Source: Chromobacterium phragmitis
GTDB taxonomy: Bacteria > Pseudomonadota > Gammaproteobacteria > Burkholderiales > Chromobacteriaceae
DNA length: 64,000 nucleotides
Reading direction: 5' to 3'
Assembly: GCF_003325475.1 (NCBI RefSeq)
Contig: NZ_CP029495.1
Location: 2,631,353 to 2,695,352 of the forward strand
Part shown: in pieces, positions 1-64,000 of the stretch
How positions within the stretch are numbered: position 1 is the first letter of the stretch
How the letters are laid out: each line of letters opens with the position of its first letter
Position numbers and translations under genes: made by a program
The notes under the pieces: generated by a model
Database searches by the model: none
Seen by the model: only the letters and a program-made list of their open reading frames with translations
What the model was told of the DNA's origin: nothing

Positions 1-1275
1 GCTGTCGACGATGTTGACGCTGTCCGCGGCCAGCGTGCCGATCTCCTGCGCCGCCACCTGGCTGCGCTCGGCCAGCTTGCGCACCTCGGCGGCCACCACC
101 GCGAAGCCCTTGCCGTGCTCTCCGGCGCGGGCGGCTTCGATGGCGGCGTTCAACGCCAGCAGATTGGTCTGGTAGGCGATGTCGTCGACGATGCCGATCT
201 TGTCGGCGATTTCCCGCATCGCCCGCACGGTTTGCTGAACCGCAGCGCCGCCCTCGGCGGCCTCGCTGGACGCTTTTTCCGCCATGCTCTCGGTCAGGCG
301 CGCGTTGTCGGTGGTCTGGTTGATCGAGTTGGACATCTGCAGGACCGAGGCGGAGGTTTCCTCCAGGCCGGATGCCTGCTGGCTGGCCGACTGCGCCAGC
401 ATCTGCGAGGTGGAGTGGATGTGCTGCGCGGCGACGGACAGGTTCTCCGAACCACTCTTGACTTCGCCTATGATCGCGCCCAGCGTCTGCACCGTTTGCA
501 TGATGGAGGCTGCCAGACTGTGTTGGTCGCCGGCGCGCAGGGGGATCTGGCAGTGCAGATTGCCGCCGGCTACCTGGCGCATCAGTTCCGCCACCTGTTG
601 CGGTTCGCCGCCCAGCGTGCGCAGCAGGTCGCGGCGGATCAGCACTGCGATCAGCAGGCTGGCGGCGACGGCGACGATGGCCAGCAGCACCATCCGGTTG
701 CGGCTGGATTGGGTGTTGTCTTCCGCCTGTCGCGCCAGCTCTTCGTTGAATTGTTCCTCGAAGGCGGCCAGTTCGGCCACGCTGTCGTTCAGCCGGGCGC
801 CCTTGCCCGCGTTGAGCAGGGCGGCCGCGTCCTTGCCGCGCTGCTGCACCGCCAGGTCCAGCGCCTGTCGATAGCTTTGGTGCGCGTCGCGGCTGGCGTT
901 TTGGATGGCGCTCATCATTTCCCGCTCTCTGGGCAGGGTGCTGGGTTCGCGCTGGAACATTTGCGCCAATTGCTGCTCGGTGTCCTGATAGCGGCGCAGC
1001 GACTCCTGCAGCGCCTGTCCTGCGCGTGCGGTTTCTCCAGGAGAGTCGGCCAGCAGGCTGTTGCGGATGTCGATGCGGATTTGCTGATTTTGCTCCAACA
1101 GCAGGTGCGCCAGCCGGGTTTCCACGTTGTTGACGCGCGTGATGTCGTGAATGACGACGCTGATGTCGGCGAAGCCGCGCAGGGCGCTTCCCGCGCACAG
1201 CAGCAACAAGGCGATGACGGCGCCGTAGCTGAGCGCCTGCTTGGTGGAAATGCGCATGCCTTGCAATGTCGTCAT
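1..1275 (-). CDS. Methyl-accepting chemotaxis protein; C-terminal part runs off the window edge
   Basis: Reverse-strand translation from the ATG at 1275 gives an N-terminal TM/HAMP-like region and then an MCP signalling domain (…[16 protein letters not shown] matches the conserved MCP signalling motif). ATGA overlap with the cheA stop. Confidence 0.8.
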
Positions 1276-3470
1276 GGCGTGCTTCCTTGCAGTGGCGAGC
1301 CGGGGCGGGCGGCATCGGCGCGCGGCGGCAGCGCGAACCGTTCCGATTCCTTGCGGCATGCGTGTTGGATCAGGGCGGGAACATCCAGGATCAGCGCGAC
1401 CTCGCCTGTGCCGAGGATGGTGGAGCCGCTGATCGCCTTCAGTGTGCTGAACAGCGTGCCCAATGGCTTGATCACGGTCTGGAACTCGCCCTGCAGCGCG
1501 TCCACCACCAGACCGGCCTTGCGATCGCCATATTGGGACACTACCACGTTGCGGCGCGCCGCAGCCGTGGGCGTCAGCTCGAAAAAATGGTCCAGATGCA
1601 GCAGCGGCAGCAGTTCGCCGCGCAGATTGATGCAATCGTGGACGCCGTTTTCAGGCAGTCCGGACGGCAGCTCGATGCATTCGATCACGGTTTCCAGCGG
1701 CAGCACGAAGGTGGAGCCGGCCACTTCGACCAGGAAGCCGTCTATGATGGCCAGCGTCAGCGGCAGGCGGATGCGGAAGGTGGTGCCGCGCCCGGCCTCG
1801 CTGTCGATTTCGATATTGCCGTGCAGCTGTTCGATGCCTCGTTTGACCACGTCCATGCCCACGCCGCGGCCGGATAGATTGGTCACCTGCTCGGCGGTGG
1901 AGAAGCCGGCTTCGAAAATCTGCTGGAACACCGCGCTGTCTGGCGGCTCCTCGTCCTCGCCCAGCAGGCCGCGTTGACGCGCCTTGGCCAGGATGCGCTC
2001 CCTGCTGAGGCCGCCGCCGTCGTCGGCCACCTCGATCACCACGCTGCCGGATTCATGGTAGGCGTTGAGCCACAGATTGCCTTGGGCGGGCTTGCCGCCG
2101 GCCACTCGGACCGAGGTCGGCTCGATGCCGTGATCGATCGCGTTGCGCACGATGTGCAGCAGCGGGTCGCCCAGCTTCTCCACCATCGACTTGTCCAGCT
2201 CGGTTTCCGCGCCGACGATGCGCAGCTGGATTTCCTTGCCCAGCTCGCGCGACACGTCTCGGACCACGCGAGGGAAACGATGGAAAATTTCGCCTATCTG
2301 CACCATGCGCATCGACAGGGTGCCGGCGCGAATCTGCTCGATCAGGTTGGCGATGCTGAGCGTGGCCTCCACCAACTGCGTCTGCTGCGAGCGGCGGGCG
2401 ATCAGATTGGCCGCCGCGCCGGCGATCACCAGCTCGCCGATCAGATTGATCAGGCTGTCCAGCTTGCCGGCCTCCACCTTGATGAAGCGGCTTTCGCCGC
2501 CGCGCCCGCCTCGGGCGTCAGCGGCCGGAGCCGGCTCCGCCTGGATGTCGGCGCGGCCGGCCGGGGAGGGCTTGGCCAGGGACGGCTCATCGTCTGGCGT
2601 CGCTAGCGGGTGTTCCAGCAAGGGATCTGGGGCGGCAGCGGGGTTTTCCAGCGGAAAGGCCTGCCCCAGCGCCCCCATCTGATGCCAGGCGCGCTCCACT
2701 TCGGCCGCCTCGTCCGGCGTCGCGCTGGCGCAGGCTTCGTGCAGGTGGGCGGCGGCGATTTTCAATGGCCAGATGAACAGCTCGCTATCCTCGCGCACGA
2801 ACTCGAACACTTCGCTCAGCGATTGCTCGTCGATGTCGGACTGGTACAGCAATTCGAAACGCAGGTAGTTGCCTTCCGCGTCGAAGTCCGCGCCTGCGGG
2901 CAGGCGGCAACTGATCGCATGGATTTGCTCCACCTCGCCCAGCGTGGCGAGGTAGCGGATGAAGGACGAGGGATCCAGGCCGCTGCGCAGCACATCGGGT
3001 CCGAAGCGCAGCGACAGCAGCCATCGCTCCCGCTGCGACGCGGCGGGTTTGGGATCTTCGTGATGCCGTTCCGGCTGCATCGCTTGCGGCACCGCCAGGT
3101 AGCCCAAGAGCGCGGCCTCCAGCGCCTCGTCCCGCAGCGGCTCCAGCGCCTCGTTGGCGGTCAAGGCCTGGATCAGGAGTTTGACATGGTCGTGGCAGCG
3201 CAGCAGCAAGCCCACGAGTTCGTCGTCCAGGGCCAGTTTGCCGTCGCGCAGCTGGTCGAGCAGGTTTTCTGCCTGATGGGCGAAGCTGACGATGGTCTCC
3301 AGGCCGAACAGGCCGGCCGAGCCCTTAATCGTATGCATCGTCCTGAACAGCGCGTTTAATTGCTCGGCGCTGGTTTGCTCCGCCTCCACGTCCAAGAGAA
3401 TGCTTTCCATCTCGTCCAGCAGCTCGCGGGACTCCTCCAGAAAGGTTTGCAGCGCCTGTTCAAGATCCAT
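1272..3470 (-). CDS. cheA: Chemotaxis histidine kinase CheA
   Basis: 732 aa. N-terminal Hpt domain with the HTIKGSAG phospho-His motif, dimerisation and HATPase_c region (NAIDHGIE…DDGGG), and a C-terminal CheW-like domain. Confidence 0.9.
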
Positions 3471-3756
3471 CGCCGTCTCCGCCGCGCTTGAACGCCAGCT
3501 CCCGCTCCAGTCCCATCAGGAGGAGGAAGTCTTCCAGCGCCTTGCTGGGCTCAAGCAGATCCACCTTTCGCTCCAGTCTGGCGGCCTCGCGTTGCAACCA
3601 CAGCAGCACTTGGGCGCCGGCGCAGTCGATCTCTTCTATGGCCGATAGGTCAAGCAAAATGTCTTCGCCGCCCTGCAGCGCGATGTCCAGCTCGGCCCGC
3701 CATTGCGCGGACTGGTAGATGGTTTGTTCATGGCCGGCGACCATTGATAGCGCCAT
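3460..3756 (-). CDS. STAS-domain (anti-sigma-factor-antagonist-like) protein inside the che operon
   Basis: 98 aa. Sequence typical of SpoIIAA/STAS folds (…DLSAIEEIDCAGAQVLL…). Sits between cheY and cheA on the same strand. Confidence 0.6.
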   Translation of the reverse strand: MALSMVAGHEQTIYQSAQWRAELDIALQGGEDILLDLSAIEEIDCAGAQVLLWLQREAARLERKVDLLEPSKALEDFLLLMGLERELAFKRGGDGDGS

Positions 3757-3783
3757 GTCGGCTCCTTGGCTCGTTGCGCCGTT

Positions 3784-4152
3784 TCAGGGCAGGATCAATT
3801 TGGACACCGCGGTCAGCAGCACCGGGGGCTGAAAAGGCTTGACCACCCATGCCTTGGCGCCGGCCTCCTTGCCTTCCCTTTTTTTCTCTTCCGCCGACTC
3901 GGTGGTGAGCATGATGACTGGGGTGAATTTGTAATGCGGCAGCTGCTTGATGTTTTTCAGCAGGCTGATGCCGTCCATCTGCGGCATGTTGACGTCCGAG
4001 ATGATCAGGTGGATCTTGCGGCCGTCCAGGATGTCCAGCGCCTCCTTGCCGTTTCCCGCCTCCAGCACGTCGTAGCCGGCACCGGCCAGCGTCATGCGCA
4101 CCACCTGTCGCAAGGTGGTGGAGTCGTCGACGATCAATATCGTTTTGCCCAT
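3784..4152 (-). CDS. cheY: CheY-like single-domain response regulator
   Basis: 122 aa. Receiver-domain motifs: DD at the N-terminus, phospho-acceptor Asp in ISDVNMPQMDG, and conserved K in VVKPF. Confidence 0.85.
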   Translation of the reverse strand: MGKTILIVDDSTTLRQVVRMTLAGAGYDVLEAGNGKEALDILDGRKIHLIISDVNMPQMDGISLLKNIKQLPHYKFTPVIMLTTESAEEKKREGKEAGAKAWVVKPFQPPVLLTAVSKLILP

Positions 4153-4170
4153 CTGCGACTACTCCGTCAT

Positions 4171-5100
4171 TCAGAAAAAAGTGATATCGCTGGGGCCGGG
4201 CGCCTTGTCTCCGCCGTCCCGGTTATGCAGCGCGCGTTGCTCGTGGGTGGTGTAGCTGTTTTTCAGCGCGGTGAGCCAAGCATCGGTGTCCGGCGGCGAA
4301 GGCAGTTCGCCCTCGCTGTGGAGCGCCTCGTGCAGCGCGGCTTCCAACTGCCAGATGTCGTTCTGGACGTGGGACAGTATCTGGCTGACCCGGTCTTGAA
4401 ACTGCAAATTGGTCAGCACGTCTTCCACGGTGGCGGCCAGGTCGAAACCGGTTTGGCCCGCCGGGGCTCCCAGATGACAAGCATGGCAGCTGGCGCCGAT
4501 TTCCTGGTCCAGGCTTTGGAGCTGCTGCGCCAGCAGGCGGGACTGCTCCATCACCTGCTCGGCCAGCGGCGCGTCTCCGCTGGCCTGGGACAAGGCTTCC
4601 AGCCGCAGGCTGGAGTGGCGCAGCTGCTGCAGCGTGTCCGATAGCTTGCGCTGCAGCGCGGCCGGCTGTTGCAGCGCGTTCAGCGTGTCATTCAGCCTGT
4701 TCTCCGCCGAGCTCAGCGGATAGGGGCTGTCGTCCTGCGCCGGCTGGTGGCCCAACTGGCGCAGCATGCTGTCGAAGCGTTGAGTCAGGTGGGCGGCGGC
4801 TTCATCTATCTGCTCCCGGCTGAGCGCGATATGGCCGGCCCACAACGGCAGCAGCGCGTATACGTGGCTGGCGTAGCCGCGCCAGTAGTCGGCGCCGGCA
4901 GGGCCGTTGGGAGTGTCGGAAGGAAGAGAGGTCGAGACAGGGACAGGCCACAGCAGAAGGATCGCGATCAACAGCGAGGTCAGGCCCAGCGCGGGCCAGA
5001 ACGAGGGGTGGTTGACCAGCAGCGCGTACTGGATACCCCCGTTGACGGCCAGGCCGATTTGCAGCCGGATCCAGCGCCAGGGTTGAACAGGGGCGATCAT
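4171..5100 (-). CDS. Hypothetical membrane protein with coiled-coil region, upstream gene of the che module
   Basis: 309 aa ORF with hydrophobic N-terminal segments and a Q/L-rich coiled-coil-like middle. GC3-rich codon usage. No recognisable catalytic motif. Confidence 0.45.
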   Translation of the reverse strand: MIAPVQPWRWIRLQIGLAVNGGIQYALLVNHPSFWPALGLTSLLIAILLLWPVPVSTSLPSDTPNGPAGADYWRGYASHVYALLPLWAGHIALSREQIDEAAAHLTQRFDSMLRQLGHQPAQDDSPYPLSSAENRLNDTLNALQQPAALQRKLSDTLQQLRHSSLRLEALSQASGDAPLAEQVMEQSRLLAQQLQSLDQEIGASCHACHLGAPAGQTGFDLAATVEDVLTNLQFQDRVSQILSHVQNDIWQLEAALHEALHSEGELPSPPDTDAWLTALKNSYTTHEQRALHNRDGGDKAPGPSDITFF

Positions 5101-5296
5101 GCAAGGGTCTCGTCGGTCGGATGCGTATTCTTCCTACTGTTTGTAGCCGCTGCGATGTAGGGATGCAAACAGGCAGTCAATTGTCTTAAACCGCGCTTGC
5201 CCGGTTGGGCGGCGGATTTCCGTCTTGCATTTATCGACATTCTGTGTTCAGAATCGAAGCTCGATATTTCAACCTTTCTCAATACAAGAAGCACGT

Positions 5297-6523
5297 ATGG
5301 CACTCATCGTACAGAAGTACGGCGGCACCTCGGTAGGGACGACCGAGCGTATCAAGAATGTGGCCCGCCGCGTCGCCAAGTGGAAGGCTCAGGGACATGA
5401 TGTGGTGGTGGTGGTCTCCGCGATGAGCGGAGAAACCAATCGCCTGATAGCCCTGGCCAAGGATATCCAGGATTACCCCGATCCGCGCGAGCTGGACGTG
5501 GTGGTCTCCACCGGCGAGCAAGTCACCATCGGCCTGCTGGCGATGGCGTTGAAAGAAATCGGCGTGCCGGCCAAGAGCTATTGCGGCTGGCAGGTGAGGG
5601 TGGTGACCGATCAGGCCCACACCAAGGCCCGCATCCAATCTATAGACGACGAAGCGATGCGCGGTGATCTGAAGGAGGGCCGAGTGGTCATCGTCGCCGG
5701 CTTCCAGGGCATGGATGAGGAAGGCAACATCACCACGCTGGGCCGCGGCGGTTCGGACACTTCGGCGGTGGCGCTGGCCGCCGCGCTGAAGGCGGACGAG
5801 TGCCAGATCTACACCGATGTGGACGGCGTCTATACCACCGATCCGCGGGTGGTGCCCGAAGCGCGCCGGCTGAAGACGGTGACCTTCGAAGAGATGATCG
5901 AAATGGCGTCTCTGGGCTCCAAGGTATTGCAGATCCGCTCGGTGGAGTTCGCCGGCAAGTACAAGGTGCGCTTGCGCGTGCTCTCCAGCTTCGAGGATGA
6001 AGGCGAGGGCACCCTGATTACGTTTGAGGAAGATGAAAGCATGGAAAAGGCGGTAGTGGCAGGCATCGCGTTCGATCGCAACGAAGCCCGCATCAATGTC
6101 AAGGGCGTGCCGGACAAGCCGGGCATCGCCTACCAGATCCTGGGTCCGATCGCCGATGCCAACATCGAAGTGGACATGATCATCCAGAACGTCGGCGAGA
6201 ACGGCACCACCGATTTCTCGTTCACCGTGCCGCGCGGCGAATTCAACCGCGCCTTGACCATCCTGCGAGAAGTGCAGACCCATATCGGCGCCGCCAAGAT
6301 CGATGCCGATGACAAGGTGGCCAAAATCTCCATCGTCGGCGTGGGCATGCGCTCGCACTGCGGCATCGCCTCCACCATGTTCCGCACGTTGGCGGAGGAA
6401 GGCATCAATATCCAGATGATTTCCACCTCGGAAATCAAGGTGTCGGTGCTGCTGGACGAGAAATACCTGGAGCTGGCGGTTCGCGTTTTGCATAAGGCTT
6501 TCGGTTTGGATCAGGCGGCGTAA
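5297..6523 (+). CDS. lysC: Aspartate kinase
   Basis: MALIVQKYGGTSVG… N-terminus and C-terminal ACT-domain region typical of monofunctional aspartokinase. Start chosen at the internal ATG that matches family N-termini. Confidence 0.9.
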   Translation: MALIVQKYGGTSVGTTERIKNVARRVAKWKAQGHDVVVVVSAMSGETNRLIALAKDIQDYPDPRELDVVVSTGEQVTIGLLAMALKEIGVPAKSYCGWQVRVVTDQAHTKARIQSIDDEAMRGDLKEGRVVIVAGFQGMDEEGNITTLGRGGSDTSAVALAAALKADECQIYTDVDGVYTTDPRVVPEARRLKTVTFEEMIEMASLGSKVLQIRSVEFAGKYKVRLRVLSSFEDEGEGTLITFEEDESMEKAVVAGIAFDRNEARINVKGVPDKPGIAYQILGPIADANIEVDMIIQNVGENGTTDFSFTVPRGEFNRALTILREVQTHIGAAKIDADDKVAKISIVGVGMRSHCGIASTMFRTLAEEGINIQMISTSEIKVSVLLDEKYLELAVRVLHKAFGLDQAA

Positions 6524-6542
6524 ATATTTTTGCGCTGAATGC

Positions 6543-6571
6543 TTGACAGAAGAAGAGCCCATAATTAATAT
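6543..6571 (+). promoter_or_regulatory. Sigma-70-type promoter for the + strand tRNA array (TTGACA-N17-TAATAT)
   Basis: Near-consensus -35 TTGACA (6543-6548) and -10 TAATAT (6566-6571) with 17-nt spacing, about 15 nt upstream of tRNA-Ser. Confidence 0.65.
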
Positions 6572-6585
6572 GGCGCTCTCTGAAC

Positions 6586-6679
6586 GGAGAAATGGCCGAG
6601 TGGTCGAAGGCACTTCCCTGCTAAGGAAGCATACGGGCTTAAACCTGTATCGAGGGTTCGAATCCCTCTTTCTCCGCCA
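6586..6679 (+). tRNA. tRNA-Ser (anticodon GCT)
   Basis: Cloverleaf with long variable arm, anticodon loop cuGCUaa, T-loop GGTTCGAATCC, 3' CCA encoded. Confidence 0.85.
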
Positions 6680-6685
6680 GATGCC

Positions 6686-6762
6686 GCACCCGTAGCTCAG
6701 TTGGATAGAGTATCTGGCTACGAACCAGAGGGTCGGGCGTTCGAATCGCTCCGGGTGCACCA
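6686..6762 (+). tRNA. tRNA-Arg (anticodon ACG)
   Basis: GCACCCGTAGCTCAGTTGGATAGAGT… with anticodon loop cuACGaa; T-loop GTTCGAATC; CCA encoded. Confidence 0.85.
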
Positions 6763-6766
6763 AGAC

Positions 6767-6841
6767 GTCCCTATAGTTTAGCGGTTAGAACACCGCCCTT
6801 TCACGGCGGTGGCCGGGGTTCGATTCCCCGTGGGGACGCCA
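6767..6841 (+). tRNA. tRNA-Glu (anticodon TTC)
   Basis: GTCCCTATAGTTTAGCGGTTAGAACACC… with anticodon loop cuTTCac; T-loop GGTTCGATTCC; CCA encoded. Confidence 0.85.
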
Positions 6842-6855
6842 GGATTCAGAAAAAG

Positions 6856-6883
6856 CCTCGTATGAAAATACGAGGTTTTTTTT
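6856..6883 (+). terminator. Rho-independent terminator after the + tRNA array
   Basis: Hairpin CCTCGTA-tgaaaa-TACGAGG followed by a T8 tract. Confidence 0.75.
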
Positions 6884-7312
6884 ATCCAGATCAATGACAT
6901 TGGCATTGCGGTTTCGGCATTTTATCTTGTGCTGGTGGTGTCGGACTTTTGATTCGGTTCCAGCCTGGTTTGGCGGCTATGCGGCGGGTGATTGTTGCGC
7001 GCCGCTGATTTCTTTTGGGGTGAGAGCGCGGGTCTGTTGTTTGTGCTTGCTTGTGTTTTGGTCGTCGGGTGTCGGTTGCTGTCGTCCGGTGGGATTTGGC
7101 GTGGCTGCTTGGTGTCATTCTTTGCGTAGTGGCGGATTTGGGTCGGCTTACGATGCTCTTCGGGGTGGTTGTTTCGGTTTTGTGGGGCGGGTGTTGTCAT
7201 TGCCGGTGGTGGCGTTGGATTTGAGATGGGTGTGGGTTGGCGTGGGGATTTGTTTGAGCGTGGAGTGCGCGGCGAGTCTGTCATTCTGAGGTGGGGTGCG
7301 GCGGCGAGGGGA

Positions 7313-7343
7313 AAGAAAAAAGCCTCGTATTTTCATACGAGGC
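7313..7343 (-). terminator. Rho-independent terminator after the - tRNA array (mirror copy of the + terminator)
   Basis: Hairpin GCCTCGTA-tttca-TACGAGGC with a T-tract on the minus strand. Confidence 0.7.
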
Positions 7344-7356
7344 TTTTTCTGAATCC

Positions 7357-7431
7357 TGGCGTCCCCACGGGGAATCGAACCCCGGCTACCGCCGTGAAAG
7401 GGCGGTGTTCTAACCGCTAAACTATAGGGAC
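7357..7431 (-). tRNA. tRNA-Glu (anticodon TTC)
   Basis: Reverse complement of the + strand tRNA-Glu with one substitution. Confidence 0.85.
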
Positions 7432-7434
7432 AGC

Positions 7435-7511
7435 TGGTGCACCCGGAGCGATTCGAACGCCCGACCCTCTGGTTCGTAGCCAGATACTCTATCCAACTGA
7501 GCTACGGGTGC
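7435..7511 (-). tRNA. tRNA-Arg (anticodon ACG)
   Basis: Reverse complement identical to the + strand tRNA-Arg. Confidence 0.85.
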
Positions 7512-7516
7512 AGCTT

Positions 7517-7591
7517 TGGCGTCCCCACGGGGAATCGAACCCCGGCTACCGCCGTGAAAGGGCGGTGTTCTAACCGCTAAACTATAGGGAC
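7517..7591 (-). tRNA. tRNA-Glu (anticodon TTC), second copy
   Basis: Same sequence as 7357-7431. Confidence 0.85.
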
Positions 7592-7600
7592 GCTGAGTTG

Positions 7601-7677
7601 TGGTGCACCCGGAGCGATTCGAACGCCCGACCCTCTGGTTCGTAGCCAGATACTCTATCCAACTGAGCTACGGGTGC
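7601..7677 (-). tRNA. tRNA-Arg (anticodon ACG), second copy
   Basis: Same sequence as 7435-7511. Confidence 0.85.
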
Positions 7678-7714
7678 ACTGTTTCGCGAGACGCTGTGTC
7701 TTGCGAGAGGTCGA

Positions 7715-7743
7715 ATACTACAGATAGGCGTTTTGGCTGTCAA
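7715..7743 (-). promoter_or_regulatory. Sigma-70-type promoter for the - strand tRNA array (TTGACA-N17-TAGTAT on the minus strand)
   Basis: Reverse complement of 7738-7743 is TTGACA and of 7715-7720 is TAGTAT, 17-nt spacing, about 35 nt upstream of tRNA-Arg at 7677. Confidence 0.6.
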
Positions 7744-7867
7744 CACCTCATAGGCTTTTTTTTGCAAAGCCGGTAAACTCGACGGCTGTCCTTGTCGCGG
7801 CACGCCAACATTTTCAGACATTTGGCATGCTGGCCGCGAAGTTGCGAGACATGAAAGCGAAGCGAGA

Positions 7868-8458
7868 TTGAATAACCTGTTTGCACAACCCTGCGCCATC
7901 GTCGACCTGGAAACCACCGGCGGCAACATCGCGCGAGACCGCATCACGGAAGTCGGCATGGTGCTGATAGATGGCGAGCGCGTCGAGCGTCTGTCCTGGT
8001 TGGTCAATCCGGGACAACCGATTCCCCCCTTCATTGAGAATATGACCGGCATCAGCAATGAAATGGCAGCCGCCGCGCCGCCGTTTTCGGCGCTGGCCGA
8101 TGACTTGCTGTCCCGGTTGCAAGGGCGGCTCTTGCTGGCGCACAACGCCCGCTTCGATTACGGTTTCCTGAAAAACGAATTCCGCCGGCAGGGGCTGCGT
8201 TTCCAGGCGCGCGCGCTATGCACCGTCAAGCTGTCGCGCCGCCTGTACCCGCAGCATTTCAAGCACAGCCTGGATAGCCTTATCGCCCGCCATGGCATTG
8301 CGATGCCGGAACGCCACCGCGCGCTGGCCGATGCCGAGGCGGTGTATCGCTTCATCCAGATCGCGAGCGCGGAGCTGGGCGAAGACAAGGTGGCGCATGA
8401 GGCGTCGCAGTTGCTGTCGCAGCCTGCCGAATTGTCCAGTCTCCCGGCTGATCTGTAG
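7868..8458 (+). CDS. DEDDh 3'-5' exonuclease domain protein (DNA pol III epsilon-like)
   Basis: Exo I motif DLETTG, Exo II HNARFD, Exo III H…ALADA. 196 aa. Ends at a TAG that is in frame with the next ORF. Confidence 0.8.
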   Translation: MNNLFAQPCAIVDLETTGGNIARDRITEVGMVLIDGERVERLSWLVNPGQPIPPFIENMTGISNEMAAAAPPFSALADDLLSRLQGRLLLAHNARFDYGFLKNEFRRQGLRFQARALCTVKLSRRLYPQHFKHSLDSLIARHGIAMPERHRALADAEAVYRFIQIASAELGEDKVAHEASQLLSQPAELSSLPADL

Positions 8459-8464
8459 CAGCAG

Positions 8465-9274
8465 GTGGAGGACATGCCGGACTCGGCCGGCGTCTACGCG
8501 CTGTTCGGCGAGGACGGCAGAGCCTTGTATGTGGGGCGGGCGCCCAATCTCTATCGCAAGACGCTGGGCCATTTCGCCGAGCGCAAGCCTGGGCAGAAAA
8601 GCCATGAGGCGCGGATAGACGAGCCGGTGGCGCGTGTGGAATGGCGGGAAAGCCTGGGCGATTTCGGCGGCCATTTGCTGGAGCTGCAATGGTTGAGCCG
8701 GCTGCAGCCGCTGCACAATCCGCGCGCGCGCATGATGGGCGAGGTATGTACCTTGCAGTTGCAAACTGGCGAGGATGGTTTCATGCGGGCGACACCGGTA
8801 TCGGCGCGGGACATCGACTTCACCCGCACCGGCGACCTTTACGGCCTGTTCCGCCATGCGCGCGAGGCGCGCAAGGCGCTGGCGCAGATCGCGCTGGCGC
8901 AGGGCCTGTGCCAGTCGGTGCTGGGCGTCGAGCAGGTGACCAGCCGCAAGGGCCAGCCTTGCGCCGCGCATCAGATACGCCGCTGCCGGGGCGCCTGCGT
9001 GGGCGAGGAGGAAGCGGACAGCCATAATCGGCGTCTGAAGACCGCGTTGCAGCGGCTCAAAGTCAAGCCGTGGCCGTTCGAGGGCGCGGTGGCGGTGGCG
9101 GAGCATGACGAAGTGTGCGGCGACGTGGTCGAGCATCTGTTCGACCGCTGGTGCTATCTGGGCAGCCGCCGCAATGGCGGGGCGCTGGAAGGCGAGCCGG
9201 CGTTCGATCTCGACTATTACAAGTTGCTGGAAAGCGAACTGCGCAAGCCGGATCGGGAGGTGAGGGCGCTTTGA
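8465..9274 (+). CDS. GIY-YIG nuclease domain protein (Cho/UvrC-N-terminal-like excinuclease)
   Basis: GVYALFG…ALYVGRA GIY-YIG motif at the extreme N-terminus. 269 aa. Same frame as the upstream exonuclease ORF. Confidence 0.75.
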   Translation: MEDMPDSAGVYALFGEDGRALYVGRAPNLYRKTLGHFAERKPGQKSHEARIDEPVARVEWRESLGDFGGHLLELQWLSRLQPLHNPRARMMGEVCTLQLQTGEDGFMRATPVSARDIDFTRTGDLYGLFRHAREARKALAQIALAQGLCQSVLGVEQVTSRKGQPCAAHQIRRCRGACVGEEEADSHNRRLKTALQRLKVKPWPFEGAVAVAEHDEVCGDVVEHLFDRWCYLGSRRNGGALEGEPAFDLDYYKLLESELRKPDREVRAL

Positions 9275-9327
9275 GCCGGAGAAGCGAAAAGGGCAAGCTC
9301 ACGCTTGCCCGGAATGCGGAGAAACGC

Positions 9328-9765
9328 TTAGAGCGGCGCGATCAGCGACGATTCCTTGACGCCGTCCTGGCCGGTTTTCTCATCGACCTCCTGTACCTTG
9401 TTGCGAGCGTAGAGCACGCCCATCTTGACCTCTTGCCAGACGTAGTAGATCTTGCCCGCTACGGTGTCTAGGGTCAGGCTGGAGTCATTTTCCGCTTGGC
9501 CCACGATGGTGTGCTTGCCGGCGGGAAGGTCTGTCATGATATAGCTCTTGGCGACGGTGCTGCCGGCGGGTTTGTTGTCGATCAACACGGGCATCTTGAC
9601 GGCGGCACCCATATTTTCGTTGCGATAGATATAAACGCGGGATGCGTTAGCCGAGACTTTGAACTCTTTGGCGGAGGCATCCGCCTCTTGGGTGGCCATC
9701 GGAGTGGAGGCGCAGGCGCTCAAGCCGGCGACCAGTGCTGCTGCGATCAAAATACGCATGATCAT
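9328..9765 (-). CDS. Small lipoprotein (DUF2846-like)
   Basis: Signal peptide with lipobox LSAC, 145 aa, GC3-rich. Confidence 0.55.
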   Translation of the reverse strand: MIMRILIAAALVAGLSACASTPMATQEADASAKEFKVSANASRVYIYRNENMGAAVKMPVLIDNKPAGSTVAKSYIMTDLPAGKHTIVGQAENDSSLTLDTVAGKIYYVWQEVKMGVLYARNKVQEVDEKTGQDGVKESSLIAPL

Positions 9766-9838
9766 TTTCTGCTGGTTGATGAAGCGGAGTATGATAATGG
9801 TGAGTTGTAAATTTGTGTAAAGTTTGTCGTGGCGTTAA

Positions 9839-10588
9839 TTATTCGTGCATCGCCAGGAAGCCGCGAAGCCGGCTTTCGATGATGCGCGGGTTCTCGCCGT
9901 TGGCGATGGCCACCACGCCTTCCACCACCAGCTCCTTCATCGCGATTTCCGAGGCCACCAGGTGCTTGAGCTTGTTGCCCATCGGCAGAAAGAACAAGTT
10001 GGCCGAGCCCACGCCGTAGACGGTGGCGACGAAGGCCACCGCGATGCCGCCGCCCAGCTTGGACGGGTCGGACAGGTTCTCCATCACGTGGATCAGGCCC
10101 AGCACCGCGCCCAGAATGCCCATGGTCGGCGCGTAGCCGCCGGCCGACTCCCAGATGCGGGCTGACTGTTTGCGGGCATGCTCGAACATGCTGATTTCCA
10201 CCTCCATCACCGCGCGCAGCGTATCCGGCTCGGTGCCGTCCACCAGCATCTGCAGCGCCTTCTTGGTGAAGGGGTCGCGCTGGGCGGCGATCATGCCCTC
10301 CAGCGCCAAGAGGCCGCCCTTGCGCGAGGTCTGGCTCCAGTTGACCACCTCGCGGATCATCTTTTCATGATCGAAGTTGGGCGGGCGGAAAATCCAGCGC
10401 AGCATGCGCAGGCCGGCCATGAATTGCTTGGGCGTGCTTTGCAGCATCACCGCGCTGGTGGTGCCGCCGATGACGATCATGAAGGCGGTCAGCTGCATCA
10501 GCGAACCGATATTGCCCCCTTCGATGGCCTGGCCGGCGATGATGGCGGTCAAACCCATGACGATGGCGATGAGACTGATCTTGTCCAC
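9839..10588 (-). CDS. motA: Flagellar motor stator protein, MotA/PomA family
   Basis: 249 aa, four TM segments, conserved MotA C-terminal region (…GILGAVLGLIHVMENL…). No MotB-like partner adjacent. Confidence 0.75.
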   Translation of the reverse strand: MDKISLIAIVMGLTAIIAGQAIEGGNIGSLMQLTAFMIVIGGTTSAVMLQSTPKQFMAGLRMLRWIFRPPNFDHEKMIREVVNWSQTSRKGGLLALEGMIAAQRDPFTKKALQMLVDGTEPDTLRAVMEVEISMFEHARKQSARIWESAGGYAPTMGILGAVLGLIHVMENLSDPSKLGGGIAVAFVATVYGVGSANLFFLPMGNKLKHLVASEIAMKELVVEGVVAIANGENPRIIESRLRGFLAMHE

Positions 10589-10644
10589 AAGAAGGTTCCG
10601 TTATCGAGCTGGTCTGAGGTCCGGCGTTCATGCCGGACCTTCCC

Positions 10645-11391
10645 TTACAGCCAGTCTTTCAATTTGGCGCGCAGCCGGGCGATGGCCTGGCTGTGCAGCT
10701 GGCAGACGCGGGACTCGGTGACGCCGAGCACCGCGCCGATTTCCTTCAGATTCAGTTCCTGTTCGTAGTACAGTGCCATCACCAGTTGGTCGCGCTCGGG
10801 CAGAAACTTGATCGCGCTGACCAGGTGCCGGCGGAAATTGTCGTCGGACAGCGCGGCCAGTGGATCGGGCGAGTCTTCATCGGCGACGTTGGCCACCGGA
10901 TTGTGGCTGCCCTCGTCGTCGCCGGTGCTGAAATCTTCGAAATGCAGCAGCGTGGTGCCCTTGCAGTCGCCGAGCATATCCTGGTACTGCTCCAGCTCCA
11001 GCCCCATTTCCGCGGCGATTTCCGACTCCAGCGGCGCGTGCCCTAGCTGCTGCTCCAGCTTGGAGATGGCTTCCTCGATCTGGCGCGAATTGCGGCGCGC
11101 TTGGCGCGGCAGCCAGTCTTCGCGCCGAAGCTCGTCCAGCATCGCGCCGCGTATGCGCTGGCTGGCGAAGGTTTCAAATTGCACGCCCTGGGCCGGGTCG
11201 AACTGGCGCGCGGCCTCGATCAGGCCGATCATGCCGACCTGGACCAGGTCTCCCAGCTCCACCGACGCCGGCAGCCGCGCGATCATGATGCCGGCGAGCT
11301 TGCGCACCAGCGGCGTATAGGCTTCCACGTCTATCTCGACGCTGGGGGCCGCTGTTGCATAGCCCGATCGGCGGAAGGACGGAAAGGTCAT
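10645..11391 (-). CDS. fliA: Flagellar sigma factor FliA (sigma-28)
   Basis: Sigma-70 regions 2 and 4 (…VQVGMIGLIEAARQFDP…; C-terminal HTH …LKEIGAVLGVTESRVCQLHSQAI…). Start set at the internal Met (MTFPSF…), giving about 248 aa. ATGA-type overlap with the flhG stop. Confidence 0.85.
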   Translation of the reverse strand: MTFPSFRRSGYATAAPSVEIDVEAYTPLVRKLAGIMIARLPASVELGDLVQVGMIGLIEAARQFDPAQGVQFETFASQRIRGAMLDELRREDWLPRQARRNSRQIEEAISKLEQQLGHAPLESEIAAEMGLELEQYQDMLGDCKGTTLLHFEDFSTGDDEGSHNPVANVADEDSPDPLAALSDDNFRRHLVSAIKFLPERDQLVMALYYEQELNLKEIGAVLGVTESRVCQLHSQAIARLRAKLKDWL

Positions 11392-12272
11392 AAGGGTTTG
11401 GCTCCATCCGCCTCGGCCCAATCGCGCGAGGCGGCAATCAGCAGGTCCATGTATCCGGTGCTGTCGCGCGCGCTTTCCGGCGCGTCCCATTGCAACAGTA
11501 CCGCAGACAGTTGCGAGAAGGCCATCGCCGCCTCGCTGTCGGGAAATGCTTCCATCAGCGGCCGGCGTAGCGTCTGGCTGCGGCGCACCGCATTGTCGTG
11601 CGGCACGAAGCCGACCCAGCGCAGGGACACGGTCAGGAACTCGCTGGTGACCGCCGACAGCCGGGTGAACAGTTCGTGCGCTTCCTCCAGGTGGCGCGCG
11701 CGGTTGACCAGCACGTTGAAGCGCTGGCGGCCGTAACGGCTGGCCAAGCGCTTGATATTAGCGTAGGCGGTGGTCAGCGAGTCGGCATCCGGTGTTAATA
11801 CCAAAATCAGATTATCCGCCACGCTGGCGGGGATGGGATCGCGCGTCGGAGCCGGCGCGTCGACCAGCAAGGCCGACGCGTCGCGCTCCAGCGCGCCGAA
11901 TTCGCTGCCCAAGCGCAACCATAGCTGGGTGGAGAATAGCGCGCGCTGCTCCGGTTGCGCATAGAGATTGATCAACTGAACGCCTTGCCGCGACACTACC
12001 ATCATTTCGTCCAACCCGCCGACGCTGACGACCTGGCTTTCCAGCGTGGCGGTGGCGGGCACGCCAAGGCGCCGGGTTTGCACCTGGCCCAGGCAGCAGT
12101 CCACCACGGTGGGGCGCAAGCCGGCGTAGGCAAGACCGAGCGAGAGCTCGGTCACCACGGTGCTGGCGCCTGAGTGCGGCGAGCCGATGAAGGCGAAGCT
12201 TGGCGCGCGCTGCTGCTGGGCGGCGATGCGGCGGAGACTGGCGGCCTGATCCTGCATTTCGTTCATAGCCAT
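11388..12272 (-). CDS. flhG: Flagellar number regulator FlhG/FleN (MinD-like ATPase)
   Basis: Deviant Walker A (…GSPHSGASTVVTELSL…) and MinD/ParA-like body. Real start at the MAMNEMQ Met; the longer track ORF is an upstream artefact. Overlaps the flhF stop. Confidence 0.8.
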   Translation of the reverse strand: MAMNEMQDQAASLRRIAAQQQRAPSFAFIGSPHSGASTVVTELSLGLAYAGLRPTVVDCCLGQVQTRRLGVPATATLESQVVSVGGLDEMMVVSRQGVQLINLYAQPEQRALFSTQLWLRLGSEFGALERDASALLVDAPAPTRDPIPASVADNLILVLTPDADSLTTAYANIKRLASRYGRQRFNVLVNRARHLEEAHELFTRLSAVTSEFLTVSLRWVGFVPHDNAVRRSQTLRRPLMEAFPDSEAAMAFSQLSAVLLQWDAPESARDSTGYMDLLIAASRDWAEADGAKPL

Positions 12273-13690
12273 CCGGCCTGCGCCGCCTGCATGATGGGCA
12301 TCTCGTCGGTCTGCAGCGAGAATGGCGAGGCGATCTGCTGCGCGCGCATCGCGCGGTCGATCAGGAAGGCGGCGTTGGCCGCGTGCAGGTCTTCCGGCAC
12401 GCGCTGGCCGTTGGTGATGTAATAAAGCTTGAGCCGGTTGCGGATGATCACGTCCAGGCTGGGGCCCTGGGCCACCGCTTCGTCTATCTTGGACAGGATG
12501 CAGCCGGCGAGGCCGTCGCCGCGGTAGCGCTTCACCACGTCTTCCAGCGTGTGGCCGTCGGTGTTGGCGGCCAGCAGCAGCAGCCGCTCGATCGGGCGGC
12601 CGGCGGTGCGCAGCATGTCTATCTGCGCCAGCACGCGGGCGTCGCGCTGGCCCATGCCCACGGTGTCGATGAATACGATGTGGCGGTTGGACAAGTCGGC
12701 CAGCGTCAGTTGCAAGTCGCCCTCGTTCTGGATCGAGAACACCGGCACACCCAGAATCTTGCCATAGATGCGCAGCTGGTCCTGAGCGCCGATCCGATAG
12801 CTGTCGGTGGTGATCAGCGCCACGTGCTGGGCGCCGAAGCGCATCGTCGCGCGGGCGGCCAGCTTGGCCACGGTGGTGGTCTTGCCGACGCCGGTGGGGC
12901 CCACCAGCGCGAAAATGCCGCCGCGGTCCATCACCTCGCGGTCCGCGTCCGCGCATTTGAGGTTGTGCGCCAGCGCCGACCGCGCCCATTTCACCGCGAC
13001 TTCGGCCTGGTACTGCGCCGGCATCTTTTCTATCAACTGACGGATCAGCTGGGCGGAGAAGCCCATCGCCAGCAGGTGTTTGAACAGCTCCAGCCGGTTG
13101 GGCGCCTTGCCCTCCATGTCAGACCAGGCGAAGCTGGCCAGCTGGCTCTGCAGCAGGCTTCTGAGCAGCTTGATCTCATCGCCGATCTGCTTGAGCTCCT
13201 GGGCCATTTGCTCCGGCTCCTCGCCGTTGGCGTGGGCCGCCGGGGACTCCGGCGCCGATGGGCGCGGGGCGGAGCGGGGCGGGGCCGCCGGCGCGGGTTG
13301 CGGGGCGGCGGCTGGAGGCGTGAAGACCGGCTCGATGCGCGGCGGCGCGGTTTCCAGCCGAGGCGGGGCGGGGCTTTCCAGTGGCTCCACCGGCATGGCG
13401 TAAGTGCGCGCGATGGCGCGGTTGACCGCGCTGCCGTTGGACTGGGGAATGGGCGCGGGTTGCTGCGGCGGGCGGCTGGCCGGCGGCGCGTTGCGCGGCG
13501 GATGCTTGCTCGAGGAGGGGGACAGCGTGCTGGCCAGGTTGGCGACGTCCGCGTCGGCCACCGCCATGATTTCCACGCCGCCGCCCATGGTGGGGCGATT
13601 GGACAAGATGAGGGCGTCGGCCCCCAGTTCTTCGCGAACTTGCCGCAGCGCGTCTCGAGTGGTTTTCCCGAAGAACTTTTTTACTACCAT
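12263..13690 (-). CDS. flhF: Flagellar biosynthesis GTPase FlhF (SRP-type)
   Basis: N-terminal MVVKKFFGKTTRDAL…, proline-rich linker, SRP-GTPase motifs GPTGVGKTTT and DTVG. Confidence 0.9.
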   Translation of the reverse strand: MVVKKFFGKTTRDALRQVREELGADALILSNRPTMGGGVEIMAVADADVANLASTLSPSSSKHPPRNAPPASRPPQQPAPIPQSNGSAVNRAIARTYAMPVEPLESPAPPRLETAPPRIEPVFTPPAAAPQPAPAAPPRSAPRPSAPESPAAHANGEEPEQMAQELKQIGDEIKLLRSLLQSQLASFAWSDMEGKAPNRLELFKHLLAMGFSAQLIRQLIEKMPAQYQAEVAVKWARSALAHNLKCADADREVMDRGGIFALVGPTGVGKTTTVAKLAARATMRFGAQHVALITTDSYRIGAQDQLRIYGKILGVPVFSIQNEGDLQLTLADLSNRHIVFIDTVGMGQRDARVLAQIDMLRTAGRPIERLLLLAANTDGHTLEDVVKRYRGDGLAGCILSKIDEAVAQGPSLDVIIRNRLKLYYITNGQRVPEDLHAANAAFLIDRAMRAQQIASPFSLQTDEMPIMQAAQAGWL

Positions 13691-13696
13691 TGTCGA

Positions 13697-15781
13697 TTAG
13701 CCTTTGCTACCGCCGATTACCGCAATTATACGAATGGATTTATTATCCGGAATCTCATTATGCGAAATCACACGCAGCTGCGGCAATGCCCGGCGCAGAA
13801 AACGCGCCAGCAGCGGCCGCAGTCCGGGCGGCGTCAGCAGCACCGGATTGTATCCCTGGATTTCCACTTGCTCTGTCTGCTGCGCCGCGCTGGACAGCAG
13901 GTTTTCCGCGAGGCCGGGCTCGAGCCCGCCTCCTGCCTTGGACTGCACCGCCTGCATCAGCACGCTTTCCAGCTGCGGCTCCAGCGTCATCAAGGGCAGC
14001 TCCGCCTCGCCGGGGAACAGCTGCTGGACGATCACCCGCGACAGCGCGGTGCGCACCGCGCTGGTGAGCTCGTCGATGTCCTGGTTCTGCGGGACGTGGT
14101 CGGCCAGCGTTTCCACGATGGTGCGGAAGTCGCGGATGTGAATCCCTTCCGACAATAGCTGCTGCAGCACCTTCTGCAAAATGCCCAGCGGCACCACCTT
14201 GGGCACCAGGTCTTCGATCAGCTTGGGCGACTCCTTGGCCTGATGGTCTATCAAGGCCTGGACCTCTTCGCGGCCCAGCAGTTCCGCCGCATGCGTTTGC
14301 AGCAGGTTGGAAATGTGAGTGGCCACCACGGTGCTGGCGTCCACCACGGTGTAGCCCAGGCTTTGCGCCTCTTCGCGCTTGCCGGCGTCTATCCACACCG
14401 CCGGCAGGCCGAAGGCGGGGTCGGTGGTGGCGGCGCCGGCGATCTCCTTGCTGACCATGCCGGGGTTGATGGCCAGGAACTGGCCGATGAAGGCCTCGCC
14501 CTTGCCCAGCTCCACGCCCTTGAGCAGGATGCGGTAAGCGTTGGGCTTGATTTCCAGATTGTCGCGGATGTGCACCGGCGGCACCAGGAAGCCCAGGTCT
14601 TGGGCGATCTTCTTGCGAATGCCGCGGATGCGGCGCAGCAGTTCGCCATCCTGGCTGCGGTCCACCAGCGGAATGAGCCGGTAGCCGACCTCCATGCCCA
14701 GCTGGTCGACGTGCTGCACGTCGTGCCAGCCCACTTCCGCGGCCTGCTGTTCCGGTTGGGCGGCGGGTTGAGCGGCGGCTTGCTGCTCTTGGACTTGCTG
14801 CTGACGCTTGCGTTTTTCCATGGAACGGGCCAGCGCCAGCAGGCCGCCTGCGATCAGCAGGAAGGAGAAGTGGGGCATGTTGGGGATCAGGCCTATCATG
14901 CCGATCACAGCCGAGGTGATGTACAGCACCTGCGGCTTGGTGAACAGCTGGCCCAGGAACTGCTCCGACATGTCCTGATCAGTGCCGACGCGCGTCACCA
15001 CGATGCCGGCGGCGGTAGAGATGATCAGCGCCGGAATCTGCGCCACCAAGCCGTCGCCGATGCTGAGCAGGGTGTAGGTTTCCGCCGCCTGGCCTACCGG
15101 GAGGTCGTGCTGGACCACGCCGACGATCAGGCCGCCGATCACGTTGATCAGGATGATCAGGATGCCGGCCATCGCGTCGCCGCGCACATATTTGGAGGCG
15201 CCATCCATCGCGCCGAAGAAGTTGGCTTCTTCAGCGATGGTGGCGCGGCGTTTGCGGGCGTCGTCCTCGCCGATCAGGCCGGCGTTGAGGTCGGCGTCGA
15301 TCGCCATCTGTTTGCCCGGCATGGCGTCCAGGGTGAAGCGGGCGGATACTTCGGCGATCCGGCCGGCGCCTTTGGTGATCACCACGAAGTTGATGATGGT
15401 GATGATGATGAACACCACGATGCCGATGGCGACGTTGCCGCCCACCAGGAAGTGGGAGAACGATTCGATCACTTTGCCGGCGGCATCCGGGCCGGTATGG
15501 CCTTCCAGCAGCACTACCCGGCTGGAGGCGACGTTCAGGGACAGCCGCAGCATGGTGGTGATCAGCAGCACGGACGGGAAGGACGAGAAGTCCAGCGGCT
15601 TTCGCACATTGATGCCGACCAGCAGCACGATCACCGACACCGCGATGTTGAAGGTGAAAAAGATGTCCAGCAGCACCGGCGGCAAAGGCAGCACCATCAT
15701 CGCCAGGATCAGGATGATGAGCACCGGCCCGGCGAGCTGGGAGATCTTCAGGCGCTTGAGGATTTGGAGGATGGCGTCCAT
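13697..15781 (-). CDS. flhA: Flagellar export apparatus protein FlhA
   Basis: 694 aa with N-terminal multi-TM domain and C-terminal cytoplasmic FlhA domain. Confidence 0.92.
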   Translation of the reverse strand: MDAILQILKRLKISQLAGPVLIILILAMMVLPLPPVLLDIFFTFNIAVSVIVLLVGINVRKPLDFSSFPSVLLITTMLRLSLNVASSRVVLLEGHTGPDAAGKVIESFSHFLVGGNVAIGIVVFIIITIINFVVITKGAGRIAEVSARFTLDAMPGKQMAIDADLNAGLIGEDDARKRRATIAEEANFFGAMDGASKYVRGDAMAGILIILINVIGGLIVGVVQHDLPVGQAAETYTLLSIGDGLVAQIPALIISTAAGIVVTRVGTDQDMSEQFLGQLFTKPQVLYITSAVIGMIGLIPNMPHFSFLLIAGGLLALARSMEKRKRQQQVQEQQAAAQPAAQPEQQAAEVGWHDVQHVDQLGMEVGYRLIPLVDRSQDGELLRRIRGIRKKIAQDLGFLVPPVHIRDNLEIKPNAYRILLKGVELGKGEAFIGQFLAINPGMVSKEIAGAATTDPAFGLPAVWIDAGKREEAQSLGYTVVDASTVVATHISNLLQTHAAELLGREEVQALIDHQAKESPKLIEDLVPKVVPLGILQKVLQQLLSEGIHIRDFRTIVETLADHVPQNQDIDELTSAVRTALSRVIVQQLFPGEAELPLMTLEPQLESVLMQAVQSKAGGGLEPGLAENLLSSAAQQTEQVEIQGYNPVLLTPPGLRPLLARFLRRALPQLRVISHNEIPDNKSIRIIAVIGGSKG

Positions 15782-15787
15782 GCTGGC

Positions 15788-16954
15788 TTATCGGCTTTCT
15801 TCTGGCGCCGAATCTTGCTGACGTTTGCTGTACGGGTCAAGCTCGTCCGGCACATCCAGTTGGTCCGGGTAGACCGGGGCCACGCCGCCCACCGCCTGGT
15901 ACTGGCGCAATTGGAACACGTAGGCCAGCACCTGGGCCGCCGCCGCGTACAGCTGGGCGGGGATGTCCTGGCCCAGTTCGGCGTGGAAATACAGCGCCCG
16001 GGCGAAGCGGGGCGAGCGCATGATGGGCACGTGATTGTCCTTGCCGCTGTCTATGATTTTTTCCGCCAGGATCAGAGAGCCCTTGGCCACCACCTGCGGC
16101 GCGCGCATGGTGTCGTCGTATTTCAGCGCCACCGCGAAGTGCGTCGGGTTGGTGACGATCACATTGGCCTTGGGCACTTCCTGCATCATCCGCTTGCGCG
16201 CCGCCTCGCGCTGCAGCTGGCGGATGCGGCCCTTTACTTCCGGAGAGCCGTCCATTTCCTTGAACTCCTGCTTGACCTCTTCCTTGGTCATCCGCAATTT
16301 TTTGTAGTAACTCCATAGCTGATAGGGAACATCTATCGCCACCAGCAAAATCATCGCGGCGGTGACGATGAAGAAGGTATGGATGATCAGGTCGGTCATC
16401 TTCTGAATGCCAGCCTCCAGCGGCATGGCCAGCAGGCCGATGATTTCGCCGCGCTCCTTCCAGATGTACCAGGTGGCGATGCCGCCTATCAGCAGGCTCT
16501 TCAGTATCGCCTTCACGCCTTCGGTGACGGCGTTCAGCGAGAACAGCCGCTTGATGCCGGACAGCGGGTTCATCTTGCCGAAATTGGGCTCAAGAGCCTT
16601 GAAGGTGAGATTCCAGCCCCCGATTAGGGTGGGGGTGAAAATGGCAACCAAGGCCAGGCCGCCAAAAAAAGGGGCCAGTTCCCATAACGCTCCGAACAAG
16701 CTTTCCTTGAACCGCACCAGCGCCGGCTCGGCGTTCTGCACCGTGGTCTGATCGAAGGTGAGCAGGCGGTGCATGGTGTCGCCAAGGAAGCGTCCGAGCT
16801 TGCCGCCCATCACCATCAGCAACGCGACCCCGGTCATGGTGACGGCGAAGGTGGACAGTTCCCGGGAGCGGGGGATGTTGCCATCTTCCCTGGCAGTCGA
16901 CAGCCGTTTGGCTGACGCGGGTTCTGTTCGTTCGAGGTCGGAGTCTTCAGCCAT
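15788..16954 (-). CDS. flhB: Flagellar export apparatus protein FlhB
   Basis: 388 aa, contains the NPTH autocleavage motif (…VIVTNPTHFAVAL…). Confidence 0.92.
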   Translation of the reverse strand: MAEDSDLERTEPASAKRLSTAREDGNIPRSRELSTFAVTMTGVALLMVMGGKLGRFLGDTMHRLLTFDQTTVQNAEPALVRFKESLFGALWELAPFFGGLALVAIFTPTLIGGWNLTFKALEPNFGKMNPLSGIKRLFSLNAVTEGVKAILKSLLIGGIATWYIWKERGEIIGLLAMPLEAGIQKMTDLIIHTFFIVTAAMILLVAIDVPYQLWSYYKKLRMTKEEVKQEFKEMDGSPEVKGRIRQLQREAARKRMMQEVPKANVIVTNPTHFAVALKYDDTMRAPQVVAKGSLILAEKIIDSGKDNHVPIMRSPRFARALYFHAELGQDIPAQLYAAAAQVLAYVFQLRQYQAVGGVAPVYPDQLDVPDELDPYSKRQQDSAPEESR

Positions 16955-17093
16955 GGGCTCTCTTCAGATAAATGCTTTTGTCTTGATTTTAAACTGAATG
17001 GTAGCTTACGCAGACGGGTTTCGGCCAGCCTTCCGCCTCGCGCCGACGGGCCGCTAGCGGTACAATAATCTGATTATTGACGGAATCGACCAC

Positions 17094-17888
17094 ATGCAAC
17101 AGTACCTCGATCTGATGCGCCATGTGCTGGAACATGGACACGACAAGGCCGACCGCACCGGCACCGGCACCCGCTCGGTGTTCGGCTACCAGATGCGCTT
17201 CAACCTGGCCGACGGTTTCCCGCTGGTCACCACCAAGAAATGCCATCTGCGCTCCATCATCCATGAATTGCTGTGGTTCCTGTCCGGCGACACCAATATC
17301 CGCTACCTGAAGGAAAACGGCGTGTCGATCTGGGACGAATGGGCCGACGAAAACGGCGACCTCGGCCCGGTTTACGGCTATCAGTGGCGCAGCTGGCCTG
17401 CGCCGGACGGCCGCCACATCGACCAGATCAGCCAACTGCTGGACATGATCCAGAAGACTCCGGATTCGCGCCGGCTGATCGTGTCGGCTTGGAATCCGGC
17501 GCTGGTGGACCAGATGGCGCTGCCGCCCTGCCATAGCCTGTTCCAGTTCTACGTCGCCGACGGCAAGCTGTCCTGCCAGTTGTACCAGCGCTCGGCGGAT
17601 ATCTTCCTCGGCGTCCCGTTCAACATCGCCAGCTACGCGTTGTTGACGATGATGGTGGCGCAGGTGTGCGGCCTTGAGCCCGGCGATTTCGTCCACACGC
17701 TGGGCGACGCCCACCTGTACAGCAATCATCTGGAGCAGGCCGAGCTGCAATTGTCGCGCGAGCCGCGGACCTTGCCGACGATGAGGTTGAATCCGGAGGT
17801 GAAGGACCTGTTCGCGTTCCAGTTCGAGGATTTCGCGCTGGAAGGCTACGACCCGCATCCGCACATCAAGGCGCAGGTGGCGGTATGA
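17094..17888 (+). CDS. thyA: Thymidylate synthase
   Basis: 264 aa. [15 protein letters not shown]…DRTGTGT… and active-site PCH in [13 protein letters not shown]. Confidence 0.95.
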
Positions 17889-18376
17889 GCCAGAAGCCCA
17901 TCCTGACTCTGGTGGCCGCGATGGCGGCCAACCGCACCATAGGCGTGGACAATAAGCTGCCCTGGCATTTGCCTGAGGATCTGAAGCATTTCAAGGCGGC
18001 CACGCTGGGAAAACCGGTGATCATGGGCCGCAAGACCTGGGACTCGATCGGCAGGCCGCTGCCGGGCCGCCGCAACATCGTGGTGACCCGTCAGGCGGAC
18101 TGGGCTGCGGATGGCGCCGAGGCCGCGCATTCGTTGGAGGAGGCGCTGACGCTGGCTGGCGGGGTGGAGGAGGCGTGCCTGATCGGCGGCGCCGACCTGT
18201 ACCGCCAGGCGCTGGCGATGGCCGATCGGCTGTGCCTGACGGAAATCGGCCGCGATTACGACGGCGACGCCCACTTCCCGGTCTTTTCGCCCGAGGAATG
18301 GCGCGAGGCTTCGCGAGAGGAGGCGCTCAGCGCCGCCGGCCTGCCTTATGCCTTCGTCGAATACCGCCGCCGCTGA
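17885..18376 (+). CDS. folA: Dihydrofolate reductase
   Basis: 163 aa. IGxxNxLPW and [19 protein letters not shown] motifs. ATGA overlap with thyA. Confidence 0.92.
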
Positions 18377-18400
18377 GCGCCGCCGGCGCGAAAATCAAAA

Positions 18401-18420
18401 AGCTGCCCAGGCAGCCTTTT
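18401..18420. terminator. Short hairpin plus T-tract between convergent folA and the GntR gene
   Basis: GCTGCC-ca-GGCAGC followed by CTTTTG. Confidence 0.4.
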
Positions 18421-18442
18421 GATTGGCTTCGGAGACAAGCGC

Positions 18443-19111
18443 TCAGAGACCGCCTTCCAGTGCCTCGGCCGCGCTTTGCGCAAGCAGGCTGTAATCCTGG
18501 CCGAACTCGGCGATCATCTGCTTCAGGCGGCTGGTGTCGCGCGCGATCAGCGTTTTCAGCAGGCTCTCCAGAAATTCGTGGGTTCGCTCCATCTGGCTCT
18601 TGCCGGCGCGCAGGATCGCGTACAGGCAGCGCTGGGTCAGCGGCAGCATGTCGTTCAGCGTGTCGGTCAGGTAGCGGTTGTCGGCATGGCGGTACAGCGC
18701 CGACAGGAATTCGATGCCGTGCTCGTAGAAAGCCTGCAGGTCGTCGCGTCGATTGTCTTCCTCCAGCAGTGCCATCAACTCGATGAAGCGGGCCAGGTCG
18801 TCGTTTTGCCAGCTGGCGGCCAGGTTCTGTGCTACGCGGTCAAGCAACAGGAACCACAGTTCGAAGAAGTCGCGCACGTCGCGCGCGCCGATGCTGGACA
18901 CCACGGCGCCGCGGCGGGGAAAAATGTCCACCAGATGGCGGCGCTGCAAAATCAGCAAGGCCTCGCGCACCGAGCCCCGGCTCACCTCCAGCTCGGCTGC
19001 GATGCGCAGCTCCTGAATCCGCTCGCCCGGCTTCATTTCGCCCTGGATGATCTGTCTGCCTAAATATTGGGCGATCTGCTCGGTCAAGAGGTCATTGGCC
19101 TTGAATGTCAT
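18443..19111 (-). CDS. GntR-family (FadR/FCD subclass) transcriptional regulator
   Basis: N-terminal winged HTH (…ELRIAAELEVSRGSVREAL…) and all-helical C-terminal domain. 222 aa. Confidence 0.8.
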   Translation of the reverse strand: MTFKANDLLTEQIAQYLGRQIIQGEMKPGERIQELRIAAELEVSRGSVREALLILQRRHLVDIFPRRGAVVSSIGARDVRDFFELWFLLLDRVAQNLAASWQNDDLARFIELMALLEEDNRRDDLQAFYEHGIEFLSALYRHADNRYLTDTLNDMLPLTQRCLYAILRAGKSQMERTHEFLESLLKTLIARDTSRLKQMIAEFGQDYSLLAQSAAEALEGGL

Positions 19112-19464
19112 GAATCATCTCCGGAAATTGATTTTCTCGTTCTCTTGATATTGTACGGCATAGTTATGCCGGATTGTCCGGCAGTATCCTGTCGGTCTGC
19201 CCGTTTGTATCCAGCTAGCATGCGCGAGGCGCGGCACTGCCATGCCGGCTGCGCGCACCATGCGCGTCGGCGTTGAGGGCGGCTATGATATCAATCAGAT
19301 GATTAAAACGCATGTTTTCGTGTTGTGTTGACTTGTCTGGCAGGCGTTTTCTGCCATTTTTCACATTTAATCGAGCGCAAGCAGGCGGGGAGGGGGGCGT
19401 CAGGGAGAAAACCGGGCGGTGTCGGCGTTGGCGCGCGCCGCCATGCCGGTGGCAATGCAGAACG

Positions 19465-19487
19465 AAAAAAGCCCGGCCAGGCCGGGC
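19465..19487 (-). terminator. Rho-independent terminator downstream of ubiG
   Basis: GCCCGGC-cag-GCCGGGC hairpin with an A6 tract on + (T6 on the transcribed strand). Confidence 0.7.
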
Positions 19488-19503
19488 TTGGCCCTGAGCC
19501 GGC

Positions 19504-20202
19504 TCAGACGGCGCGGCGGGTCGCCATCAGGTAGTTGACGTCGGTATCGTCGTTCAGCGAGTAGATGCGGGTGATCGGGTTGTAGCCCATGCCGCGCAGC
19601 GTCTGCAGGCCGAGGCCGGCGTGGCGAGCCATGCGGCTCAGCTCGGACGGCTTGAGGAAGCGCGCGTACTCGTGGGTGCCGCGCGGCAGCATGTTGAGCA
19701 CGTACTCGGCGCCCACCACAGCCAAGAGATAAGCCTTGGCGTTGCGGTTCAGCGTGGAGAAGAATACCCAGCCGCCGGGTTTCACCAGCGTGGCGCAGGC
19801 GCGCACCACGCTTTCCGGATCCGGCACGTGCTCCAGCATTTCCATGCAGGTGACCACGTCAAAGCTGGCCGGCATTTCGGCAGCCAGCTCTTCCACCGGT
19901 ACGCAGCGGTAGTCGATGGGGACGCCGGATTCCAGGCTGTGGAGTTGCGCCACCTTCAGCGACTTTTTCGCCAGATCGATGCCGGTCACCTGGGCGCCTT
20001 TCAGCGCCATGCTTTCCGCCAGGATGCCGCCACCGCAGCCCACGTCCAGCACTTTTTTGCCGGCGATGGCCGCGTGGCGGTCGATGAAGTCAAGACGCAA
20101 GGGGTTGATTTCATGCAGCGGTTTGAATTCGCTGTCCTTGTCCCACCACTTGTGCGCCAGTTGGCTGAATTTGTCGATTTCGAGTTCGTCTACGTTGCTC
20201 AT
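19504..20202 (-). CDS. ubiG: Ubiquinone biosynthesis O-methyltransferase UbiG
   Basis: 232 aa. SAM motif [13 protein letters not shown] and typical UbiG N-terminus (…[10 protein letters not shown]…). Confidence 0.9.
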
Positions 20203-20206
20203 GCTG

Positions 20207-21526
20207 TCACTTTGCCAGGATGCGGTTGCGCCAGTCGTCGGCGCGGGCCTTCAGGTTGCTTTCGTCCAGCGTGGCCAGCTTGCGGTCGCGCATCAGCGCG
20301 CGGCCCTTGACCCAAACGTGGCTGACCTGCTCGCGACCGGCAGCGTACACCACATGCGAGATCGGGTCGAATGCCGGCGCGGTTTCCAGAGCGGCCAGAT
20401 CGATGGCGATCAGGTCGGCGTCCTTGCCTTCCTTCACCGAGCCGACCTTGTCGGCGATGCCCAGCGCGCGGGCGCCGTTCAGCGTGGCCATGCGGATGGC
20501 CGCGGCCGCCGGCACCGAAGTCGGGTCCAAGGTGCCCACCTTGGCCAGCAGAGCGGCCAGGCGGGTTTCGGCAAGCATGTCCAGCTTGTTGTTGGAGGCG
20601 GCGCCGTCGGTGCCGATGCCCACGGCCACGCCGGCGTCCAGCAGCTTGCTGACCGGCGCGATGCCGGAGGCCAGCTTCATGTTGGAGGCCGGATTGTGGG
20701 CGGTGGACAGGCCATGCTTGGCCACCAGCTCGATTTCGGCGTCGTTCAGATGCACCATGTGCGCGGCCACCAGGCGCGGCGACAGCAGGCCCAGCTGCTG
20801 CAGGCGGGCCAGCGGGCGCATGCCGCGCTCCTTGACGCTGTTGTTCACTTCCTCGGCGGTTTCGTGGATGTGGCAGTGGATCAGCATGTCCTCCTGCTCG
20901 GCCAGCGTCACAACCTTGCGGAAGGTGTCGTCCGACACGGTGTAGGGCGCGTGCGGCGCCAAGGTGAAGGTGATCAGCTCTTCGCCCAGGAACTGGCTGC
21001 GTTCGGCCATGCCCTTGGCGATATAGTCGTCGGCGGTGGACGCGTAATTGGTCGGGAATTCCAGGATGGAGCAGCCGACGAAGGTGCGCATGCCGGAAGC
21101 GAGGCCGGCGCGCGCCATCGCGGCATTGTAGAAATACATGTCGTTGATGGTGGTGGTGCCGCCGCGGATCATCTCGCCCATCGCCAGCAGCGAACCGTCG
21201 AACACGAAATCGTCGCGCACGTGCTTGCCTTCGGTGGGCCAGATGTAATTGGTCAGCCAGTCCATCAGCACCTTGTCGTCGGCCAGGCCGCGCAGCAGCG
21301 ACATCGCAGAATGGCCATGCAGGTTGATCAGACCCGGCATCAGCACGTGGTCGGGCAGCTCCAGCCTTTCGTCGGCTTCCAGCGCGGCCGCGTCCGCGGC
21401 GGGGAGAATGGCGGCGATCTTGCCGCCGCGGATGGCGACGGCGTGGTTTTCCAGGACTTCGCCGTCCGTTTCCACGGTAATGATCCAGCGGGCTGAGATA
21501 ATCTTTTCATAACGGGACTGCGGCAT
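20207..21526 (-). CDS. Amidohydrolase of the TRZ/ATZ-MtaD family (probable 5'-methylthioadenosine/S-adenosylhomocysteine deaminase)
   Basis: 439 aa. Metal-binding HxH ([10 protein letters not shown]) and downstream HCHIHE and GTDG motifs of the amidohydrolase superfamily. Confidence 0.8.
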
Positions 21527-21787
21527 GGCTGATATCCTGATGATCCGTTGTCGAAGTGTCGTGGATTTTAGGCCCTGCTATTGCGACAAGGCAATGAGCT
21601 GCTGAAAGCTCTTTATATTCATCTGATTTGTGCTGTGGATATGCTTGAAAATGATATGGATGGATGACTGGTGAATATTCCGGCGAAAAGCCGCGACCGA
21701 CCAGTGTATACTGCTGATTGCACACGTTAATTGAACTCAGGGCCTTCGATCTTACGGAACCTGCGGCGAACCAAAGACTAGCGCGAC

Positions 21788-24598
21788 ATGGCTCAACAAG
21801 CAGACGATAAATCCACTGCCAGCTCTGGCCTGAATCTGAGGGATGTGTTTCTCATTGCCGTGATACTCGGCTTGTTGATTCCCGCCTCCATCATCAGCTA
21901 TCTCAGCTTCAATATTCAGAAGGACAACCTCACCACCCAGCTGGAGACGGATCAGCGCCGGCTGCTCGACATCGTCGCGCTGGGCATGCAGGAGCCGTTG
22001 TGGAACCTTAGCCGCCAGGCAGGCAACCCGTTGATCGCCTCGGTGATGGAAGATCCGCGCGTGATATCCATCCGCGTCACCGATACCCAGTCTAATCAGG
22101 TCTTCCTGTCCGCGGTGCGCAGCGAGCGCCGCATCGGCAGCGTGTCTTATGTGGAAAAGCCGGTGATCTACCGCGGCGAGGCCATCGGCCAGGTGACGAT
22201 GGAGTTCGACAACGAGAACCTCGCCATCGCGCTCAGCAATCAGGTGAAGAACATCCTGATGATACTGGCGGCGCAACTGGTGTTGTCCATCATGCTGATC
22301 ATGAGCATCCTGCACTCGCGCTTTCTCAGTCCGATGAAGCTGCTGACCGAACAGGCGCGGCTATTGGCCGAACTGAAGCTGGATTCGCCGTTCGAGTGGT
22401 CGCGCCGCGACGAGCTGGGCCGTCTCGGCACTCACCTGGAGTGGACCCGCTCCGAGCTGAAGCGCCTGGTGGACGAGCTCAGGGCCAAGACGCTGGCGCT
22501 GGAGGCTGACATCGCCCGCCGCCGCGAGGTGGAAGACGCGCTGCGCCGTTCGGAGAACAAATACCGGGAGTTGTTCTGGTCCAATCTGGACGGCATCGTC
22601 ATCAGCTCGCTGGACGGCCAGGTGATAGATGCCAACCCGGCCTTCCTCAATCTGATGTGCTACAGCCTGGACCAGCTCAAGCAGCAGAATTTCTGGAGCC
22701 TGGTGGCGGAGGAGAGCGAGGGGCTGGAGCGCTTCAATCTGGACAACAAGGTGCTGCGCTTCGGCTATTGCGACGAGTTCGAGGCCACCTATCTCAACCG
22801 TTTCGACAATCAGGTGCCGGTCAGCGTCAAGACCGTGGCCATGCGCGACGCCTTCGGCCGCATCAACGCGGTGTGGCGCATGGTGCGCGACATCTCGGAA
22901 AAGCGCGCGGCCGAGGAGCGGGTGCAACTGGCGGCCAAGGTGTTCGAGAACACCGTGGAAGGCATCATGATCACCGACGCCGACCGCCGCATCCGCAGCG
23001 TCAACCGCGCCTTCACCGAGATCACCGGCTACAGCCAGCACGAGGTGTTGGGACAGAAGACCAGCATCCTCTCGTCCGGCCGCCATGAGCAGCCGTTCTA
23101 CGACCAGATGTGGCAGGCCATCGCCGAGCACGGCTCCTGGCAGGGCGAGCTGTGGAACCGCCGCAAGAACGGCGAGGTGTATCCGGAATGGCTGGCGATC
23201 AACGCGGTGCGCAACAGCCTGGGCGAGATCACCCATTACGTGGCTATTTTCAGCGACCTGACCGAGCGCAAGGCCGCCGACGAGCGCATCCAGTTCCTGG
23301 CCCATTTCGATGTGCTCACCAGCCTGCCCAACCGCATCCACATGCAGGACAGGGTGGAGCTGGCCATCCACAACGTGGTGCGCGACAACCAGCGGCTGGC
23401 GCTGCTGCTGTTGGACCTGGACCGCTTCAAGACCGTCAACGAATCGCTGGGCCATTCCGCCGGCGACACGCTGCTGCAGGTGGCCGCCGACCGCATCAAG
23501 TCGGCGCTGGCGCCGGGCGAGATGCTGGCGCGCCAGGGCGGCGACGAGTTCATCATCCTGTTGCCGGTGATTTCCGACCCAGGCGAGGCGGCGCTGGCGG
23601 CCGAGCGCGTGCGCGACGTGTTCGCTAACCCGATCGAACTGCACAACCACGTGCTGACCATCACGCCGTCCATCGGCATCAGCGTCTACCCGGACGACGG
23701 CCGCGATTATGAAACCCTGGTGCGCAACGCCGACGCGGCGATGTACCACGCCAAATCGTCCGGCCGCAACAGCTACAAGTTTTACACCGCCGACCTCAAC
23801 GCCCGCGCCCGTGAGATTCTGGCGATCGAGAGCCAGCTGCGTTTCGCGCTGGAGCGAGACGAGTTCGTGCTGCACTACCAGCCGCAGGTGGAGATGGAGA
23901 GCGGCCGCATCATCGGCGCCGAGGCTTTGATCCGCTGGAATCACCCGTCGTTGGGCCTGCTGGGGCCGGTGCGCTTCATCCAGGTGGCGGAAGAGCGCGG
24001 CTTCATCGTGCAGATAGGCAATTGGGTGATCGCCGAGGCCACCCGACAACTGGTGGAGTGGCGCCGGGCCGGCCTGCCAGAGCTGACGCTGGCGATCAAC
24101 CTGTCGGCGCTGCAGTTCCGCCAGCCGGATCTGGCGCTGCAAGTGAAGCAGGCGCTGGAGTCCAGCGGCCTGCCCGGCCACGCGCTGGACATCGAGGTGA
24201 CGGAGAGCATCATCATGGAAGACGCCCAGGCTACGATCCAGACCATAGACAATATGAAGAACATGGGCCTCAGACTGTCCATCGATGATTTCGGCACCGG
24301 TTATTCCAGCCTGTCCTATCTGAAGCGCTTCAAGGCGGACAAGCTGAAGATCGACCGCTCCTTCGTCCGCGACATCCCACAGGACGCCGACGACAGCGCC
24401 ATCGCCCGCGCCATCATCAATATGGCCAAGAACCTGAACATGCAGGTGGTGGCCGAGGGCGTGGAGACGATGGAGCAATGGCAATTCCTGGAGCAGGAGG
24501 GCTGCGACTTCGTCCAGGGCTATCTGATCGCCAAGCCATTGCCGGCGGACGACTTCGCCGAGCTTCTGCACAAGGATAGCCTGCTGCCGCAAAGCTGA
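21788..24598 (+). CDS. Membrane-anchored sensor with HAMP/coiled-coil, tandem PAS, GGDEF and EAL domains (c-di-GMP turnover)
   Basis: 936 aa. N-terminal TM segments, two PAS blocks, GGDEF site (RQGGDEFIILL), and EAL domain (…EALIRW…DDFGTGYSSL…). Confidence 0.88.
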   Translation: MAQQADDKSTASSGLNLRDVFLIAVILGLLIPASIISYLSFNIQKDNLTTQLETDQRRLLDIVALGMQEPLWNLSRQAGNPLIASVMEDPRVISIRVTDTQSNQVFLSAVRSERRIGSVSYVEKPVIYRGEAIGQVTMEFDNENLAIALSNQVKNILMILAAQLVLSIMLIMSILHSRFLSPMKLLTEQARLLAELKLDSPFEWSRRDELGRLGTHLEWTRSELKRLVDELRAKTLALEADIARRREVEDALRRSENKYRELFWSNLDGIVISSLDGQVIDANPAFLNLMCYSLDQLKQQNFWSLVAEESEGLERFNLDNKVLRFGYCDEFEATYLNRFDNQVPVSVKTVAMRDAFGRINAVWRMVRDISEKRAAEERVQLAAKVFENTVEGIMITDADRRIRSVNRAFTEITGYSQHEVLGQKTSILSSGRHEQPFYDQMWQAIAEHGSWQGELWNRRKNGEVYPEWLAINAVRNSLGEITHYVAIFSDLTERKAADERIQFLAHFDVLTSLPNRIHMQDRVELAIHNVVRDNQRLALLLLDLDRFKTVNESLGHSAGDTLLQVAADRIKSALAPGEMLARQGGDEFIILLPVISDPGEAALAAERVRDVFANPIELHNHVLTITPSIGISVYPDDGRDYETLVRNADAAMYHAKSSGRNSYKFYTADLNARAREILAIESQLRFALERDEFVLHYQPQVEMESGRIIGAEALIRWNHPSLGLLGPVRFIQVAEERGFIVQIGNWVIAEATRQLVEWRRAGLPELTLAINLSALQFRQPDLALQVKQALESSGLPGHALDIEVTESIIMEDAQATIQTIDNMKNMGLRLSIDDFGTGYSSLSYLKRFKADKLKIDRSFVRDIPQDADDSAIARAIINMAKNLNMQVVAEGVETMEQWQFLEQEGCDFVQGYLIAKPLPADDFAELLHKDSLLPQS

Positions 24599-24622
24599 TC
24601 CTGACTTCTTCTCTTCCGACAA

Positions 24623-24648
24623 CCCGCGCCGCCGCGCGGGTTTCTCAT
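24623..24648 (+). terminator. Rho-independent terminator after the first GGDEF-EAL gene
   Basis: CCCGCGC-cgc-GCGCGGG followed by TTTCTCATT. Confidence 0.55.
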
Positions 24649-24720
24649 TGGCGCCGCGGAGTCATTATGGACTCGACTTGCGCCAATCGATGGCCATACT
24701 GAATACGTGCCCGCGCCGGA

Positions 24721-27700
24721 TTGGTGCGGCGGCTTGCGGGAGGGGGAATGGAGGCCGATAGCCGGCGCTTGCGCAATATCATGGTCATGGCCTACGTGCT
24801 GATCGCCGCTGTCTGGATCGTCGTGCCTGACATGTTGGCGATCATGGGGGGCGAGGAGGGCGGCGTCGCGGGCGGACTGGTCTGGGACGCGTTGTTTGTC
24901 TTCGTCACCGCTGTTTTCCTGTACCTGCTGCTGCGCGGACGCCGCGCGGAGGATATGGCGGGGCTGAAACGGGCGGGCGCGCCGGGGCGGGCATTGTTGC
25001 GGCTGGCAAGCCGGGGGCCCGCGCCCTTGATCGCGCTGTACGCTGTGTCGGCGATGCTGATCCTGGCCGCGCCGGAGTTGTTGTGGTCGCGCCTGCTGGA
25101 CAGCCGGCTGTATTTTCGCGTGATCCCGGTTTGGGATCTGGCCTTCATCGCCGGTAGCGGGGCTTTGCTGCGGCTATGCCTGGACTCGGAGGCCGCTGGC
25201 GATCGCGGGCCGGAGGGCGGCAAGCGGTTTGTCTATCTGTTCGCCCTGGCCAGCTCGCTGCTCATGTTGTTCATCCGTTTTCAATTGTCTCCGCAGTTCT
25301 CCAGCCAGCATCTGATGTTGCTGTTTCTGATTCCAATCGGCCTGAGCGCGCTGCTGGGCGGCTTGGGGCCAGGCTTGCTGGCCACGTTCTTCATCGCGGC
25401 TTCGATAGCCTATCTGTTCGCCGCCGCCGCGCCGGACATGCCGGCGCATCCGGCTGTTTTTCTGCTGTCGCTCAGCCTGCTGGTGCTGGTGGGCACGCTG
25501 CTCAGCGTGATGAGCGAAGTGCAGCTGCGCGCGCGGGCCAGGCTGGCTCAACTGCTGTCGCTGCAGGCGGACATGGTGGATGCGCTGGGTCGGAGCGAGG
25601 AGCGCTTCCGCGCGCTGTTCGACGACAGTCCGGTGGCGATGGCCATCTCTCGGCTGGAGGACGGCGCCATCGTCGAAGCCAACCGCGCATTTCTGGAGTT
25701 GTTGGGCCTGGAGCGCATGCCGGTGCAGGGAAGCACCACGCGCGGGCTGGGCATTTGGGCAGACATCAAGGATAGGACGCGCCTGTTCGATGCGTTGCGG
25801 AAAGATGGGGAAGTGAAGGGGGCTCCCGTGCGGCTGTTGCGCAGCGACGGCGCCGGGCTCGACGTGCTGTTGTCATTCAGGCTGATTCAGCTTGGCGGCG
25901 TGGATCACGTGCATGGCGTGGCGCTGGACGTCAGCGATAGGCAGCGCGCGCAGCTGGCCTTGCAGGACAGCGAAGCCCGGCTGGCCGGCATGGTCCGTTC
26001 CGCGATGGACGGCATCATCACGGTGGACGAGGAGCAAAGGATAGTCTTGTTCAACGTGGCTGCCGAGCAGATATTCGGCCGCCGGGCGGAGGACATGTTG
26101 GGACAGCCGTTGGAGGGGCTGCTTCCGGCTAGCATGCGCTCGTCGCATCGGCAGATGATGCGCAGTTTCGGCGAGCGTGGCGTCAGCGCCAGGCGCATGG
26201 GACGCTTGGGCAAGGTCCAGGGCATGCGCGCCGATGGCCAGCTGTTCGATCTGGAGGCGTCGATTTCGACTCTGGAGGTAGGGGGGCGGCGCAGCTATAC
26301 CGTTATCCTGCGGGATATCAGCGAGCGCGAGCGGGCGCAAGCGGAAACGCTGCGACACATGCAGCAGTTGGAGTCGCTGAACGATTTGAACCGCGCGATC
26401 CTGACCGCCAACGACGCCGAGCAGATCGCGCTGATCGGACTGCGCAGCTTGCGCCGGCTGGTGCCGTTTTGGGGCGCCACCGCGATGTTGATCGATTGGG
26501 AGGGCGGGTTCGCCAAGGTGCTGGCCATCGAGCGGGTGGCCGGCGCCGGCTACGACCCTGGCCAACGGCTGAGCCTGATCAGTTACGGCATGGACGATCT
26601 GGAGCGGATGAAGAAGGGAGAGCCGTGCCTGGTGGGGGACCTGGCCACGGTGTCCAGGCGTCCGCTGACGCTGGAGCGGCTGTATCAGCAGGGCGTTCAA
26701 TCCTATGTGCGCATCCCGCTGATGGCTGAAGGCCGCTTGCTGGGCATGCTGAACCTGGTTTCGGACGCACAGGGCGCTTTCGACGAGGCGCAACTGGAGG
26801 TGGCCCAAGCTTATGCCCGGCAATTGGCGATCTGTCTGCAACAGTCTTTGCTGCGTCAGCATGTGGCCCGTCTGGGACGGGTTTACGAGGTGCTGAGCCG
26901 GATCAACGCGCTGATCGTCCGGTGTCGCGATCGCGAGGCGCTGTTCGACGGCATCTGCAAGGTGGCGCTGGAAATCGGCGCCTATCGTATGGCCTGGGCC
27001 GGCGTGATTGACGAAGACACGCAGAATGGCACGGTGGTCGCCTTCCGAGGCGAGGACAGCGACTATCTCAGGCAGATAAGGCTGAGCGCGCGCGAGGACT
27101 TTCTGTACAAGGACAGGCCGGCCTGCCGGGCGGTGCGGCTGCGGGAAATGGTGGTGTGCAACGACGTGCAGGGCGATCCCTCGTTGTATAGCCAGGCGGC
27201 GGAGCTGCAGAGCCACGGCGTGCGCGCTGTCGCCTGCCTGCCCATCCTGCTGGACGACAAGGCGGTCGCCGTGGTGGCGTTGTTCGCCGGCGACGTGGGC
27301 GCCTTCGATCGCCAGGAAACGACACTGTTGCGAGAGTTGGCCAGCGATGTCGGCTATGCGCTGGATCATATCCGCAAGGAAGAGCGCCTGCATTATCTGG
27401 CCTACTACGACAGCCTTACCGGCCTCGCCAATCGCAGCCTGCTGGGCGAGCGGCTGGCGCAGCATATGTCGGATGTCGCGGTGGAAGGGCGGCGTTTCTC
27501 GGTGGCCGTCTTCGATCTGGAAAACTTCAAGTCCATCAACGACGTGCTGGGACGCGTCCAGGGGGACAAGGCGCTGCAGTTGTTGACGAAGCGGCTGGCG
27601 CTGCATGCCCCGGACGCCTCGCTGCTGGCGAGGCTGGGGGCGGATCGGTTCGCGTTGGGGCTGCCGCTGGCATCCGGAGAGGAAGAGGCGGCGCTGGCGC

Positions 27701-28692
27701 TGGAACTGGTGAGGCAGAATTGCCTGGATGCGCCCATCGTGCTGGACGGGAATGAGTTGCGCTTGTCCGCCAAGTTCGGTCTTGCCATCTATCCGGATGA
27801 CGCCGATACCGCCACTTCCTTGTTGGAACGAGCGGAGTCGGCTTTGAAGCGGGCGAAGGCGGGCGGAGAGAAGTTCCTGTTTTATCGCCAGGAAATGACG
27901 GATCGGGCCGCGGCGGTGCTGGAGATGGGCAGCCGTTTGCGCCAGGCGCTGGAGCGGGAGCAGTTTGAACTGCATTACCAGCCCAAGTTCGCGGCGAAAG
28001 GCCATGCGCTGGCCGGCGTGGAGGCGCTGCTGCGTTGGCGCTGCCCGGAGCGCGGCATGGTGTCGCCGGCGCAGTTCGTGCCGATGCTGGAGGAACTGGG
28101 ACTGATCGTGGAGGTGGGCGATTGGGTGGTGCGTCAGGCGGCGCGCGACTTCCAGGCCTGGAGAGCGGCGGGCCTGGACGCCCCGAGGATCGCGGTCAAC
28201 GTATCGCCGCTGCAACTGCGGCAGGCGGATTTCGCGCAGTCGCTGGCCGCCGCGCTGGGGATGCCGGCTGACCAGGCCGGCATAGACATCGAGATAACCG
28301 AAAGCCACATCATGGCGGATGTGGACAGCAGCATCGCCACCTTGCGGCAGGTCAGGGACTTGGGCGTCTCCATCGCGCTCGACGATTTCGGCACCGGCTA
28401 TTCCTCTCTGGCCTATCTCGCCCGTCTGCCGGTGCAGACGCTGAAGATAGACCGCGCCTTCGTCAGCAGGATGCAGGAGGAAGAGGAAGCGATGACGCTG
28501 GTGGAGATGATCGTCTCGCTTGCGCACTCGATGGATCTGGAAGTCGTGGCGGAGGGGGTGGAAACGGAATCGCAGGCCCAGGTGCTGGAGGGTTTGGGCT
28601 GCGATGTGCTGCAGGGCTACTGGCTGAGCCGGCCGGTGCCGGCGGCCGAGCTGGCGGCCAGGCTGGCCGCCGGGGGGGGAGGGGCGGCATAG
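24721..28692 (+). CDS. Very large multidomain sensor with membrane region, PAS, GAF, GGDEF and EAL domains
   Basis: 1323 aa. Multi-TM N-terminus, PAS blocks, GAF-like regions, GGDEF-like RLGADRF site (degenerate), EAL (…EALLRW…DDFGTGYSSL…). The precise start, 24721 or the downstream Met, is uncertain. Confidence 0.85.
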   Translation: MVRRLAGGGMEADSRRLRNIMVMAYVLIAAVWIVVPDMLAIMGGEEGGVAGGLVWDALFVFVTAVFLYLLLRGRRAEDMAGLKRAGAPGRALLRLASRGPAPLIALYAVSAMLILAAPELLWSRLLDSRLYFRVIPVWDLAFIAGSGALLRLCLDSEAAGDRGPEGGKRFVYLFALASSLLMLFIRFQLSPQFSSQHLMLLFLIPIGLSALLGGLGPGLLATFFIAASIAYLFAAAAPDMPAHPAVFLLSLSLLVLVGTLLSVMSEVQLRARARLAQLLSLQADMVDALGRSEERFRALFDDSPVAMAISRLEDGAIVEANRAFLELLGLERMPVQGSTTRGLGIWADIKDRTRLFDALRKDGEVKGAPVRLLRSDGAGLDVLLSFRLIQLGGVDHVHGVALDVSDRQRAQLALQDSEARLAGMVRSAMDGIITVDEEQRIVLFNVAAEQIFGRRAEDMLGQPLEGLLPASMRSSHRQMMRSFGERGVSARRMGRLGKVQGMRADGQLFDLEASISTLEVGGRRSYTVILRDISERERAQAETLRHMQQLESLNDLNRAILTANDAEQIALIGLRSLRRLVPFWGATAMLIDWEGGFAKVLAIERVAGAGYDPGQRLSLISYGMDDLERMKKGEPCLVGDLATVSRRPLTLERLYQQGVQSYVRIPLMAEGRLLGMLNLVSDAQGAFDEAQLEVAQAYARQLAICLQQSLLRQHVARLGRVYEVLSRINALIVRCRDREALFDGICKVALEIGAYRMAWAGVIDEDTQNGTVVAFRGEDSDYLRQIRLSAREDFLYKDRPACRAVRLREMVVCNDVQGDPSLYSQAAELQSHGVRAVACLPILLDDKAVAVVALFAGDVGAFDRQETTLLRELASDVGYALDHIRKEERLHYLAYYDSLTGLANRSLLGERLAQHMSDVAVEGRRFSVAVFDLENFKSINDVLGRVQGDKALQLLTKRLALHAPDASLLARLGADRFALGLPLASGEEEAALALELVRQNCLDAPIVLDGNELRLSAKFGLAIYPDDADTATSLLERAESALKRAKAGGEKFLFYRQEMTDRAAAVLEMGSRLRQALEREQFELHYQPKFAAKGHALAGVEALLRWRCPERGMVSPAQFVPMLEELGLIVEVGDWVVRQAARDFQAWRAAGLDAPRIAVNVSPLQLRQADFAQSLAAALGMPADQAGIDIEITESHIMADVDSSIATLRQVRDLGVSIALDDFGTGYSSLAYLARLPVQTLKIDRAFVSRMQEEEEAMTLVEMIVSLAHSMDLEVVAEGVETESQAQVLEGLGCDVLQGYWLSRPVPAAELAARLAAGGGGAA

Positions 28693-28713
28693 GCTCCGCC
28701 CCTGGCCGCCGGC

Positions 28714-29118
28714 TCAGCGGTCTCGGCGCCAATCATCGCCGTGGCCGCGGCCATGGTCCCAGCCCTCATGGCGGCCATGGTCGTGGTGGTACTCGCGATA
28801 GCGGGGCGCGTAGACGCGGTTGTACCAGTCGTCGCGGACGAAATACACCTTGCGGCCGCAGGCGCCGTAGCGTCCGCAATAGCGGCCCCATTGCTTGATG
28901 TGGCCAGGGGGCACCCGCAGGTAAAGAGGCGGCATCACCGCCACCGCGGGCTGAATCACCACCGGTTGCGGGTAGATCAGTTGCGGCGGCGGGTAGCCGC
29001 CGATGTCTATCTGGCCGTAGAAGCCGGGTTCGCCGACGCTGATGGACACGCCGGCCTGGCTGGGCAGGCTGGTCAGGGAGGCGGCGATCAGCATCGCCGC
29101 GGTCATCACGTGTTTCAT
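28714..29118 (-). CDS. Secreted hypothetical protein with His/Arg/Asp-rich C-terminal tail
   Basis: 134 aa. Signal peptide, P/Y-rich core, C-terminal HHDHGRHEGWDHGRGHGDDWRRDR. Confidence 0.55.
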   Translation of the reverse strand: MKHVMTAAMLIAASLTSLPSQAGVSISVGEPGFYGQIDIGGYPPPQLIYPQPVVIQPAVAVMPPLYLRVPPGHIKQWGRYCGRYGACGRKVYFVRDDWYNRVYAPRYREYHHDHGRHEGWDHGRGHGDDWRRDR

Positions 29119-29252
29119 GGCAGTCTTCCTTCTGCATTGCGCATGCTTGCACTATGGCGGCAGTTTGTTTCGCAAACGCAAAGGAAGCATGGCCGCTGAT
29201 TGCTGTTTGTATCTGTTCATAACCGTAACCGCATGTACGACGGCGGGACGGC

Positions 29253-30848
29253 TCAGACCCGGCCGGACTCTCGGATCGCCTGCCAGCTCAGGCCGAAGCG
29301 CGCCAGGTATTTGCGCAGCCGGTCGGCGTCGTTGGGGTTGGCCTTGTCCAGCCGCGACATGGCGAACAGGCGGCGGCCGGCGTCGGACAGCGAGTCCGCC
29401 TGGCGGCAGACGCGCAGCACGGCCTCCAGTTGCGCGCGGTCGAACAGGTCAAGCGCAGCTTGCCGCTCCGCGCTCAGCGGCGCGAGCGCGGCCGAGTCGC
29501 CGCCCTCATCTTGCCACTCGCGCCGCAGGCGCTGGATTTCCTCGTCCACCACCGCGTCGTCGATGCGGCCAGCGTCGGCCAGCGTGGCCATCCGCGTCAC
29601 CGATGCCGACAGCTCGCGGAAATTGCCCGGCCAGCGCGCCTGCGGCGACAGCGCGAAGTCCAGGTAGCCGCGGCGGGCCTCGGCGTTGAAACGCGCGTGG
29701 CGTCCCTGCTCGCCGGCGTGGCGCGCCAGTTCGAATTCCAGGTTGGGCTCGATGTCCTCGCGCCGTTCGGCCAGGGCGGGCAGTTCGAAATTCCACAGAT
29801 TGATGCGCGCGTACAAGTCCTCGCGGAACTTGCCATCGCGCACCCATTGCCGCAGGTCGCGCATGGTGCCGCACACCAGCTGGAAGTCGCTGGTCGCCTC
29901 GCGGTCGCCGCCGAAAGGAAAGAAGCGTTTTTCTTCGATCGCCTTCAGCAGCATCGCTTGCTCGTCCAGCCCCAGTTCGCCGATCTCGTCCAGGAACAGC
30001 AGGCCGTCGTCAGCGCCGCGCAGCAGGCCGGCCCGCTCGCTCAGCGCGCCGGTGAAGGCGCCTTTGACGTGGCCGAACAGCGCCGACATCGCGCTGTCGC
30101 CGCGCAAGGTGGCGCAGTTGACCTCGACGAAGCGGCCGGCCAGCTGATGGCGGGCCTTTTTCACCTCGTACAGACGTCGAGCCAGCTGGCTCTTGCCGGC
30201 GCCGGTGGGGCCGCGCAGCAGGATGGGGGCGGACGAGCGCGCGGCCACCCGCTCGATCTGCTCGATCATGCGGTTGAAGCGCGGGTTGCGGGTGGCGATG
30301 CCGGACTTGAGGAAGGCCACGGTGTCCTCGCTTTGCTGCGCGAAGCGGCTGGCGATGCGGTCGTAGCGGGCCAGGTCCAGATCGATCACGCTGACCAGCC
30401 CGGCGAAGTCGTTGTCCTGCCGGGTCGGCGAGCTTTGCAGCAGCCGCGCCGGGATGCGGCGCGATTCTGCCAGCAGGAACCAGCAAATCTGCGCGACGTG
30501 GGTGCCGGTGGTGATGTGCAGCAGGTAGTCCTCGTGGTCTGCGTCGAACGGGTAGCGGCCGGCGAAATCGTCCAGCGCCGAGTACATTTCGCCGAAATCC
30601 CACGGGTCTTCCAGGTTCAGCGCATGCAGCCTCACCTCGGTGCCGGGAGACGCTTCCGCGATGTCGCGCGCGGTCTGCTCCGCCAGTTTCCGGTGGTGGT
30701 TGTCGTGCAGCAGCTCCAGCCGCGCCAGCGGCAACTGCGGCTGGCGGCAGATGCCGACGCTGGGCCGCCATTTGCGCCAGCGCGCCGCGCCGTAGCCGCC
30801 GTTGTCCAGTACCGTGCCCAGAAACCCTATCGCCACCTTGCTGCGCAT
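29253..30848 (-). CDS. rtcR: Sigma-54-dependent transcriptional activator RtcR (CARF-domain N-terminus + AAA+ + HTH)
   Basis: 531 aa. N-terminus MRSKVAIGFLGTVLD… typical of the RtcR CARF domain; AAA+ Walker A GPTGAGKS; ESELFGH-equivalent (SALFGHVKGAFTG); C-terminal HTH. Divergent from a sigma-54 promoter. Confidence 0.88.
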   Translation of the reverse strand: MRSKVAIGFLGTVLDNGGYGAARWRKWRPSVGICRQPQLPLARLELLHDNHHRKLAEQTARDIAEASPGTEVRLHALNLEDPWDFGEMYSALDDFAGRYPFDADHEDYLLHITTGTHVAQICWFLLAESRRIPARLLQSSPTRQDNDFAGLVSVIDLDLARYDRIASRFAQQSEDTVAFLKSGIATRNPRFNRMIEQIERVAARSSAPILLRGPTGAGKSQLARRLYEVKKARHQLAGRFVEVNCATLRGDSAMSALFGHVKGAFTGALSERAGLLRGADDGLLFLDEIGELGLDEQAMLLKAIEEKRFFPFGGDREATSDFQLVCGTMRDLRQWVRDGKFREDLYARINLWNFELPALAERREDIEPNLEFELARHAGEQGRHARFNAEARRGYLDFALSPQARWPGNFRELSASVTRMATLADAGRIDDAVVDEEIQRLRREWQDEGGDSAALAPLSAERQAALDLFDRAQLEAVLRVCRQADSLSDAGRRLFAMSRLDKANPNDADRLRKYLARFGLSWQAIRESGRV

Positions 30849-30880
30849 TGCTTATCCATTTTTATATTCGACTAGATGAT

Positions 30881-30956
30881 TTTATCGAAAAATGAATGGG
30901 CAGGTAAGGCGGGAGAGGGCTGGACTCGGGTGGCGGAAAATAATTTATCGATATTT
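30881..30956 (+). promoter_or_regulatory. Putative upstream activator region for RtcR (two TTTATCGA-containing AT-rich boxes)
   Basis: TTTATCGAAAAAT at 30881-30893 and TTTATCGATATTT at 30944-30956, 55-115 bp upstream of the -24/-12 element. The intervening AT-rich DNA is compatible with a bending site. Assignment is inferential. Confidence 0.35.
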
Positions 30957-30997
30957 ATCAGTCTCTTGGTAATTATTTCAGGGTGTTTTCAGCCGGC

Positions 30998-31013
30998 TGG
31001 CACGGTTCTGGCA
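30998..31013 (+). promoter_or_regulatory. Sigma-54 (-24/-12) promoter TGGCAC-N5-TGGCA
   Basis: TGGCACggttcTGGCA matches the RpoN consensus (GG at -24, GC at -12). Oriented toward the SPFH-rtcB operon and divergent from rtcR. Confidence 0.75.
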
Positions 31014-31136
31014 AAGATAGCCTCGACCGAGCGGAAGCCATCATGGCCCACGGGAGGCGGTTGCCACCGCCCCGGTGCGCGGCGCCAGCCAAGCTGTCGC
31101 GGCCGCGCATGCCGCCAATGGCGGATGCCCGGTCTC

Positions 31137-31179
31137 GGCGATGAAGGGCTGAAAGCGGGTTCGATTCCCGCCATCGCCA
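31137..31179 (+). ncRNA. Candidate tRNA-like minihelix (acceptor-like stem + T-arm) in the rtcB operon leader; possible Y-RNA/YrlA-like module
   Basis: GGCGATG…GCGGGttcgattCCCGC CATCGCC A: a 7-bp acceptor-like stem closing a canonical T-arm (GGTTCGATTCC), no anticodon arm. Lies 125 nt downstream of the sigma-54 promoter and about 250 nt before the first CDS. Confidence 0.4.
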
Positions 31180-31190
31180 TCTTGGGTAAG

Positions 31191-31220
31191 GGCGCTTGCG
31201 CCTGCGGGTTCGAATCCCGC
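31191..31220 (+). ncRNA. Second T-arm-like element (GCGGGttcgaatCCCGC) preceded by a small GC hairpin, same leader
   Basis: GGCGCttgCGCC hairpin followed by a perfect T-arm consensus GGTTCGAATCC. Not part of any tRNA cloverleaf. Confidence 0.35.
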
Positions 31221-31429
31221 GTTTGACACTCTCGAGCAGCACCGAACCGGCGCGGCCCTGGCCGCCGCCGCAGGCCGCCGATGCCGGCCCCGTCCGGCGG
31301 GCAGCCGGCGGAGCCGACGCGCAGCGGAAATCACGCCGGCGCTTCGCCCCCGCCAGGCCCCTCGCCGGGCCGGACAGGCATCCGCGCTTGCGGCGCAACC
31401 GGTTCAACCATTGAAGAAAGAAAACGAAG

Positions 31430-32568
31430 ATGAAACTGTGGCGAACATTCCTGGTGAAGAAGAACGAACGCGGCCTGTTGCTGCGCGACGGCGATTTCGT
31501 GGCGATCCTGCAGCCGGGCGAATACCCATACTTCGATCCGCGCCAGCGTTACGCGGTGGAGCCGTGCCCGCTGCGCAAGGGCCGTTTCCAGCACGCGCTG
31601 GCCGATTATCTGCGCGAGCATGAGCCGGCGCTGCTGGACGAGCACTTCCATGTCGTCGAAATCGGCGACGAAGAAGTGGGCCTGCGCCTTGAGCAAGGCT
31701 CGCTGGCGGAGATCCTGCCGCCGGGCAGCCGCGGCCTGTATTGGAAAGACGCGGCGGCGCTGGAAGTGCGCAAAGCCGATTTGCGCCAGGGCTGCGAAGT
31801 GGCGGCCGAATGGCTGCCGCGCTTGACCCAGGGCAGCCTGCGCGGCAACCCGGTGGCCGGCTTGGCTGGCGTGCTGAACGTGCAGGTGCCGGCCTGGCAT
31901 TGCGGCGTGCTGCGGGTGGACGGCGACGCGCCGCGCCTGCTGCAGCCGGGACGCTACGGTTTCTGGCGCTTCAATCGCGAGCTGGAGGTGGATCTGGTCG
32001 ATACCCGCTTGCAGCCGCTGGAAGTGAGCGGGCAGGAAATCCTGACCCGCGACAAGGTAGGCCTGCGCATCAATCTGGCGGCCAACTGGCGCTACGCCGA
32101 CGTGGCGCTGGCCTTCGCCAAGCTGGCCAAGCCGGCCGACCATGTCTACCGCGAGCTGCAGTTCGGCCTGCGGGCGGCGGTGGGCGAGCGCACGCTGGAC
32201 CAGTTGCTGGAGGACAAAAAGCAATTGGACGAGGTGGTGCTGGCGCACATGCAGGACAAGCTGGCCGGATTCGGCGTGGAAGTGAGCAGCCTGGGCGTCA
32301 AGGACGTGGTGCTGCCGGGCGACATGAAGCAGTTGCTGGCGCAGGTGGTGGAGGCGGAGAAGGCGGCGCAGGCCAATGTGATCCGCCGCCGCGAGGAAAC
32401 CGGCGCCACCCGTTCCCTGCTGAACACGGCCAAGGTGATGGAAGACAACCCGACCGCCTTGCGCTTGAAGGAGCTGGAGACGCTGGAGCGCCTGGCGGAG
32501 CGCATAGACAAGATTTCCGTATTCGGCGGCTTGGACCAGCTGCTGAACGGATTGGTGAAGATCAAGGC

Positions 32569-32572
<4 letters not shown>
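31430..32572 (+). CDS. SPFH/band-7 (slipin-like) domain protein, first gene of the RtcR-controlled operon
   Basis: 380 aa. Central band-7 region (…VGLRINLAANWRYADVALAFAK… then a coiled-coil with EAEKAAQANVIRRREETGA…). ATGA overlap with the rtcB start. Confidence 0.7.
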
Positions 32573-33816
<1,244 letters not shown>

Positions 33817-33857
33817 AAAATAGATGGAGCCGGCCTGCGGGCCGGCGGAAGGACGAT

Positions 33858-34664
33858 ATGTACGCATTCAAATATGACCATCCGCTGGACGACGGCGTGC
33901 GCCGGCGGGTGATGGACGAGCTGGCCGCGCTGGAGCGCCGCCGCGATGTGCGGGTGCTGTACGCCTGCGAGTCGGGCAGCCGCGCCTGGGGCTTCGCCTC
34001 GCCGGACAGCGATTACGACGTGCGCTTTCTGTATGTGCATCGCCCCGAGTGGTATCTGCGGGTAGAGCGGCAGCGCGACGTGATCGAACAGCCTCTGGAC
34101 GACGAACTGGACGTCAGCGGCTGGGAGCTGCGCAAGGCGCTGCAATTGCTTAACCGTTCCAATCCGACGCTGTTCGAGTGGCTGCAATCGCCGCTGGTGT
34201 ACCGCGCCGACGAGGACGCGACGGCGGCGTTGCGCGAGCTGATGCCGGATTTCCACTCGCTGGCGCGCTGCCGCTGGCATTACCTGTCGATGGCGCGCAA
34301 GCACCATCAAGGCTACCTGCAAGGCGAAACCGTGCGGCTGAAGAAGTATTTGTACGTGTTGCGGCCGCTGCTGGCGGTGCGCTGGCTGGACGCCGGCCGT
34401 GGCTTGCCGCCCATGCGCTTCGCCGACCTGGCCGCGGCGACGGTGGACGACGCGCGATTGGCGGACGAGATCAATCATCTGCTGGCCGTCAAGATGGCCG
34501 CCGGCGAGGCGCGTCAGGGACCGCGACTGCCCAGGCTGGACGCTTTCATCGCCGCCATGCTGGCCGAGCCGGCGCCTCCGCTGCCCGGCGGCCATGGCGG
34601 CGACCCGAGGCGGCTGGACGCGCTGTTGCGCCGGTTGGCGCTGGGGGAGGCGCTGGCTGCCTGA
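33858..34664 (+). CDS. Pol-beta-superfamily nucleotidyltransferase domain protein, last gene of the rtcB operon
   Basis: 269 aa. N-terminal GS…DxD minimal nucleotidyltransferase signature (ESGSRAWGFASPDSDYDVRFLYV) followed by a helical domain. Confidence 0.65.
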   Translation: MYAFKYDHPLDDGVRRRVMDELAALERRRDVRVLYACESGSRAWGFASPDSDYDVRFLYVHRPEWYLRVERQRDVIEQPLDDELDVSGWELRKALQLLNRSNPTLFEWLQSPLVYRADEDATAALRELMPDFHSLARCRWHYLSMARKHHQGYLQGETVRLKKYLYVLRPLLAVRWLDAGRGLPPMRFADLAAATVDDARLADEINHLLAVKMAAGEARQGPRLPRLDAFIAAMLAEPAPPLPGGHGGDPRRLDALLRRLALGEALAA

Positions 34665-34768
34665 ACGGGCGGGAATGGCCATGACATGGCTGGCCGCTTC
34701 GATGATATATTAAATCCATTGTCATCAAGCGGACGGCGTGCCCGGCGCGCCTCCACCGGAGAGACGGC

Positions 34769-35152
34769 ATGGCGATGGATTGGGCGATGGCTGCCGGGCG
34801 CTGGCTGGGTTGGGCCTGGCTGGGCGTGCTGGCGGGATGCGGCGGCGGCAAGCCGCAGGCGGCCGACCTGCAAAGGGCGGAATCGATGCGGCCGGCCGAC
34901 GCGAGGCTGGCGGGAAAATACCAGCGTTCCTGCCTGATCTGCCATGGCAACCAGGCCAGCCAGGCGCCGCTGGCCGGCTTCGCGCCGGCCTGGAAGCCTA
35001 GGCTGGAGAAGGGCATGCCGCTGCTGCTGGCCCATGTCCGCGACGGGTTCAACGCGATGCCGGTGCGCGGCTACTGCAACGATTGCAGCGACGAGGAATT
35101 CGGCCGCCTGATCGCCTTCATGGCGGGAGACGGCGGGGAGGGCGCGCGATGA
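34769..35152 (+). CDS. Small c-type cytochrome (class I, lipoprotein-type signal)
   Basis: 127 aa. Signal/lipobox (LAGCGGG) and a single haem-binding CLICH motif with downstream Met ligand region. ATGA overlap with the next gene. Confidence 0.7.
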   Translation: MAMDWAMAAGRWLGWAWLGVLAGCGGGKPQAADLQRAESMRPADARLAGKYQRSCLICHGNQASQAPLAGFAPAWKPRLEKGMPLLLAHVRDGFNAMPVRGYCNDCSDEEFGRLIAFMAGDGGEGAR

Positions 35153-36540
35153 AGCCGAGGCTGAGCCGCCGCGCGATGCTGCAACTGGGCGGCGGCGCTT
35201 TGCTGGGCGCCTGGGCCGCGCAGTCTAGGGCGCCGCTGGCCGCCCCGCCTGCCGGCGGCTACCGCTGGCGCAACTGGAGCGGGCTGCAAAGCTGCGCCGC
35301 GCGGGAACTGGCGACGCCCGGCGACGAGGCCGAGCTGGCGAAGCTGCTGCATGAGGCGGCCCGGACCGGCGTGCCGCTGCGCTGCGTCGGCGCCGGGCAT
35401 TCTTTCAGCCCGTTGGTGCCCACAGCCGGCAAGCTGGTGTCGCTGGACCGGATGTCCGGGCTGTTGTCGCACGACGCGGCGGCAGGCGAGGCCACCCTGC
35501 TGGCCGGCACCCGCATCGGGCTGCTGGCGCGGCTGCTGGACGAAAAGGGGCTGGCGCTGCGCAACCAGCCGGACATCGACGCGCAATCCTACGCCGGCGC
35601 GATCAGCACCGCCACCCATGGCACCGGAGCGGGCTTGCCGGCGCTGCACGCCGACGCGCGCGCGCTGAGGCTGTTGACGCCGTCAGGCCTGGCGCTGGAT
35701 TGCGGCAAGGGGCGGGACGATGACCTCCTGCAGGCGGCGCGGGTGTCGCTGGGCAGCCTGGGCGTCATCGCGCGCGCCACCGTGGCCGCGTTGCCCGCCT
35801 ATCATCTGCAGCGCAAGCTGTGGCTGTTGCCGGCGCAGGACATGCTGGAGGCCGCGCCGGAGCTGGCGCGCCGCCACCGCCATTTCGAATTCTACTATCT
35901 GCCGTTCACCGGCTACGCGGCGGCCATCGTCCATGACATCCGTCCGCCGGGGCCGGCGTCGCGGCCGGCGTCCGCCGACGAGGACATGCTGCGCGAACTG
36001 CGCCGGCTGCGCGACTGGCTGGGCGGCATGCCCGCGCTTCGCCGCTGGACGGCGCGGCGCTTGATCGACCCGGACCTGAGCGAACTGGCGTTCGACAAAT
36101 CCTGGCGGCTGCTGTCCACCGTCCGCCCGACCCGCTTCAACGAGAGCGAGTGGCATGTGCCGCGCGAAGCCGGCATCGCCTGCGTGCGCGAGGTGATCGA
36201 CAAGCTGGAGCGGCGCAACGACGTATTCTTTCCGCTGGAATTCCGCTTCGTGAAGGCGGACGACGCCTGGCTCAGCCCCTTTTATCGGCGGGACAGCTGC
36301 TCCATCGCCATCCATGCCGCGGCGGGCGAGCCCCATGACTACCTGCTGACCGAGATCGCGCCGCTGTTCCGCCGTTACGAAGGCAGGCCGCATTGGGGCA
36401 AGCTGCATCCGTACGGCGCGGCGGATTTCGCCGCGCTCTACCCGCGCTGGAGCGACTTCCTCAAGCTGAGGCGGGAGCTGGATCCCAAGGGCGCGCTGCT
36501 CAACCATCACCTGCGCCGCGTGTTCGGCGTGCCGGCATGA
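35149..36540 (+). CDS. FAD-linked oxidoreductase of the L-gulonolactone/D-arabinono-1,4-lactone oxidase (GULO/ALO) family with Tat signal
   Basis: Twin-arginine-like signal (MKPRLSRRAMLQLGGGALLGAWAAQS), PCMH-type FAD-binding region (…VGAGHSFSPL… with covalent-FAD His) and C-terminal ALO domain (…HWGKLH…). About 463 aa. Confidence 0.75.
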   Translation: MKPRLSRRAMLQLGGGALLGAWAAQSRAPLAAPPAGGYRWRNWSGLQSCAARELATPGDEAELAKLLHEAARTGVPLRCVGAGHSFSPLVPTAGKLVSLDRMSGLLSHDAAAGEATLLAGTRIGLLARLLDEKGLALRNQPDIDAQSYAGAISTATHGTGAGLPALHADARALRLLTPSGLALDCGKGRDDDLLQAARVSLGSLGVIARATVAALPAYHLQRKLWLLPAQDMLEAAPELARRHRHFEFYYLPFTGYAAAIVHDIRPPGPASRPASADEDMLRELRRLRDWLGGMPALRRWTARRLIDPDLSELAFDKSWRLLSTVRPTRFNESEWHVPREAGIACVREVIDKLERRNDVFFPLEFRFVKADDAWLSPFYRRDSCSIAIHAAAGEPHDYLLTEIAPLFRRYEGRPHWGKLHPYGAADFAALYPRWSDFLKLRRELDPKGALLNHHLRRVFGVPA

Positions 36541-37817
36541 GCGGCCCGTCGCGCGGCCGCCGCCGCTTGCTGGCGGCCGGGGCGGTCGGCGCGGCGGCGC
36601 TCTGGATGGCGCGCCCGGCCAATCGCGGCGCGCCGCACGACGCCTACTTCCGCAGCATGCAGGCCGCGTTGCGGCAGGCCGGCATCGCCGCGCCGACGCT
36701 GGTGTTGGACCGCGAGCGGCTGCGCGCCAATATCCGCGCGGCGGCGGGGCATGTGAACGGCAAGATGGCGCTGCGGCTGGTGGTCAAGTCGCTGCCGTGC
36801 CCGGCTTTGCTGGAGGAGGCCGCCGCGTTGGCCGGCACCTCGCGGCAGATGCTGTTCAGCCTGCCGCAGCTGGAAGCGATGGCCAAGGGCGGCCGCGACA
36901 TCTTGCTGGGCAAGCCGCTGCCGGCCGCCGCCGCCCTGGCCTTTTACCGGCGCTTCTCCGACGCGGCGTTCCGGCTGGAACGGCAATTGCAGTGGCTGGC
37001 GGACACCCCGGAGCGGCTGGCGCAGTACCGCGAGCTGGCGCGCGGCCAGGATCTTCATCTGCGGGTCAATTTCGAGATCGACGTCGGTTTGCATCGCGGC
37101 GGCGTAGCCGATATCGCCACGCTGCGGCGGATGCTGGACATGGTGGCGGAGGAGCCGCGGCTGCGATGGGCCGGACTGATGGGCTACGACGCCCATGTCG
37201 CCAAGATTCCGGATGTCCCCGGCCTGCGGGAGCGGGCGCTGCGGCACGCGCGCGCAAGCTACGCCGGCTTCGCCGCCGCGGCGCGGGCGCATCCGGCGGG
37301 ACGGGCCGAAGCCGGGCCTTGCTTCAACGCCGCCGGTTCGCCGACCTATCGCTTTTACCATGGAGATGGTCCGGAAAACGAAGTCGCGGTGGGTTCGGCC
37401 ATGGTCAAGCCGTCTGACTTCGACCTGCCGGCGCTGGACGATCTATTGCCGGCCTGCTTCATCGCCACCCCGGTGCTGAAGGCGCTGCCGCGCTTCGAAC
37501 TGCCCTACGGCGCGGAGTGGCTGGGCGGCATGGTCCGCGGCTGGGACGCCAACGCGCGGCGCGCTTACTTCATTTACGGCGGCAACTGGCTGGCGGACCC
37601 GGCGTCGCCGCCGGGGCTGGACAGCAGCGGCCTCTACGGCCATTCGTCCAATCAGCAGCTGCTGGTGGGGTCCGGCAAGCAGGCGTTGGCGGTGGACGAC
37701 ATGGTGTTCTTCCGTCCGCGCCAAAGCGAGGCGGTGCTGCAGCAGTTCGGCGACATCGCCGTGTACGAGCATGGCCGCATCGTCGACAGCTGGCCGGCAT
37801 TGCCGGCGGCTGGCTGA
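36537..37817 (+). CDS. PLP-dependent enzyme with alanine-racemase-like N-terminal barrel (DSD1/D-threo-3-hydroxyaspartate dehydratase family)
   Basis: 426 aa. Ala-racemase-N-like fold with conserved Lys region (…LRLVVKSLPCPALL…) and C-terminal D-serine-dehydratase-like domain. ATGA overlap with the upstream oxidase. Confidence 0.6.
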   Translation: MSGPSRGRRRLLAAGAVGAAALWMARPANRGAPHDAYFRSMQAALRQAGIAAPTLVLDRERLRANIRAAAGHVNGKMALRLVVKSLPCPALLEEAAALAGTSRQMLFSLPQLEAMAKGGRDILLGKPLPAAAALAFYRRFSDAAFRLERQLQWLADTPERLAQYRELARGQDLHLRVNFEIDVGLHRGGVADIATLRRMLDMVAEEPRLRWAGLMGYDAHVAKIPDVPGLRERALRHARASYAGFAAAARAHPAGRAEAGPCFNAAGSPTYRFYHGDGPENEVAVGSAMVKPSDFDLPALDDLLPACFIATPVLKALPRFELPYGAEWLGGMVRGWDANARRAYFIYGGNWLADPASPPGLDSSGLYGHSSNQQLLVGSGKQALAVDDMVFFRPRQSEAVLQQFGDIAVYEHGRIVDSWPALPAAG

Positions 37818-37911
37818 ACGGCCAGCAGCCTGGAGGCGGCGGGGCGGCCTACCATGGCCGTGGCCCGGCGTGCCGCCGGACCGTTCATCCATCTTCATCC
37901 GAGGGGCATGC

Positions 37912-39339
37912 ATGAACCCATACGCCAATACCGCGCGCGGCGCGCAGCCGGACGACGCCGCGGCGATGCCGCAACTTCCCCAACGCTTCATCATGGCCTT
38001 CTGGCACAACTGGGCATCCGGCGGCGGCGACGGCTACCAGCGCGGCACGTCGGCCGACATTCCGCTGACCGACATCCCGGAAGACTACGCCGTGGTGGCG
38101 GTGGCCTTCATGAAGGGCGCCGGCATCCCCACCTTCCAGCCTTACAATCTGAGCGACGACGCCTTCCGCGCCCAGGTGGCGGAGCTGAACCGCCAGGGGC
38201 GCGCGGTGCTGATCTCGCTGGGCGGCGCCGATGCCCATATCGAGCTGCATGCCGGCCAGGAGGACGCCTTGGCCGGCGAGATCGTCCGGCTGGTGGAGCG
38301 TTACGGCTTCGACGGACTGGACATCGATCTGGAGCAAAGCGCGATCACCGCCGCCGACAACCAGACCGTGATCCCGGCGGCGCTGAAAATGGTGAAAGAC
38401 CATTACGCGGCGCAAGGCAGGCATTTCATCGTCAGCATGGCGCCGGAATTCCCCTATCTGAAACCGGACGGCCACTACGCTGCCTATATCGCCGCGCTGG
38501 AGGGCTATTACGATTTCATCGCGCCGCAGTACTACAACCAGGGCGGCGACGGCGTGTGGGTGGACGAGCTGAACATGTGGCTGTCGCAGGACAACGAGGA
38601 AAGAAAGGAAGACTTTCTTTATTACCTGACCGACAGCCTGATCCACGGCACGCGCGGCTATCTGCGCATTCCGGCCGACAAGCTGGCCATCGGCCTGCCG
38701 GCCAATGTCGACGCCGCCGCCACCGGCTTCGTGCGCGATCCGTCGGCGGTGTACAACGCCTTCCGCCGGCTGGAGGAGGCGGGCAACCCGATCCGCGGCC
38801 TGATGACCTGGTCGGCGAACTGGGATGCCGGCCGCGACGCCGCTGGACAAAGCTACGACTGGGGCTTCATCCGCGACTACGCCGGCCTGGCCGAGGGCGG
38901 CGACGGCGGCGAGAGGCCGCCCGCGCCGACGGCGCTGCGCGCGGGCGAGATCGGCGAGGACTTCGTCGCCCTGGCCTGGGACGCGCCGGTCGGCGGGGAT
39001 TTCCCCATCGTCCAGTACCGCGTCTATCGCGATGGCCAGCAAGTGGGCCTGACCACGGTGGACGCCTTTCGCGACGTTGGCCTGCGTCCCGGCAACGACT
39101 ACCTGTACCAAGTGACCGCGCTGGACGACGCCGGCCGCGAATCCGCGCCCAGCAACAGCGTGCGCGCGCGCACCGAGGGCGGCGGCGAGCCGGACTTCCC
39201 GGAGTGGCAGAACGGCATCCAGTATCAGGTGGGGGAAGGCGTCAGCTACTTGGGAAAGCGCTACCGCTGCCTGCAGGCGCACGTGTCCAACCCGGGCTGG
39301 ACGCCTGACGCGGCCATCACCCTGTGGCAGCTGGTCTAG
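37912..39339 (+). CDS. Family GH18 chitinase with Fn3 and C-terminal chitin-binding (CBM5/12-like) domains
   Basis: Catalytic DxxDxDxE (FDGLDIDLE), MxYD-like region (…APQYYNQGG…), Fn3-like middle, and C-terminal W/Y-rich motif (…YLGKRYRCLQAHVSNPGWTPDAAITLWQLV). Confidence 0.82.
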   Translation: MNPYANTARGAQPDDAAAMPQLPQRFIMAFWHNWASGGGDGYQRGTSADIPLTDIPEDYAVVAVAFMKGAGIPTFQPYNLSDDAFRAQVAELNRQGRAVLISLGGADAHIELHAGQEDALAGEIVRLVERYGFDGLDIDLEQSAITAADNQTVIPAALKMVKDHYAAQGRHFIVSMAPEFPYLKPDGHYAAYIAALEGYYDFIAPQYYNQGGDGVWVDELNMWLSQDNEERKEDFLYYLTDSLIHGTRGYLRIPADKLAIGLPANVDAAATGFVRDPSAVYNAFRRLEEAGNPIRGLMTWSANWDAGRDAAGQSYDWGFIRDYAGLAEGGDGGERPPAPTALRAGEIGEDFVALAWDAPVGGDFPIVQYRVYRDGQQVGLTTVDAFRDVGLRPGNDYLYQVTALDDAGRESAPSNSVRARTEGGGEPDFPEWQNGIQYQVGEGVSYLGKRYRCLQAHVSNPGWTPDAAITLWQLV

Positions 39340-39369
39340 CGCGGATCGTTTTCTCCCGATCCAGACAAG

Positions 39370-39399
39370 AAAAAACCGCCGCATCGCGCGGCGGTTTTT
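39370..39399. terminator. Bidirectional Rho-independent terminator between convergent chitinase and prfH
   Basis: A6-CCGCCGC-atcgc-GCGGCGG-T5. Confidence 0.75.
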
Positions 39400-39409
39400 C
39401 GTTGCGGAT

Positions 39410-40027
39410 TTAGGATGCAGGCCGGAAGCGCTCGCCGTGGAACACCCGGAGGGGATTGCCGCGCTCAACCTCCCAGTGCAGCTGGCGGCGGCGGCCGCGC
39501 AGGTCGGCGTCGGCCTGCTCGGCAAGCTCGCCCAGTTTGTGGGCCAACAGCAACAGCGCCAGCCGTTTGTTGGCGTGCTGGCTGCGTTCGCTTTGCACGC
39601 GGACGCTGACGCCGCTGGCCAGATGCACGGCGCGGACCGCGGATTCGGTCTTGTTGACGTGCTGGCCGCCGGGGCCGGAGGCGCGGCAGGTTTCGATGCG
39701 CACCTCGCCGCCGCCGGCCGGGGCGGGCGTTTCGCAGCGCGCGACGCCGACGAACCAGTTCTTGCGCGGATGGCGCGGCCGGTACGGGCTGGAGCAGGTC
39801 CATTGGATGGTGCCGATCCAGGCGGCGGCCAGCGCATCTTCGGCCTCGCCGTCCAGCGCCAGCAGCGCCGAGCGCACGGTTCCGGCGCGGGGACCGGGTT
39901 CGCTTTCCAGCAGCGCGGCCTTCACGCCGGCGGCGTGCGCCTCGGCTTGCAGCCGGGACAGCGTCTTGGCCGCGGCCAGCGCGCATTCGTCGGGGCCTTG
40001 GGCGGCGGTGATCTGCAGCAATATCAT
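39410..40027 (-). CDS. prfH: Peptide chain release factor H (RF2 paralogue, GGQ domain)
   Basis: 205 aa from MILLQITAAQGPDECALA…, which matches the PrfH N-terminus pattern. GGQ motif GPGGQHVNKTESAV. ATGA overlap with the rtcB2 stop. Confidence 0.85.
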   Translation of the reverse strand: MILLQITAAQGPDECALAAAKTLSRLQAEAHAAGVKAALLESEPGPRAGTVRSALLALDGEAEDALAAAWIGTIQWTCSSPYRPRHPRKNWFVGVARCETPAPAGGGEVRIETCRASGPGGQHVNKTESAVRAVHLASGVSVRVQSERSQHANKRLALLLLAHKLGELAEQADADLRGRRRQLHWEVERGNPLRVFHGERFRPAS

Positions 40028-41271
40028 CAGCAGCACTCCCCGCGCGTCTTGTAGCTCAGCACCGGACGCAGCCGCGCCAACAGCTCGATCAGGCCGGCGC
40101 GGCGCAGCGCGTCCACCACGCTGTCCACCGGCTTGTACGCTTCCGGCGCCTCTTCGTAGATCAGCTCGCGGTCGCGGCAGATCACGTGGCTGCCCAGCTT
40201 GGTTCGGGATAGCTGCGCCGGGGTGTAGCGGCGCGACAGCCTGTCCTTGCACTCGCTGCGCATCCATTTCCGTCCCGCGCCGTGCGCCAGAGAGTACAGG
40301 CTGGCGGCCTGGGGCAAGGGACGCGCCAGGTAGCTGAAGTCGCCGCGCGAGCCGGGGATCACCACCGCGCCGGCGTCGGCCGGCGTGGCGCCCTTGCGGT
40401 GCAGCCAGCCGTCCAAGCCGTCTACTCGGGACGGCAGCACCAGGTTGTGGTGGATGTCCAGCACGGGCTCGCCTTCGGCGCGCAGCCTATCCAGCATGCG
40501 GCGCGCGATCAGCTCGCGGTTCGCCTCGGCGAAGCGCAGCGCGTCGCCGTGGCGCGCCAGGTAGGCGCGGCAGGCGTCGCCGCCGCTTTCCAGTCCGCGG
40601 TGGCCGTATTGGTCCACATGCTCGCGCAGGATGGCCTGGCCCAGGCCGCGGGAGCCGCTGTGCGCCAGCAGCAGCAGCCGGCGCGGGTCTATCGCCAGCG
40701 TGCCGAGCGCGGCCTCGTCGTATACCTCGTCAATCCGCTGCAGTTCGGCGAAATGATTGCCGCCGCCTATGGTGCCCAGCGCGGAGCGGAAGCCGATGTG
40801 CGCCGGCAGCAGCGCGTCGGCTTGCTCGCGCCATTCGTCGGACAGCGGGCCGTCCAGGTCGCCCAGGCGCTTGTCCAGTTTCTCGGGCTGGCTCTTGCGC
40901 GCGTCTAGCGAGGTTTGCCACAGCGCCATGCCGCAGCCGATGTCGCCGCCTATCAGCGCCGGATACAGCCTGCCGACGGAGAAAAACGCCGCGCCGACAG
41001 GGTAGCCGCGGCCGGGATGCAAATCCGGCATGCCGGCCACGCGGCGCATGCCGGGCAGGGCGGCGGTGGTTTGAAGTTGCTGGATCGCGTTGCCTTCGAT
41101 CCAGGTGTCGTCCGAGGCGATCAGGGTGACGCCTTCAGACAGTTGCTGAATGCAGTGGGTATTGCCCATGAAATTCCAAATCAGGTCAGTCTGAAAAGGC
41201 AGGCGGGCTTGGGGTGATGCGAAAACGCGCGTCAGCGCGGGAAAGAAACGATCAACCTTGCAGGCCTGCAT
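40027..41271 (-). CDS. rtcB: RtcB-family RNA ligase paralogue (RtcB2, PrfH-associated)
   Basis: 414 aa with RtcB motifs (DIGCGM; GGGNHF; HGAGR). Highly diverged from the first RtcB in this window. Confidence 0.85.
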   Translation of the reverse strand: MQACKVDRFFPALTRVFASPQARLPFQTDLIWNFMGNTHCIQQLSEGVTLIASDDTWIEGNAIQQLQTTAALPGMRRVAGMPDLHPGRGYPVGAAFFSVGRLYPALIGGDIGCGMALWQTSLDARKSQPEKLDKRLGDLDGPLSDEWREQADALLPAHIGFRSALGTIGGGNHFAELQRIDEVYDEAALGTLAIDPRRLLLLAHSGSRGLGQAILREHVDQYGHRGLESGGDACRAYLARHGDALRFAEANRELIARRMLDRLRAEGEPVLDIHHNLVLPSRVDGLDGWLHRKGATPADAGAVVIPGSRGDFSYLARPLPQAASLYSLAHGAGRKWMRSECKDRLSRRYTPAQLSRTKLGSHVICRDRELIYEEAPEAYKPVDSVVDALRRAGLIELLARLRPVLSYKTRGECC

Positions 41272-41390
41272 TGGCGGAAAGATGAACAGCGCGTCGCATG
41301 GTTTTCCTCCTTTGCAGTCAGGGTTGATGAATGAAGAGGGCGAATGCTAGCACGGCGATATTCCAGATGCAAGCGCCAGGCTGCGGCGCG

Positions 41391-42095
41391 TCAGTCGGGG
41401 AACGAGGACAGCGCCTGTCGGAACAGGTCCTGATTCAGACCGTGCGCCAGACTGAGCCCGTCCTCGCGGTACCAGCTTGCATCCGCCTCCAGATGCGGGC
41501 CGATCAGCACCACCTTGCCGCGGCCGTAGGGGGCGGAGAGCGCCGCGATGCGGCGGGTGTCGCGGTAACGGGCGAGGACGGATGCGCCGGGCGGCGGCGT
41601 TTTCCCCATGTGGGGGCCGCTTTGGTTGTAGGCCATCCGCTCGCGGCCGCCCCACCGAATCGGGAGCAGCGAGGGTTTGGCGCTGGCGGTTTCCGCGTTC
41701 AGCTCCGGCAGCGCGATCAGGCCGTAAGCGGGCTTTTTGTCCGCCGCCGAGCTGTAGCGGGCGGCCAGGTATGCGCCGGCGCAGATGCCCAGATAGCCGC
41801 CGCCGTCGGCGACGAAACGGCGCAAGGCTTGAACCTGGGCTGGCCGCAAGGCATCCAGCGTCTCGTCTATGTCATCCGAGCCGCCTGGCTGCACGTAAAG
41901 CGAAATGCGTTTCAGCCGGGCCGAATCGAGATTGCTCTCGTTCAAGTACTGCACGGTGTCGCGCTGGGGATCGAAAAAGGCGGCGACAGCCTCGGCGCAG
42001 CCCGGGCAAACGCCGGCCCCGTTGAAGATGCCCACGTCTCGGGCCGGCGCGGAGCAGGTGAACAGCAATAGCGCGAGCGCCAGCAAGGTTTTCAT
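41391..42095 (-). CDS. Secreted class-I glutamine-amidotransferase-like (BPL_N/DJ-1-like fold) protein
   Basis: Signal peptide MKTLLALALLLFTCSAPA, then …GGSDDIDE…GGGYLGICAGAYLA… nucleophile-elbow-like motif. Start placed at the internal Met; the longer track ORF adds an unlikely N-terminal extension. Confidence 0.55.
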   Translation of the reverse strand: MKTLLALALLLFTCSAPARDVGIFNGAGVCPGCAEAVAAFFDPQRDTVQYLNESNLDSARLKRISLYVQPGGSDDIDETLDALRPAQVQALRRFVADGGGYLGICAGAYLAARYSSAADKKPAYGLIALPELNAETASAKPSLLPIRWGGRERMAYNQSGPHMGKTPPPGASVLARYRDTRRIAALSAPYGRGKVVLIGPHLEADASWYREDGLSLAHGLNQDLFRQALSSFPD

Positions 42096-42264
42096 TCCGT
42101 CTTCCTGATAATGGGCCTGCATGATGGTGATGAATGATTGCTCAGGCGCGGTTTGCGGAATATGGCGATCTTTTGCGAGTTTGAAGACGGATTGTTGCCG
42201 CGCATTTACAAAACATGACAATAAGGTTTATTTTGCGCGATCTGCCAAGCAAAGGAACAAGACG

Positions 42265-42501
42265 ATGGCGAAGCAATGCTGCGAGCGCTGCGGCAAGGAA
42301 ACCGAGCACAAGGAGTGGGTCCGGCAAAAACCGTCCAAATACGGCGCCAGCCGCAAGGAAAAGCTGAAGGCTTTTCTCGATAGTTTCTTCTCCGGCTGGG
42401 GCGGAGGCGGCGCGGCCGCGATCGACCTGGTGGACCGTTATGTGATCTGCCAGGAGTGCGGGCGCAAGAAACTGCAGAATTACGGAGATCCGTTCCAGTA
42501 A
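42265..42501 (+). CDS. Small zinc-ribbon protein (two CxxC pairs)
   Basis: 78 aa: MAKQCCERCGKE…CQECGRKK…. AGGAA SD 8 nt upstream; GC3-rich codons, unlike the AT-rich upstream leader. Confidence 0.55.
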   Translation: MAKQCCERCGKETEHKEWVRQKPSKYGASRKEKLKAFLDSFFSGWGGGGAAAIDLVDRYVICQECGRKKLQNYGDPFQ

Positions 42502-42588
42502 CCGGGATCGTTCGGCAAGAATCGGGTCGCCGTCTCCGGCGCCGTGTTCCAGACTCCGCCTGTCATCAATGGAAAACGCGGAGTGAAT

Positions 42589-43353
42589 ATGGGACGGCTT
42601 GACAGAAAGGTGGCCATCGTCACCGGCGCCAGCGCCGGCATCGGCCGGGCGGCGGCCTGCTTGTTCGCGCGAGAGGGCGCCAAGGTGGTTGCGGTGGCGC
42701 GGCGCGCGCACGAATTGGAATTGCTGGCGGCCTGCATACGGCTGGAGGGCGGGGAGATCGCCATCGTCGCCGGCGACGTGAGGGAGGAGTCCACCGCGAA
42801 GCGGGCGGTGGAGACTGCGGTGCGCCGATACGGCGGCCTGGACATCGCCTTCAACAACGCCGGCGCGATGGGCGGCAGCGCGCCCGTCCACGAAACCACG
42901 CCGGAGGCTTGGCGCTTGGCGCTGGATACCAATCTGACCGGCGCCTTCCTGGCCGCCCGCCAGCAGATTCCCGCCATGCTGGAGCGTGGCGGCGGCTCAT
43001 TGATATTCACCTCCACCTTTGTCGGCCACACGGCCGGTTTCCCCGGAATGGGCGCTTACGCGGCGAGCAAGGCCGGCTTGATCGGCCTGACGCAGGTGAT
43101 CGCCGCCGAATACGGCGCGCGCGGGATTCGCGCCAACGCCTTGCTGCCGGGCGGAACCGACACCGAGATGGGGCGCGCCGCCGCGCCCACGCCGGAGGCG
43201 CGCGGCTTTGTCGAGGGGCTGCACGCGCTGAAGCGGCTGGCCCGGCCGGAGGAGATCGCGCAGGCCGCGCTGTTCCTGGCATCGGATGCCGCAAGCTTCG
43301 TCACCGGCAGCGCGATGCGGGTGGAGGGCGGCGTTTCCATCAACCGCGTCTAG
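42589..43353 (+). CDS. Short-chain dehydrogenase/reductase (SDR) family oxidoreductase
   Basis: TGASAGIG cofactor motif, catalytic YxxxK (YAASKAG), 254 aa from MGRLDRKVAIVTG. Confidence 0.85.
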   Translation: MGRLDRKVAIVTGASAGIGRAAACLFAREGAKVVAVARRAHELELLAACIRLEGGEIAIVAGDVREESTAKRAVETAVRRYGGLDIAFNNAGAMGGSAPVHETTPEAWRLALDTNLTGAFLAARQQIPAMLERGGGSLIFTSTFVGHTAGFPGMGAYAASKAGLIGLTQVIAAEYGARGIRANALLPGGTDTEMGRAAAPTPEARGFVEGLHALKRLARPEEIAQAALFLASDAASFVTGSAMRVEGGVSINRV

Positions 43354-43373
43354 CGGGAGGCGGGGGGGGGGGC

Positions 43374-43853
43374 TCACATCTGCAAGTCGCGGCCATAGAC
43401 GATGAAGCCCTTGTGCTCCGCCACCTTGTCGTACAGCGCGCGGGCGGTATGGTTGGTCTGGTGGGTTTGCCAGTAAACGCGGTCGCAGCCGGTTGCCTTG
43501 GCCAGGCGGCACACCGCGTCTATCAGCGCCCGGGCCACGCCGCGCCCCCTGGCTTCCGGCAGGGTGAACAAATCCTGCAGGTAGCACACGTCCGCCAGGC
43601 GGGTGCTGCTGCGGTGGCGAATGGCGTGCGCCAGGCCGATGAGGCGGCCCTCGCGTTCGGCCACCAGCGCCGTCATCGGCTCGGCGCCATCCAGGAAGCG
43701 CGCCCAGGTTTGCCGGGTAATCGCCTCCGGCAGCGCTGTTTCCCCTTCCCGGCCGTAAAACGCGTTATAGCCCTCCCACAAGGGCAGCCAGCCTTGATAA
43801 TCGCCGGCATCGGCTTCTCTGATCACCACGTCGTCGCGCATGCGTTTCCTCAT
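43374..43853 (-). CDS. GNAT-family N-acetyltransferase
   Basis: Acetyl-CoA motif A (…RGRGVARALIDAV…). 159 aa, or 155 from the downstream Met. Confidence 0.8.
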   Translation of the reverse strand: MRKRMRDDVVIREADAGDYQGWLPLWEGYNAFYGREGETALPEAITRQTWARFLDGAEPMTALVAEREGRLIGLAHAIRHRSSTRLADVCYLQDLFTLPEARGRGVARALIDAVCRLAKATGCDRVYWQTHQTNHTARALYDKVAEHKGFIVYGRDLQM

Positions 43854-44005
43854 TTCTGTAGCGGGATTGTCGCCATCTCAAATGGCATATCGGTGGATTG
43901 TAACGGGTTTGGAAAGTCACTGGCGCAATAGCCGCGGCAAGCGCTTGACCCTGTAGCCGCTACAGGGATTTCAATCTCCATTCCACAGGATGCGGGAGAA
44001 GCAAG

Positions 44006-44266
44006 ATGAGTCATTTCGGCAAATGGTTTGGGCGGCGTCATGATCGCCATGCAAGCGGCCACCACGGGCCGCGCGGGCGGGAAAGCGGATATCCGGCGGC
44101 CGCGCCGGCGATCGCATGCCCCGCTTGCCGCCAGGGCAACGATTCCGGCGCCAGGTTCTGCCAGCATTGCGGTTCCAGCCTTGCGCCTAGCCGTTGCGGC
44201 CAATGCGGGCGCGAGGCGGATGCGGCTGCAAGATTCTGTTCCCAGTGCGGGCAGGTTTTGAGATAG
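44006..44266 (+). CDS. Double zinc-ribbon small protein
   Basis: 86 aa with CPACRQ…CQHCG and CGQCG…CSQCG pairs. SD-like GGAGAAG upstream. Confidence 0.5.
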   Translation: MSHFGKWFGRRHDRHASGHHGPRGRESGYPAAAPAIACPACRQGNDSGARFCQHCGSSLAPSRCGQCGREADAAARFCSQCGQVLR

Positions 44267-44474
44267 CGGCAAGGCGGGGATTAGGCACAGAGGCTTGATA
44301 TTTTCATTTAATTCTAATAGGTATATTAACCAATTGAATGGCAATTCGGCACGTTCTACGCTGGAGATTGACATGCTATAAGCATGAATTGGCGCAGGCG
44401 CCTCTCCGACGGCAGCCGGGATGGCATCTCGCGACAACCATTCATTGCGTCATCGCTAGCCTAGGAGAAGGATC

Positions 44475-44873
44475 ATGGCCATTCTATCCTTGCATGCCTC
44501 GCAACAGCGGCCGCGCCCAGGCTTTCTTGCCGGCCTGTCCCGGCTGTGGCGCCATCGCCGGGCCGAGGCGGACACCGCGGCCGCGCCCCGCAAGGCGAAC
44601 CTGAGCGACATCACCGCCGGCGAGGCCCAGGCCGTGATCGGCGAATGGCTGAAAGCCGGCCGCCTCACCCCTGCCGAAAGCCGCAGCCTGGGCCTGGCGA
44701 TGACCATCCGCGTGCTCAACATCAGCTATGGCCATTCGATACCGGAGCGCTTCGATCTGGTGGCGGAAACGCTGAGCACGCTGGAAGGCAGCCGGAATAT
44801 CGGCTGCTGGGACCAGGTGCAGGCCTTGAGCCACTGCCTGGAGGTGATGCGCGCCTACCAGGAGCAAGCCTGA
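44475..44873 (+). CDS. Hypothetical protein
   Basis: 132-aa ORF with GC3-rich codon usage and GGAGAAGG SD 6 nt upstream. No recognisable motifs. Confidence 0.45.
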   Translation: MAILSLHASQQRPRPGFLAGLSRLWRHRRAEADTAAAPRKANLSDITAGEAQAVIGEWLKAGRLTPAESRSLGLAMTIRVLNISYGHSIPERFDLVAETLSTLEGSRNIGCWDQVQALSHCLEVMRAYQEQA

Positions 44874-45357
44874 TCGGGCTTGGCCATCGGTATGCCGGCG
44901 GGCGCGCAGGGTGTCGGCCTTATCGCGCATGCGCGCCCCGGCAATAGGGCTGAATGATGGATATCACCAGCGTCTTTGCCTCTGCGGACAACTGATTGGA
45001 CCGGATAGCGCGGCGCGGCTTTCCGCGGCGGGAGGCCGGCAGCCCCTGTCGCGCAAGGCAGGCGAATCTGTCGATGCGCCAGGACTCAGAGTGGCAAACA
45101 AAAATCCTGATGCTGCGTCGCGCCGGCTTGGCGTACGCCTTGTGTTGCGCTGCGTCGGCGCGCCATGCCTCAGACGTAAAACTGAATTTTGTAAGCCGCT
45201 CTAAGCACAAACCGCATGAAGACGCCGTTTCCTATCTTTCCGTCCTAAAGCACGGCTTGCCGAATTTCTATTTGGACTAGAGTGGCGGGGCTCAAGCAAG
45301 AATGCCGAGCGTCAAGATCGCAAGCCCGCATGCAGCTTCCACTCAAGGAGTGACGAT

Positions 45358-46449
45358 ATGTCATCGCAATTTCATGGCCTGGCTGTAGGAAACGGAAATA
45401 GCAATTATCTGCAGGTGCTGGGATTGGCCAATTTCACGGACGCCGCCTATCTGACGGACTGGCAGGACTCCAGCGGCAACTGGCACGCCGGCTTCGCCTT
45501 GCCGGTTCCGTCCGATTATCCGAAGGGGCACTTTTTCCAACTGACGACCGGCATCGGCAACAGCAGCTATCTGCAGGTATTGGGCGCGGGCGAGGACGGC
45601 AACCCCTATCTGGTGTCATGGCAGGACGGCGGCGGCAGCTGGCACGGCGGCATGCCGCTTCCCAAGCCCAGCGGCTACAGCGGCGGCCCCCTGATCACCG
45701 GCTCCGGCAACAGCAACTACCTGCAGGTGATCGGCGCGCGGGTGGAAACCACGCCTTATCTGGTGGCTTGGCAGGACAATAGCGGCAACTGGCACGCGGG
45801 CATGCCGCTGCCCAACCCCAGCGGCTATGCCGGCGGTTTCCAGCAATTGGCCACCGGCAACGGCAACGACCACTACTTGCAAGTGGTGGGCGTGGGCAAT
45901 GACGGCAACGCCTATCTGGTGAACTGGCAGGACAACAGCGGCAGCTGGCACCCTGGCTTCGCGCTGCCCAAGCCCAGCGGCTACAACGGCACCTTCACGC
46001 AGCTGGCCACCGGCGTGGGCAACAGCAATTATCTGCAGGTGCTGGGCATCGGCACCGACGGCAACGCCTATCTGGTGGCCTGGCAGGACAACGGCGGCAA
46101 CTGGCACCCTGGCTTCGCGCTGCCCAAGCCCAGCGGTTACAACGGCACTTTCGCCAAGTTGGTCACCGGCATCGGCAACAGCAATTACCTGCAGGTGTTC
46201 GGCATCGGCGGCAATGGGACGGCCTATCTGATCTCGTGGCAGGACAACGGCGGCAACTGGCACGGCGGCCTGACGCTGCCGCAGCCGTCCGGCTACAGCG
46301 GCAGCTTCTCGCAATTGGCCGCCGGCAATGGCAACAACCATTATCTGCAGGTGGTGGGCTCCGACGCGCAAGGCAATGTCTACCTGGTGTCGTGGCAAGA
46401 CGCCGAGGGCAAGTGGCACGCCGGTTTCGAGCTGCCGAAAACGGCTTGA
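45358..46449 (+). CDS. Eight-repeat beta-propeller lectin-like protein (AAL/RSL-type fucose-lectin-like blades)
   Basis: 363 aa consisting almost entirely of eight tandem repeats of about 45 aa: [L]-x-TG-x-GNSNYLQV-x-G-x-G-x-DGN-x-YLV-x-WQDN-x-GNWH-x-G-x-x-LP-x-PSGY-x-G. The W-D-x-x-G-x-W-x-x-G core resembles blade motifs of Aleuria/Ralstonia fucose lectins. No signal peptide. Confidence 0.7.
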   Translation: MSSQFHGLAVGNGNSNYLQVLGLANFTDAAYLTDWQDSSGNWHAGFALPVPSDYPKGHFFQLTTGIGNSSYLQVLGAGEDGNPYLVSWQDGGGSWHGGMPLPKPSGYSGGPLITGSGNSNYLQVIGARVETTPYLVAWQDNSGNWHAGMPLPNPSGYAGGFQQLATGNGNDHYLQVVGVGNDGNAYLVNWQDNSGSWHPGFALPKPSGYNGTFTQLATGVGNSNYLQVLGIGTDGNAYLVAWQDNGGNWHPGFALPKPSGYNGTFAKLVTGIGNSNYLQVFGIGGNGTAYLISWQDNGGNWHGGLTLPQPSGYSGSFSQLAAGNGNNHYLQVVGSDAQGNVYLVSWQDAEGKWHAGFELPKTA

Positions 46450-46501
46450 CGCCAAGCTGAGCCAAGGATTCCGGTTGGCGCGGACCGGCCGGATCGAACG
46501 C

Positions 46502-46537
46502 CAGGCCCTCCTTGATCGGGAGGGCCTGTTGTTTTGA
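46502..46537 (+). terminator. Rho-independent terminator after the beta-propeller gene
   Basis: CAGGCCCTCC-ttgatcg-GGAGGGCCTG followed by TTGTTTT. Confidence 0.75.
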
Positions 46538-46552
46538 AGCGATTCGGGCGGT

Positions 46553-46972
46553 TCAGTCCTGGGCCGGGCCTTGCTTTTTGGGAAGCCGGGGATCCATGAA
46601 GTCCCAGGGCGCGGCGCTGGCCACGTGGAAATCCAGCTTGGGCGCGTAGCGCGAGGCATCATCCAGCGTGCCGGCCTTGATGCCCAGCATGCCGGGGAAG
46701 CGGCTGAACCTGGCGAACAATTGCGAGCCGCAATGGGGACAAAAGCCCCGGCCGTGGGTATGGCCGCTATCCGCGGTGGTTTCGAAATACTTGGCCGCGC
46801 CGTGGATCGCAACGCTCGACTCGGGAAACAGCATGGCGGGGATGAACGCGCCGCCCGAACTTCTCTGGCAGTCCTTGCAATGGCAGTTTCCCGCGAATAA
46901 CGGCTCGGCGTCCACGACATAGCGGATTTCGCCGCAAAGGCACTGCCCGGTGTATTGGCAACTCATGCACAA
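46553..46972 (-). CDS. GFA-family (CENP-V/glutathione-dependent formaldehyde-activating enzyme-like) zinc protein
   Basis: 139 aa with the Cys-rich GFA pattern (CLCGEI…CHCKDCQRSSG…CPHCGS). Confidence 0.75.
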   Translation of the reverse strand: MCMSCQYTGQCLCGEIRYVVDAEPLFAGNCHCKDCQRSSGGAFIPAMLFPESSVAIHGAAKYFETTADSGHTHGRGFCPHCGSQLFARFSRFPGMLGIKAGTLDDASRYAPKLDFHVASAAPWDFMDPRLPKKQGPAQD

Positions 46973-47243
46973 CTCCCTGCTGATTGGTCATGGCCATTGC
47001 GTCGGCACCGCGTATCAATGGTGGCTGGCCGATGCGGCAAACCCGTTTCGAGAGCAGTCAGCCTGCGCGCGGAGCGGCGACGAATGGCGAAAGCAGACTA
47101 TATCCATTTGGAATTGCGCTGTGAAGCGCTTGGCGGGCAGCCGCCGCATTTCGGCAAGACGCGGCCGGGGCCGGATTGGCCTGGCGGGCGTCATGAGCCC
47201 GCGGCGCGGGTGATGCCATGGGCCGCCAAGCCCGGACTGGCGA

Positions 47244-47768
47244 TCATGCCCACCAGGTGAATCGCTGGTTGGCTCCGCCGTGGCAATCCCACAGAATCAG
47301 CGGCGTGCCATTGCGGGTATTGCCGCCTTCCGCATCCAGGCACAGCCTGTTCAGCTTGCTGCGCATCATGCCGTTGGCCCATTCCCACTGCTGGTTCCTG
47401 CCGCCATGGCAGGCATAGGCGATGACTTTGGCGCCCCGGCGGGTATCGCCGCCGGCCACATCCAGGCACAGGTTGCCGGATTTGAGCTGGCCATTGACCA
47501 GGCGGAAGCGCTGATTGCCGCCGCCATGGCAATCCCATAGCTGCAGCGGCGCATTGGCGGCGCTGCCGCCGGCAAGGTCCAGGCAGCGGCCGCCGCTGGC
47601 CAGCAGCATGCGCGGCTGAGTTTCCGGCTGGTACGGTTTCCTGGCGGAGGAATTGGCCGGGTAGCCGTAGGGGTAGGCGGCGCCGGCTTGCATGTTTTGA
47701 TTGGCCAGGGTGCGGCAGCCGCTGCTGGCAAGCGCGGCTCCCATCATGACGAAGGCGATGAGTTTCAT
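47244..47768 (-). CDS. Lipoprotein with ricin-B (beta-trefoil) lectin domain
   Basis: Signal + lipobox (ASSGC), three (QxW)-type subrepeats (LQLWDCHGGGNQRF; IAYACHGGRNQQWEW; LILWDCHGGANQRFTW). Confidence 0.75.
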   Translation of the reverse strand: MKLIAFVMMGAALASSGCRTLANQNMQAGAAYPYGYPANSSARKPYQPETQPRMLLASGGRCLDLAGGSAANAPLQLWDCHGGGNQRFRLVNGQLKSGNLCLDVAGGDTRRGAKVIAYACHGGRNQQWEWANGMMRSKLNRLCLDAEGGNTRNGTPLILWDCHGGANQRFTWWA

Positions 47769-47982
47769 TTCAGGCTGTCTGTATTTTGTTGGACAGCGAG
47801 TGTAAAAGCCATTGCCTGCCCAGTCCGTGGCGCCGCTTGGCGATTGTGTAACCGCGTTTGACCGGTGCGCGCGGCGGGGAGGAGGCGGGACGGCGGAAAG
47901 CCTGGCAGGGCAAGGCTTGGAGGCGAGTAAACGGAATTTACAATTCAGAAGACGCAGTCTTGAAGCGAGCGGGCCTCCACCC

Positions 47983-48700
47983 GATCAAAAACAGCCTGCC
48001 GCTGGGAAGCGGACAGGTTGACGGTGTTTATGGCGCGTGATTTAGAGGACGCGGGTGAGGAGCGTCAGCGACTCGCCCATGCGTTTGTCCAGCGGCTCTA
48101 GCAATTCCTTGATGCGGCTGGGCTGCAGGCTGGCGTCGTATAAGCGTAGGGTGCAATACCCGGCTTGAAACGATTGGATGTAACTACCTTTCAGCCGGGC
48201 ATTGCACCACTTTGGCATTCCGCGAAATCAAAACCAGCCTGCCGCTGGGAAGCGGACAGGCTGTCGGTGTTTATGGCGCGTGATTTATTAGAGGACGCGG
48301 GTGAGCAGCGACAGAGACTCGCCCATGCGTTTGTCCAGCGGCGCCAGCAACTCGGTGATGCGGCTGGAGGGCAGACGGACGTCGTAAGCGTAGGGTGCAA
48401 TACCCGGCTTGAAACGATTGGATGCAGCCATCTTGCAGCCGGGCATGGCAGCGTCTTGGCATTCCGCGAAATCAAAAACAGCCTGCCGCTAAGAAGCGGA
48501 CAGGCTGTCGGTGTTTTGGCGCGTGGTTTAGAGGACGCGGGTGAGCAGCGACAGCGACTCCCCCATGCGTTTGTCCAGCGGCGCCAGCAACTCGGTGATG
48601 CGGCTGGAGGGCAGGCGCACGTCATCGCCCAGGCAAGCGAGCAGTTCGATGACTGACTGCAAACCCAACTGGCCGTGGGCGAGGTGGCAGATGGGCTCCA
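47983..48700. repeat. About 2.9 tandem copies of a roughly 240-bp unit: terminator hairpin + last 30 codons of the downstream gene + stem-loop spacer
   Basis: Stop-codon landmarks at 48042, 48288 and 48528 (periods 246 and 240 bp). Each unit carries CAGCCTGCCGCTGGGAAGCGGACAGGCTG hairpin + A-tract (a terminator on the minus strand). Copies are 85-95% identical. Confidence 0.8.
48288..48431 (-). CDS. Possible 47-aa mini-ORF created by the middle repeat copy (new N-terminus fused to the conserved C-terminal 31 aa)
   Basis: ATG at 48431 (minus strand) reads MAASNRFKPGIAPYAYDVRLPSSRITELLAPLDKRMGESLSLLTRVL*. The C-terminal 31 aa (DVRLPSS…LTRVL) are identical to those of the 48528-48824 gene. No obvious SD. 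Could equally be a silent relic. Confidence 0.25.
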   Translation of the reverse strand: MAASNRFKPGIAPYAYDVRLPSSRITELLAPLDKRMGESLSLLTRVL

Positions 48701-48824
48701 CCACCGCCTGCTCGATGTCCCGGCATAAATGCGCCACGCGCGCGGCCGGCTCTCTTACCTTTGCTTGGTCTTTGCTGGCCAATTGTTCTTGCAAGGCGGC
48801 AAAGGCTTCGTGCAGCCGGGTCAT
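48528..48824 (-). CDS. Hypothetical small protein (98 aa from MTRLHEAF…)
   Basis: ORF with GC3-rich codons whose 3' end is the source (or target) of the upstream tandem repeat. Start placed at the internal Met. Confidence 0.5.
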   Translation of the reverse strand: MTRLHEAFAALQEQLASKDQAKVREPAARVAHLCRDIEQAVVEPICHLAHGQLGLQSVIELLACLGDDVRLPSSRITELLAPLDKRMGESLSLLTRVL

Positions 48825-49801
48825 GGCCAGCAGGCTGGGCGGATGGGTGGGGACTTGATTGTGCAGCAGCCAGCGGCTGCGGGCGGGATGACGGTTGTTC
48901 AGGGAAAACGCGAGATGCGATGAACTGCGGGTGATGCTAGGCATGGCAAAACCCTCCTGGATAGGTGCTTAACCCTGCCAACCCCAACGCCAAGTAGGGG
49001 TGGCAGGCACATGGCGGGATTGGCGTACCGATCCAGGAGCGGCGCATCATAGATGCTCCCACCATGGCCCGCCATAGAGGACGTGCAATGGTGTACGGAC
49101 GCGACAAGGCCCAGCCTTGCACAGAAGTCCGCCTGAATGCGGGACGCCAATCCCGGTGCCGCTATTGAACGGCACGATTGAGATTATCCGGCTGGAAGGC
49201 TTGCTAGGCAAGCAATTGGGGCTGGAATAGGGTGTGCTTTGGGGCAGTACGTAGAATCCGCTGCGCGGCTGATGGTTTGGATTGCCGGGGTTGCCCGGCG
49301 GCAGGCTTGAAGGGATTGGGGCGCGTCGCAAACGCGCTTGCGTTTTGCCAGCGATGAATAGGGCATGACATTTTGCCGTGGCTTGCTTAATCGGTAGCTG
49401 AACCGAACCGACTTGCCCCCATCCCATCAGCGCAAGCCGACTTCGGAGCCATTTTCAAGGTTTTAAGACGCCGGTTTGTTCGACGTCGCGCGACGGTAGC
49501 GCGCGGCTAGTTCCGGCGGCTCCTTGAAAATGGCTTCGGAGGCGGGGTTTCGCAGCGCTGTTGGGTCGCCTTTTCTTTCGTCCATTTCTTTTGGCGAAGC
49601 AAAAGAAATGGACCCGTCCAGCCGGGCGGAACCGGCACTTAACGGTCAGTCCGCGAAGCGGACACAAACTAATCTGTATTACGTGGTAGCCGTTTGACCT
49701 TGGTGGCTCAGTCGCGATTTGCGGACTTTAAACGAATTGCGAACTTCAAGCTTTGCTAGGCTAGTGAATGAATTATAATTTTATTGAGTGAAAAGGTGAA
49801 A

Positions 49802-49829
49802 TAAAAAAGCACTTGTTTCTCAAGTGCTT
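49802..49829 (-). terminator. Rho-independent terminator ending the AT-rich island operon
   Basis: AAGCACTTG-agaaa-CAAGTGCTT + T-tract on the minus strand. Confidence 0.75.
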
Positions 49830-49860
49830 CCGAGTGCGGAGCTTTACTTTATTGGGTTGG

Positions 49861-50190
49861 CTAACTATTTTTAATGAGATCTTTCTTTTCAACTTCTTGG
49901 CTTTCAATATTTCTTTTTGTCTCTTTGAAAGCCTGAACAAAACTGTTAATGAGTTTTTCTCTCTTGTTATTCGTTGGTGACAGTTTTTCTCTGCATGATG
50001 TTTTTTCTATTTTCCACCCAGTCCTTATTTTTTCTTTTTTGGTGGCTGGTAAAGAGCTGTTCTCTATTGATCTAAATGATTTAACTTGAGGTAGCGATGA
50101 GCGTAGAGCTTTGTCTAGCTCTATAATAAATATTCTTTCTGACTCGGTTGGAGCTCTAAGTTTATTAATTTTTGCCATTTTTATCTCCAT
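49861..50190 (-). CDS. Lys/Glu-rich hypothetical protein, distal gene of the AT-rich island
   Basis: 109 aa, strongly AT-biased codons, 15 bp downstream of the 570-aa gene on the same strand. Confidence 0.5.
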   Translation of the reverse strand: MEIKMAKINKLRAPTESERIFIIELDKALRSSLPQVKSFRSIENSSLPATKKEKIRTGWKIEKTSCREKLSPTNNKREKLINSFVQAFKETKRNIESQEVEKKDLIKNS

Positions 50191-50205
50191 AATGAGCTGT
50201 GGAAA

Positions 50206-51918
50206 TTAACCTAGCCACTGAGCTGGATTGCTAATTTTCAGTGGCTCAGCCCCCATAAGTTCAAATCTGACAGCATTGTCATCAGTACGATTATCCATCG
50301 TTACCTGTTGACTCTGCATTGCCGCTAAAGATAAAAGAAAGCCATGATGGCGATCTGGCAATATCAAATGTTGAGTCTTTCCCGTGTGGTGCTTCCAAAG
50401 GGCGACGGAGCGAACTCCGTTAGTTTCTTGTCGATTTGATCTATCTACCATCGCGGCAGAAGTAACACTTAAAATTGCTGATCCGGGGTCATCAGCTAGT
50501 ACTGTTGCATAACGAGCCGGCCAGCGTGTTGTGAGCTGTGGCCCATCCATCAGTAATGCTATCACGAGGTTGGGTCCGATAGCTCGTACAGCAGGAAGTG
50601 CGGGATCGTTACGTGCCAAATCCTCACATACCAAGACGGCTATACACGCATCTCTCTGGATTGTATAGAACGGTAGATGTCTTTCTGCCACGTCAATGTG
50701 CTCCCACCAGTCAACATTACTGTCTGCCGGGAATGATGAAAAGTTGTAACGTTGCGTTTGTGCAACATCAAGCTTCCATCTGTGATGCTTTGAGTGTTCG
50801 TATTGAAAAAATTCCTCATTATCAACAAGGAAATATGACATTGCTTTGTTTTTTGGGATTTTATTTGGAACGCTACTTATAACACCTGAAATTAAAATTC
50901 TAAGGCCATTTATATATTCATCCCTAGCTAAAATACGAGCGAGCTCATATGAAACCTCTTCAGTCAGTGAACACTCTGGGAAGATAACACAATCAATTTT
51001 TTTGTAGTGTCTTCTTGATTCAAGTAGAAGAGGTTTGACAAGATCATTGTATATATTCTTGGCAATTTCACATGGTTGCTCTTTTCCAAAACCTGGTATC
51101 CAAGATGGGTCTAGTTCAAAGTAGCCAAATTTTTTAATATTTTTCTTACTCGCTTTGGGGGGACATCTTGGTCTTATTGCAGTCGCTTTCATTTCAAATG
51201 GATACGGGATGAATAGAGCATTAAATCTTGTTTCGTCAGATAATAGAAAGTTTTCAGGGCTTAAAGATTCGACATTTTGCAATGAGTTCCAAGAAATTTT
51301 CAGCTTAGGCTGAGCTTCATGAAGTGCAAGGTGATGACTTAAAGATCGAATTGAAAATCCTACGGATGGGCATATTGACTTTGGTGTGACTACAGCTCTT
51401 TGGGGAGGTATTGCGTAGCATAAGGAGAATGGAAAGTATGGAGGCCTAAGGCATTCAAGTTTTTGACTTGTAATTGCCTGTAAGTTATCTATTTTCATTA
51501 ATTTTGGGAAGAGCAGTCCGCTAAAAACGGAGTCTTGAAAGTCTAATCCCCAACCTAACCCTGCTGAAGCTTCGTCAGAGCAAGTAAATAAAAAATGTAT
51601 TTCTGAGACTAATTTCTCATCTCTATATATTTGATCAATTGCAGTTAATCTTTTCTTGTAGATGTAAGACCAGCTTCTTTTTATTTCTGAAGGAGGAGAG
51701 AAATTATCTTTCCATTCTGAGGCTACGGATGATATTGACTTCCTGCGAGTAAACTTTTTGGGATTTAAAAGGACGGCTTTTTCCATTATGGTTGCAGTAA
51801 AAGCAAACGTATCTGATGGCCAAGATGGACAATTTTCTACGGATTTTCCAAAGTTAAAATTTTCATTACTTTGTGTCCCATTTGGGAATAGAAATTCTAT
51901 CATGTCTTGTATGTTCAT
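50206..51918 (-). CDS. Large hypothetical protein of the AT-rich island; C-terminal half has a candidate nitrilase/CN-hydrolase-like Glu-Lys-Cys triad
   Basis: 570 aa uninterrupted ORF in a region of about 35-40% G+C (estimate by eye). Motifs VIFPE (E315), YEHSKHH (K377) and VLVCEDL (C431), spaced as in the nitrilase superfamily. N-terminal 300 aa show no recognisable domain. Confidence 0.55.
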   Translation of the reverse strand: MNIQDMIEFLFPNGTQSNENFNFGKSVENCPSWPSDTFAFTATIMEKAVLLNPKKFTRRKSISSVASEWKDNFSPPSEIKRSWSYIYKKRLTAIDQIYRDEKLVSEIHFLFTCSDEASAGLGWGLDFQDSVFSGLLFPKLMKIDNLQAITSQKLECLRPPYFPFSLCYAIPPQRAVVTPKSICPSVGFSIRSLSHHLALHEAQPKLKISWNSLQNVESLSPENFLLSDETRFNALFIPYPFEMKATAIRPRCPPKASKKNIKKFGYFELDPSWIPGFGKEQPCEIAKNIYNDLVKPLLLESRRHYKKIDCVIFPECSLTEEVSYELARILARDEYINGLRILISGVISSVPNKIPKNKAMSYFLVDNEEFFQYEHSKHHRWKLDVAQTQRYNFSSFPADSNVDWWEHIDVAERHLPFYTIQRDACIAVLVCEDLARNDPALPAVRAIGPNLVIALLMDGPQLTTRWPARYATVLADDPGSAILSVTSAAMVDRSNRQETNGVRSVALWKHHTGKTQHLILPDRHHGFLLSLAAMQSQQVTMDNRTDDNAVRFELMGAEPLKISNPAQWLG

Positions 51919-52021
51919 AATTTCTCTCTCAACAATCTCTTCCCGAAATTTCTATACCCGTATAGGTATATGGATTTTTTACCGTGGTGTGACTTTATAA
52001 GTAGGTATTTTAATGAATGAA

Positions 52022-52054
52022 AAAAGCCGCCCACCTTGCAGTGAGCGGCTTTCT
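52022..52054 (-). terminator. Rho-independent terminator downstream of lysS
   Basis: AAGCCGC…GCGGCTT stem with a T7 tract on the transcribed strand. Confidence 0.6.
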
Positions 52055-52080
52055 CATCAGCCCAGTGTCTGGACTAAATC

Positions 52081-53589
52081 TTACTCCGGACGCATATGCG
52101 GGAACAAGATTACATCTCGGATAGACGGCGCATCCGTCAACAACATCACCAAACGGTCGATGCCGATGCCGCAACCACCAGTCGGCGGCAGGCCGTATTC
52201 CATCGCGCGGATGTAGTCGGCGTCGTAGTGCATCGCCTCGTCGTCGCCGGCGTCCTTCTGCGCCACTTGCGCCTGGAAGCGCGCGGCCTGGTCTTCCGGA
52301 TCGTTCAACTCGGAATAGCCGTTGGCGTGCTCGCGGCCGACGATGAACAGCTCGAAACGCTCGGTCAGGCCCGGCTGGGTGTCGGAGCCGCGTGCCAGCG
52401 GGGAGACTTCCACCGGGTAGTCGATGATGAAGGTCGGGTTCCACAGCAGCGACTCGGCGCATTCTTCGAACAGCGCCAGCTGCAGGCTGCCCAGGCCCGG
52501 CGCCGGGGGCAGCTTGCCGCCCAGGCGCTTGATCTCGCTGGCCACCCAGGCGGAATCGGACAGTTGCGCGTCGGTGTATTGCGGGTTGTAGTGCTTGATC
52601 GCTTCCACGATGGTGAAACGGTCGAACGGTTTGCCCAGGTCCACTTCCTTGCCTTGGTAGGTCACGGTGGTGGCGCCGCAGGAAACCAGCGCGCATTCGC
52701 GGATGATGGTTTCGGTCATCTCCATCATGCGCTGGTAGTCGCTGTACGCTTCGTAGAACTCGATCATGGTGAACTCGGGGTTGTGGCGCGTGCTCATCCC
52801 CTCGTTGCGGAAGTTGCGGTTGATCTCGAACACGCGTTCCAGGCCGCCCACCACCAGGCGCTTCAGGTACAGCTCCGGGGCGATGCGCAGGTAGAGCGGC
52901 ATGTCCAGGGCGTTGTGGTGGGTGACGAAGGGCTTGGCCGACGCGCCGCCCGGGATCGGGTGCATCATCGGGGTTTCCACTTCCAGGTAGCCTTCGCCCA
53001 CCATCACGTCGCGCACTTTCTGCACGATCTTGGAGCGCTTGATGAAGGTGTCGCGGCTTTCCTCGCTCATGATGAGGTCGGCGTAGCGCTGGCGGTACTT
53101 GGTTTCCTGATCGGCGATGCCGTGGAATTTTTCCGGCAGCGGACGGATGTTCTTGGACAGCATGCGCACTTCGGTGGCTTGCACGGTCAGTTCGCCGGTC
53201 TTGGTCTTGAACAGCAGGCCCTTGACGGCGATGATGTCACCCAGGTCCCAGCGCTTGAAGTCGGCGTAGACGTCTTCGCCCACGTTGTCGCGGGAGATGA
53301 AGGCCTGGATGCGGCCGCTCACGTCTTGCAGCGTGGCGAAGCTGGCTTTGCCCATCACACGTTTAAGCATCATGCGGCCGGCGACGGCGACTTCGATTTT
53401 CTCGGCTTCCAGCGCTTCCGCTTCTTTGGCGGCGTGGTCGTCCTGCAGCGGTTTGGCGAAGTGGCTGCGTTTGAAGTCGTTGGGGTAGGCGATGCCTTTT
53501 TCGCGGATCGCCTGCAGTTTCAGGCGGCGTTCCGCCATGATCTGGTTTTCGTCTTGGCTTTGCGCCTGTGCTTGTTCGTGATCAGACAT
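52081..53589 (-). CDS. lysS: Lysyl-tRNA synthetase (class II)
   Basis: 502 aa. N-terminal OB anticodon-binding domain and class II motifs 1-3 (…FRNEG…; …[15 protein letters not shown]…). Confidence 0.95.
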
Positions 53590-53679
53590 GATGACTCCGT
53601 GCCGGGTAGGGTTCCTTCGGCAATTAACTAAAAGTACAACGCGAAGGCCGGCCCCGCGGAGGGGCCGGCCCGATATGGC

Positions 53680-54787
53680 TTAGACGCCGTGCTTGAGGCT
53701 GGCTTCGATGAAGCCGTCCAGGTCGCCGTCCATGACGCCCTTGATGTTGCCCACTTCGTAGCTGGTGCGCAAATCCTTGATGCGGGACTGGTCGAACACG
53801 TAGGAGCGGATCTGGTGGCCCCAGCCCACGTCGGTCTTGGTGTCTTCCAGCGCCTGCTTGGCCTCGTTGCGCTTCTTGAGCTCCAGCTCGTACAGTTTGG
53901 CGCGCAGCATCTGCCAGGCCTCGTCGCGGTTGCGGTGCTGGGAACGGTCGTTCTGGCACTGCACCACGATATTGGTCGGGATGTGGGTCAGACGCACGGC
54001 GGAGTCGGTCTTGTTGATGTGCTGACCGCCGGCGCCGGAGGCGCGGTAGGTATCGGTGCGCACGTCCGCCGGGTTGATGTCGATCTCGAAGCTGTCGTCC
54101 ACTTCCGGATACACGAACACCGACGAGAACGAGGTGTGGCGGCGGGCGTTGGAGTCGAACGGCGACACGCGCACCAGGCGGTGCACGCCCACTTCGGTGC
54201 GCAGCAGGCCGTAGGCGTATTCGCCCTCTATCTTCAGCGTGGCGCTGGTGACGCCGGCCACTTCGCCTTCGGACAGTTCCAGCACGTCCACCTTGAAGCC
54301 CTTGCGCTCGGCGTAGCGGGTGTACATGCGCAGCAGCATGCCGGCCCAGTCCTGGGCTTCGGTGCCGCCGGCGCCGGCCTGGATGTCGATGAAGCAGTTG
54401 GTCGGGTCCATCGGGTCGTGGAACATGCGGCGGAATTCCATCTTCGCCACTTTCTCTTCCACTTCTTCCAGATCGGCCTGAACCGCGAGGATGGTGTCGT
54501 CGTCTTCCTCGCTCTTGCCCATGTCGAACAGTTCGCGGCTGTCGCCGATGGTGGCGTTGATGCTGTCCAGCACCAGCACCACGTCTTCCAGCTGTTTGCG
54601 TTCGCGGCCCAGATCCTGCGCCTTTTTGGGGTCGTTCCAGATATCCGGGTCTTCGGTCAGGCGGCTGACTTCTTCCAGACGGTCTTTTTTACCGTCGTAG
54701 TCAAAGATACCCCCGAATATCGGCGGCGCGGGCGGCCAGGTCTTCGATTTTGGCCGCGATTTGGTTCAAAACTTCAACTTCGATCAT
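53680..54787 (-). CDS. prfB: Peptide chain release factor 2 with programmed +1 frameshift
   Basis: Frame 0 from ATG 54787: [28 protein letters not shown] then in-frame TGA within AGG GGG TAT CTT TGA C (minus strand, about 54703-54718). +1 frame continues [12 protein letters not shown]… through the SPF/GGQ domain ([16 protein letters not shown]). Classic prfB-lysS operon. Confidence 0.92.
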
Positions 54788-54850
54788 GCTTTCGCTCCAA
54801 ATGGCAGTCTGTATTAGTAAATTCAAATGTATTTTCGCGGTTTGACCAAA

Positions 54851-54877
54851 GACAAAAAGCGCACCGTTTGGTGCGCT
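54851..54877 (-). terminator. Rho-independent terminator downstream of mdh
   Basis: AGCGCACC-aaac-GGTGCGCT with T-tract on the transcribed strand. Confidence 0.7.
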
Positions 54878-54899
54878 TCTCTTCGGTCAGGCTGGAAAA

Positions 54900-55880
54900 T
54901 CAGCCAAACAGGTGAGCGATGGCTGCGCGCTCTTCTTCCAGCTCGGCCAGGGTCAGGTCCATCCGCTCGCGGCTGAACGCGTCGATCTCCAGGCCTTCTA
55001 CACGTTTGTATTCGCCATTTTCGCATACTACCGGCACGCCGTACATCACGCCTTCCGGGATGCCGTAGGAGCCGTCGGACGGAATGCCCATGGTCACCCA
55101 CTTGCCGTTGCTGCCCAGCACCCAGTCGCGGATGTGGTCGATGGCGGCGTTGGCGGCGGAGGCGGCGGAGGACAGGCCGCGCGCTTCGATGATGGCGGCG
55201 CCGCGCTTGCCCACGGTGGGCAGGAACACGTCGCGGTTCCACACGTCGTCGTTGATCATGGCCTTGACCGGCTGGCCGTCGATGGTGGCGAAGCGGTAGT
55301 CGGCGTACATGGTCGGCGAGTGGTTGCCCCACACCGCCAGCTTCTCGATGGAGGCCACCGGCTTGCCGGTCTTGGCGGCGATTTGCGACAGCGCGCGATT
55401 GTGGTCAAGACGCAACATGGCGGTGAAGTTTTTCGGGTCCAGGTCCGGAGCCGACTTCATCGCGATCCAGGCGTTGGTGTTGGCCGGGTTGCCCACCACC
55501 AGCACCTTGACGTCGCGGGCGGCGTGGTCGTTCAGCGCCTTGCCCTGCACGGTGAAGATGGCGCCGTTGGCTTCCAGCAGGTCCTTGCGCTCCATGCCCT
55601 TGCTGCGCGGGCGGGCGCCCACCAGCAGGGCCACCTTCACATCCTTGAAGGCCACGTTCGGGTCGTCGGTGGCCACCATGTCGGCCAGCAGCGGGAAGGC
55701 GCAGTCTTGCAGCTCCATCATCACGCCCTTCAGCGCGGTTTGAGCCTGCGGCAGGTCCAGCAAGTGAAGAATGACCGGTTGATCCTTGCCCAGCATTTCA
55801 CCACTGGCGATGCGGAACAGCAGGCTGTAGCCGATTTGACCGGCTGCGCCGGTAACGGCGACGCGAACGGGGGCTTTCAT
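54900..55880 (-). CDS. mdh: Malate dehydrogenase (LDH-like MDH)
   Basis: 326 aa. NAD-binding GAAGQIGY and catalytic …LDHNRA… motifs. Confidence 0.92.
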
Positions 55881-56079
55881 TGGCGGACTCTCCTTTGATG
55901 TATCCGATAATGAGCTGCAGATGTTGCTCTGCAGTATAGATGTGGCGGGAAGTGTATCACGGCTGTTTATCGATTTGGGCTAATCAGTCAAGAATATGGT
56001 GGCAAACGACCGTTTAAGTTTTATATCTTATATAAGACTTGTATTTACGCTTGATTTGTTTGGTGTTACAACACAGACC

Positions 56080-56814
56080 ATGACAGCCAATACGCTGAAA
56101 AGACAGCCGCTTTATGCTCAGGTCAAACGGCTGCTGCTGCAGCGGATGAGCGAGGGCGAATGGCAAGCGCACGACGCGCTGCCCAGCGAATGGGAGCTGG
56201 CCGACGCGCTGGGCGCGAGCCAGGGCACGGTGAGGAAGGCGTTGTCCGAACTGGTGGAGGCGGGCTTGCTGTACCGCCAGCAGGGGCGGGGCACTTTCGC
56301 CGCGCCGGTGCAGGGCGATTGGGGCGAGGCCTCGTTGCTGACGCCGGGCTTGTTTTCGGAGCGGCCGGACGAACTGGTCAGGGAATTTCTCGGCATGTCC
56401 CGGCTCAATGCCAGCGAGGACATCGCCGAGGCTTTGCAATTGCGGCGCTTGGCGCCTTTATTGAGAATTCGCCAGCTGTGGCGCTGGCACGGCGCGCCGG
56501 TGGCGCTGGACGACGCGCTGCTGCCGGCGGAGGCGTTCGACGGCATGGACGCGCGCTGGCTGCGCAATTCGGCCGGCGTGTACGCGACGCTGCAGCAGCG
56601 CTTCGGCGTGCGGGTCCGGGTGGCGTGCGAGCAGTTCCGCGCCGAGATGCTGCCGCGCGAGGAGGCGGGGCTGCTGGGCGTGACCGGCATGGTGGCCGAC
56701 GTGCCGGCGCTGTGCCTGCTGCGTTTGTCGACGGACATGGACGGCAGGCCGGTGGAGTGGCGGCAGCGTTACTGCCTGACGCACCAGCTGGCCTATACAG
56801 TGAAACACGGTTGA
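56080..56814 (+). CDS. GntR-family (HutC/UTRA subclass) transcriptional regulator
   Basis: wHTH (…LPSEWELADALGASQGTVRKAL…) plus UTRA-like C-terminal domain. Start at internal Met MTANTLK. Confidence 0.75.
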   Translation: MTANTLKRQPLYAQVKRLLLQRMSEGEWQAHDALPSEWELADALGASQGTVRKALSELVEAGLLYRQQGRGTFAAPVQGDWGEASLLTPGLFSERPDELVREFLGMSRLNASEDIAEALQLRRLAPLLRIRQLWRWHGAPVALDDALLPAEAFDGMDARWLRNSAGVYATLQQRFGVRVRVACEQFRAEMLPREEAGLLGVTGMVADVPALCLLRLSTDMDGRPVEWRQRYCLTHQLAYTVKHG

Positions 56815-57031
56815 ACGCCGCGCTTGTTGACGCAGGTTAAACGGCGAGCGGTCAGCGGGATAGACCAACATTTGTTAGAATCCCCCGCGCATATTGCAGA
56901 TGCATTGCGCAATATGCCAGGTAACGGCGGATACCGCTCCAAGGAAAAAGGACGGGTCCGCCAGGCGCTTCGCCCGCGGTGGGCGGGCGTCATGTAAACC
57001 ACTTGGTCACAAAACATCCAAGGAAAGCCTT

Positions 57032-57409
57032 ATGCAGAAGCAAAGACCGAAGCATCTGGACTTGGCCAGGATCAGACTGCCCGTTCCGGGTTTCGTCTCC
57101 ATCCTGCACCGGGTCAGTGGTGTGGCGTTGTTCTTTTCCCTCCCGCTGTTGATCTATCTGCTGCACGGTTCGCTCAGCTCCGCCGAATCGTTCGACACCT
57201 ACAAGGCGGTAGTGTCCCACCCGCTGATGAAGCTGGCATTGCTGGGCCTGATCTGGGCCTATCTGCATCACTTCTGCGCCGGCATTCGCTTCCTGTTTCT
57301 CGACATTCACAAAGGTCTCGAACTCGAGACCGCCCGCGCGACCGCCAAGACCGTGCTGGTCGTCAGCCTGGTGCTGACCGTGGTTCTGGGAGGTATCGCT
57401 CTATGGTAA
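57032..57409 (+). CDS. sdhC: Succinate dehydrogenase cytochrome b556 subunit
   Basis: MQKQRPKHLDL…ILHRVSGV… N-terminus typical of SdhC. Confidence 0.88.
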   Translation: MQKQRPKHLDLARIRLPVPGFVSILHRVSGVALFFSLPLLIYLLHGSLSSAESFDTYKAVVSHPLMKLALLGLIWAYLHHFCAGIRFLFLDIHKGLELETARATAKTVLVVSLVLTVVLGGIALW

Positions 57410-57747
57410 ACCGTCACGTCGTCGGCGCCGGCTATGGCCTGCGCGACTGGATCATGCAGCGCGTCACCGCCGTGGTGATGGTGCTTTACACCGTAGCCAT
57501 GGCGCTGTTCCTGCTGGCGCTGCCTTCCGGCTACGAAGGCTGGAAATCCTTGTTCAGCCATACCTGGGTCCAGCTGTTCACCCAGGTGACCTTGCTGGCG
57601 CTGTTCCTGCACGTATGGGTGGGCATCCGCGACGTATGGATGGACTATGTGAAGCCGGTGGGCATCCGCCTGGCGCTGCACATGTTCACCATTCTGTGGC
57701 TGGTTTCCTGTTTCATCTATTCCGTTAAAGTGGTCTGGGGGCTGTAA
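57403..57747 (+). CDS. sdhD: Succinate dehydrogenase hydrophobic membrane anchor
   Basis: 114 aa, three TM helices, overlaps sdhC end and sdhA start. Confidence 0.85.
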   Translation: MVNRHVVGAGYGLRDWIMQRVTAVVMVLYTVAMALFLLALPSGYEGWKSLFSHTWVQLFTQVTLLALFLHVWVGIRDVWMDYVKPVGIRLALHMFTILWLVSCFIYSVKVVWGL

Positions 57748-59522
57748 TGGGCGTAGCTGTTCGTCATTTTGATGCGGTGGTCGTGGGCGCCGGCGGCGCC
57801 GGCATGCGCGCCGCGCTGCAACTGTCGGAAGCCGGTCTGAAGACCGCCGTGCTGTCCAAGGTGTTCCCGACCCGTTCCCACACCGTGGCCGCCCAGGGCG
57901 GCGTGTCCGCTTCGCTCGGCAACTCCGAGCCGGACAACTGGCACTGGCACATGTACGACACCGTCAAGGGGTCGGACTGGCTGGGCGACCAGGACGCGAT
58001 TGAATTCATGTGCCGCGAAGCCCCGAAAGTGGTGGTGGAGCTGGAGCACTACGGCATGCCGTTCGACCGCAACCCGGACGGCACCATCTACCAGCGCCCG
58101 TTCGGCGGCCACATGTCCGACTTCGGCGAAGGCAAGCCGGTCCGCCGCGCCTGCGCCGCCGCCGACCGCACCGGCCATGCCATGCTGCACGCGCTGTACC
58201 AGCGCAATGTGCGCGCCAACACCCATTTCTTCGTGGAATGGATGGCGCTGGACCTGATCCGCGACGCCGAAGGCCGCGTGCAGGGCGTTGTCGCCATGGA
58301 AATGGAAACGTCCGAGATCGTCGTGTTCCAGGCCAAGGCCACCCTGTTCGCCACCGGCGGCGCCGGCCGCATCTTCGCCTCGTCCACCAACGCTTTCATC
58401 AATACCGGCGACGGCCTGGGCATGGCCGCCCGCGCCGGCATCCCGCTGGAAGACATGGAGTTCTGGCAGTTCCACCCGACCGGCGTGGCCGGCGCGGGCG
58501 TGCTGATCACCGAAGGCGTGCGCGGCGAAGGCGGCATTCTGCGCAACAGCTCCGGCGAGCGTTTCATGGAGCGCTACGCGCCGAACGCCAAGGACCTGGC
58601 CTCCCGCGACGTGGTGTCGCGCGCGATGGTGTCCGAGATCAACGAAGGCCGCGGCTGCGGCCCGAACAAGGACCACGTGCTGCTGGACATCACCCACCTC
58701 GACCCCGAGGTGATCATGTCCAAGCTGCCGGGCATCCGCGAAATCTCGATCAAGTTCGCCGGCGTGGACCCGATCAAGGCCCCGATCCCGGTGGTGCCGA
58801 CCTGCCATTACCAGATGGGCGGCATCCCCACCAATTACCACGGCGAAGTGGTGATCCAGGGCCAGCCGGTGCACGGCTTCTACGCCGCCGGCGAAGTGGC
58901 GTGCGCGTCGGTGCACGGCGCCAACCGCCTGGGCACCAACTCGCTGCTGGACCTGCTGGTCTTCGGCAAGAGCTCGGCCAATTCCATCATCGAGTTCGTC
59001 AAGCAGCAGCCGGAAGACCTGCCGCAGCTGGCGATGGCCGATGTGGAGCGCTCCGTCGCCCGCGTCGCCCGCTTGGACAACCAGACTAACGGCGTGCAGG
59101 TGCATGATGCCCGCGCCGAGATGCAGCGGGTGATGCAGGCGCACTGCGGCGTGTTCCGCTTCAAGGACATGCTGGCCGAAGGCGTGGACAAGATCATGCA
59201 GGTGGCCGACATGGTGGCCAAGACCGAGATCGGCGACAAGTCCAAGGTGTTCAATACCGCCCGCATCGAGGCGCTGGAGCTGGAGAACCTGATCGAAGTG
59301 GCCAAGGCCACCATGGTTTCCGCCAATGCCCGCACCGAGAGCCGCGGCGCCCACGTGCGCGACGACGCGCCGGACACCCCGGAAACCCCGAACGGCCGCG
59401 ACGACGTCAACTGGCTCAAGCACACCTTGTGGTTCCGCGACGGCAACCGTCTGGAATACAAGCCGGTGAACATGAAGCCGCTGACCGTGGATACGATCAA
59501 GTTGAAGGCCCGCTCCTACTAA
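57747..59522 (+). CDS. sdhA: Succinate dehydrogenase flavoprotein subunit
   Basis: 591 aa. FAD-binding GAGGAG, covalent-FAD His region (…RSHTVAAQGG…), catalytic …HPTG…/…R.H… motifs. Confidence 0.95.
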   Translation: MGVAVRHFDAVVVGAGGAGMRAALQLSEAGLKTAVLSKVFPTRSHTVAAQGGVSASLGNSEPDNWHWHMYDTVKGSDWLGDQDAIEFMCREAPKVVVELEHYGMPFDRNPDGTIYQRPFGGHMSDFGEGKPVRRACAAADRTGHAMLHALYQRNVRANTHFFVEWMALDLIRDAEGRVQGVVAMEMETSEIVVFQAKATLFATGGAGRIFASSTNAFINTGDGLGMAARAGIPLEDMEFWQFHPTGVAGAGVLITEGVRGEGGILRNSSGERFMERYAPNAKDLASRDVVSRAMVSEINEGRGCGPNKDHVLLDITHLDPEVIMSKLPGIREISIKFAGVDPIKAPIPVVPTCHYQMGGIPTNYHGEVVIQGQPVHGFYAAGEVACASVHGANRLGTNSLLDLLVFGKSSANSIIEFVKQQPEDLPQLAMADVERSVARVARLDNQTNGVQVHDARAEMQRVMQAHCGVFRFKDMLAEGVDKIMQVADMVAKTEIGDKSKVFNTARIEALELENLIEVAKATMVSANARTESRGAHVRDDAPDTPETPNGRDDVNWLKHTLWFRDGNRLEYKPVNMKPLTVDTIKLKARSY

Positions 59523-59536
59523 GGGTTGAATCAGAG

Positions 59537-60247
59537 ATGACTACCGAAACCGTCAAATTCCGCATCTACCGCTACGACCCGGACAAGGATGCCAAGCCGT
59601 ACATGCAGGACATCAGCATCGACATGGACGCGACCGAGCACAAGCTGCTGGACGCGTTGGTCAAGCTGAAGACCAAGGACGATACCTTGTCCTTCCGCCG
59701 CTCCTGTCGCGAAGGCGTCTGCGGCTCCGACGCGATGAACATCAACGGCAAGAACGGCCTGGCCTGCCTGACCGACTTCCGCGGCCTGAAGCAGCCGATC
59801 GAGCTGCGCCCGCTGCCGGGCCTGCCGGTGGTGCGCGACCTGATCGTGGACATGGCACAGTTCTTCAAGCAGTACCACTCGATCAAGCCGTACGTGATCA
59901 ACGACACGCCGCCGCCGGAGCGCGAGCGCCGCCAGTCGCCGGAAGACCGCAAGGAGCTGGACGGCCTGTACGAGTGCATTCTGTGCGCGTGCTGTTCCAC
60001 TTCCTGCCCGTCCTTCTGGTGGAATCCGGACAAGTTCGTCGGCCCGGCCGGCCTGTTGGCCGCCTACCGCTTCATCGCGGATACCCGCGACGAAGCCACC
60101 AGCGAGCGTCTGGACAATCTGGAAGACCCGTACCGCCTGTTCCGCTGCCATACCATCATGAACTGCGTCGACGTTTGCCCCAAGGGTCTGAACCCGACCA
60201 AGGCGATCGGCAAGATCAAGGACCTGATGGTCAGGCGCGCGGTATGA
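59537..60247 (+). CDS. sdhB: Succinate dehydrogenase iron-sulfur subunit
   Basis: 2Fe-2S (CREGVCGSDAMNINGKNGLAC), 4Fe-4S (CILCACCSTSCP) and 3Fe-4S (CHTIMNCVDVCP) cysteine clusters. Confidence 0.95.
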   Translation: MTTETVKFRIYRYDPDKDAKPYMQDISIDMDATEHKLLDALVKLKTKDDTLSFRRSCREGVCGSDAMNINGKNGLACLTDFRGLKQPIELRPLPGLPVVRDLIVDMAQFFKQYHSIKPYVINDTPPPERERRQSPEDRKELDGLYECILCACCSTSCPSFWWNPDKFVGPAGLLAAYRFIADTRDEATSERLDNLEDPYRLFRCHTIMNCVDVCPKGLNPTKAIGKIKDLMVRRAV

Positions 60248-60492
60248 CCGCTTACGATCCGATCGAACTGAAACGGATCCGCTGGCGGTCGCGGCGGGGC
60301 CTGCTGGAGCTGGACCTGGTGCTGGAGAAGTTTTTCGCCGGCCCGTTCGACCAGCTGGCACCCGCCCAGATCGATGCTTACCGGCGGCTGCTGGACCTGC
60401 CGGACACCGATTTCCTGGATGTCGTCAACGGCAAGGCCGATCTCGACGATCCGGAACTGATGGCCATCGTCTCGATCCTGAGGTCGCTGTGA
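60244..60492 (+). CDS. sdhE: SdhE/YgfY FAD-assembly factor (DUF339)
   Basis: 82 aa. RGxxE motif region (…RSRRGLLELD…). ATGA overlap with sdhB. Confidence 0.8.
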   Translation: MTAYDPIELKRIRWRSRRGLLELDLVLEKFFAGPFDQLAPAQIDAYRRLLDLPDTDFLDVVNGKADLDDPELMAIVSILRSL

Positions 60493-60525
60493 TGGCCGGC
60501 CCCAAACCATTACAACAATGAAATA

Positions 60526-61833
60526 ATGACTGGGAGTATTGCTGTGGAAACTAATCGCAAAGTCACGCTCAGCTACAACGAGGGCAAGGAAACCCTGGAC
60601 CTGCCGGTTCTGGGGGGCTCGCTGGGTCCGGATGTCGTCGACATCCGCGCATTCGGCAAAACTGGCATGTTCACCTTCGATCCGGGCTTCCTGGCCACCG
60701 CCAGCTGCGAGTCCAAGATCACCTTCATCGACGGCGACCTGGGCCAGCTGTACTACCGCGGCTATCCGATCGAGCAACTGGCCGAGAAGAGCGATTACCT
60801 GGAAGTGTGCTACCTGCTGCTGAACGGCGAACTGCCGACCGCGGCGCAGCGCAAGGAATTCGAGCGCGGCATCATGCGCCACAACATGCTGCACGACCAG
60901 CTGATGAGCCTGTTCAAGGGCTTCCGCCGCGACGCGCACCCGATGGCCGTGATGGTGGGCGTGGTGGGCGCGCTGTCCGCCTTCTACCATGACTCGCTGG
61001 ACATCTCCAATCCGGAGCACCGCCGCATCTCGGCGCACCGCCTGATCGCCAAGCTGCCGACCATCGCCGCGCAAGCCTACCGCTACAACAAGGGCCTGCC
61101 GTTCTCCTATCCGAAGAACGGCCTGACCTACGCGGAAAACTTCCTGCACATGATGTTCTCCACCCCGTGCGAAGAGTACAAGGTGAACCCGGTGCTGGCC
61201 CGCGCCATGGACCGCATCTTCACCCTGCACGCCGATCACGAGCAGAACGCTTCCACCTCCACCGTGCGTCTGGCCGGCTCCTCCGGCGCCAACCCGTTCG
61301 CGTGCATCGCCGCCGGCATCGCCTGCCTGTGGGGCCCGTCCCACGGCGGCGCCAACGAAGCCGTGCTGAAGATGCTGGACGAGATCGGCGCGGTGGAAAA
61401 CGTGGCCGACTTCATGCAGGGCGTGAAGGACAAGCGCTACAAGCTGATGGGCTTCGGCCACCGCGTGTACAAGAACATGGACCCGCGCGCCGCCATCATG
61501 AAGACCACTTGCGACGAAGTGCTGAAGGAGCTGGGCCTGCACAACGATCCGAAGTTCAAGCTGGCCATGGAGCTGGAAAAGATCGCGCTGTCCGACCCGT
61601 ATTTCATCGAGCGCAAGCTGTATCCGAACGTGGACTTCTACTCCGGCATCGTGCTGTCCGCCATCGGCATCCCGGTTTCCATGTTCACCCCGATCTTCGC
61701 GCTGGCCCGCACCGTGGGCTGGATCGCGCACTGGAACGAAATGATCGGCGATCCGGGCATGAAGATCGGCCGTCCGCGCCAGTTGTACACCGGCTCGCCG
61801 CGCCGCGATGTCGTGGACGTGGCCAAGCGTTGA
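60526..61833 (+). CDS. gltA: Citrate synthase (type II)
   Basis: 435 aa. Catalytic His/Asp motifs (…GFGHRVYK…, …[11 protein letters not shown]…). Confidence 0.95.
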
Positions 61834-61955
61834 TGTGAAAGACCAGGGTTGGTTGAGGCGGGGGCTTCAACCAACCCTTTTTACAGAGCGTTGGGGCAAG
61901 GCCGCCTTGCCCAAGCGCTTTGAGCGAATGCTGCAACATCCAAGACCAAAGGGTA

Positions 61956-64000
61956 GCCAGATCATGATGCAATCCATGTACAGCCATTCCTATCTGTTCG
62001 GTGGGAATGCCCCGTTCATCGAGGAGCTGTACGAACAGTACCTCGCTGACGCCAACGCCGTCCCGCTCGAATGGCGCGACTACTTCGACAAGCTGGCGCA
62101 AGCGCCGGGCGCCGCCGAGCGCGACGTGCCGCACCAGCCGATCCAGGAGTCCTTCATCCAGCTGGCCAAGAAGCCGGTGATCGGTCAGCGCAGCGCCGCC
62201 GCCACCGACTGGGAGGCGATGCAGAAGCAAGTGGGCGTGCTGAAGCTGATCTCCGCCTACCGCGTGCTGGGCGCGCGCCAGGCCAATCTGGACCCGCTGA
62301 AGCGGATGGACCAGGCCATCGTGCGCGAGCTGGACCCGGCTACCCATGGTCTGACCGACGCCGACATGGCGGTGCAGTTCAACGCCGGCTCGCTGGTGGG
62401 CGCGCAGAAGCTGCCGCTGTCCGACATCCTGTCCCGCCTGAAGCAGACTTACTGCGGCAATATCGGCGTGGAATACATGCACATCACCCAGTCCGACGAA
62501 AAGCACTGGGTGCAGAAGCGCTTCGAGGGCGACCTGTCCACCCCGCGCTACGACGGGGCCAAGAAGCAGCGCATCCTGAAGCAGATCACCGCGGCCGAGA
62601 CGCTGGAACGCTATCTGCACACCAAGTACGTGGGCCAGAAGCGCTTCTCGCTGGAGGGCGGCGAATCCGCCATCGCGGCGCTGGACCACTTGATCCAGAA
62701 CGCCACCGAGCAGGGTGTGCAGGAGCTGATCATCGGCATGGCCCACCGCGGCCGCCTGAACGTGCTGGTCAACACCCTGGGCAAGCAGCCGCGCGACCTG
62801 TTCGCCGAGTTCGAAGGCAAGGCCGCCCAGCAGATGGCCTCCGGCGACGTGAAGTACCACATGGGCTTCTCGTCCGACATCCCGACCGCCAACGGTCCGA
62901 TGCACGTGTCGCTGGCGTTCAACCCGTCCCACCTGGAAATCGTCAACCCGGTGGTGGAAGGTTCGGTGCGCGCGCGCCAGCAGCGCCGCAAGGACGCGGA
63001 GCGCAAGACCGTGGTGCCGGTGCTGATCCACGGCGATTCCGCCTTCGGCGGCCTGGGCGTCAACCAGGGCACCTTCAACCTGTCGCAGACCCGCGGCTAC
63101 GGCACCGGCGGCACCATCCACATCGTGATCAACAACCAGGTGGGCTTCACTACTTCGGACACCCGCGACATCCGCTCCACGATGTATTGCACCGACGTGG
63201 CCAAGATGATCGAGGCGCCGATCCTGCACGTGAACGGCGACGATCCGGAAGCCGTCTGCTATGTGATGCAAGCCGCGCTGGATTACCGCATGACCTTCAA
63301 GAAGGACGTGGTGATCGATCTGGTGTGCTACCGCAAGCTGGGCCACAATGAGGGCGACGATCCCTTCCTGACCCAGCCGATGATGTACAAGAAGATCGCC
63401 AAGCACCAGGGCGTGCGCGCGATGTACGCCGAACGCCTGGTGCAGGAGGGCGTGCTGAAGTCCGAGGAGGCCGACGCGCAGATCCAGGCCTACCGCGACG
63501 CGCTGGACAAGGGCGAACACGTCGAGCAGACCACGCTGTCCAACTACAAGCGCGAGCACGCGCTGGACTACAGCCAGTACCTGGGCACCCACTGGGCCCA
63601 CCCGACCGACACCTCGATGCCGCAGGCCGACCTGCAGCGCCTGACCGAGAAGTTCACCACGCTGCCGGACGGCTTCAAGCTGCACCCGACCGTGCAGAAG
63701 GTGCTGGCCGCGCGCAAGGCGATGGCCGCCGGCGAGCAGAACGTGGACTGGGGCATGGCCGAGACGCTGGCCTACGCCTCGCTGGTGACCAACGGCTTCG
63801 GCGTGCGCCTGTCCGGCGAGGACTCCGGCCGCGGCACCTTCAGCCACCGCCACGCCGTGCTGCACGACCAGAACCGCGAGAGCTGGGACCAGGGCAGCTA
63901 TGTGCCGCTGCGCAACATGTCCGACAACCAGGCCGACTTCCTGGTGATCGACTCCATCCTGAACGAGGAGGCGGTGCTGGCCTATGAGTACGGCTACGCC
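61956..64000 (+). CDS. sucA: 2-oxoglutarate dehydrogenase E1 component, N-terminal about 680 aa; continues past window end
   Basis: Hand-translated from the ATG at 61956: MMQSMYSHSYLFGGNAPFIEELYEQYL… with TPP-binding region (…GDSAFGGLGVNQGT…). No stop before position 64000. Not in the supplied ORF track. Confidence 0.9.

Follow-up and report, generated by a model that had tools for sequence, protein, structure and literature searches.

Probable receptor-gene remnants in a strongly G+T-rich spacer between two convergent tRNA operons of Chromobacterium phragmitis

Introduction

The locus analysed here, from the chromosome of Chromobacterium phragmitis, combines traits of several described systems. 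It resembles the multi-copy tRNA operons that undergo concerted evolution: its tRNA-Arg and tRNA-Glu copies are near-identical, even between C. phragmitis and Chromobacterium sphagni, their copy number varies between strains, and the conversion tract runs beyond the gene into a terminator. Unlike in those operons, the inverted copies lie in convergent operons 433 bp apart, which creates a repeat of ~200 bp that is capable of forming a hairpin. The DNA enclosed by the operons is similar to the pseudogene relics left by accessory genes, with which it shares a syntenic position, collinear fragments, a broken reading frame and large internal deletions. It differs from them in that its decay is extremely strand-asymmetric (28 versus 4 transitions), and in that its skews are far above those of neighbouring 4-fold degenerate sites.

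Deamination-driven strand asymmetry has its extreme example in the heavy strand of vertebrate mitochondria. To our knowledge, a local excess of skew such as the one reported below has not been described for a bacterial chromosomal locus. The strand asymmetry that deamination of single-stranded DNA produces during replication and transcription has been reviewed (PMC3269012, PMC2031905). As in that asymmetry, G and T are enriched here on the strand that would be expected to become single-stranded, the lagging-strand template (G exceeds C across the entire window, i.e. the whole 64-kb stretch of DNA that was analysed), and the changes are of the C>T and A>G type; its magnitude here, however, is six to eight times the local background, and it is confined to 431 bp.

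In Escherichia coli, transcription of the tRNA operon tyrT is known to be terminated by Rho. The locus shares with such Rho-dependent terminators (rut sites, e.g. that of tyrT) a C-rich, G-poor and unstructured RNA located 3' of a tRNA operon, but the spacer that would encode it is not conserved, is much longer, and in this strain lies behind a predicted intrinsic terminator.

Results

Two convergent tRNA operons between lysC and a cho-like gene

The features of the locus are the following (coordinates refer to the window).

5297-6523, plus strand: lysC (aspartate kinase), left anchor; 408-aa ORF with matches to Pfam AA_kinase and ACT
6543-6571, plus strand: candidate sigma-70-like promoter of the plus operon, TTGACA-17-TAATAT, 10/12 in a consensus scan
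6586-6679, plus strand: tRNA-Ser(GCT) (ARAGORN, Rfam tRNA)
6686-6762, plus strand: tRNA-Arg(ACG) (ARAGORN, Rfam tRNA)
6767-6841, plus strand: tRNA-Glu(TTC) (ARAGORN, Rfam tRNA)
6850-6883, plus strand: predicted intrinsic terminator of the plus operon, stem GCCTCGTAT/ATACGAGG, loop GAAA, T8
6885-7315, no strand: non-coding spacer, 431 bp, top strand G+T 75.4%
7316-7349, minus strand: predicted intrinsic terminator of the minus operon, probably a converted copy of the plus terminator
7357-7431, minus strand: tRNA-Glu (ARAGORN, Rfam)
7435-7511, minus strand: tRNA-Arg (ARAGORN, Rfam)
7517-7591, minus strand: tRNA-Glu (ARAGORN, Rfam)
7601-7677, minus strand: tRNA-Arg (ARAGORN, Rfam)
7743-7715, minus strand: candidate sigma-70-like promoter of the minus operon, TTGACA-17-TAGTAT, 10/12 in a consensus scan
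7868-9274, plus strand: cho-like gene, right anchor, with RNase_T exonuclease, UvrC_M and Cho_C domains

An earlier note on this DNA had described seven tRNA genes in two facing arrays, and both ARAGORN and Rfam recovered exactly these seven (RF00005, 62-69 bits versus a gathering score of 29). The arrays are not head-to-head, as the note had it, but tail-to-tail, that is, convergent: the plus operon is transcribed in the order Ser-Arg-Glu and the minus operon in the order Arg-Glu-Arg-Glu. Identity of the gene copies had also been claimed. This is correct for tRNA-Arg, whose three copies are identical across both arrays, but not for tRNA-Glu, the plus copy of which differs by one base from both minus copies (A45G, window position 6811). 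As a whole, the observation made in that note is confirmed with three corrections, which concern the orientation, the identity of the inverted repeat (see below) and the Glu copy; only the smaller part of its interpretation is supported.

The locus is a pair of ordinary convergent tRNA operons, one linked to lysC and the other to the cho-like gene, which is divergent from the minus operon. The LysC protein is identical in three C. phragmitis genomes. Linkage of lysC to tRNA-Ser is common across the Betaproteobacteria among the matches listed, and a Ser-Arg-Glu array 3' of lysC is also present in Rivihabitans, C. sphagni and Chromobacterium subtsugae. The Chromobacterium LysC proteins form a single 90% cluster, whose representative is a Vogesella protein. 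The cho-like gene is broken by a TAG codon at 8456-8458 in the window, where three other strains have CAG.

Each array had been credited with a near-consensus sigma-70 promoter on its outer side, and the consensus scan agrees with this, yielding 10 of 12 matching positions for both candidates. The block containing the plus promoter is conserved in C. sphagni, and the minus promoter lies within a block conserved in five Chromobacterium species. The mirror-image terminators reported earlier are likewise recovered as predicted hairpins followed by U-tracts, and they match each other within the inverted repeat. The plus terminator folds with about -24 kcal/mol (z -8.1); it may be bidirectional, because an A-tract is present on the opposite side of the hairpin, and both C. 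sphagni and C. subtsugae have a homologous hairpin 3' of tRNA-Glu. The minus terminator folds with -24.1 kcal/mol (z -6.3), and its stem is the same as that of the plus terminator except for the closing base. From these features we infer that promoters and terminators probably function at both operons.

The convergent arrangement in other chromobacteria

The order of genes in C. sphagni is lysC, Ser-Arg-Glu on the plus strand, a receptor gene on the minus strand, Glu-Arg-Glu-Arg on the minus strand, and cho; C. subtsugae has the same lysC and cho flanks, with four cargo genes between the arrays. In both species the arrays converge around ~3-6 kb of cargo, the first gene of which encodes a TonB-dependent receptor (TBDR) on the minus strand. 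The four-gene minus array upstream of cho is present in C. sphagni, C. subtsugae, CV08 and IIBBL 290-4. In CV08, of which the cho side is seen, this array is accompanied by 9.5 kb or more of cargo, with the receptor gene at its end. The receptor orthologues contain the Pfam domains Plug and TonB_dep_Rec_b-barrel, and in three other species the receptor gene has one and the same orientation with respect to cho. Judged from these comparisons, the convergent arrangement appears to be old within Chromobacterium.

The earlier note had allowed that the inverted array might be an assembly chimera. It is true that the short-read contigs L084 and L086 end at these tRNA repeats, and that the L082 assembly has a 100-N gap exactly within the plus terminator hairpin. 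The possibility is nevertheless refuted, with hardly any probability left to it: L081, an independent complete genome that is 98.8% identical and collinear, has the same structure, and convergent arrays recur in the other species C. sphagni and C. subtsugae.

The cargo does not have the layout of a tRNA-targeted island, as in the sister species it is located between inverted complete tRNA arrays. No integrase was found among the called genes of the sister-species cargo. A phage or mobile origin of the C. phragmitis spacer was considered and rejected, given that there is no integrase nearby and that two exact words of the spacer are absent from the collections searched (a 20-mer from viral contigs and a 24-mer from metagenome contigs).

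Composition and coding status of the spacer

The spacer had been noted as extremely G+T-rich on the top strand, and it turns out to be the sole outlier of the window in this respect. It contains 176 G, 149 T, 69 C and 37 A (GC skew +0.44, AT skew -0.60). When the 64-kb window is scanned in 200-nt windows, G+T has a mean of 0.523, a standard deviation of 0.046 and a peak of 0.81, and only the spacer reaches values of 0.70 or more; the 11 100-nt windows with the greatest excess of G over C (10-nt step, whole 64 kb) all lie inside it. The skew is local, as the 4-fold degenerate sites in the window have a GC skew of +0.05 to +0.07 and a G+T content of 0.53. Among ~90 loci compared, the spacer matched only those of three other C. 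phragmitis. GT enrichment was not found 3' of the tRNA arrays in 51 other lysC-linked loci, whose downstream 300 nt have a G+T content of 0.514 +/- 0.046 (maximum 0.653) versus 0.75 here; simple mutagenesis by read-through is therefore no general rule.

That the spacer is the gene of a small protein or of a structured non-coding RNA could be argued from its long ORFs, of 131 aa on the plus strand and 120 aa on the minus strand, and from a weak promoter-like site at 6900-6928, inside the spacer. Long ORFs are nonetheless expected here, because each strand is poor in A or in T and hence in stop codons. In strains L082 and L083, codon 6 of the plus ORF is TGA, and the minus ORF has ACG in place of its ATG start. 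None of the three annotated genomes has a gene in the spacer, and no Shine-Dalgarno sequence is visible before the plus-strand ATG. The spacer has no Rfam match at E<=1, and on both strands its predicted RNA structure is no better than that of shuffled sequences (z +0.68 and +1.30). We have rejected both coding and known or structured RNA roles on these grounds, and regard them as highly improbable. Tandem Repeats Finder detected no tandem repeats in the spacer and no autocorrelation offset exceeded z 2.6; G-quadruplex motifs with loops of up to 12 nt are absent from either strand. A Chi-like sequence, GCTGGTGG, was also considered; its single spacer copy (6931) is uninformative, and its strand counts in the window (11 versus 10) have no bias. 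The earlier remark that the spacer has no obvious function thus stands, in that the spacer is non-coding and gives no RNA-structure signal, and most likely it has no dedicated function.

Remnants of a TonB-dependent receptor gene

Two parts of the spacer are similar to the receptor gene that occupies the corresponding position in sister species.

6950-6997, minus strand: probable relic of the 3' end of the TBDR gene, 77.5% identity over 40 nt
6999-7173, minus strand: probable relic of the middle of the TBDR gene, about aa 358-379 of the C. sphagni protein plus an upstream part

The middle relic was found by blastn (65.6% identity over 90 nt, 39.7 bits, versus a maximum of 35.4 bits in 300 dinucleotide shuffles) and by tblastn (54.5% over 22 aa, E 1.3e-5). 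When aligned in a purine/pyrimidine alphabet, it falls on the same column in three orthologues, with scores of 61, 66 and 43 versus a null maximum of 44. The 3'-end relic matches the final codons of the receptor gene in C. sphagni and has the syntenic position, adjoining the plus terminator. It is weak when taken alone, since its blastn score was reached by 6 of 300 shuffles; its purine/pyrimidine scores are 35 and 39, at orthologue alignment columns 11-58. The pieces are collinear and in the expected orientation, with large internal deletions, and the tblastn alignments contain stops and frameshifts that disrupt the reading frame. The region 6950-7173 thus combines syntenic similarity with a disrupted frame, as a TBDR pseudogene would. 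For the right 142 bp (7174-7315), blastn, tblastx and purine/pyrimidine alignment found no homologue in the sister-species cargo. At least the left 60% of the spacer is therefore recognisable, by these alignments, as the probable wreckage of a receptor gene that is still intact in sister species, and perhaps the whole spacer is.

Strand-asymmetric substitutions and the possibility of Rho-dependent termination

Compared with the intact orthologues, which are assumed to have kept the ancestral state, the relic has acquired 17 C>T and 11 A>G transitions on the top strand versus two G>A and two T>C. Changes from A or C to G or T number 34, versus 9 in reverse (binomial p 1.5e-6), and when three outgroups are used over 100 well-aligned columns the numbers are 16 versus 2. 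Over the relic columns on which the outgroups agree with one another, the outgroup G+T content is 57-59%, versus 75% in the spacer; 200-nt windows of the relic reach 0.73-0.81. Given this marked excess of C>T and A>G over the complementary changes, the GT richness of the relic is best read as the outcome of strand-asymmetric decay, and not as a designed element. The composition of the spacer would then reflect a moderate inherited skew to which strand-asymmetric transitions were added during pseudogene decay.

Two candidate benchmarks for the neutral rate were discarded. At 4-fold sites, C<->G changes dominate because GC3 is ~92% and constrained, and the intergenic region on the cho side is too conserved; with neither of them can raised C>T be told from lowered G>A.

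The spectrum of the relic is compatible with mutation bias as well as with selection. The two are inseparable: read in the minus RNA, the top-strand changes C>T and A>G become G>A and U>C, both of which raise C over G and are just what selection for a C-rich, G-poor Rho site would favour. A rival explanation is that the spacer specifies a selected Rho-dependent terminator or 'collision buffer'. According to this explanation, read-through from the minus operon enters a C-rich, unstructured RNA, Rho stops antisense transcription into the plus operon, and the skew of the A+C-rich minus transcript is kept by selection for such a terminator. The composition of the RNA is indeed rut-like: in the first ~170 nt past the terminator it contains 45-51 C versus 9-13 G per 100 nt, which is the extreme of the window, and over the 431 nt it is almost unstructured (-53 kcal/mol, versus -143.6 kcal/mol for the plus RNA). 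Moreover, replication meets the minus operon head-on, and strains L082 and L083 lack any hairpin after their last minus tRNA. Several other properties do not fit a selected loading site. The sequence is species-specific gene wreckage rather than a conserved element, having been found only in C. phragmitis among the loci compared; the skew spans all 431 nt, although fewer than 100 nt suffice for a loading site; Rho does not require the minus RNA to be poor in U; a strong hairpin already precedes the spacer in the window and in L081; the non-coding DNA adjoining the minus terminator of C. sphagni is mildly skewed (GC skew +0.16 to +0.19); and the changes are dominated by transitions, as mutation bias predicts. 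On balance, we consider a selected Rho-dependent terminator unlikely, though worth keeping in view.

Gene conversion and strain polymorphism

The tRNA genes are invariant across species, and consequently only their flanks are informative on conversion. In C. sphagni, CV08 and IIBBL 290-4 the terminator of the minus array has a stem beginning with GCCCAGCATG, which differs from that of C. phragmitis, and in C. subtsugae it has yet another stem. The plus and minus terminators are unlike each other in the two species of which both arrays are seen, C. sphagni and C. subtsugae, whereas in the window and in L081 they are the same. Compared with those four other species, the minus terminator of C. 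phragmitis thus has the signature of concerted evolution, namely paralogues that are alike along a tract extending into a non-genic flank. The direction of conversion would have been that the plus terminator overwrote the minus operon's own.

The result is a long inverted repeat, with the following arms.

6683-6882, plus strand: left arm of the composite repeat (Arg, Glu and terminator), reverse-complement match to the right arm
7316-7514, minus strand: right arm of the composite repeat, reverse-complement match to the left arm

The arms match at 194 of 200 positions and are separated by 433 nt. Within them, the part comprising tRNA-Glu and the terminator, described earlier as a perfect repeat of about 118 bp, is an inverted repeat of 116 nt with 98% identity (6767-6882/7316-7431).

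Between strains whose LysC is identical, tRNA copy number varies, as does the presence of the inner Glu and terminator; the locus is therefore recombinationally active. The inner Glu and terminator are absent from two of the four strains, L082 and L083, which have Arg-Glu-Arg-Glu-Arg without a terminator hairpin after the last minus tRNA; L082 has in addition one extra plus-strand Arg. By accession, CP029554 is a genome with the inner terminator, and CP158160 and JBDXMJ01 are genomes that lack it. Either of the two forms could be ancestral, with one arm of the repeat lost in L082 and L083 or else acquired in the window and L081.

The earlier note took the repeat to be a hotspot for inversion or cruciform formation that may mark a replication-related boundary. 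The similarity of the arms, the varying repeat content of the strains and the gap that interrupts the L082 assembly at the plus terminator hairpin are in line with such a hotspot. Thermodynamically, single-stranded DNA of 6683-7514 could fold back into a stem of ~197 bp with a loop of ~430 nt (-294.8 kcal/mol), so that this part of the suggestion is feasible. The cruciform part is unlikely: a 433-bp centre strongly disfavours extrusion of a cruciform from duplex DNA, and the structure, while possessing the long near-perfect inverted repeat of a palindrome, does not have a short or absent centre. Neither is there a sign of inversion, as both orientations of the enclosed segment were not found among four strains and three species: the spacer has one orientation in the four C. 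phragmitis strains, and that of the receptor cargo relative to cho is constant in the three other species. Frequent flipping is further disfavoured because the extreme strand skew persists. As to a replication boundary, GC skew is positive on both sides of the locus and its cumulative curve rises smoothly through it, turning only near 57-58 kb. The sign change of both GC and AT skew at that point, ~50 kb away, could be taken in favour of a boundary in the region, but there is no switch at the locus itself, and an E. coli-type dif site was not found anywhere in the 64-kb window. A hotspot that marks a replication-related boundary is therefore very unlikely.

Discussion

The explanation that we favour, with a probability of roughly 65%, is that ordinary convergent tRNA operons have experienced deletion of their cargo down to a receptor relic, asymmetric decay of that relic, and gene conversion driven by the tRNA genes. 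Each operon would have a sigma-70-type promoter and a hairpin terminator of its own. Deletion would have reduced the C. phragmitis cargo to 431 bp, and decay of the receptor pseudogene through C>T and A>G changes on the top strand would have produced the G+T richness. Conversion between the inverted tRNA-Glu copies may have run into the flank and replaced the minus terminator by the plus terminator; extension of the conversion tract would account for the near-perfect repeat of 116 nt. The same repeat-driven recombination may be responsible for the polymorphism in tRNA copy number and in the inner Glu and terminator.

The anatomy, synteny, relic homology, substitution spectrum and strain polymorphism that this explanation brings together are direct observations. 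As the cause of the asymmetry, we prefer deamination acting on the top strand during periods in which this strand is single-stranded. It is the template for lagging-strand synthesis at this locus, and C. phragmitis is the only species in which the inverted arrays are close enough (832 nt in all) to allow a fold-back with the spacer as its loop. Alternatively, an R-loop arising from read-through in the plus direction would leave the same signature. A more specific proposal, which we put forward tentatively and hold to be doubtful, is that inverted arrays within 433 bp of each other create a local, strand-specific mutational hot zone, either through such a fold-back or through an R-loop of the G-rich transcript, in which deamination of C and A on the top strand would drive the spacer to 75-81% G+T. 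The C-rich RNA of the minus strand might in turn have been put to use as a Rho-dependent buffer where the two tRNA operons collide.

In summary, the locus is nothing unusual as a genetic element: it comprises two tRNA operons whose repeated genes evolve in concert, and the remnant of a gene. It provides a clean case of gene conversion between inverted tRNA genes that spills into the flank and builds a long hairpin-capable repeat, and it has a strain-level polymorphism of this repeat that is beyond the resolution of short-read assemblies. A mutational bias would make the spacer a natural read-out of the exposure of single-stranded DNA where convergent, highly expressed operons meet close to the replication terminus; under a selective bias, gene wreckage would have been recruited as a Rho loading region. 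Should the hot zone be real, it would constitute a natural reporter of mutagenesis induced by secondary structure or R-loops in a bacterial chromosome.

Anatomy of the locus

Two convergent tRNA operons, conserved as a pair, make up the locus, which in C. phragmitis has lost its intervening cargo, i.e. the genes lying between the two arrays in sister species. The whole window contains seven tRNA genes (ARAGORN), all within this locus; all seven are at the positions that the earlier note had given, and each is supported by Rfam (62-69 bits).

Predicted promoters and tRNA genes of the locus (tRNA genes by ARAGORN and Rfam)
6543, plus strand: sigma-70-like site TTGACA-17-TAATAT, outer side of the plus array
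6586-6679, plus strand: tRNA-Ser(GCT)
6686-6762, plus strand: tRNA-Arg(ACG)
6767-6841, plus strand: tRNA-Glu(TTC)
7357-7431, minus strand: tRNA-Glu
7435-7511, minus strand: tRNA-Arg
7517-7591, minus strand: tRNA-Glu
7601-7677, minus strand: tRNA-Arg
7743, minus strand: sigma-70-like site TTGACA-17-TAGTAT, outer side of the minus array

Transcription of the plus array, on the lysC side, runs rightwards and that of the minus array, on the side of a cho-like gene, runs leftwards. The arrays therefore converge and lie tail-to-tail, and not head-to-head as had been described. They are standard tRNA operons, with the outer sigma-70-like promoter reported for each array present as a predicted site, and with a strong hairpin followed by a U-tract on the inner side of both (about -24 kcal/mol; z -8.1 and -6.3). 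The terminal tRNA-Glu and its flank form an inverted repeat (6767-6882 / 7316-7431) that measures 116 nt at 98% identity, short of the perfect repeat of about 118 bp claimed before, and a composite repeat including the adjacent Arg genes spans 6683-6882 / 7316-7514 (194/200 matches). The claim that the Arg and Glu genes are identical holds for all three Arg copies; among the Glu genes, a single base at 6811 sets the plus copy apart from the two on the minus strand. This base, tRNA position 45, is a G in the plus tRNA-Glu and an A in all other Glu copies compared (the minus copies of the window and the Glu copies of C. sphagni and of the C. phragmitis strains L081 and L083). Homogenisation of the repeats corresponds to ordinary tRNA-gene concerted evolution, and is unusual here only in that the copies are inverted and 433 bp apart.

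The 431-bp spacer between the arrays (6885-7315; G 176, T 149, C 69, A 37) is the sole part of the window in which G+T reaches 0.70 or more, and its peak of 0.81, against a window mean of 0.523 (sd 0.046), bears out the G+T richness noted for the top strand. The 11 100-nt windows of the 64 kb with the greatest excess of G over C (10-nt step) all lie inside it; the next are found at ~13230-13540 (e.g. G 58 vs C 28). The anatomy that had been noted is real and far above chance. A protein-coding spacer was rejected: the plus-strand ORF of 131 aa has a TGA at codon 6 in strains L082 and L083, the minus-strand ORF of 120 aa has lost its ATG in the same two strains, and the annotated C. phragmitis genomes have no gene call in the spacer. 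Long ORFs are expected, because one strand is short of A and the other short of T. A known or structured RNA was likewise rejected by Rfam and by folding of both strands, and no tandem or periodic structure was found in the spacer.

Variation among strains and species

The window represents a fourth C. phragmitis strain, and the LysC protein encoded just upstream of the locus is identical in three complete or near-complete genomes. L081 (CP029554) is collinear with the window at 98.8% identity and has the same locus structure, which excludes the assembly chimera considered in the earlier note. With the flanks of L082 (CP158160.1) and L083 (JBDXMJ010000001.1) the window shares 99.7% identity. 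In these two strains the minus array reads Arg-Glu-Arg-Glu-Arg and directly abuts the spacer, without the terminal Glu and without the hairpin, and the RNA 3' of the last minus gene is unstructured (-1.6 kcal/mol); the plus array of L082 has one extra Arg. Thus, the 116-nt mirror repeat is present in 2 of the 4 strains, and copy number varies on both sides. The spacer differs from that of L082/L083 by 2.3% (10/431), compared with only 0.3% for the flanking 6.7 kb, whereas the pattern is reversed for L081 (spacer 0.5%, region 1.2%), which suggests either inter-strain recombination at the locus or a higher mutation rate of the spacer.

A run of 100 N (L082 7657-7756) falls exactly within the plus terminator hairpin in a genome listed as complete, suggesting that the assembler was unable to resolve the locus. 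The cho-like gene (RNase_T exonuclease, UvrC_M and Cho_C) has an in-frame TAG at 8456-8458, a codon that reads CAG in the three other strains of the species; the TAG divides the 468-aa protein into ORFs of 196 and 269 aa, and is either a true strain-specific nonsense mutation or a sequence error. A CheA-like gene in L083 (3111-3210) is called as 403 aa plus 321 aa, and the alignment with the window is broken there over about 100 nt, vs 21 nt in the window, which is probably another assembly gap.

In many Betaproteobacteria a unidirectional array of Ser, Ser-Arg or Ser-Arg-Glu comes after lysC. A comparison of loci centred on the cho-like gene shows that the convergent pair is common to at least three Chromobacterium species, bracketing variable cargo that includes a TonB-dependent receptor (TBDR) gene; C. 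phragmitis is the case in which this cargo has shrunk to 431 bp.

Gene order at the locus in other genomes
C. sphagni: lysC, Ser-Arg-Glu(+), 902-aa TBDR gene(-), Glu-Arg-Glu-Arg(-), cho
C. subtsugae: flanks as in C. sphagni; four cargo genes (receptor, GntR/aminotransferase, 135-aa ORF, LysE)
Strain CV08: cargo of at least 9.5 kb, with the receptor gene at its end; the DNA compared is the cho side, with the lysC side outside it
IIBBL 290-4: MacB-type transporter genes adjoin the minus array

The region between the arrays (L085, L087, L088, L091 and L092) varies within the genus: it has no genes in C. phragmitis, only the receptor gene in C. sphagni and four genes in C. subtsugae, while in CV08 it extends over at least 9.5 kb and includes a two-component system and a MacB-type transporter.

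The minus array has a terminator of its own, with the stem GCCCAGCATG.., in C. sphagni, CV08 and IIBBL 290-4, and C. subtsugae has yet another stem; minus and plus terminators differ in C. sphagni and C. subtsugae, the two species in which both arrays are seen. In the window and in L081, the minus terminator has the stem of the plus array, GCCTCGTAT-GAAA-ATACGAGG. The simplest reading of this shared stem would be gene conversion, in which a tract begun in the inverted tRNA-Glu copies would have extended into the flank and replaced the minus terminator. On this reading, gene conversion produced the mirror-image terminators, which are polymorphic among the strains.

While its anatomy was right, the earlier note went too far in interpretation. 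An inversion or cruciform hotspot is not borne out: the spacer lies the same way round in all four strains, the centre of the inverted repeat is long for a palindrome, and no isomers occur among the strains and species compared. A tRNA-targeted island was also rejected: the called genes include no integrase, and the tRNA copies on the two sides stand in inverted rather than direct orientation. Nor does the locus mark a replication-related boundary, since the skew does not switch there. Both GC skew and AT skew change sign at ~57000-58000, where cumulative GC skew consequently peaks. The replication terminus may lie at this position, some 50 kb away from the tRNA genes; in L082 and L083 the locus is at ~53-54% of the chromosome, but a search of the window for an E. 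coli-type dif site, allowing up to 3 mismatches, found none. A low-GC island at ~49500-52000 (GC 0.36-0.43 vs ~0.63 elsewhere) is probably horizontally acquired.

Remains of a receptor gene in the spacer

Parts of the spacer are still homologous to the receptor gene found in sister species, and their order and orientation are as expected. The segment 6950-6989 matches the last receptor codons (77.5% over 40 nt) and is as far from the plus terminator as synteny predicts; the receptor gene's own terminator hairpin has been deleted. The segment 6999-7087 matches a mid-gene segment (65.6% over 90 nt), where the translated sequence NQNTGQYEQWTRRLAPEEIGGA aligns with DQNTSKHKQQTRALTPKEISGA. The top blastn score (39.7 bits) was not reached by any of 300 dinucleotide-preserving shuffles (maximum 35.4). 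Since most of the differences are transitions, the alignment was repeated with bases reduced to purines and pyrimidines; the stretch at spacer positions 115-289 (window 6999-7173) then matched three receptor orthologues, each at the same alignment column (scores 61, 66 and 43; null maximum 44). In this alignment no homology signal came from the right 142 bp. The spacer is a decayed receptor gene, at least in its left 60%.

Strand asymmetry of the decay and its possible causes

In alignment columns where two outgroups agree, the top strand of the relic has 17 C>T and 11 A>G changes, vs 2 G>A and 2 T>C. Counting all types, 34 changes lead from A/C to G/T and 9 the other way (binomial p 1.5e-6), and with three outgroups and 100 well-aligned columns the complementary transition classes number 16 vs 2. 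The changes are deamination-type transitions limited to one strand. The intact receptor gene is moderately skewed on the same strand (G+T 0.57-0.59 overall, up to 0.68 locally), and the relic has gone well beyond this. The background is insufficient to explain the spacer, since 4-fold degenerate sites across the window are nearly unskewed on either gene strand (GC skew +0.05 to +0.07, G+T 0.53). There is also no general G+T trend 3' of lysC tRNA arrays (51 loci, 0.514 +/- 0.046, maximum 0.653, vs 0.75 here). Along the C. phragmitis lineage, 37-46% of the columns that can be compared have changed in the relic, vs 13% at the 4-fold sites of cho/motA, which are constrained by a GC3 of ~92% and hence are not a clean neutral benchmark. 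Single-strand deamination asymmetry is a classical compositional bias (reviewed in PMC3269012 and PMC2031905); the spacer bias matches it in direction and type, and is locally six to eight times as strong as in the genomic background. This extreme asymmetry of decay is the sole unusual feature of the locus.

Two features indicate that the top strand has leading-strand sequence, i.e. it is the lagging-strand template: GC skew is positive across the window, and GGGNAGGG motifs favour the plus strand by 7:1 before ~57-58 kb. The top strand is therefore the one that becomes single-stranded at the replication fork. C. phragmitis alone has the inverted arrays (832 nt in all) near enough to fold back; the modelled structure has a stem of ~197 bp with the spacer as a loop of ~430 nt (-294.8 kcal/mol). 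Alternatively, a G-rich read-through transcript of the plus operon might form an R-loop that exposes the same strand. Either structure could give rise to the C>T and A>G changes of the top strand.

A live rival is that selection for a Rho-dependent buffer between the colliding operons shaped the spacer. Read on the minus RNA, the changes are G>A and U>C, yielding a C-rich, G-poor and unstructured transcript (C 45-51 vs G 9-13 per 100 nt; -53 kcal/mol over 431 nt) that resembles a Rho loading region, and such a buffer would be particularly relevant to the strains without the minus hairpin. If verified, either local hypermutation driven by structure or by an R-loop, or the recruitment of a decayed gene as a Rho buffer, would make this locus of greater interest.

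Follow-up and report, generated by a model that had tools for sequence, protein, structure and literature searches.

The 5′ leader of an RtcB operon in Chromobacterium phragmitis contains tRNA-like elements set within a larger structured RNA. Judged from sequence, this leader is homologous to about 85 related loci, and its elements are neither decoding tRNAs, nor tmRNA, nor Y RNAs. We favour, with about even confidence, the interpretation that Band-7-RtcB-RlaP operons share a conserved structured leader RNA, centred on a tandem tRNA-like pair acting with the repair proteins, and that this leader is its C. phragmitis form. The analysis covers a 64,000 nt stretch of the genome (contig NZ_CP029495.1), termed the window, to which all coordinates refer.

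Bacterial RtcB operons can carry accessory RNAs. In the Salmonella rsr-yrlBA-rtcBA repair operon, the Y RNAs encoded within are discrete non-coding RNAs, and the activator RtcR responds to damaged-tRNA fragments with cyclic phosphate ends (PMC7790460). The nucleotidyltransferase RlaP extends RNA 3′ ends by 1-2 nucleotides and contributes to restoring over-trimmed or repaired tRNA (PMC12776372). A further RNA, termed 'b7a-tRNA', was predicted by Burroughs and Aravind in 2016, according to a preprint on the structure of YrlA (bioRxiv 10.1101/312249). As relayed there, b7a-tRNA is a non-coding element found beside the SPFH/Band-7 gene of RtcB (and RlaP) operons, with a proposed role as an RNA cofactor analogous to Y RNA. 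The same preprint calls the element 'strongly' tRNA-like, possibly redundant with YrlA and not experimentally validated (10.1101/312249). We found no experimental test of a Band-7-linked tRNA-like RNA in the searchable literature, and reports on PA4582/PA4583 and on SPFH proteins with RtcB yielded nothing about a leader RNA.

Results

Organization of the locus

The gene order is RtcR, sigma-54 promoter, leader, Band-7, RtcB and RlaP, with the following coordinates.

29253..30848, minus strand: rtcR, divergent from the operon, encoding a sigma-54 activator with an N-terminal RtcR/CARF domain (Pfam RtcR 3.4e-80, Sigma54_activat 4e-48)
30998..31013, plus strand: sigma-54 -24/-12 promoter TGGCACGGTTCTGGCA, with one mismatch against TGGCAC-N5-TTGCW
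31430..32572, plus strand: SPFH/Band-7 ('slipin') gene, encoding the presumed partner of the RNA (Pfam Band_7 2.2e-27)
32569..33816, plus strand: rtcB, RNA 3′-phosphate ligase (Pfam RtcB 2.3e-126; gene call of 415 aa)
33684..34664, plus strand: rlaP (PF10127), nucleotidyltransferase (Pfam RlaP 4.4e-97, profile positions 2-248 of 249)

The coordinates given for the rlaP ORF correspond to its earliest possible start, and the RlaP domain itself starts near 33900. All operon ORFs are intact in the window, and the operon has no rtcA gene. A truncated RtcR is present in one C. phragmitis strain. The preliminary description of this DNA had placed the elements in the leader of the rtcB operon. This assignment is correct for the operon, but Pfam identifies the first coding sequence after the leader as Band-7/SPFH rather than RtcB.

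From the position of the sigma-54 element, transcription is predicted to start near 31024, which gives a leader of about 406 nt up to the ATG at 31430. Over 30700-31600, neither a sigma-70-like promoter nor an intrinsic terminator or attenuator was predicted. Since neither a terminator nor a sigma-70 promoter separates the tRNA-like units from the genes, the elements must lie at the 5′ end of the operon mRNA and be transcribed, obligatorily together with the genes, from the RtcR-dependent sigma-54 promoter. The possibility that the leader is coding sequence was also considered and rejected: five overlapping ORFs are present on the two strands, none with a Pfam match, and the patterns of indels and compensatory changes fit an RNA.

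The leader comprises the features below.

31025..31134, plus strand: 5′ domain, with hairpin A (31053-31073), long helix B (31074-31113) and closing stems that pair 31025-31041 with 31118-31134
31137..31179, plus strand: unit 1, a tRNA-like minihelix with a 7 bp acceptor stem, an 11 nt linker, a T-arm and discriminator A31179, followed by UCU instead of CCA
31183..31227, plus strand: unit 2 remnant, UUGGGUAA, with hairpin GGGCG-CUUG-CGCCU at 31190-31203 and a T-arm at 31204-31220, followed by GUUUGAC
31236..31405, plus strand: 3′ domain, with a GCAGCA motif (31236-31241), an outer helix that pairs GAACCGG (31244-31250) with CCGGUUC (31399-31405), and predicted G+C-rich inner helices

A shared leader plan in related operons

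Using homologues of the Band-7 protein (55-68% protein identity) in bacterial assemblies sampled at one genome per species, we collected 80 loci; five Neisseriales relatives were added by exact look-up, giving 85 related loci in total. tRNA-like elements lie upstream of the Band-7 gene in about 80 of the 85, and two perfect T-arms 68-79 nt apart are present there in 61 of the first 80. The leaders follow a common plan in which the sigma-54 promoter is followed after about 110 nt by the motif ATGCCGC, invariant in nearly all loci. The first T-arm begins about 50-75 nt past this motif and the second (GCGGGTTCGAnTCCCGC) about 68-79 nt past the first, with the Band-7 start codon a further 270-300 nt or so downstream. 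A sigma-54 element is found at the matching distance from the leader motifs in most related loci.

The neighbouring genes are also shared. In tblastn searches, the RtcR of the window matches in 60 of the 85 loci, nearly always divergent and just upstream of the leader, and RtcB matches in 70, nearly always directly 3′ of Band-7. RlaP is encoded within the 4 kb flank in 29 of the 85. Furthermore, a tRNA-like element occurs about 470-540 nt upstream of distant Band-7 homologues (36-39% identity) on two viral contigs.

With ARAGORN, 56 of the 85 leaders contain one or two tRNA-like genes. The anticodon is not consistent among them: of 69 calls, 24 have an abnormal anticodon loop and the others fall into 16 identities. 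In seven related loci searched with Rfam, the only matches are to tRNA, at the positions of the units (33-51 bits). Most Pseudomonas loci carry full cloverleaves in both units. The Betaproteobacteria have a different arrangement. Their unit 1 is a minihelix, in which a 7 bp acceptor stem and a T-arm are joined by a linker of 12-29 nt that in most cases folds into a small hairpin. Their unit 2 is a cloverleaf whose D-arm is invariant and whose acceptor stem is short, at about 5 bp. Among 55 loci of the minihelix type, 35 encode CCA no more than 5 nt past the acceptor stem.

Unit 1 is a conserved tRNA-like minihelix

A minihelix and a second T-arm had been noted between the sigma-54 promoter and the first coding sequence, and we find every one of these features where it was placed. 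The acceptor stem of unit 1 is formed by GGCGATG (31137-31143) and CATCGCC (31172-31178), with all 7 bp Watson-Crick, and is closed by the T-arm GCGGG-TTCGATT-CCCGC (31155-31171). Folded in isolation, unit 1 gives exactly this minihelix, at -19.4 kcal/mol. The 17-mer T-arm pattern GCGGGTTCGAWTCCCGC, allowing up to 2 mismatches, occurs 3 times in the 64 kb window against 0.09 expected; two of the occurrences are exact copies in the leader and the third belongs to a genuine tRNA-Ser.

A covariance model of unit 1 (R2) was made from 12 loci with the window excluded. This model matches the window over its full length at 31135-31182 (34.2 bits, E 2e-8), with a 4 nt deletion in the linker, and the genuine tRNAs of the window give only local T-loop matches of 11-15 bits. 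Across all loci R2 returned 44 matches, from which 42 distinct sequences were used for covariation. In the model-fitted alignment of these sequences, compensatory changes are observed in 7/7 pairs of the acceptor helix, and 93% of the alignment cells are paired, compared with 72% after shuffling and 40-56% when partners are slid. Covariation of this kind places unit 1 as a bona fide member of a minihelix class and as a conserved module in its own right.

The copy in the window is nevertheless pared down. At 11 nt, its linker is shorter than any other unit 1 linker measured, and the CCA encoded after unit 1 in most minihelix-type relatives is missing (AUCU is present instead), whereas all 7 genuine tRNA genes in the window encode CCA. 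The acceptor sequences GGCGAUG/CAUCGCC are identical to those of the Vogesella unit 1. The first pair of T-stem 1 differs from Vogesella on both sides, C-G to G-C, which suggests that this pair was maintained.

Similarity to established RNA families is partial. The ends of the Rfam tmRNA model align to 31137-31182 with 32.5 bits, below the gathering score of 47, and reflect a shared architecture in which a 7 bp acceptor stem is stacked on a T-arm with no anticodon arm. In the window, 326 internal positions of the tmRNA model are replaced by 6 nt, and the pseudoknots, tag reading frame and CCA of tmRNA are absent. The mascRNA-menRNA model also gives a weak match to unit 1 (23 bits, E 0.08). In the leader these two sub-threshold matches were the only ones with Rfam at E<=10, the tmRNA ends scoring best. 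RNAs of the mascRNA/MALAT1 type likewise hold a tRNA-like module inside a long transcript and direct its processing by RNase P. The module of the C. phragmitis leader would be a substrate for RNase P in the same way, but the mascRNA family is eukaryotic and unrelated by descent. An alanine-accepting minihelix was rejected as an identity for unit 1, which has C3-G70 in place of the G3:U70 identity pair.

The preliminary description had proposed that the elements are YrlA-like Y RNAs operating without an adjacent Ro60 gene. This proposal draws on a real likeness, in that YrlA is also a tRNA-mimicking, non-decoding RNA with a tRNA-like top half, transcribed within an RtcR/sigma-54-controlled RtcB operon. 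On this basis the tRNA-mimicking modules would be functional analogues of the tRNA-like domain of Salmonella YrlA. The modules themselves are not Y RNAs. A Ro60-binding stem and an accompanying rsr gene characterize YrlA, whereas the C. phragmitis operon has a Band-7 partner and no rsr; of the parts of the YrlA tRNA-like domain, the acceptor stem and T-arm are present in the leader and the D-arm is missing. Rfam searches of 30500-32000 at E<=10 return no Y-RNA family, and no Ro-binding stem was identified. The operon contains no rsr, and the genes called up to 3 kb to each side of Band-7 include no member of the TROVE family, as had been anticipated for the adjacent genes. Furthermore, the element is homologous to the Band-7-linked class and not to rsr-linked RNAs. 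We therefore consider a true Y RNA or YrlA homologue working without Ro60 to be very improbable. The absence of Ro60 had been called unusual, but the partner gene is the Band-7 gene just downstream, where the great majority of related loci also have tRNA-like elements. Because the class already exists as a prediction, the supposed 'Y RNA without Ro60' is really an ordinary partner RNA of a Band-7-type RtcB operon.

Unit 2 is a reduced cloverleaf

In related loci, unit 2 is a well-supported cloverleaf. Among 50 sequences, 88% of the alignment is paired, compared with 75% after shuffling and 33-42% with slid partners, and compensatory changes are observed in 15/21 pairs. Across the family, the length of the anticodon loop ranges between 4 and 8 nt, with UUCG and GNRA tetraloops common, which indicates that unit 2 does not decode. 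A general role as a decoy for anticodon nucleases is likewise unlikely given these variable and often stable loops, and the C. phragmitis leader has no anticodon arm of this kind to offer. A cloverleaf covariance model of unit 2 (R1) from the 50 loci finds full-length matches of 49-92 bits at the unit 2 position in about 80 of the 85 loci.

In the window, R1 matches only the T-arm at 31204-31220 (18.3 bits), where the second T-arm, GCGGGTTCGAATCCCGC, is perfect. Compared with relatives, the D stem-loop has been precisely deleted, leaving UUGGGUA joined to AGGGC. The anticodon arm is represented by a hairpin with a CUUG tetraloop (31190-31203), the variable region is 1 nucleotide, and the 3′ acceptor strand GUUUGA can at best form G-U pairs with UUGGGU. 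Without a D-arm in either unit, the elbow contact between the D- and T-loops cannot form in the usual way.

As the preliminary description held, the leader has no complete tRNA cloverleaf. ARAGORN finds no cloverleaf and no tmRNA there, its only calls being seven genuine tRNAs at 6.5-7.7 kb, and the Rfam tRNA model has no match at E<=10 over 30500-32000. The elements of the window thus differ from tRNA in having no cloverleaf, no 7 nt anticodon loop and no encoded CCA. Covariance searches had been expected to give acceptor and T-arm matches with no anticodon arm; such matches were obtained with the tmRNA ends, with R2 and with the T-arm of R1, but not with any Y-RNA or tRNA family at E<=10. 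By comparison with its relatives, unit 2 is a reduced remnant of a cloverleaf that they retain intact. Outright loss aside, the units of the window are the most reduced form seen among the related loci.

Such reduction raises the question of whether the units are relics. On this account the operon was inherited or acquired, its modules are decaying in this genome, and the minihelix and orphan T-arm are non-functional scars. The D-arm and acceptor pairing are gone from unit 2, and the mini-hairpin and CCA from unit 1. The local fold of unit 2 is not better than that of shuffled sequence (z = -0.24), which counts against a functional RNA. The same is true of the truncated RtcR, since it implies that the locus may be under relaxed selection in C. 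phragmitis; in addition, the operon has no rtcA, and the genus has no close relative of the Band-7 protein outside the species.

Several observations argue against pure decay. Both T-arms are still perfect 17-mers, the 7 bp acceptor is fully Watson-Crick, and T-stem 1 carries the two-sided change relative to Vogesella. An unrelated lineage (Rhizobacter, locus L064) has the identical precise deletion of the D-arm with the hairpin and T-arm kept. Three other C. phragmitis records (two assemblies and one read-set contig) share the same 5 differences from the window in 680 nt of leader, none of which falls inside the units, and every operon ORF in the window is intact. The proposal that the motifs might be remnants of a decayed tRNA gene applies to the second element, a cloverleaf remnant, and not to the first, a conserved covarying minihelix. 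As an explanation for the pair, we judge non-functional relics to be improbable.

The units are flanked by large structured domains

Covariation supports RNA structure on both sides of the units, in a 5′ domain of about 110 nt and a 3′ domain of about 165 nt. For the 5′ domain, RNAalifold on 33 loci (alignment A7) predicts 20 pairs, 14 of which show compensatory changes. The minimum-free-energy fold of the window reproduces this architecture, with long-range stems that close just before unit 1, and the invariant AUGCCGCC at 31109-31116 is partly drawn into helix B. The 5′ domain is kept in loci that have neither RtcR nor a sigma-54 promoter; its persistence without RtcR indicates a feature of the RNA and not a binding site for the activator.

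The 3′ domain has a common set of elements in 36 loci: a hairpin, a GCAG(U/C)A motif, an outer long-range helix and two more long-range helices. In the alignment of these loci (A8), its 41 pairs are 86% paired, compared with 72% after shuffling and 28-45% when slid, and 31 of the 41 show compensatory changes. A global alignment of all 76 3′ domains gave no consensus fold, whereas the subset of 36 sequences did. The outer helix closes the minimum-free-energy fold of the window and ends 24 nt before the start codon. Neither flanking domain matches any Rfam family, in the leader of the window or in seven related loci.

The flanking domains can outlast the units. In Pseudomonas entomophila (locus L038) both units are replaced by plain hairpins with the flanking domains kept, and loci L011 and L015 retain the flanking domains with one unit each. 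Persistence of the flanks where units are lost or reduced is a hint that the flanking domains, or action in cis, may account for the conserved function.

The main alternative, a serious one though we hold it only tentatively, is that the whole leader is a cis-acting regulatory RNA in which the 5′ domain, units and 3′ domain work together within the mRNA and no small RNAs are released. Such an RNA might recruit RNase P or repair proteins to affect mRNA stability or translation (autoregulation), or might report the state of the tRNA-processing and repair machinery. The units are always in the 5′ leader and in the orientation of the operon, neither a terminator nor an internal promoter is predicted, and two closed covarying domains flank them. 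The position of the outer 3′ helix, 24 nt ahead of the start codon, and the retention of the flanks when units are lost or exchanged for plain hairpins (L038) are also in keeping with action in cis. However, the purine-rich ribosome-binding region (31406-31429, 24 nt) is unpaired in the predicted fold of the window, and so no simple sequestration switch is seen. The CCA encoded after unit 1 in 35/55 loci is hard to explain without a free tRNA-like 3′ end, and the precedent of the Salmonella operon is that its Y RNAs are discrete non-coding species (PMC7790460).

The predicted fold of the Band-7 protein resembles major vault protein

The Band-7 protein encoded in the window is 100% identical to an NCBI 'slipin family protein' of C. 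phragmitis, and the next match in the genus outside the species has 71% identity. Its N-terminal 150 residues carry no Pfam annotation. The predicted structure (pLDDT 84) consists of two small beta domains, an SPFH domain and a long helix. In Foldseek comparisons, this model aligns with major vault protein over its full length (about 430-440 columns), and with stomatin, HflK/C and prohibitin over about 220-260 columns.

Vault particles contain major vault protein, which has an SPFH-like shoulder, plus small vault RNAs. The Band-7 model spans the beta repeats, SPFH domain and long helix of major vault protein, and its gene is linked to a small structured RNA; the likeness in the window is one of predicted fold. 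By this analogy, the Band-7 protein could be a cage-forming scaffold that works with a small RNA.

Discussion

The leader described here corresponds to b7a-tRNA as that class is relayed at second hand. The leader (31024-31429) directly precedes Band_7, then RtcB and RlaP, and the related loci have the same layout. Relatives carry cloverleaf elements of this type at the matching place, and the window is homologous to the elements at the equivalent position in related operons, as judged by R2 and by alignment of the 5′ and 3′ domains. The copy in the window differs in that it has no full cloverleaf, only a minihelix and an orphan T-arm.

The likeliest role, as we infer it, is that tRNA-like RNAs are made with the repair genes and act with the vault-like Band-7 protein. 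Once RtcR activates the operon, these modules would be produced together with the repair proteins. They would probably be excised by tRNA-processing enzymes, because relatives encode CCA and the acceptor/T stack is of the RNase P type. RNase P would cut on the 5′ side of the 12 bp acceptor/T stack, and 3′ trimming would stop at the CCA that is encoded in most relatives and not in the window. After excision, the modules would serve the vault-like Band-7 protein as an RNA partner, be it scaffold, guide or decoy, in the action of RtcB and RlaP on damaged tRNAs, a pairing that would parallel the service of Y RNA to Ro60. Given that anticodon loops are free to vary in the family and that the C. phragmitis units have neither D-arm nor anticodon arm, the functional core would be the acceptor/T-arm 'top half' and would not involve decoding.

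A broader proposal can be made, which we advance with some doubt. The leader of beta- and gammaproteobacterial Band-7-RtcB operons may act as a unit, as a previously undescribed three-part RNA of about 400-500 nt made up of a closed 5′ domain with AUGCCGCC, the tandem modules and a closed 3′ domain. If so, it could be, for example, an assembly platform, or a sensor through which tRNA-processing or repair activity influences how a vault-like Band-7 cage is expressed or loaded. In that case C. phragmitis would carry a naturally minimal form of the RNA, for which an acceptor/T-arm top half plus a bare T-loop hairpin suffice. Relative to the literature searched, in which the 2016 description is represented at second hand, the minihelix-type first unit with its encoded CCA, the large structured flanks and the minimal variant in the window appear to be new.

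Bacterial RtcB operons are switched on by damaged tRNAs, and this leader bears on the roles of their accessory RNAs and scaffold proteins. The pared-down locus of C. phragmitis, with a 42 nt minihelix and one T-arm hairpin, indicates which parts may matter and provides a compact, experimentally tractable construct. Its modules lie inside a much larger covarying leader that is missing from Rfam. Together with a partner protein that resembles a miniature major vault protein, this larger leader would bring the idea of a bacterial 'cage plus small RNA' repair particle into a sharper, testable form.

Genes of the Band-7 operon

In the predicted structure of the Band-7 protein (window 31430-32572), an SPFH domain and a long helix accompany a pair of beta domains at the N terminus. 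Because major vault protein aligns with this model over the full length of Band-7, the prediction suggests that the protein is a soluble, vault-like cage protein. In some relatives, a small zf_Tbcl protein is inserted between Band-7 and RtcB.

The public gene calls give rlaP as only 124 aa (window 34291-34664). The open reading frame at window 33684-34664 matches Pfam RlaP in one stretch (profile positions 2-248 of 249). Since this match is unbroken, the short call probably reflects a start-site or gene-calling error rather than a pseudogene. No rtcA follows rlaP in the C. phragmitis operon, where a cytochrome c gene is found instead (window 34665-35100); rtcA is retained in Jeongeupia and Chitinibacter (loci L085 and L086, 6300-7137).

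Other RNA genes in the window

RNA genes found elsewhere in the window:
6586-6841, + strand, tRNA gene cluster Ser-Arg-Glu
7357-7677, - strand, tRNA gene cluster Glu-Arg-Glu-Arg
48996-49079, - strand, C4 antisense RNA (Rfam match, 53.4 bits; gathering score, 45)

The two tRNA clusters are inverted and face each other; their copies are near-identical, and every tRNA gene in both encodes CCA. C4 antisense RNA is a phage immunity RNA, and this covariance match therefore suggests that the window carries a prophage.

Lability of the tRNA-like units

Both tRNA-like units of the leader are replaced by plain hairpins in the Pseudomonas entomophila locus (L038, 3530-4000), even though the 5′ and 3′ leader domains are still present, and two further related loci (L011 and L015) retain one unit each. 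The units are thus evolutionarily labile. The Chitinimonas lacunae locus (L081, 2350-4560) is a remnant in which Band-7 and zf_Tbcl are present and RtcR, RtcB and RlaP are absent; it carries a single T-arm, and its match to the cloverleaf model reaches only 21 bits. Just beyond rtcR in the Chitinibacter locus (L086, 569-744) lie two tandem elements to which the unit 2 model gives 76 bits, a higher score than that of most ordinary tRNAs.

Loci with a truncated or absent RtcR

In another C. phragmitis strain (GCA_039938345.1; L089, 1747-2419), the gene call for RtcR covers just 224 aa, a fragment comprising the RtcR/CARF domain only, and the DNA upstream differs. The operon activator may be broken in this strain.

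About 20 loci, mostly from Burkholderiales, lack RtcR and the sigma-54 promoter and keep the structured leader. Many of these loci also have arrays of ordinary tRNA genes (up to ~10 genes) just 5′ on the same strand, and a few have only two or three genes. The loci noted for these features, in a region about 0.6-3.2 kb 5′ of Band-7, are L014, L027, L028, L031, L043, L050, L052, L055, L056, L059, L064, L073 and L074. These arrays may represent spare tRNAs tied to the repair operon, or they may be part of a mobile island.

Follow-up and report, generated by a model that had tools for sequence, protein, structure and literature searches.

A probable rtcB2-prfH ribosome-repair operon in Chromobacterium phragmitis and its putative stalling-sensing leader of the PA5471.1 type

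Introduction

A stretch of 64 kb from Chromobacterium phragmitis (the window) carries a gene for a release-factor-like protein next to a gene for an RtcB-family RNA ligase, with a second RtcB system close by, raising the questions of whether the pair is an intact ribosome-repair operon, how it is controlled and whether the two systems form one locus. In E. coli, biochemical, structural and in vivo studies have shown that RtcB2-PrfH rescues and re-ligates ribosomes cleaved by colicin E3 (PMC9304027, PMC9223846, PMC13166195), and that the substrates of RtcB2 and RtcB1 are mutually exclusive, being the 30S subunit and tRNA, respectively (PMC9304027). A sequence-only reading of the window had offered rescue of ribotoxin-cut ribosomes as the role of the pair; the E. 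coli work bears out this role, although the reading presented it as only a proposal from comparative genomics and it has since been demonstrated (PMC9304027, PMC9223846, PMC13166195). The ribosome-repair literature that we searched used plasmid expression or knockouts and did not mention a native promoter, leader or inducer. The novelty here is consequently regulatory: the upstream leader is the sole element not already in the repair literature, and the gene pair adds little alone. We consider it highly probable that the window holds an intact chromosomal rtcB2-prfH ribosome-repair operon with a stalling-sensing leader of the PA5471.1 type.

Results

Identity and ends of the gene pair

The operon comprises the following features.

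39410-40027, minus strand: prfH, peptide chain release factor H, 205 aa, short class without C-terminal tail (TIGR03072, PDB 7sa4)
40027-41169, minus strand: rtcB2, PrfH-associated RtcB-family RNA ligase, 380 aa (TIGR03073, NF007153/PRK09588)
40025-40029, minus strand: junction TGATG, with one base common to the rtcB2 stop and the prfH start (sequence reading)
39367-39395, either strand: bidirectional terminator-like hairpin common to the chitinase gene and prfH, which converge here (GC-rich stem, then a run of T on each strand)

Profile searches placed both proteins well over the curated NCBIfam cut-offs, in agreement with the RtcB2-PrfH pair proposed by the sequence-only reading. The prfH product scored 290.2 bits on TIGR03072 (release_prfH, IPR017509; cut-off 166.65) versus 83.5 bits for RF2 (cut-off 370) and 85.9 bits for RF1 (cut-off 400); the possibility, raised earlier as a check, that the 205-aa ORF groups with RF2 fragments was thus settled in favor of PrfH. 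Its top PDB match was the solved E. coli PrfH (7sa4 chain 8; E = 2.6e-70), with 57% identity over 201 aligned residues and no gaps, compared to 35% identity to the RF2 encoded in the window itself, of whose 300-residue main frame PrfH covers only residues 64-233, RF domain 1 being absent. The rtcB2 product reached 596.8 bits on TIGR03073 (release_rtcB), where the cut-off is 271.8, and 570.8 bits on NF007153/PRK09588, where it is 407, and was only 31% identical to the RtcB of the neighboring operon (32569-33816), as expected from its earlier description as highly divergent. The gene pair is not new, as records for Chromobacterium phragmitis already name both proteins: an NCBI protein called peptide chain release factor H of this species is 100% identical to the window PrfH, and WP_114063731.1 is the exact sequence of the 380-aa RtcB2.

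The true start of rtcB2 is the ATG at 41169, which gives a protein of 380 aa. The RtcB2 profile HMM aligns only from residue 39 of the longer, 414-aa ORF onward, and the RtcB2 homologues found nearly all start with MG, mostly MGN. Positions 41170-41271 are leader and non-coding with respect to rtcB2; the sequence-only reading had extended the module to 41271, taking part of the leader as coding. That reading had also described the junction as an ATGA overlap, which does not agree with its sequence, ...TGC TGA TG ATA..., in which stop codon TGA (40029-40027) overlaps start codon ATG (40027-40025) by 1 nt. In a near-identical strain, the rtcB2 call ends and the prfH call starts at the identical base. 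Among 16 RtcB2-PrfH loci of other genera, rtcB2 lay directly 5' of prfH in 14, and an ORF-sized gap separated the two genes in the remaining two.

Catalytic and ribosome-recognition residues

The GGQ peptidyl-tRNA hydrolysis motif of PrfH, noted as intact from the outset, lies at residues 120-122. Comparison with the side-chain contact residues named in the 7SA4 structure, specifically those for the cleaved A1493-3'P, h18/S12 and C1914, revealed that 10 of 11 are kept in the window protein: R52, S53, R83, H86, R88, K89, N90, R181, H184 and R189 are identical to E. coli, and H85 is replaced by R. Alignment of RtcB2 to RtcB from P. horikoshii (4dwr) showed conservation of the metal ligands and the histidine nucleophile, answering the earlier call for a check of the active site; the equivalents of D95/C98 (GGDIGCG), N202/H203 (GGGNHF), H234 (HSGSRG) and H329 (DIHHN) are kept, and His296 corresponds to H404 (LAHGAGR). 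As judged from these sequence comparisons, the pair is a genuine, intact copy of the already characterized RtcB2-PrfH system, with gene identity and the catalytic and recognition residues being directly supported.

PrfH might instead rescue ribosomes stalled on truncated mRNA in general, with a dual activity like that of PrfH-CT, a subfamily of 225-250 aa proteins with a basic C-terminal tail found in Flavobacteriia and some Actinomycetes. The window protein is homologous to C. gingivalis PrfH (PDB 9mor, E = 1.5e-40), but its 205 aa end where E. coli PrfH ends, 4 residues past the last aligned residue, and the basic tail is absent, placing it outside PrfH-CT as defined (basic tail, 225-250 aa in total) and making such an activity very unlikely.

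Elements of the leader upstream of rtcB2

The 221-nt spacer 5' of rtcB2 contains, besides a conserved RNA fold, a strong Shine-Dalgarno site and a uORF of 15 codons starting 130 nt from the rtcB2 start, inside the 120-300 nt expected of a PA5471.1-type leader, with the elements listed below; the segment numbering is our own and may differ from that published for PA5471.1.

41161-41314, minus strand: leader RNA of the PA5471.1/armZ type, with Shine-Dalgarno site, uORF, long irregular hairpin and rtcB2 ribosome-binding site (RBS) (covariance model R1)
41306-41312, minus strand: Shine-Dalgarno sequence AAGGAGG of the uORF, 6 nt 5' of its ATG (sequence reading)
41252-41299, minus strand: uORF of 15 codons plus stop, encoding MRRAVHLSANAGLQG (sequence reading)
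41264-41269, minus strand: segment 2, GCAGGC, within the uORF, the 5' strand of helix A (model alignment)
41199-41204, minus strand: segment 3, GCCTGC, the 3' strand of helix A (model alignment)
41222-41239, minus strand: apical hairpin CGCGC-TGAC-GCGCG followed by TTTT, weakly terminator-like (fold prediction)
41164-41204, minus strand: predicted RBS-occluding pairing of GCCCG, CC and TCAG with CTGA, GG and TGGGC (MFE and centroid folds)
41344-41372, minus strand: sigma-70-like promoter candidate, TTGCAT-17 nt-TAGCAT (sequence reading)

In the model alignment, helix A of the window (41264-41269 with 41199-41204) comprises the pairs GC, CG, AT, GC, GC and CG, followed by one mismatch. The predicted occluding pairing covers both a GGAA Shine-Dalgarno-like site and the rtcB2 AUG. 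Helix B is weak in the window, where only TCAG:CTGA, CC:GG and GCCCG:TGGGC are predicted, and it is left unaligned by the covariance model. The apical hairpin CGCGC-TGAC-GCGCG-TTTT may or may not terminate transcription; its equivalent in the closest leaders lacks the T-run. Terminator-like hairpins occurred in only six of 16 leaders, and a terminator was dropped as a general leader feature for this reason.

The promoter candidate agrees with the consensus at 8 of 12 positions, which is under the threshold of the scanner, and Chromobacterium haemolyticum has TTGCAT-17 nt-TACCAT at the equivalent relative position. A sigma-54 promoter for rtcB2 was also considered and rejected, as a pattern scan of the spacer (41170-41390) found none; across the window, matches to the sigma-54 pattern were at chance level (36 found versus 41.7 expected), except for a 1-mismatch site at the Rtc operon. 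Searches of Rfam gave no match to the leader at gathering thresholds, and noise only at E values up to 10.

Comparative evidence for the leader

A uORF preceded by a Shine-Dalgarno site was found in 73 of 77 rtcB2 loci, versus 5.2% of random 450-nt windows. The covariance model R1, built from 16 leaders of other taxa with the window left out, matched the leader at 30.8 bits (E = 6.9e-7), the sole match in 64 kb, and control loci totaling 1.06 Mb scored 17.5 bits at most. In the R1 alignment, 13 of 17 pairs vary on both sides and 86.2% of cells are paired, values matched by none of 500 shuffles, with at most 54% paired in slid controls. Helix A is paired in 94.6% of cells family-wide, with compensatory changes and variation on both sides at five of seven pairs, and helix B varies on both sides at four of six, all of these counts coming from related sequences in an alignment fitted to the structure of the model. 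In other leader classes, helix B covaries as CCAATCC:GGATTGG or CCACATCAG:CTGATATGG. The nucleotide motif CYTTTGCAGG is translated in two frames, as LCR or FAG, indicating that conservation is at the level of RNA and not of peptide.

Single-sequence folding showed no extra stability of the leader compared to shuffled sequences (z = -0.06). When the bases covered by a ribosome were blocked codon by codon, the unpaired fraction of the RBS was 0.55-0.61, with no clear opening, and other loci were inconsistent. Given the lack of a thermodynamic signal and of a clear RBS opening, we built the case for the leader on comparative evidence alone.

The ordinary thermodynamics of the fold would also be expected if the spacer were an ordinary intergenic one, with the uORF and its motifs present by chance and rtcB2 beginning at 41271, a start for which there is a 414-aa gene call in one automated assembly source. 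This reading is most improbable, given that a model built independently of the window finds the leader and nothing else in the window, that C. haemolyticum keeps the leader layout although its proteins are just 70-73% identical, and that both the family profile and the MG start of nearly all homologues found point to the shorter protein. By its presence, family membership and covariation, which are directly supported, the leader is, on the sequence evidence, a conserved, uORF-bearing, putative control element of the PA5471.1 type. These results also indicate that most proteobacterial rtcB2-prfH operons probably carry the same kind of stalling-sensing leader as P. aeruginosa armZ.

Relationship to the armZ leader of P. 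aeruginosa

Reports on P. aeruginosa place PA5471/ArmZ, an RtcB-like protein, in cluster PRK09588 and describe its co-transcription with PA5470/prfH and, in experiments in that species, its induction by ribosome-targeting drugs via stalling in its leader. The same reports give PA5471.1 as an ORF of 13 codons, about 250 bp upstream, with CAG at nt 7-9 as the codon of Q3 and with F4. Three of our loci (L114, L116 and L117) have a 13-codon uORF 254 nt upstream with Q3 as CAG at nt 7-9 and with F4, and we assigned them to PA5471.1 because they agree with all published details; R1 scored 40.8 bits on these loci. The match of the window leader to the PA5471.1 leader of armZ, a gene of the same protein family as rtcB2, implies that rtcB2-prfH of the window would be induced by ribosome stalling in its uORF. 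No publication in the literature searched contains both terms, ArmZ and RtcB2.

Membership of RtcB2 in the ArmZ/PA5471 family (PRK09588) and the leader type common to rtcB2 and armZ could also be taken to mean that RtcB2 is mainly an ArmZ-like anti-repressor, turning on an efflux pump by binding a TetR-family repressor, with RNA ligation being secondary. We think this improbable, because RtcB2 retains all RtcB catalytic residues and its tight pairing with prfH, because binding of MexZ, which maps to the C-terminal helix, is described for P. aeruginosa only in the literature searched, and because the window ORFs scanned included none resembling MexZ or MexXY. The anti-repressor and RNA-ligase roles of RtcB2 would be compatible with each other.

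The neighboring Rtc system

A separately regulated Rtc system lies on the other side of the convergent chitinase gene.

29253-34664: Rtc system as a whole (profile searches, promoter scan)
29253-30848, minus strand: rtcR (NF038308 at 831.6 bits, cut-off 650)
30998-31013, plus strand: sigma-54-type promoter TGGCACGGTTCTGGCA (pattern scan)
31430-32572: Band7/SPFH gene, Rtc operon member
32569-33816: rtcB1 (PF01139 at 422.9 bits)
33858-34664: rlaP, Rtc operon member

RtcB1 scored 145.4 and 171 bits on the RtcB2 models TIGR03073 and NF007153, under both cut-offs. No RtcA was seen in this system, in which Band7/SPFH and RlaP accompany RtcB. The spacing of 5.6 kb given by the sequence-only reading is correct, measured between the ends of RtcB1 (33816) and prfH (39410), and the genes between the two systems encode a cytochrome c, an FAD oxidase, an alanine-racemase-fold protein and a chitinase.

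This proximity had led to the suggestion of an RNA-damage-response locus, and the possibility that selection has kept the systems together, for instance because they are induced jointly or because RtcR controls rtcB2-prfH, is strengthened by C. haemolyticum, where the two systems lie 4.4 kb apart in the same convergent orientation despite entirely different intervening genes. Nevertheless, the identities between the two species are similar for both systems (PrfH 70%, RtcB2 73%, RlaP 71%, RtcR 78%, RtcB1 85%), so the two Chromobacterium cases count as one inherited arrangement. Outside the genus, none of 16 RtcB2-PrfH loci, nor one further PrfH locus with a divergent RtcB, had RtcB1, RtcR, RlaP or Band7 nearby, within up to 10 kb per side and less at five shorter loci. 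These 17 loci were the true PrfH among 80 in a scan of the genome collection that was swamped by RF1/RF2 and included no Chromobacterium, whose contexts were recovered via exact-protein look-ups. The sole nearby 1-mismatch sigma-54-type site is 5' of the Band7 gene and not in the rtcB2 leader, rtcB2-prfH has its own leader, kept whatever the neighbors, and the intervening genes are unrelated to RNA metabolism. One integrated locus is for these reasons unlikely; the closeness of the two systems stands, and the inference drawn from it is weak, as the proximity recurs only in C. haemolyticum.

Discussion

Proposed regulation and repair

We propose that rtcB2-prfH is a ribosome-repair operon regulated by its leader. 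Its mRNA would most likely start at the sigma-70-like promoter about 170 nt 5' of rtcB2, without control by RtcR and sigma-54, and the 15-codon uORF would be strongly translated. The 3' half of the uORF (GCAGGC) could pair with the downstream GCCTGC, which, together with its flanks (GCCCG upstream; CC and TCAG downstream), could alternatively occlude the RBS and AUG of rtcB2. By analogy with PA5471.1, uninterrupted translation of the uORF would keep the operon off; damaged or drug-bound ribosomes stalling early in the uORF would allow the uORF segment to capture the occluding segment, turning rtcB2-prfH on. The direction of the switch is suggested by this analogy, and its mode could be translational or transcriptional.

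The two genes would be expressed from a single mRNA with a stop/start overlap, and the repair pathway is transferred by homology from the E. coli system, as are all activities proposed here for PrfH and RtcB2 of Chromobacterium phragmitis. Cleavage of 16S rRNA between A1493 and G1494 by a ribotoxin like colicin E3 or CdiA-CT would stall the 70S ribosome. PrfH, which has no stop-codon-reading domain, would bind the cleaved, 3'-phosphorylated A1493 through a pocket of R83, H86 and R88, and its GGQ loop would hydrolyze the peptidyl-tRNA, making disassembly of the ribosome possible. RtcB2 would then re-ligate the 16S rRNA in the free 30S subunit by GTP- and metal-dependent histidine-GMP chemistry. 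As in E. coli, release by PrfH would presumably be restricted to ribosomes cleaved in the decoding center, and ligation by RtcB2 would be directed to 16S rRNA in 30S subunits and not to tRNA.

The sequence-only reading had called for a search for a nearby ribotoxin or colicin/immunity locus; searches with Pfam, NCBIfam, PADLOC and PHROGs found no ribotoxin, colicin, CDI or immunity gene among the roughly 45 window ORFs scanned. No adjacent ribotoxin gene among these ORFs suggests a local selective pressure for the repair operon.

Implications of a shared leader

Beyond this locus, we lean toward a broader proposal, in which the leader, far from being special to P. aeruginosa, would be an ancestral control element of ribosome-repair operons throughout the family in Beta- and Gammaproteobacteria, with a translated uORF set in a covarying multi-segment switch that uses the ribosomes of the cell as the damage sensor, with ribotoxin cleavage a natural inducer and ArmZ-MexXY control a later addition. 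If so, rtcB2-prfH would be turned on by the very defect that RtcB2-PrfH repairs, and decoding-center cleavage by ribotoxins would induce it naturally, as ribosome-targeting antibiotics do in P. aeruginosa. Antibiotics would then induce armZ only incidentally, through a sensor of ribosome damage, and ArmZ control of MexXY would have been added later to a ribosome-repair regulon. The proposal would also define an RNA family absent from Rfam and join the ArmZ and RtcB2 literatures.

Comparison with known systems

The closest known system is E. coli RtcB2-PrfH (ATCC 25922/CFT073 type; PDB 7SA4), which the window operon resembles in having both families over curated cut-offs, the same gene order and a stop/start overlap, as well as a 57% identical PrfH with the cleaved-nucleotide pocket and GGQ kept and an RtcB with its catalytic residues kept. 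A 15-codon uORF preceded by a Shine-Dalgarno site is found upstream in both, that of E. coli being MTNPLSMTLCRPFQD, 240 nt upstream. The two differ in the replacement of H85 by R in the window and in the junction overlap, 1 nt in the window versus 4 in E. coli. The E. coli leader is of a different sequence class, whereas that of the window is compact, with 130 nt from the uORF ATG to the rtcB2 ATG. The genomic context also differs, the E. coli pair being flanked by dinB-yafNOP and, on the opposite side, pepD.

Like P. aeruginosa PA5471.1-armZ-PA5470, the window has a short leader ORF upstream of a gene of family PRK09588, to which both ArmZ and RtcB2 belong, and of prfH, as PA5470 is annotated; in both, a motif-bearing uORF is matched by a complementary downstream segment, and induction by stalling, shown in P. 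aeruginosa, is proposed for the window. In contrast, the P. aeruginosa leader is 254 nt long with further predicted terminators (T0 and T1), compared to 130 nt and one weak terminator-like hairpin here, and the leader peptides differ (MIQFSTLCRLRLA in P. aeruginosa versus MRRAVHLSANAGLQG in the window), the common RNA motif being in a different frame. ArmZ is in addition a MexZ anti-repressor, a role reported in P. aeruginosa only.

The canonical Rtc system (RtcR-regulated RtcB, E. coli rtcBA), a member of which lies 5.6 kb away, has in common the ligase chemistry of the RtcB family and a function in RNA repair. It is distinguished by the 31% identity between RtcB2 and RtcB1, by the scores of RtcB1 under the RtcB2-model cut-offs and by its use of RtcR and sigma-54, whereas rtcB2-prfH has a leader and a sigma-70-like promoter candidate.

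Finally, the proposed switch resembles stalling attenuators (ermC, cat and trp-type four-segment leaders), in which ribosome occupancy of a short uORF selects an RNA pairing that controls the downstream gene. There is no sequence relationship between them, and, unlike in those systems, the genes regulated in the window would repair the sensor itself, the ribosome.

Identity of the rtcB2-prfH gene pair

Both reading frames of the proposed rtcB2-prfH pair scored above the curated cut-offs of dedicated NCBIfam models, confirming the pair. The rtcB2 frame scored 596.8 bits on TIGR03073 release_rtcB (cut-off 271.8) and 570.8 bits on NF007153/PRK09588 (cut-off 407), and the prfH frame scored well below the cut-offs of the RF2 (83.5 bits; cut-off 370) and RF1 (85.9 bits; cut-off 400) models. 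The pair and its boundaries are as follows.

39410-40027, reverse strand: prfH, 205 aa; TIGR03072 release_prfH (NCBIfam equivalog), 290.2 bits, cut-off 166.65
40029-40027 (stop) and 40027-40025 (start), reverse strand: rtcB2/prfH junction TGC TGA TG ATA, one base in common
About 39375-39395, both strands: terminator-like hairpin 3' of prfH

Two boundaries given in the sequence-only reading required revision. A 414-aa frame from 41271 was rejected as rtcB2: the family profile aligns from its residue 39, nearly all homologues begin MG (mostly MGN) at the position matching ATG 41169, and record WP_114063731.1 is the resulting 380-aa form. The stop and start codons at the junction share one base instead of a four-base ATGA overlap; translational coupling of the two genes is plausible. 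Within this DNA of 63% G+C, RtcB2 and PrfH are identical, residue for residue, to recorded Chromobacterium phragmitis proteins, and the same gene order occurs in the near-identical strain CP029554.1.

The 205-aa product is PrfH and not an RF2 fragment, being 57% identical to E. coli PrfH versus 35% to the window's own canonical RF2 (53680-54582). Among solved structures, the closest match is E. coli PrfH on the damaged ribosome (7sa4 chain 8, E = 2.6e-70; 201 residues aligned, no gaps). Residues 120-122 are GGQ. R52, S53, R83, H86, R88, K89, N90, R181, H184 and R189, all reported as contact side chains in the C1914 pocket, the h18/S12 patch or the pocket for the cleaved A1493-3'-phosphate, are unchanged; H85, replaced by R, is the one exception among these contacts. 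Alignment to P. horikoshii RtcB showed that the metal ligands and histidine nucleophile are kept in RtcB2. The described divergence from RtcB1, the RtcB of the neighbouring operon (32569-33816), also held, with 31% identity and RtcB1 scores under the cut-offs of both RtcB2 models. The window thus encodes both PrfH and RF2; canonical prfB (53680-54760, reverse strand) carries a programmed +1 frameshift site, GGGGGTATCTTTGAC, at about 54712-54698 and is followed by lysS (52081-53589).

Baranov et al. described the rtcB2-prfH pairing in 2006 (PMC1586002), and experimental characterization in E. coli has followed since 2022. There, peptide release by PrfH is confined to 70S ribosomes whose 16S rRNA is cut between A1493 and G1494, and a 2.55-Å structure shows its recognition of the cleaved terminus. 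Ligation by RtcB2 repairs damaged 30S subunits and does not extend to tRNA, and cells are protected by the pair against colicin E3-like toxins (PMC9304027, PMC9223846, PMC13166195). The PrfH-CT subfamily, which also rescues intact stalled ribosomes, has 225-250 aa and a basic C-terminal tail (PMC12829566), whereas the window PrfH has 205 aa and no such tail. The window pair is therefore a member of a known, characterized system; the earlier interpretation of the genes was right, but the role it gave as a proposal has since been shown experimentally in E. coli. By homology, a two-step repair mechanism is established in which PrfH would recognize a decoding centre cleaved by a colicin E3-type cut and hydrolyse peptidyl-tRNA, and RtcB2 would then re-seal 16S rRNA within the released 30S subunit. 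The gene pair itself is ordinary, and the conserved leader is the part worth pursuing.

The neighbouring Rtc operon and other features of the window

Proximity to a second RtcB system had suggested an RNA-damage-response locus. This system comprises:

29253-30848, reverse strand: rtcR, NF038308, 831.6 bits
30998-31013: sigma-54-type promoter
31430-32572: Band7/SPFH gene
32569-33816: rtcB1
33858-34664: rlaP

The Band7 gene and rtcB1 overlap by 4 nt (32569-32572), and no RtcA was seen in the operon (29253-34664). The Rtc and rtcB2-prfH operons are convergent, with genes for a cytochrome c, a FAD-linked oxidase, an alanine-racemase-fold protein and a GH18 chitinase separating RlaP from prfH. In C. 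haemolyticum both systems are again convergent, 4.4 kb apart, with wholly unlike intervening genes. Identities between the two species (RtcB2 73%, PrfH 70%, RlaP 71%, RtcR 78%, RtcB1 85%) show similar divergence of both systems, as would be expected from a single inherited arrangement. No RtcB1, RtcR, RlaP or Band7 homologues occurred near 16 RtcB2-PrfH loci of other genera, or near one extra PrfH locus with a divergent RtcB, within up to 10 kb per side (less at five shorter loci), and no ribotoxin, colicin, CDI, immunity or defence-system proteins were detected among about 45 window ORFs scanned. We therefore regard the arrangement as a genus feature with no demonstrated functional meaning, and the inference of a damage-response locus from two systems as weak.

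The C. haemolyticum Rtc operon has no Band7 gene. Its rtcB2-prfH operon adjoins a variable island: the flank upstream of rtcB2 differs among strains (loci L082-L084, 600-4500) and includes defence-type genes (HEPN RiboL-PSP, AbiJ, DarT plus a Macro domain protein, and an integrase fragment). In two Neisseriaceae loci an extra ORF separates rtcB2 from prfH, and the operon may have a three-gene form there. In Eikenella longinqua (locus L010) this ORF (9303-10004) encodes 233 aa without a Pfam match, begins 4 nt past the stop codon of rtcB2 and shares 4 nt with the start of prfH; L015 shows a gap of similar kind.

Elsewhere in the window, a low-G+C island (49000-52000; 36-43% versus 63-70% around it) adjoined by DUF1484 genes looks like horizontally acquired DNA with no assigned function. 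It contains a 570-aa ORF (50206-51918, reverse strand) for which Pfam, NCBIfam, PADLOC and PHROGs gave no match, and an Rfam C4 antisense RNA match lies at its edge (48996-49079, reverse strand; 53.4 bits). Seven tRNA genes are clustered at 6586-7677 in two opposed groups (Ser-Arg-Glu, forward; Glu-Arg-Glu-Arg, reverse), two large PAS/GAF-GGDEF-EAL signalling proteins of 936 and 1323 aa are encoded side by side just upstream of rtcR (21788-28692), and flagellar export and chemotaxis genes (flhA, flhB, flhF-like, fliA-like, motA, cheA) occupy 1272-16954.

A conserved leader upstream of rtcB2

A 221-nt spacer separates rtcB2 from the stop (41391) of the preceding BPL_N-like gene and contains a short upstream reading frame (uORF):

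41372-41344, reverse strand: candidate sigma-70-like promoter, TTGCAT-17 nt-TAGCAT
41312-41306, reverse strand: consensus Shine-Dalgarno AAGGAGG of the uORF, six bases before its ATG
41299-41252, reverse strand: 15-codon uORF, MRRAVHLSANAGLQG
41239-41222: weak terminator-like hairpin, missing from the closest relatives

The C. haemolyticum leader is laid out in the same way despite proteins just 70-73% identical. The survey of rtcB2 loci took in reference genomes, metagenome contigs and E. coli. Usable upstream DNA was available for 77 loci, which are mutually related and not independent trials (63 distinct leader sequences); in 73 of them a Shine-Dalgarno precedes a uORF within the 8-30 codons allowed (observed lengths 9-30), compared with a 5.2% rate for this test in random 450-nt windows drawn from these loci. 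In most loci the uORF starts 120-300 nt upstream of rtcB2.

The uORFs have in common a nucleotide motif, CYTTTGCAGGYC, that occupies two reading frames, since it is translated Leu-Cys-Arg in one taxon set and Phe-Ala-Gly in another. A second motif, GGCCTGCCAATCC, lies downstream; its 5' half can pair with the uORF motif (helix A) and its 3' half with GGATTGG, the ribosome-binding region of rtcB2 (helix B). Many compensatory changes occur, for example GCAGGAC:GTCCTGC, GCGGG:CCCGC, GCAGAC:GTCTGC in E. coli and GGCAGAGC:GCTCTGCC in C. haemolyticum for helix A, and CCAATCC:GGATTGG versus CCACATCAG:CTGATATGG, among others, for helix B. RNAalifold recovered helix A from 34 compact leaders. A covariance model that was built on 16 leaders from other taxa and excluded the window had a single match in the 64 kb (41161-41314, reverse strand; 30.8 bits, E = 6.9e-7); its top score in 1.06 Mb of RF1/RF2 control loci was 17.5 bits. 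The resulting alignment (60 distinct rows) follows the model, which tilts its figures towards structure; in it, 86.2% of cells were paired versus 79.1% when shuffled, both sides changed in 13 of 17 pairs, 0 of 500 shuffles reached any observed measure, and slid partner columns gave at most 54% pairing. The window row forms six consecutive helix A pairs, and the model left its helix B unaligned. The closest leaders (L089-L093; RtcB2 72-74% identical to that of the window) have a consensus fold of a long irregular hairpin from the uORF motif to the downstream segment, spanning the uORF stop codon and an apical hairpin, and a small hairpin covering the ribosome-binding site. The whole leader did not fold more stably than shuffled sequence (z = -0.06), and no Rfam family matches the region.

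The window's uORF Shine-Dalgarno region CUGCAAAGGAGGAAA (41306-41320) can also pair with the uORF interior UUUCC..AAUGCAG (41275-41290), and gammaproteobacterial leaders have a corresponding CAAAGG:CCUUUG pairing, which suggests a possible fourth segment masking the uORF's own ribosome-binding site.

Proposed leader regulation and comparison with P. aeruginosa armZ

We propose that the leader acts as a switch. The uORF would be translated efficiently, and ribosomes running through it would melt helix A, freeing the downstream segment and flanking bases to block the rtcB2 AUG and its ribosome-binding site; long leaders might instead form terminators. An early stall would leave the uORF 3' half free to capture the downstream segment, allowing rtcB2-prfH expression. 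Blocking the ribosome-covered bases shifted predicted ribosome-binding-site accessibility by a small amount only (0.55-0.61), and neither the fold z-score nor this ribosome-blocking model confirmed the direction of the switch. Control in the compact window leader could be either translational or transcriptional.

In P. aeruginosa, the PRK09588 cluster member ArmZ (PA5471) has been described as RtcB-like, and armZ is co-transcribed with PA5470, annotated prfH. Ribosome-targeting drugs induce ArmZ via PA5471.1, a leader peptide of 13 codons located about 250 bp upstream; ribosome stalling on it alters the leader RNA fold (PMC3516279, PMC12057347, PMC13041342). No paper naming ArmZ and RtcB2 together was found within the literature searched, the ribosome-repair papers examined mention neither ArmZ nor a leader nor any native regulation, and a recent MexXY review describes the control of ArmZ by a leader peptide as apparently unique; family-wide conservation of the leader therefore appears unreported, within the limits of that literature.

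Three metagenomic loci have the uORF MIQFSTLCRLRLA 254 nt upstream of rtcB2, with Q3 encoded by CAG at nt 7-9 and followed by F4, in agreement with every published detail of PA5471.1, and the covariance model matched two of them at 40.8 bits. The window leader is thus a member of the PA5471.1 type. With this conserved leader, the idea that ribosome damage induces a ribosome-repair operon can be put directly to the test, and the proposed direction of the switch is consistent with the effects in P. aeruginosa of an amber codon at position 3 and of leader deletion, each of which raises ArmZ.

Follow-up and report, generated by a model that had tools for sequence, protein, structure and literature searches.

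A CV39L-family beta-propeller lectin and a separate ricin-B lipoprotein encoded close together in Chromobacterium phragmitis

Genes and features of the locus

The window analysed here is a stretch of 64,000 nucleotides of C. phragmitis DNA (contig NZ_CP029495.1), in which positions are counted from the first letter. An earlier note on this DNA had reported three open reading frames, encoding a 363-aa repeat protein, a GFA-family protein and a ricin-B lipoprotein, with the GFA gene lying between the two lectin-type genes, and our analysis places all three as described (Table 1). The exact sequence of the repeat protein is already held by NCBI (WP_114061792.1, C. phragmitis), its gene being labelled 'hypothetical protein' in C. 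phragmitis records. The ricin-B protein corresponds to WP_198414535.1, a C. phragmitis entry named 'lectin'; its start codon is ambiguous, NCBI holding a 167-aa version as well, and a search for contigs encoding the 167-aa entry returned none. A literature search on C. phragmitis found no report about its lectins.

The repeat protein contains 0 cysteines, and its N-terminus has no hydrophobic stretch (the maximum Kyte–Doolittle value in a 10-aa window is 1.21 within the first 35 aa, versus 2.41 for the lipoprotein), in line with the earlier description of a lectin-type, tandemly repeated protein without a signal peptide. Values of dN/dS of 0.11–0.13 against three orthologues show purifying selection on the gene. 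The lectin and GFA genes converge on a hairpin, whose structured part spans 46502..46528 and has an 11-bp stem with 8 GC pairs; such terminator-like hairpins were called by a consensus scan only and are no more numerous than shuffled sequence would yield. At 18 bits, with an NCBIfam cut-off of 234.55, the GFA protein does not qualify as a bona fide S-(hydroxymethyl)glutathione synthase. In three further Chromobacterium species (loci L001, L002 and L003) its gene is likewise a neighbour of the lectin gene, and it is probably a syntenic bystander that is functionally unrelated to the lectin. The remaining neighbours to which a family could be assigned belong to housekeeping or general metabolism; several have no assignment.

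Table 1. Positions of the genes, protein regions and candidate signals, counted from the start of the window.
Feature	Position	Strand	Basis or remark
orf132, fast-evolving genus-restricted orphan	44475..44873	+	directly upstream of the lectin gene, same strand
Shine–Dalgarno AAGGAG	45345..45350	+	7 nt 5′ of the lectin ATG; read off the sequence
CV39L-family lectin gene	45358..46449	+	363 aa, Cys-free, without signal peptide, seven-bladed beta-propeller
Blade/repeat 1 (aa 5–58)	45370..45531	+	motif anchors; model strands E5–12, 18–24, 30–36, 42–47
Blade/repeat 2 (aa 59–110)	45532..45687	+	motif anchors, repeat identity, model strands
Blade/repeat 3 (aa 111–160)	45688..45837	+	motif anchors, repeat identity, model strands
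Blade/repeat 4 (aa 161–212)	45838..45993	+	canonical WQD...WH loop; 3′ part apparently converted from blade 5
Blade/repeat 5 (aa 213–264)	45994..46149	+	likely conversion-tract donor
Blade/repeat 6 (aa 265–316)	46150..46305	+	motif anchors, repeat identity, model strands
Blade/repeat 7 (aa 317–363)	46306..46446	+	motif anchors; final strand E353–358
Terminator-like hairpin and T-run	46502..46538	+	between convergent lectin and GFA genes; consensus scan
GFA-family (CENP-V/GFA zinc-binding) gene	46553..46972	-	PF04828, E 4.5e-32, 111 bits vs gathering 24.3
Ricin-B (CBM13-like) beta-trefoil lipoprotein, 174 aa	47244..47768	-	PF00652, NCBIfam, model
Signal peptide and lipobox (aa 1–18)	47715..47768	-	ends LASSGC
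Disordered linker of the lipoprotein (aa 19–51)		-	model residues 1–50, pLDDT ~55
Trefoil (aa 52–174)	47247..47615	-	12 strands, pLDDT 95–98

Repeats, fold and family of the propeller protein

The lectin gene is internally repetitive, with TRF periods of 156 and 312 nt (156 nt being 52 aa), and the anchors YLQV, WQD and WHxG occur in exactly seven copies each. The unit is 48–54 aa long (modal length 52) and follows the motif G-x-G-N-x-x-Y-L-Q-V ... Y-L-x-x-W-Q-D-x-x-G-x-W-H-x-G-x-x-L-P, any two repeats sharing 49–81% identity in protein (mean 61%) and 57–84% in DNA (mean 70%). The earlier note had described eight near-identical copies of a 45-aa unit; the repeats are indeed regular, but they are not near-identical, and both the count and the unit length were wrong. 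An AlphaFold model of the protein (pLDDT 92.2, pTM 0.91) contains 28 strands arranged as seven four-stranded blades, and since the last strand terminates the chain each repeat makes up one whole blade. On this model the propeller is closed and seven-bladed with one repeat per blade, which is the usual architecture of the CV39L family and not the structurally unusual eight-bladed form that had been proposed. The arrangement given for this lectin class, PropLec7C, is that of 'CRD repeats', common only to PropLec6A and PropLec7C (PMC11186620). Repeat number is constant among the orthologues, all 12 of the 12 examined being 363 aa long and colinear, so that the variation among strains raised earlier was not found. 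The shorter versions in the databases, of 343 and 356 aa, may reflect a different choice of start codon.

A phmmer search against PDB sequences aligned residues 2–362 with 6GXS, the 'CV39L lectin', at E 3.3e-229, and Foldseek superposed the model on the same entry with a TM score of 0.98 and an rmsd of 1.0–1.3 Å. The NCBIfam equivalog for CV39L family lectins, NF052350, matched residues 2–359 with 441.6 bits (cut-off 350), and the generic 'beta propeller lectin' model NF052348, which BP39L also matches, gave 326.5 bits (cut-off 200). Identity to 11 colinear Chromobacterium orthologues, among them Q7NZ70, is 89.5–90.9%. The last of these is CV39L itself, from C. violaceum ATCC 12472, which has the same length of 363 aa and the same seven repeats, and is 90.6% identical without an indel; 34 of the 363 residues are changed, eight of them in blade 4, and specificity or valency could therefore differ between the two proteins. 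A CV39L-type lectin is thus already known, and a crystal structure exists. Its primary description is reportedly that of Sykorova et al. in 2020.

More distant relatives are visible by fold: phmmer and a 17-sequence profile run against PDB sequences returned only 6GXS, and BP39L and the PLL family surfaced by fold comparison alone. BP39L of Burkholderia pseudomallei (6GXR) is a seven-bladed lectin of the same class (Foldseek TM 0.76), but is only 23% identical in the structural alignment, and the C. phragmitis protein scores 104.5 bits against the cut-off of 400 for the BP39L equivalog NF052349. The best structural matches outside the family are PLL, PHL and PLL2-5 of Photorhabdus (PropLec7A), soluble seven-bladed lectins of ~350–370 aa in which every blade position corresponds to one repeat (Foldseek TM 0.74–0.78, probability 1.0, E ~1e-13), whose ligands are fucose and related sugars according to PDB entry titles and a review. 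They differ in sequence (16–19% identity) and in detail of structure (rmsd 3.3–5.5 Å), and are treated as a separate class with another repeat-to-blade arrangement (PMC11186620). A profile check against the PLL family, as the earlier note had proposed, gave no match to the Pfam PLL-like model, either at E≤1 for the lectin or at E≤0.01 among 17 family members; PLL-like lectins share the fold with the C. phragmitis lectin and belong to a different family. The label PF26607 appears, precomputed, on one distant homologue (P0011) only. Pfam has no model for the CV39L family. Matches of the propeller and 16 homologues to S_locus_glycop (29 bits), DUF3024, DUF1918 and Shisa_N in Pfam are weak and repeat-driven, and were rejected as spurious because no single stretch is significant.

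The earlier note had likened the blades to those of fucose lectins; on that reading the protein would be an unprecedented eight-bladed propeller lectin, each blade a 45-aa fucose-binding unit of the AAL/RSL/BambL type. The W-x-x-x-G-x-W core does loosely resemble AAL/RSL blades, AAL, RSL, BambL and FleA (PropLec6A, PF07938) likewise being beta-propeller lectins whose blades repeat a motif that contains Trp, and the six-bladed AAL, FleA, AOL and AofleA are among the Foldseek matches at E ~1e-6. However, that family has six blades and reaches a TM score of only ~0.5 at 12–15% identity (~13%) against 0.98 for the seven-bladed 6GXS, PF07938 has no match at E≤1, and the seven motif copies, the seven sets of four strands and the 156-nt period all count against eight blades of 45 aa. 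The figure of eight arose because the repeats were miscounted. The repeat count and the match to a solved orthologue already refute the eight-blade reading, to which we assign practically no probability.

The ricin-B lipoprotein and its inheritance

The second lectin-type protein was correctly recognized in the earlier note as a ricin-B lipoprotein. Its PF00652 match (E 4.4e-28, 98.4 bits against a gathering score of 29) is accompanied by one to NCBIfam lectin_2 (135.6 bits, cut-off 100), and its best PDB match is the CBM13 structure 1KNL (E 1.4e-22), on which Foldseek superposes the trefoil with TMt 0.90 and an rmsd of 1.0 Å over 123 residues at 42% identity. It carries QRF, QQW and QRF at residues 86, 126 and 168 together with three Cys pairs, as befits a (QxW)3-type beta-trefoil. 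The N-terminus reads as a signal peptide with a lipobox, MKLIAFVMMGAALASSG-C18 (Kyte–Doolittle maximum as given above), and the lipobox Cys is kept in six of seven homologues (LASGGC, LAGSGC, IAVSGC, LMVTGC). Like the CBM13 of Streptomyces lividans xylanase 10A (1KNL/1KNM), the protein has three subdomains, each with a Cys pair, a CLD Asp and N-Q-x-W/F; unlike the xylanase, it has no catalytic domain and bears instead a lipoprotein signal peptide and a disordered linker of ~33 aa. The gene product would be a separate, envelope-tethered CBM13-like lectin with three intact subdomains, its lipidation and location being predictions from the sequence. Its near relatives occur only in a few species of Chromobacterium.

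Comparison of loci shows that the two lectin genes do not travel together. C. piscinae, C. vaccinii and C. violaceum all share the order SDR–GNAT–DZR–orf132–lectin–GFA, and none of the three has a ricin-B gene at this locus. The CV39L locus of C. violaceum accordingly has DZR and orf132 upstream and GFA downstream of the lectin gene, as in C. phragmitis, but differs from it in an extra 246-aa gene between lectin and GFA. Conversely, in C. amazonense the ricin-B gene stands beside DZR, and orf132, lectin and GFA are absent. The upstream gene orf132 has no match in Pfam, NCBIfam, PDB or PADLOC, and in a word-indexed database search its only homologue was one from C. phragmitis. With tblastn, the lectin loci of C. 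piscinae, C. vaccinii and C. violaceum each gave an orthologue (46–48%) upstream of the lectin gene, and the lectin-less locus of C. amazonense gave none. Across the five other loci compared, orf132 and the lectin gene are present or absent together.

The propeller and ricin-B genes have been gained or lost independently among Chromobacterium species; the ricin-B gene occupies a variable chromosomal spot, and the adjacency of the two lectins is a coincidence. Taking this with the family evidence above, we consider it highly probable (roughly 93%) that the 363-aa protein is the C. phragmitis orthologue of CV39L (PDB 6GXS, PropLec7C) and that the ricin-B gene was inherited independently of it. 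The earlier note had suggested from the co-localization a glycan-recognition locus, possibly directed at a host or at fungi. In the full form of that reading, the two lectins would be co-regulated and would act on one shared target, host or fungal. In C. phragmitis a span of 2.4 kb does hold both genes, and consecutive accession numbers suggest the same adjacency in other strains of the species. However, the pairing is not conserved among Chromobacterium species, as the loci just described illustrate, and the genes are on opposite strands with the unrelated GFA gene between them, with the terminator-like hairpin 3′ of the lectin; the 271-nt spacer that precedes GFA also holds a promoter-like site. 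A glycan-utilization island was also considered and rejected, there being no glycosidase, transporter or sugar regulator among the neighbours. A joint recognition locus is on this evidence decidedly unlikely, and independent inheritance remains our reading of the two genes.

Blade 4, sugar binding and significance

The difference from CV39L that stands out is in blade 4, whose loop is the canonical WQDNSGSWH in C. phragmitis and the degenerate WQNAQGQWS in C. violaceum (CV39L), C. piscinae and C. vaccinii. Over a 60-nt loop segment, blade 4 matches blade 5 of the same gene at 56 of 60 positions in C. phragmitis and at 40–42 of 60 in the other three species; for the entire blades the figures are 131 of 156 and 116–120 of 156, and a CCT codon is common to blades 4 and 5 in the C. 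phragmitis genome only. To judge from these alignments, blade 5 sequence appears to have replaced that of blade 4, which would have brought back a seventh canonical WQD...WH motif. A bolder reading is that, in the lineage of C. phragmitis, a short intragenic conversion carried the sugar loop of blade 5 into blade 4, restored a seventh site and so produced a natural higher-valency variant, which together with the species-specific, envelope-tethered ricin-B lectin two genes away could give C. phragmitis a distinct recognition of host or prey glycans; we regard this as unlikely. The blade-4 detail is one small new point.

A lectin review (PMC11186620) groups CV39L and BP39L as PropLec7C, with L-Fuc and Man as ligands and 'host recognition' as their role, and 6GXS is termed a 'fucose binding lectin' in a preprint. 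The 6GXS entry is itself given in the Foldseek match list as a lectin structure without ligand. By analogy with PropLec7C, the C. phragmitis protein would be expected to bind carbohydrate, L-fucose or mannose. As in CV39L, BP39L and PLL/PHL, the Trp-rich loops, one per blade, could provide up to seven weak monosaccharide sites, and multivalency may then confer high apparent affinity towards glycan-covered surfaces. Lacking both a signal peptide and cysteines, the protein would be made in the cytoplasm, and it presumably reaches its targets when cells lyse or by a non-classical route, an assumption also made for other soluble lectins of bacteria. Which sugars it binds, how many of its sites work, how it leaves the cell and what it targets are in each case what we infer.

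A cytoplasmic location by sequence would also suit a protein that is not a lectin in vivo and serves as a scaffold or binds something other than carbohydrate; the weak binding of sugars that has been published would then be incidental. Among the distant homologues, many are long proteins of several domains (600–1700 aa), and no CV39L–ligand complex is among the PDB matches. Yet several soluble lectins of bacteria that have been studied well also have no signal peptide, the closest structural relatives outside the family (PLL, PHL and PLL2-5) are all sugar-complexed lectins, and both NCBIfam and the lectin review class the family as lectins. No non-lectin propeller assignment emerged, so that the lectin-type character given in the earlier note withstood this comparison, and we consider a non-lectin role very improbable.

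As a CV39L orthologue, the C. phragmitis protein can have its annotation changed to 'CV39L family lectin', which is of little significance beyond annotation. For lectin engineering, CV39L and the C. phragmitis protein form a natural pair for the effect of one extra site on avidity.

Identity and fold of the lectin

The 363-aa lectin is already known: it is a positional orthologue of a crystallised protein and falls within a curated NCBIfam equivalog model. A phmmer search against all PDB sequences returned one overwhelming match, 6GXS ("CV39L lectin", E 3.3e-229, residues 2-362), and the equivalog NF052350 ("CV39L family lectin") scored 441.6 bits (cut-off 350); the sister BP39L model reached only 104.5 bits (cut-off 400). 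The sequence is identical to WP_114061792.1 / AXE30698.1 of C. phragmitis, filed as "hypothetical protein"; this match, together with that of the ricin-B protein below, assigns the window to C. phragmitis. All 11 orthologues compared (C. violaceum, C. piscinae and C. vaccinii), among them Q7NZ70, the crystallised C. violaceum protein, are 363 aa long, colinear and 89.5-90.9% identical to the lectin. Against three of these, dN/dS was 0.11-0.13, which marks a genuine gene under constraint; its ATG is preceded at 7 nt by an AAGGAG ribosome-binding site. The family is small (~305 cluster representatives at E<=0.001 among 1.84 billion), and many members are longer multidomain proteins.

The earlier note had described eight near-identical repeats of 45 aa. 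There are exactly seven copies each of the YLQV, WQD and WHxG anchors, which divide the protein into seven units of 48-54 aa (modal 52), and Tandem Repeats Finder found the gene to be repetitive with a period of 156 nt (52 codons) and another of 312 nt. These units are clearly related rather than near-identical, sharing 49-81% protein identity (mean 61%) and 57-84% DNA identity (mean 70%) in pairwise comparison. The figure of eight times 45 aa is therefore 363 divided by an assumed unit, and the unusual eight-blade propeller is without basis. Repeat number, moreover, does not vary among the 11 orthologues and the window lectin.

An AlphaFold2 model built with 17 family sequences (mean pLDDT 92.2, pTM 0.91) has 28 beta-strands, four per repeat, and closes with seven blades rather than eight. 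The protein is thus shown, at the level of the model, as a closed seven-bladed propeller carrying seven Trp-rich loops, W-Q-D-x-x-G-x-W-H. Foldseek against the PDB placed 6GXS first (TM 0.98, rmsd 1.0-1.3 A, 90-91% identity), followed at a distance by BP39L (6GXR; TM 0.76, 23% identity) and the seven-bladed Photorhabdus PLL, PHL and PLL2-5 (TM 0.74-0.78, 16-19%). The six-bladed AAL, FleA, AOL and AofleA lay far down the list (TM ~0.5, 12-15% identity), and PF07938 gave no match to the lectin in a Pfam search even at E<=1, which argues against the kinship with AAL and RSL proposed earlier. A 2024 review places CV39L and BP39L in a class of their own, PropLec7C, with L-fucose and mannose as ligands and a proposed role in "host recognition" (PMC11186620). 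One repeat is a complete blade in PropLec7C, as in PropLec6A (PMC11186620), in agreement with our model, where the chain runs from the first strand of blade 1 through to the last of blade 7.

By analogy with this class and with the sugar complexes of PLL and PHL, the repeated Trp-rich loops would provide several weak monosaccharide sites, whose multivalency could give strong binding to glycan-covered surfaces. The sequence is that of a soluble protein without cysteine and, as the earlier note had it, without a signal peptide; export might occur via lysis or non-classical release, paralleling other cytoplasmic bacterial lectins.

Features of the lectin locus and of the remainder of the window
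Feature	Coordinates	Strand	Details
tRNA cluster	6586..7677		inverted array pair, Ser-Arg-Glu (+) facing Glu-Arg-Glu-Arg (-)
RtcB ligase gene and RF-1-domain ORF	39410..41271	-	overlapping
orf132	44475..44873	+	orphan upstream of lectin gene
Lectin gene	45358..46449	+	363 aa, ORF call
Blade 4	45838..45993		
Blade 5	45994..46149		
GC-rich hairpin and T-run	46502..46528		3' of lectin gene
GFA gene	46553..46972	-	139 aa; Pfam PF04828, E 4.5e-32
Ricin-type beta-trefoil gene	47244..47768	-	174 aa; Pfam PF00652, E 4.4e-28
Three tandem ~244-nt copies	47984..48716		DUF1484 gene 3' end and hairpin
Intact DUF1484 gene	48528..48944	-	
C4 antisense RNA match	48996..49079	-	Rfam RF01695, 53.4 bits (gathering score 45); just upstream of DUF1484, same strand
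isrK and c4-a1b1 target-like matches	49121..49187	-	weak; C4/isrK region 48996..49187
Low-GC island	~49500..52000		GC 0.35-0.48, surroundings 0.58-0.70
Orphan ORF in low-GC island	49861..50190	-	109 aa
Orphan ORF in low-GC island	50206..51918	-	570 aa
Release-factor ORF	53680..54582	-	by class II aminoacyl-tRNA synthetase gene

The ricin-B lipoprotein and the gene neighbourhood

The second sugar-binding candidate (WP_198414535.1, "lectin", C. phragmitis) bears out its description as a ricin-B lipoprotein, by prediction, through its PF00652 match, trefoil model and lipobox. In the PDB it is closest to the CBM13 xylan-binding domains of Streptomyces xylanases (1KNL, E 1.4e-22). The model shows residues 1-50 as disordered and a trefoil of 12 strands over residues 52-174 (pLDDT 95-98), which superposes on 1KNL with an rmsd of 1.0 A at 42% identity. 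Each of the three subdomains retains its Cys pair, the CLD aspartate and N-Q-x-W/F; given what is established for ricin-B and CBM13 sites, the three pockets could all be functional. At the N-terminus, MKLIAFVMMGAALASSG-C contains a lipobox, and its Cys recurs in six of seven homologues. The start codon is uncertain, since the gene has no clear Shine-Dalgarno sequence and a second NCBI version of the protein is 167 aa long.

All three ORFs of the earlier note are present as described, and two are lectins; the proposal that these two form a glycan-recognition locus is answered by comparison among species. C. piscinae, C. vaccinii and C. violaceum all keep the order SDR-GNAT-DZR-orf132-lectin-GFA, yet none of the three has a ricin-B gene in the 6-8 kb flanks of its lectin locus. 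Conversely, C. amazonense has a 67%-identical ricin-B gene directly adjoining DZR, and orf132, lectin and GFA are all missing. Gain and loss of the lectin gene are thus independent of those of the ricin-B gene, and the spot is a variable one. In C. violaceum an unrelated, unannotated 246-aa gene (L003, the comparison locus, 7373..8113), absent from the window and without a Pfam domain, lies between lectin and GFA, a further sign of an indel-prone spot. In the window the two genes are on opposite strands; GFA lies between them, together with a promoter-like site and a terminator-like hairpin. The evidence therefore speaks against a functional locus. The earlier observation is partly confirmed, right on the genes and wrong on repeat number, length and near-identity; its interpretation is partly supported, for the lectins though not for eight blades, AAL/RSL kinship or a shared function.

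The fast-evolving orf132 is the only gene that tracks the lectin: it is missing together with it in C. amazonense, and is 46-48% identical among Chromobacterium species whose lectins are ~90% identical. Assigned neighbours comprise RtcB with the RF-1-domain protein, a short-chain dehydrogenase, a GNAT acetyltransferase, a class II (D/K/N-type) aminoacyl-tRNA synthetase, a release factor (PCRF and RF-1 domains), a malate/lactate dehydrogenase and a GntR regulator; for several ORFs near the lectin no family assignment was found.

DUF1484 paralogue arrays flank the locus also in C. violaceum and C. amazonense. The low-GC island separates the DUF1484 region from the synthetase gene. Its two orphan ORFs matched nothing in Pfam, NCBIfam or the PDB and gave a single faint match elsewhere, to the nitrilase portion of the RT_UG5-nitrilase defence model (E 0.004). 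The corresponding position in C. piscinae holds different DNA, and the island may hold a horizontally acquired defence-type gene. The overlapping RtcB and RF-1-domain ORFs presumably resemble the RtcB-PrfH pair. Programmed +1 frameshifting of prfB is well known, and the start of the release-factor ORF at PCRF profile position 44 would fit it.

An apparent lineage-specific change in blade 4

Differences from the orthologues are most numerous in blade 4 (8 of about 34), where the loop reads WQDNSGSWH in the window and WQNAQGQWS in C. violaceum, C. piscinae and C. vaccinii. Over a 60-nt loop segment, blade 4 matches its own blade 5 at 56/60 positions in the window and at 40-42/60 in the three other species; for the whole blades the figures are 131/156 and 116-120/156. 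A CCT codon is, moreover, common to blades 4 and 5 only in the C. phragmitis window genome. These alignments are most simply read as a short tract of blade 5 copied into blade 4 by intragenic gene conversion within the C. phragmitis lineage. This is a small new detail of an otherwise known lectin; if true, the conversion would have turned a degenerate loop canonical, leaving all seven blades canonical by sequence.
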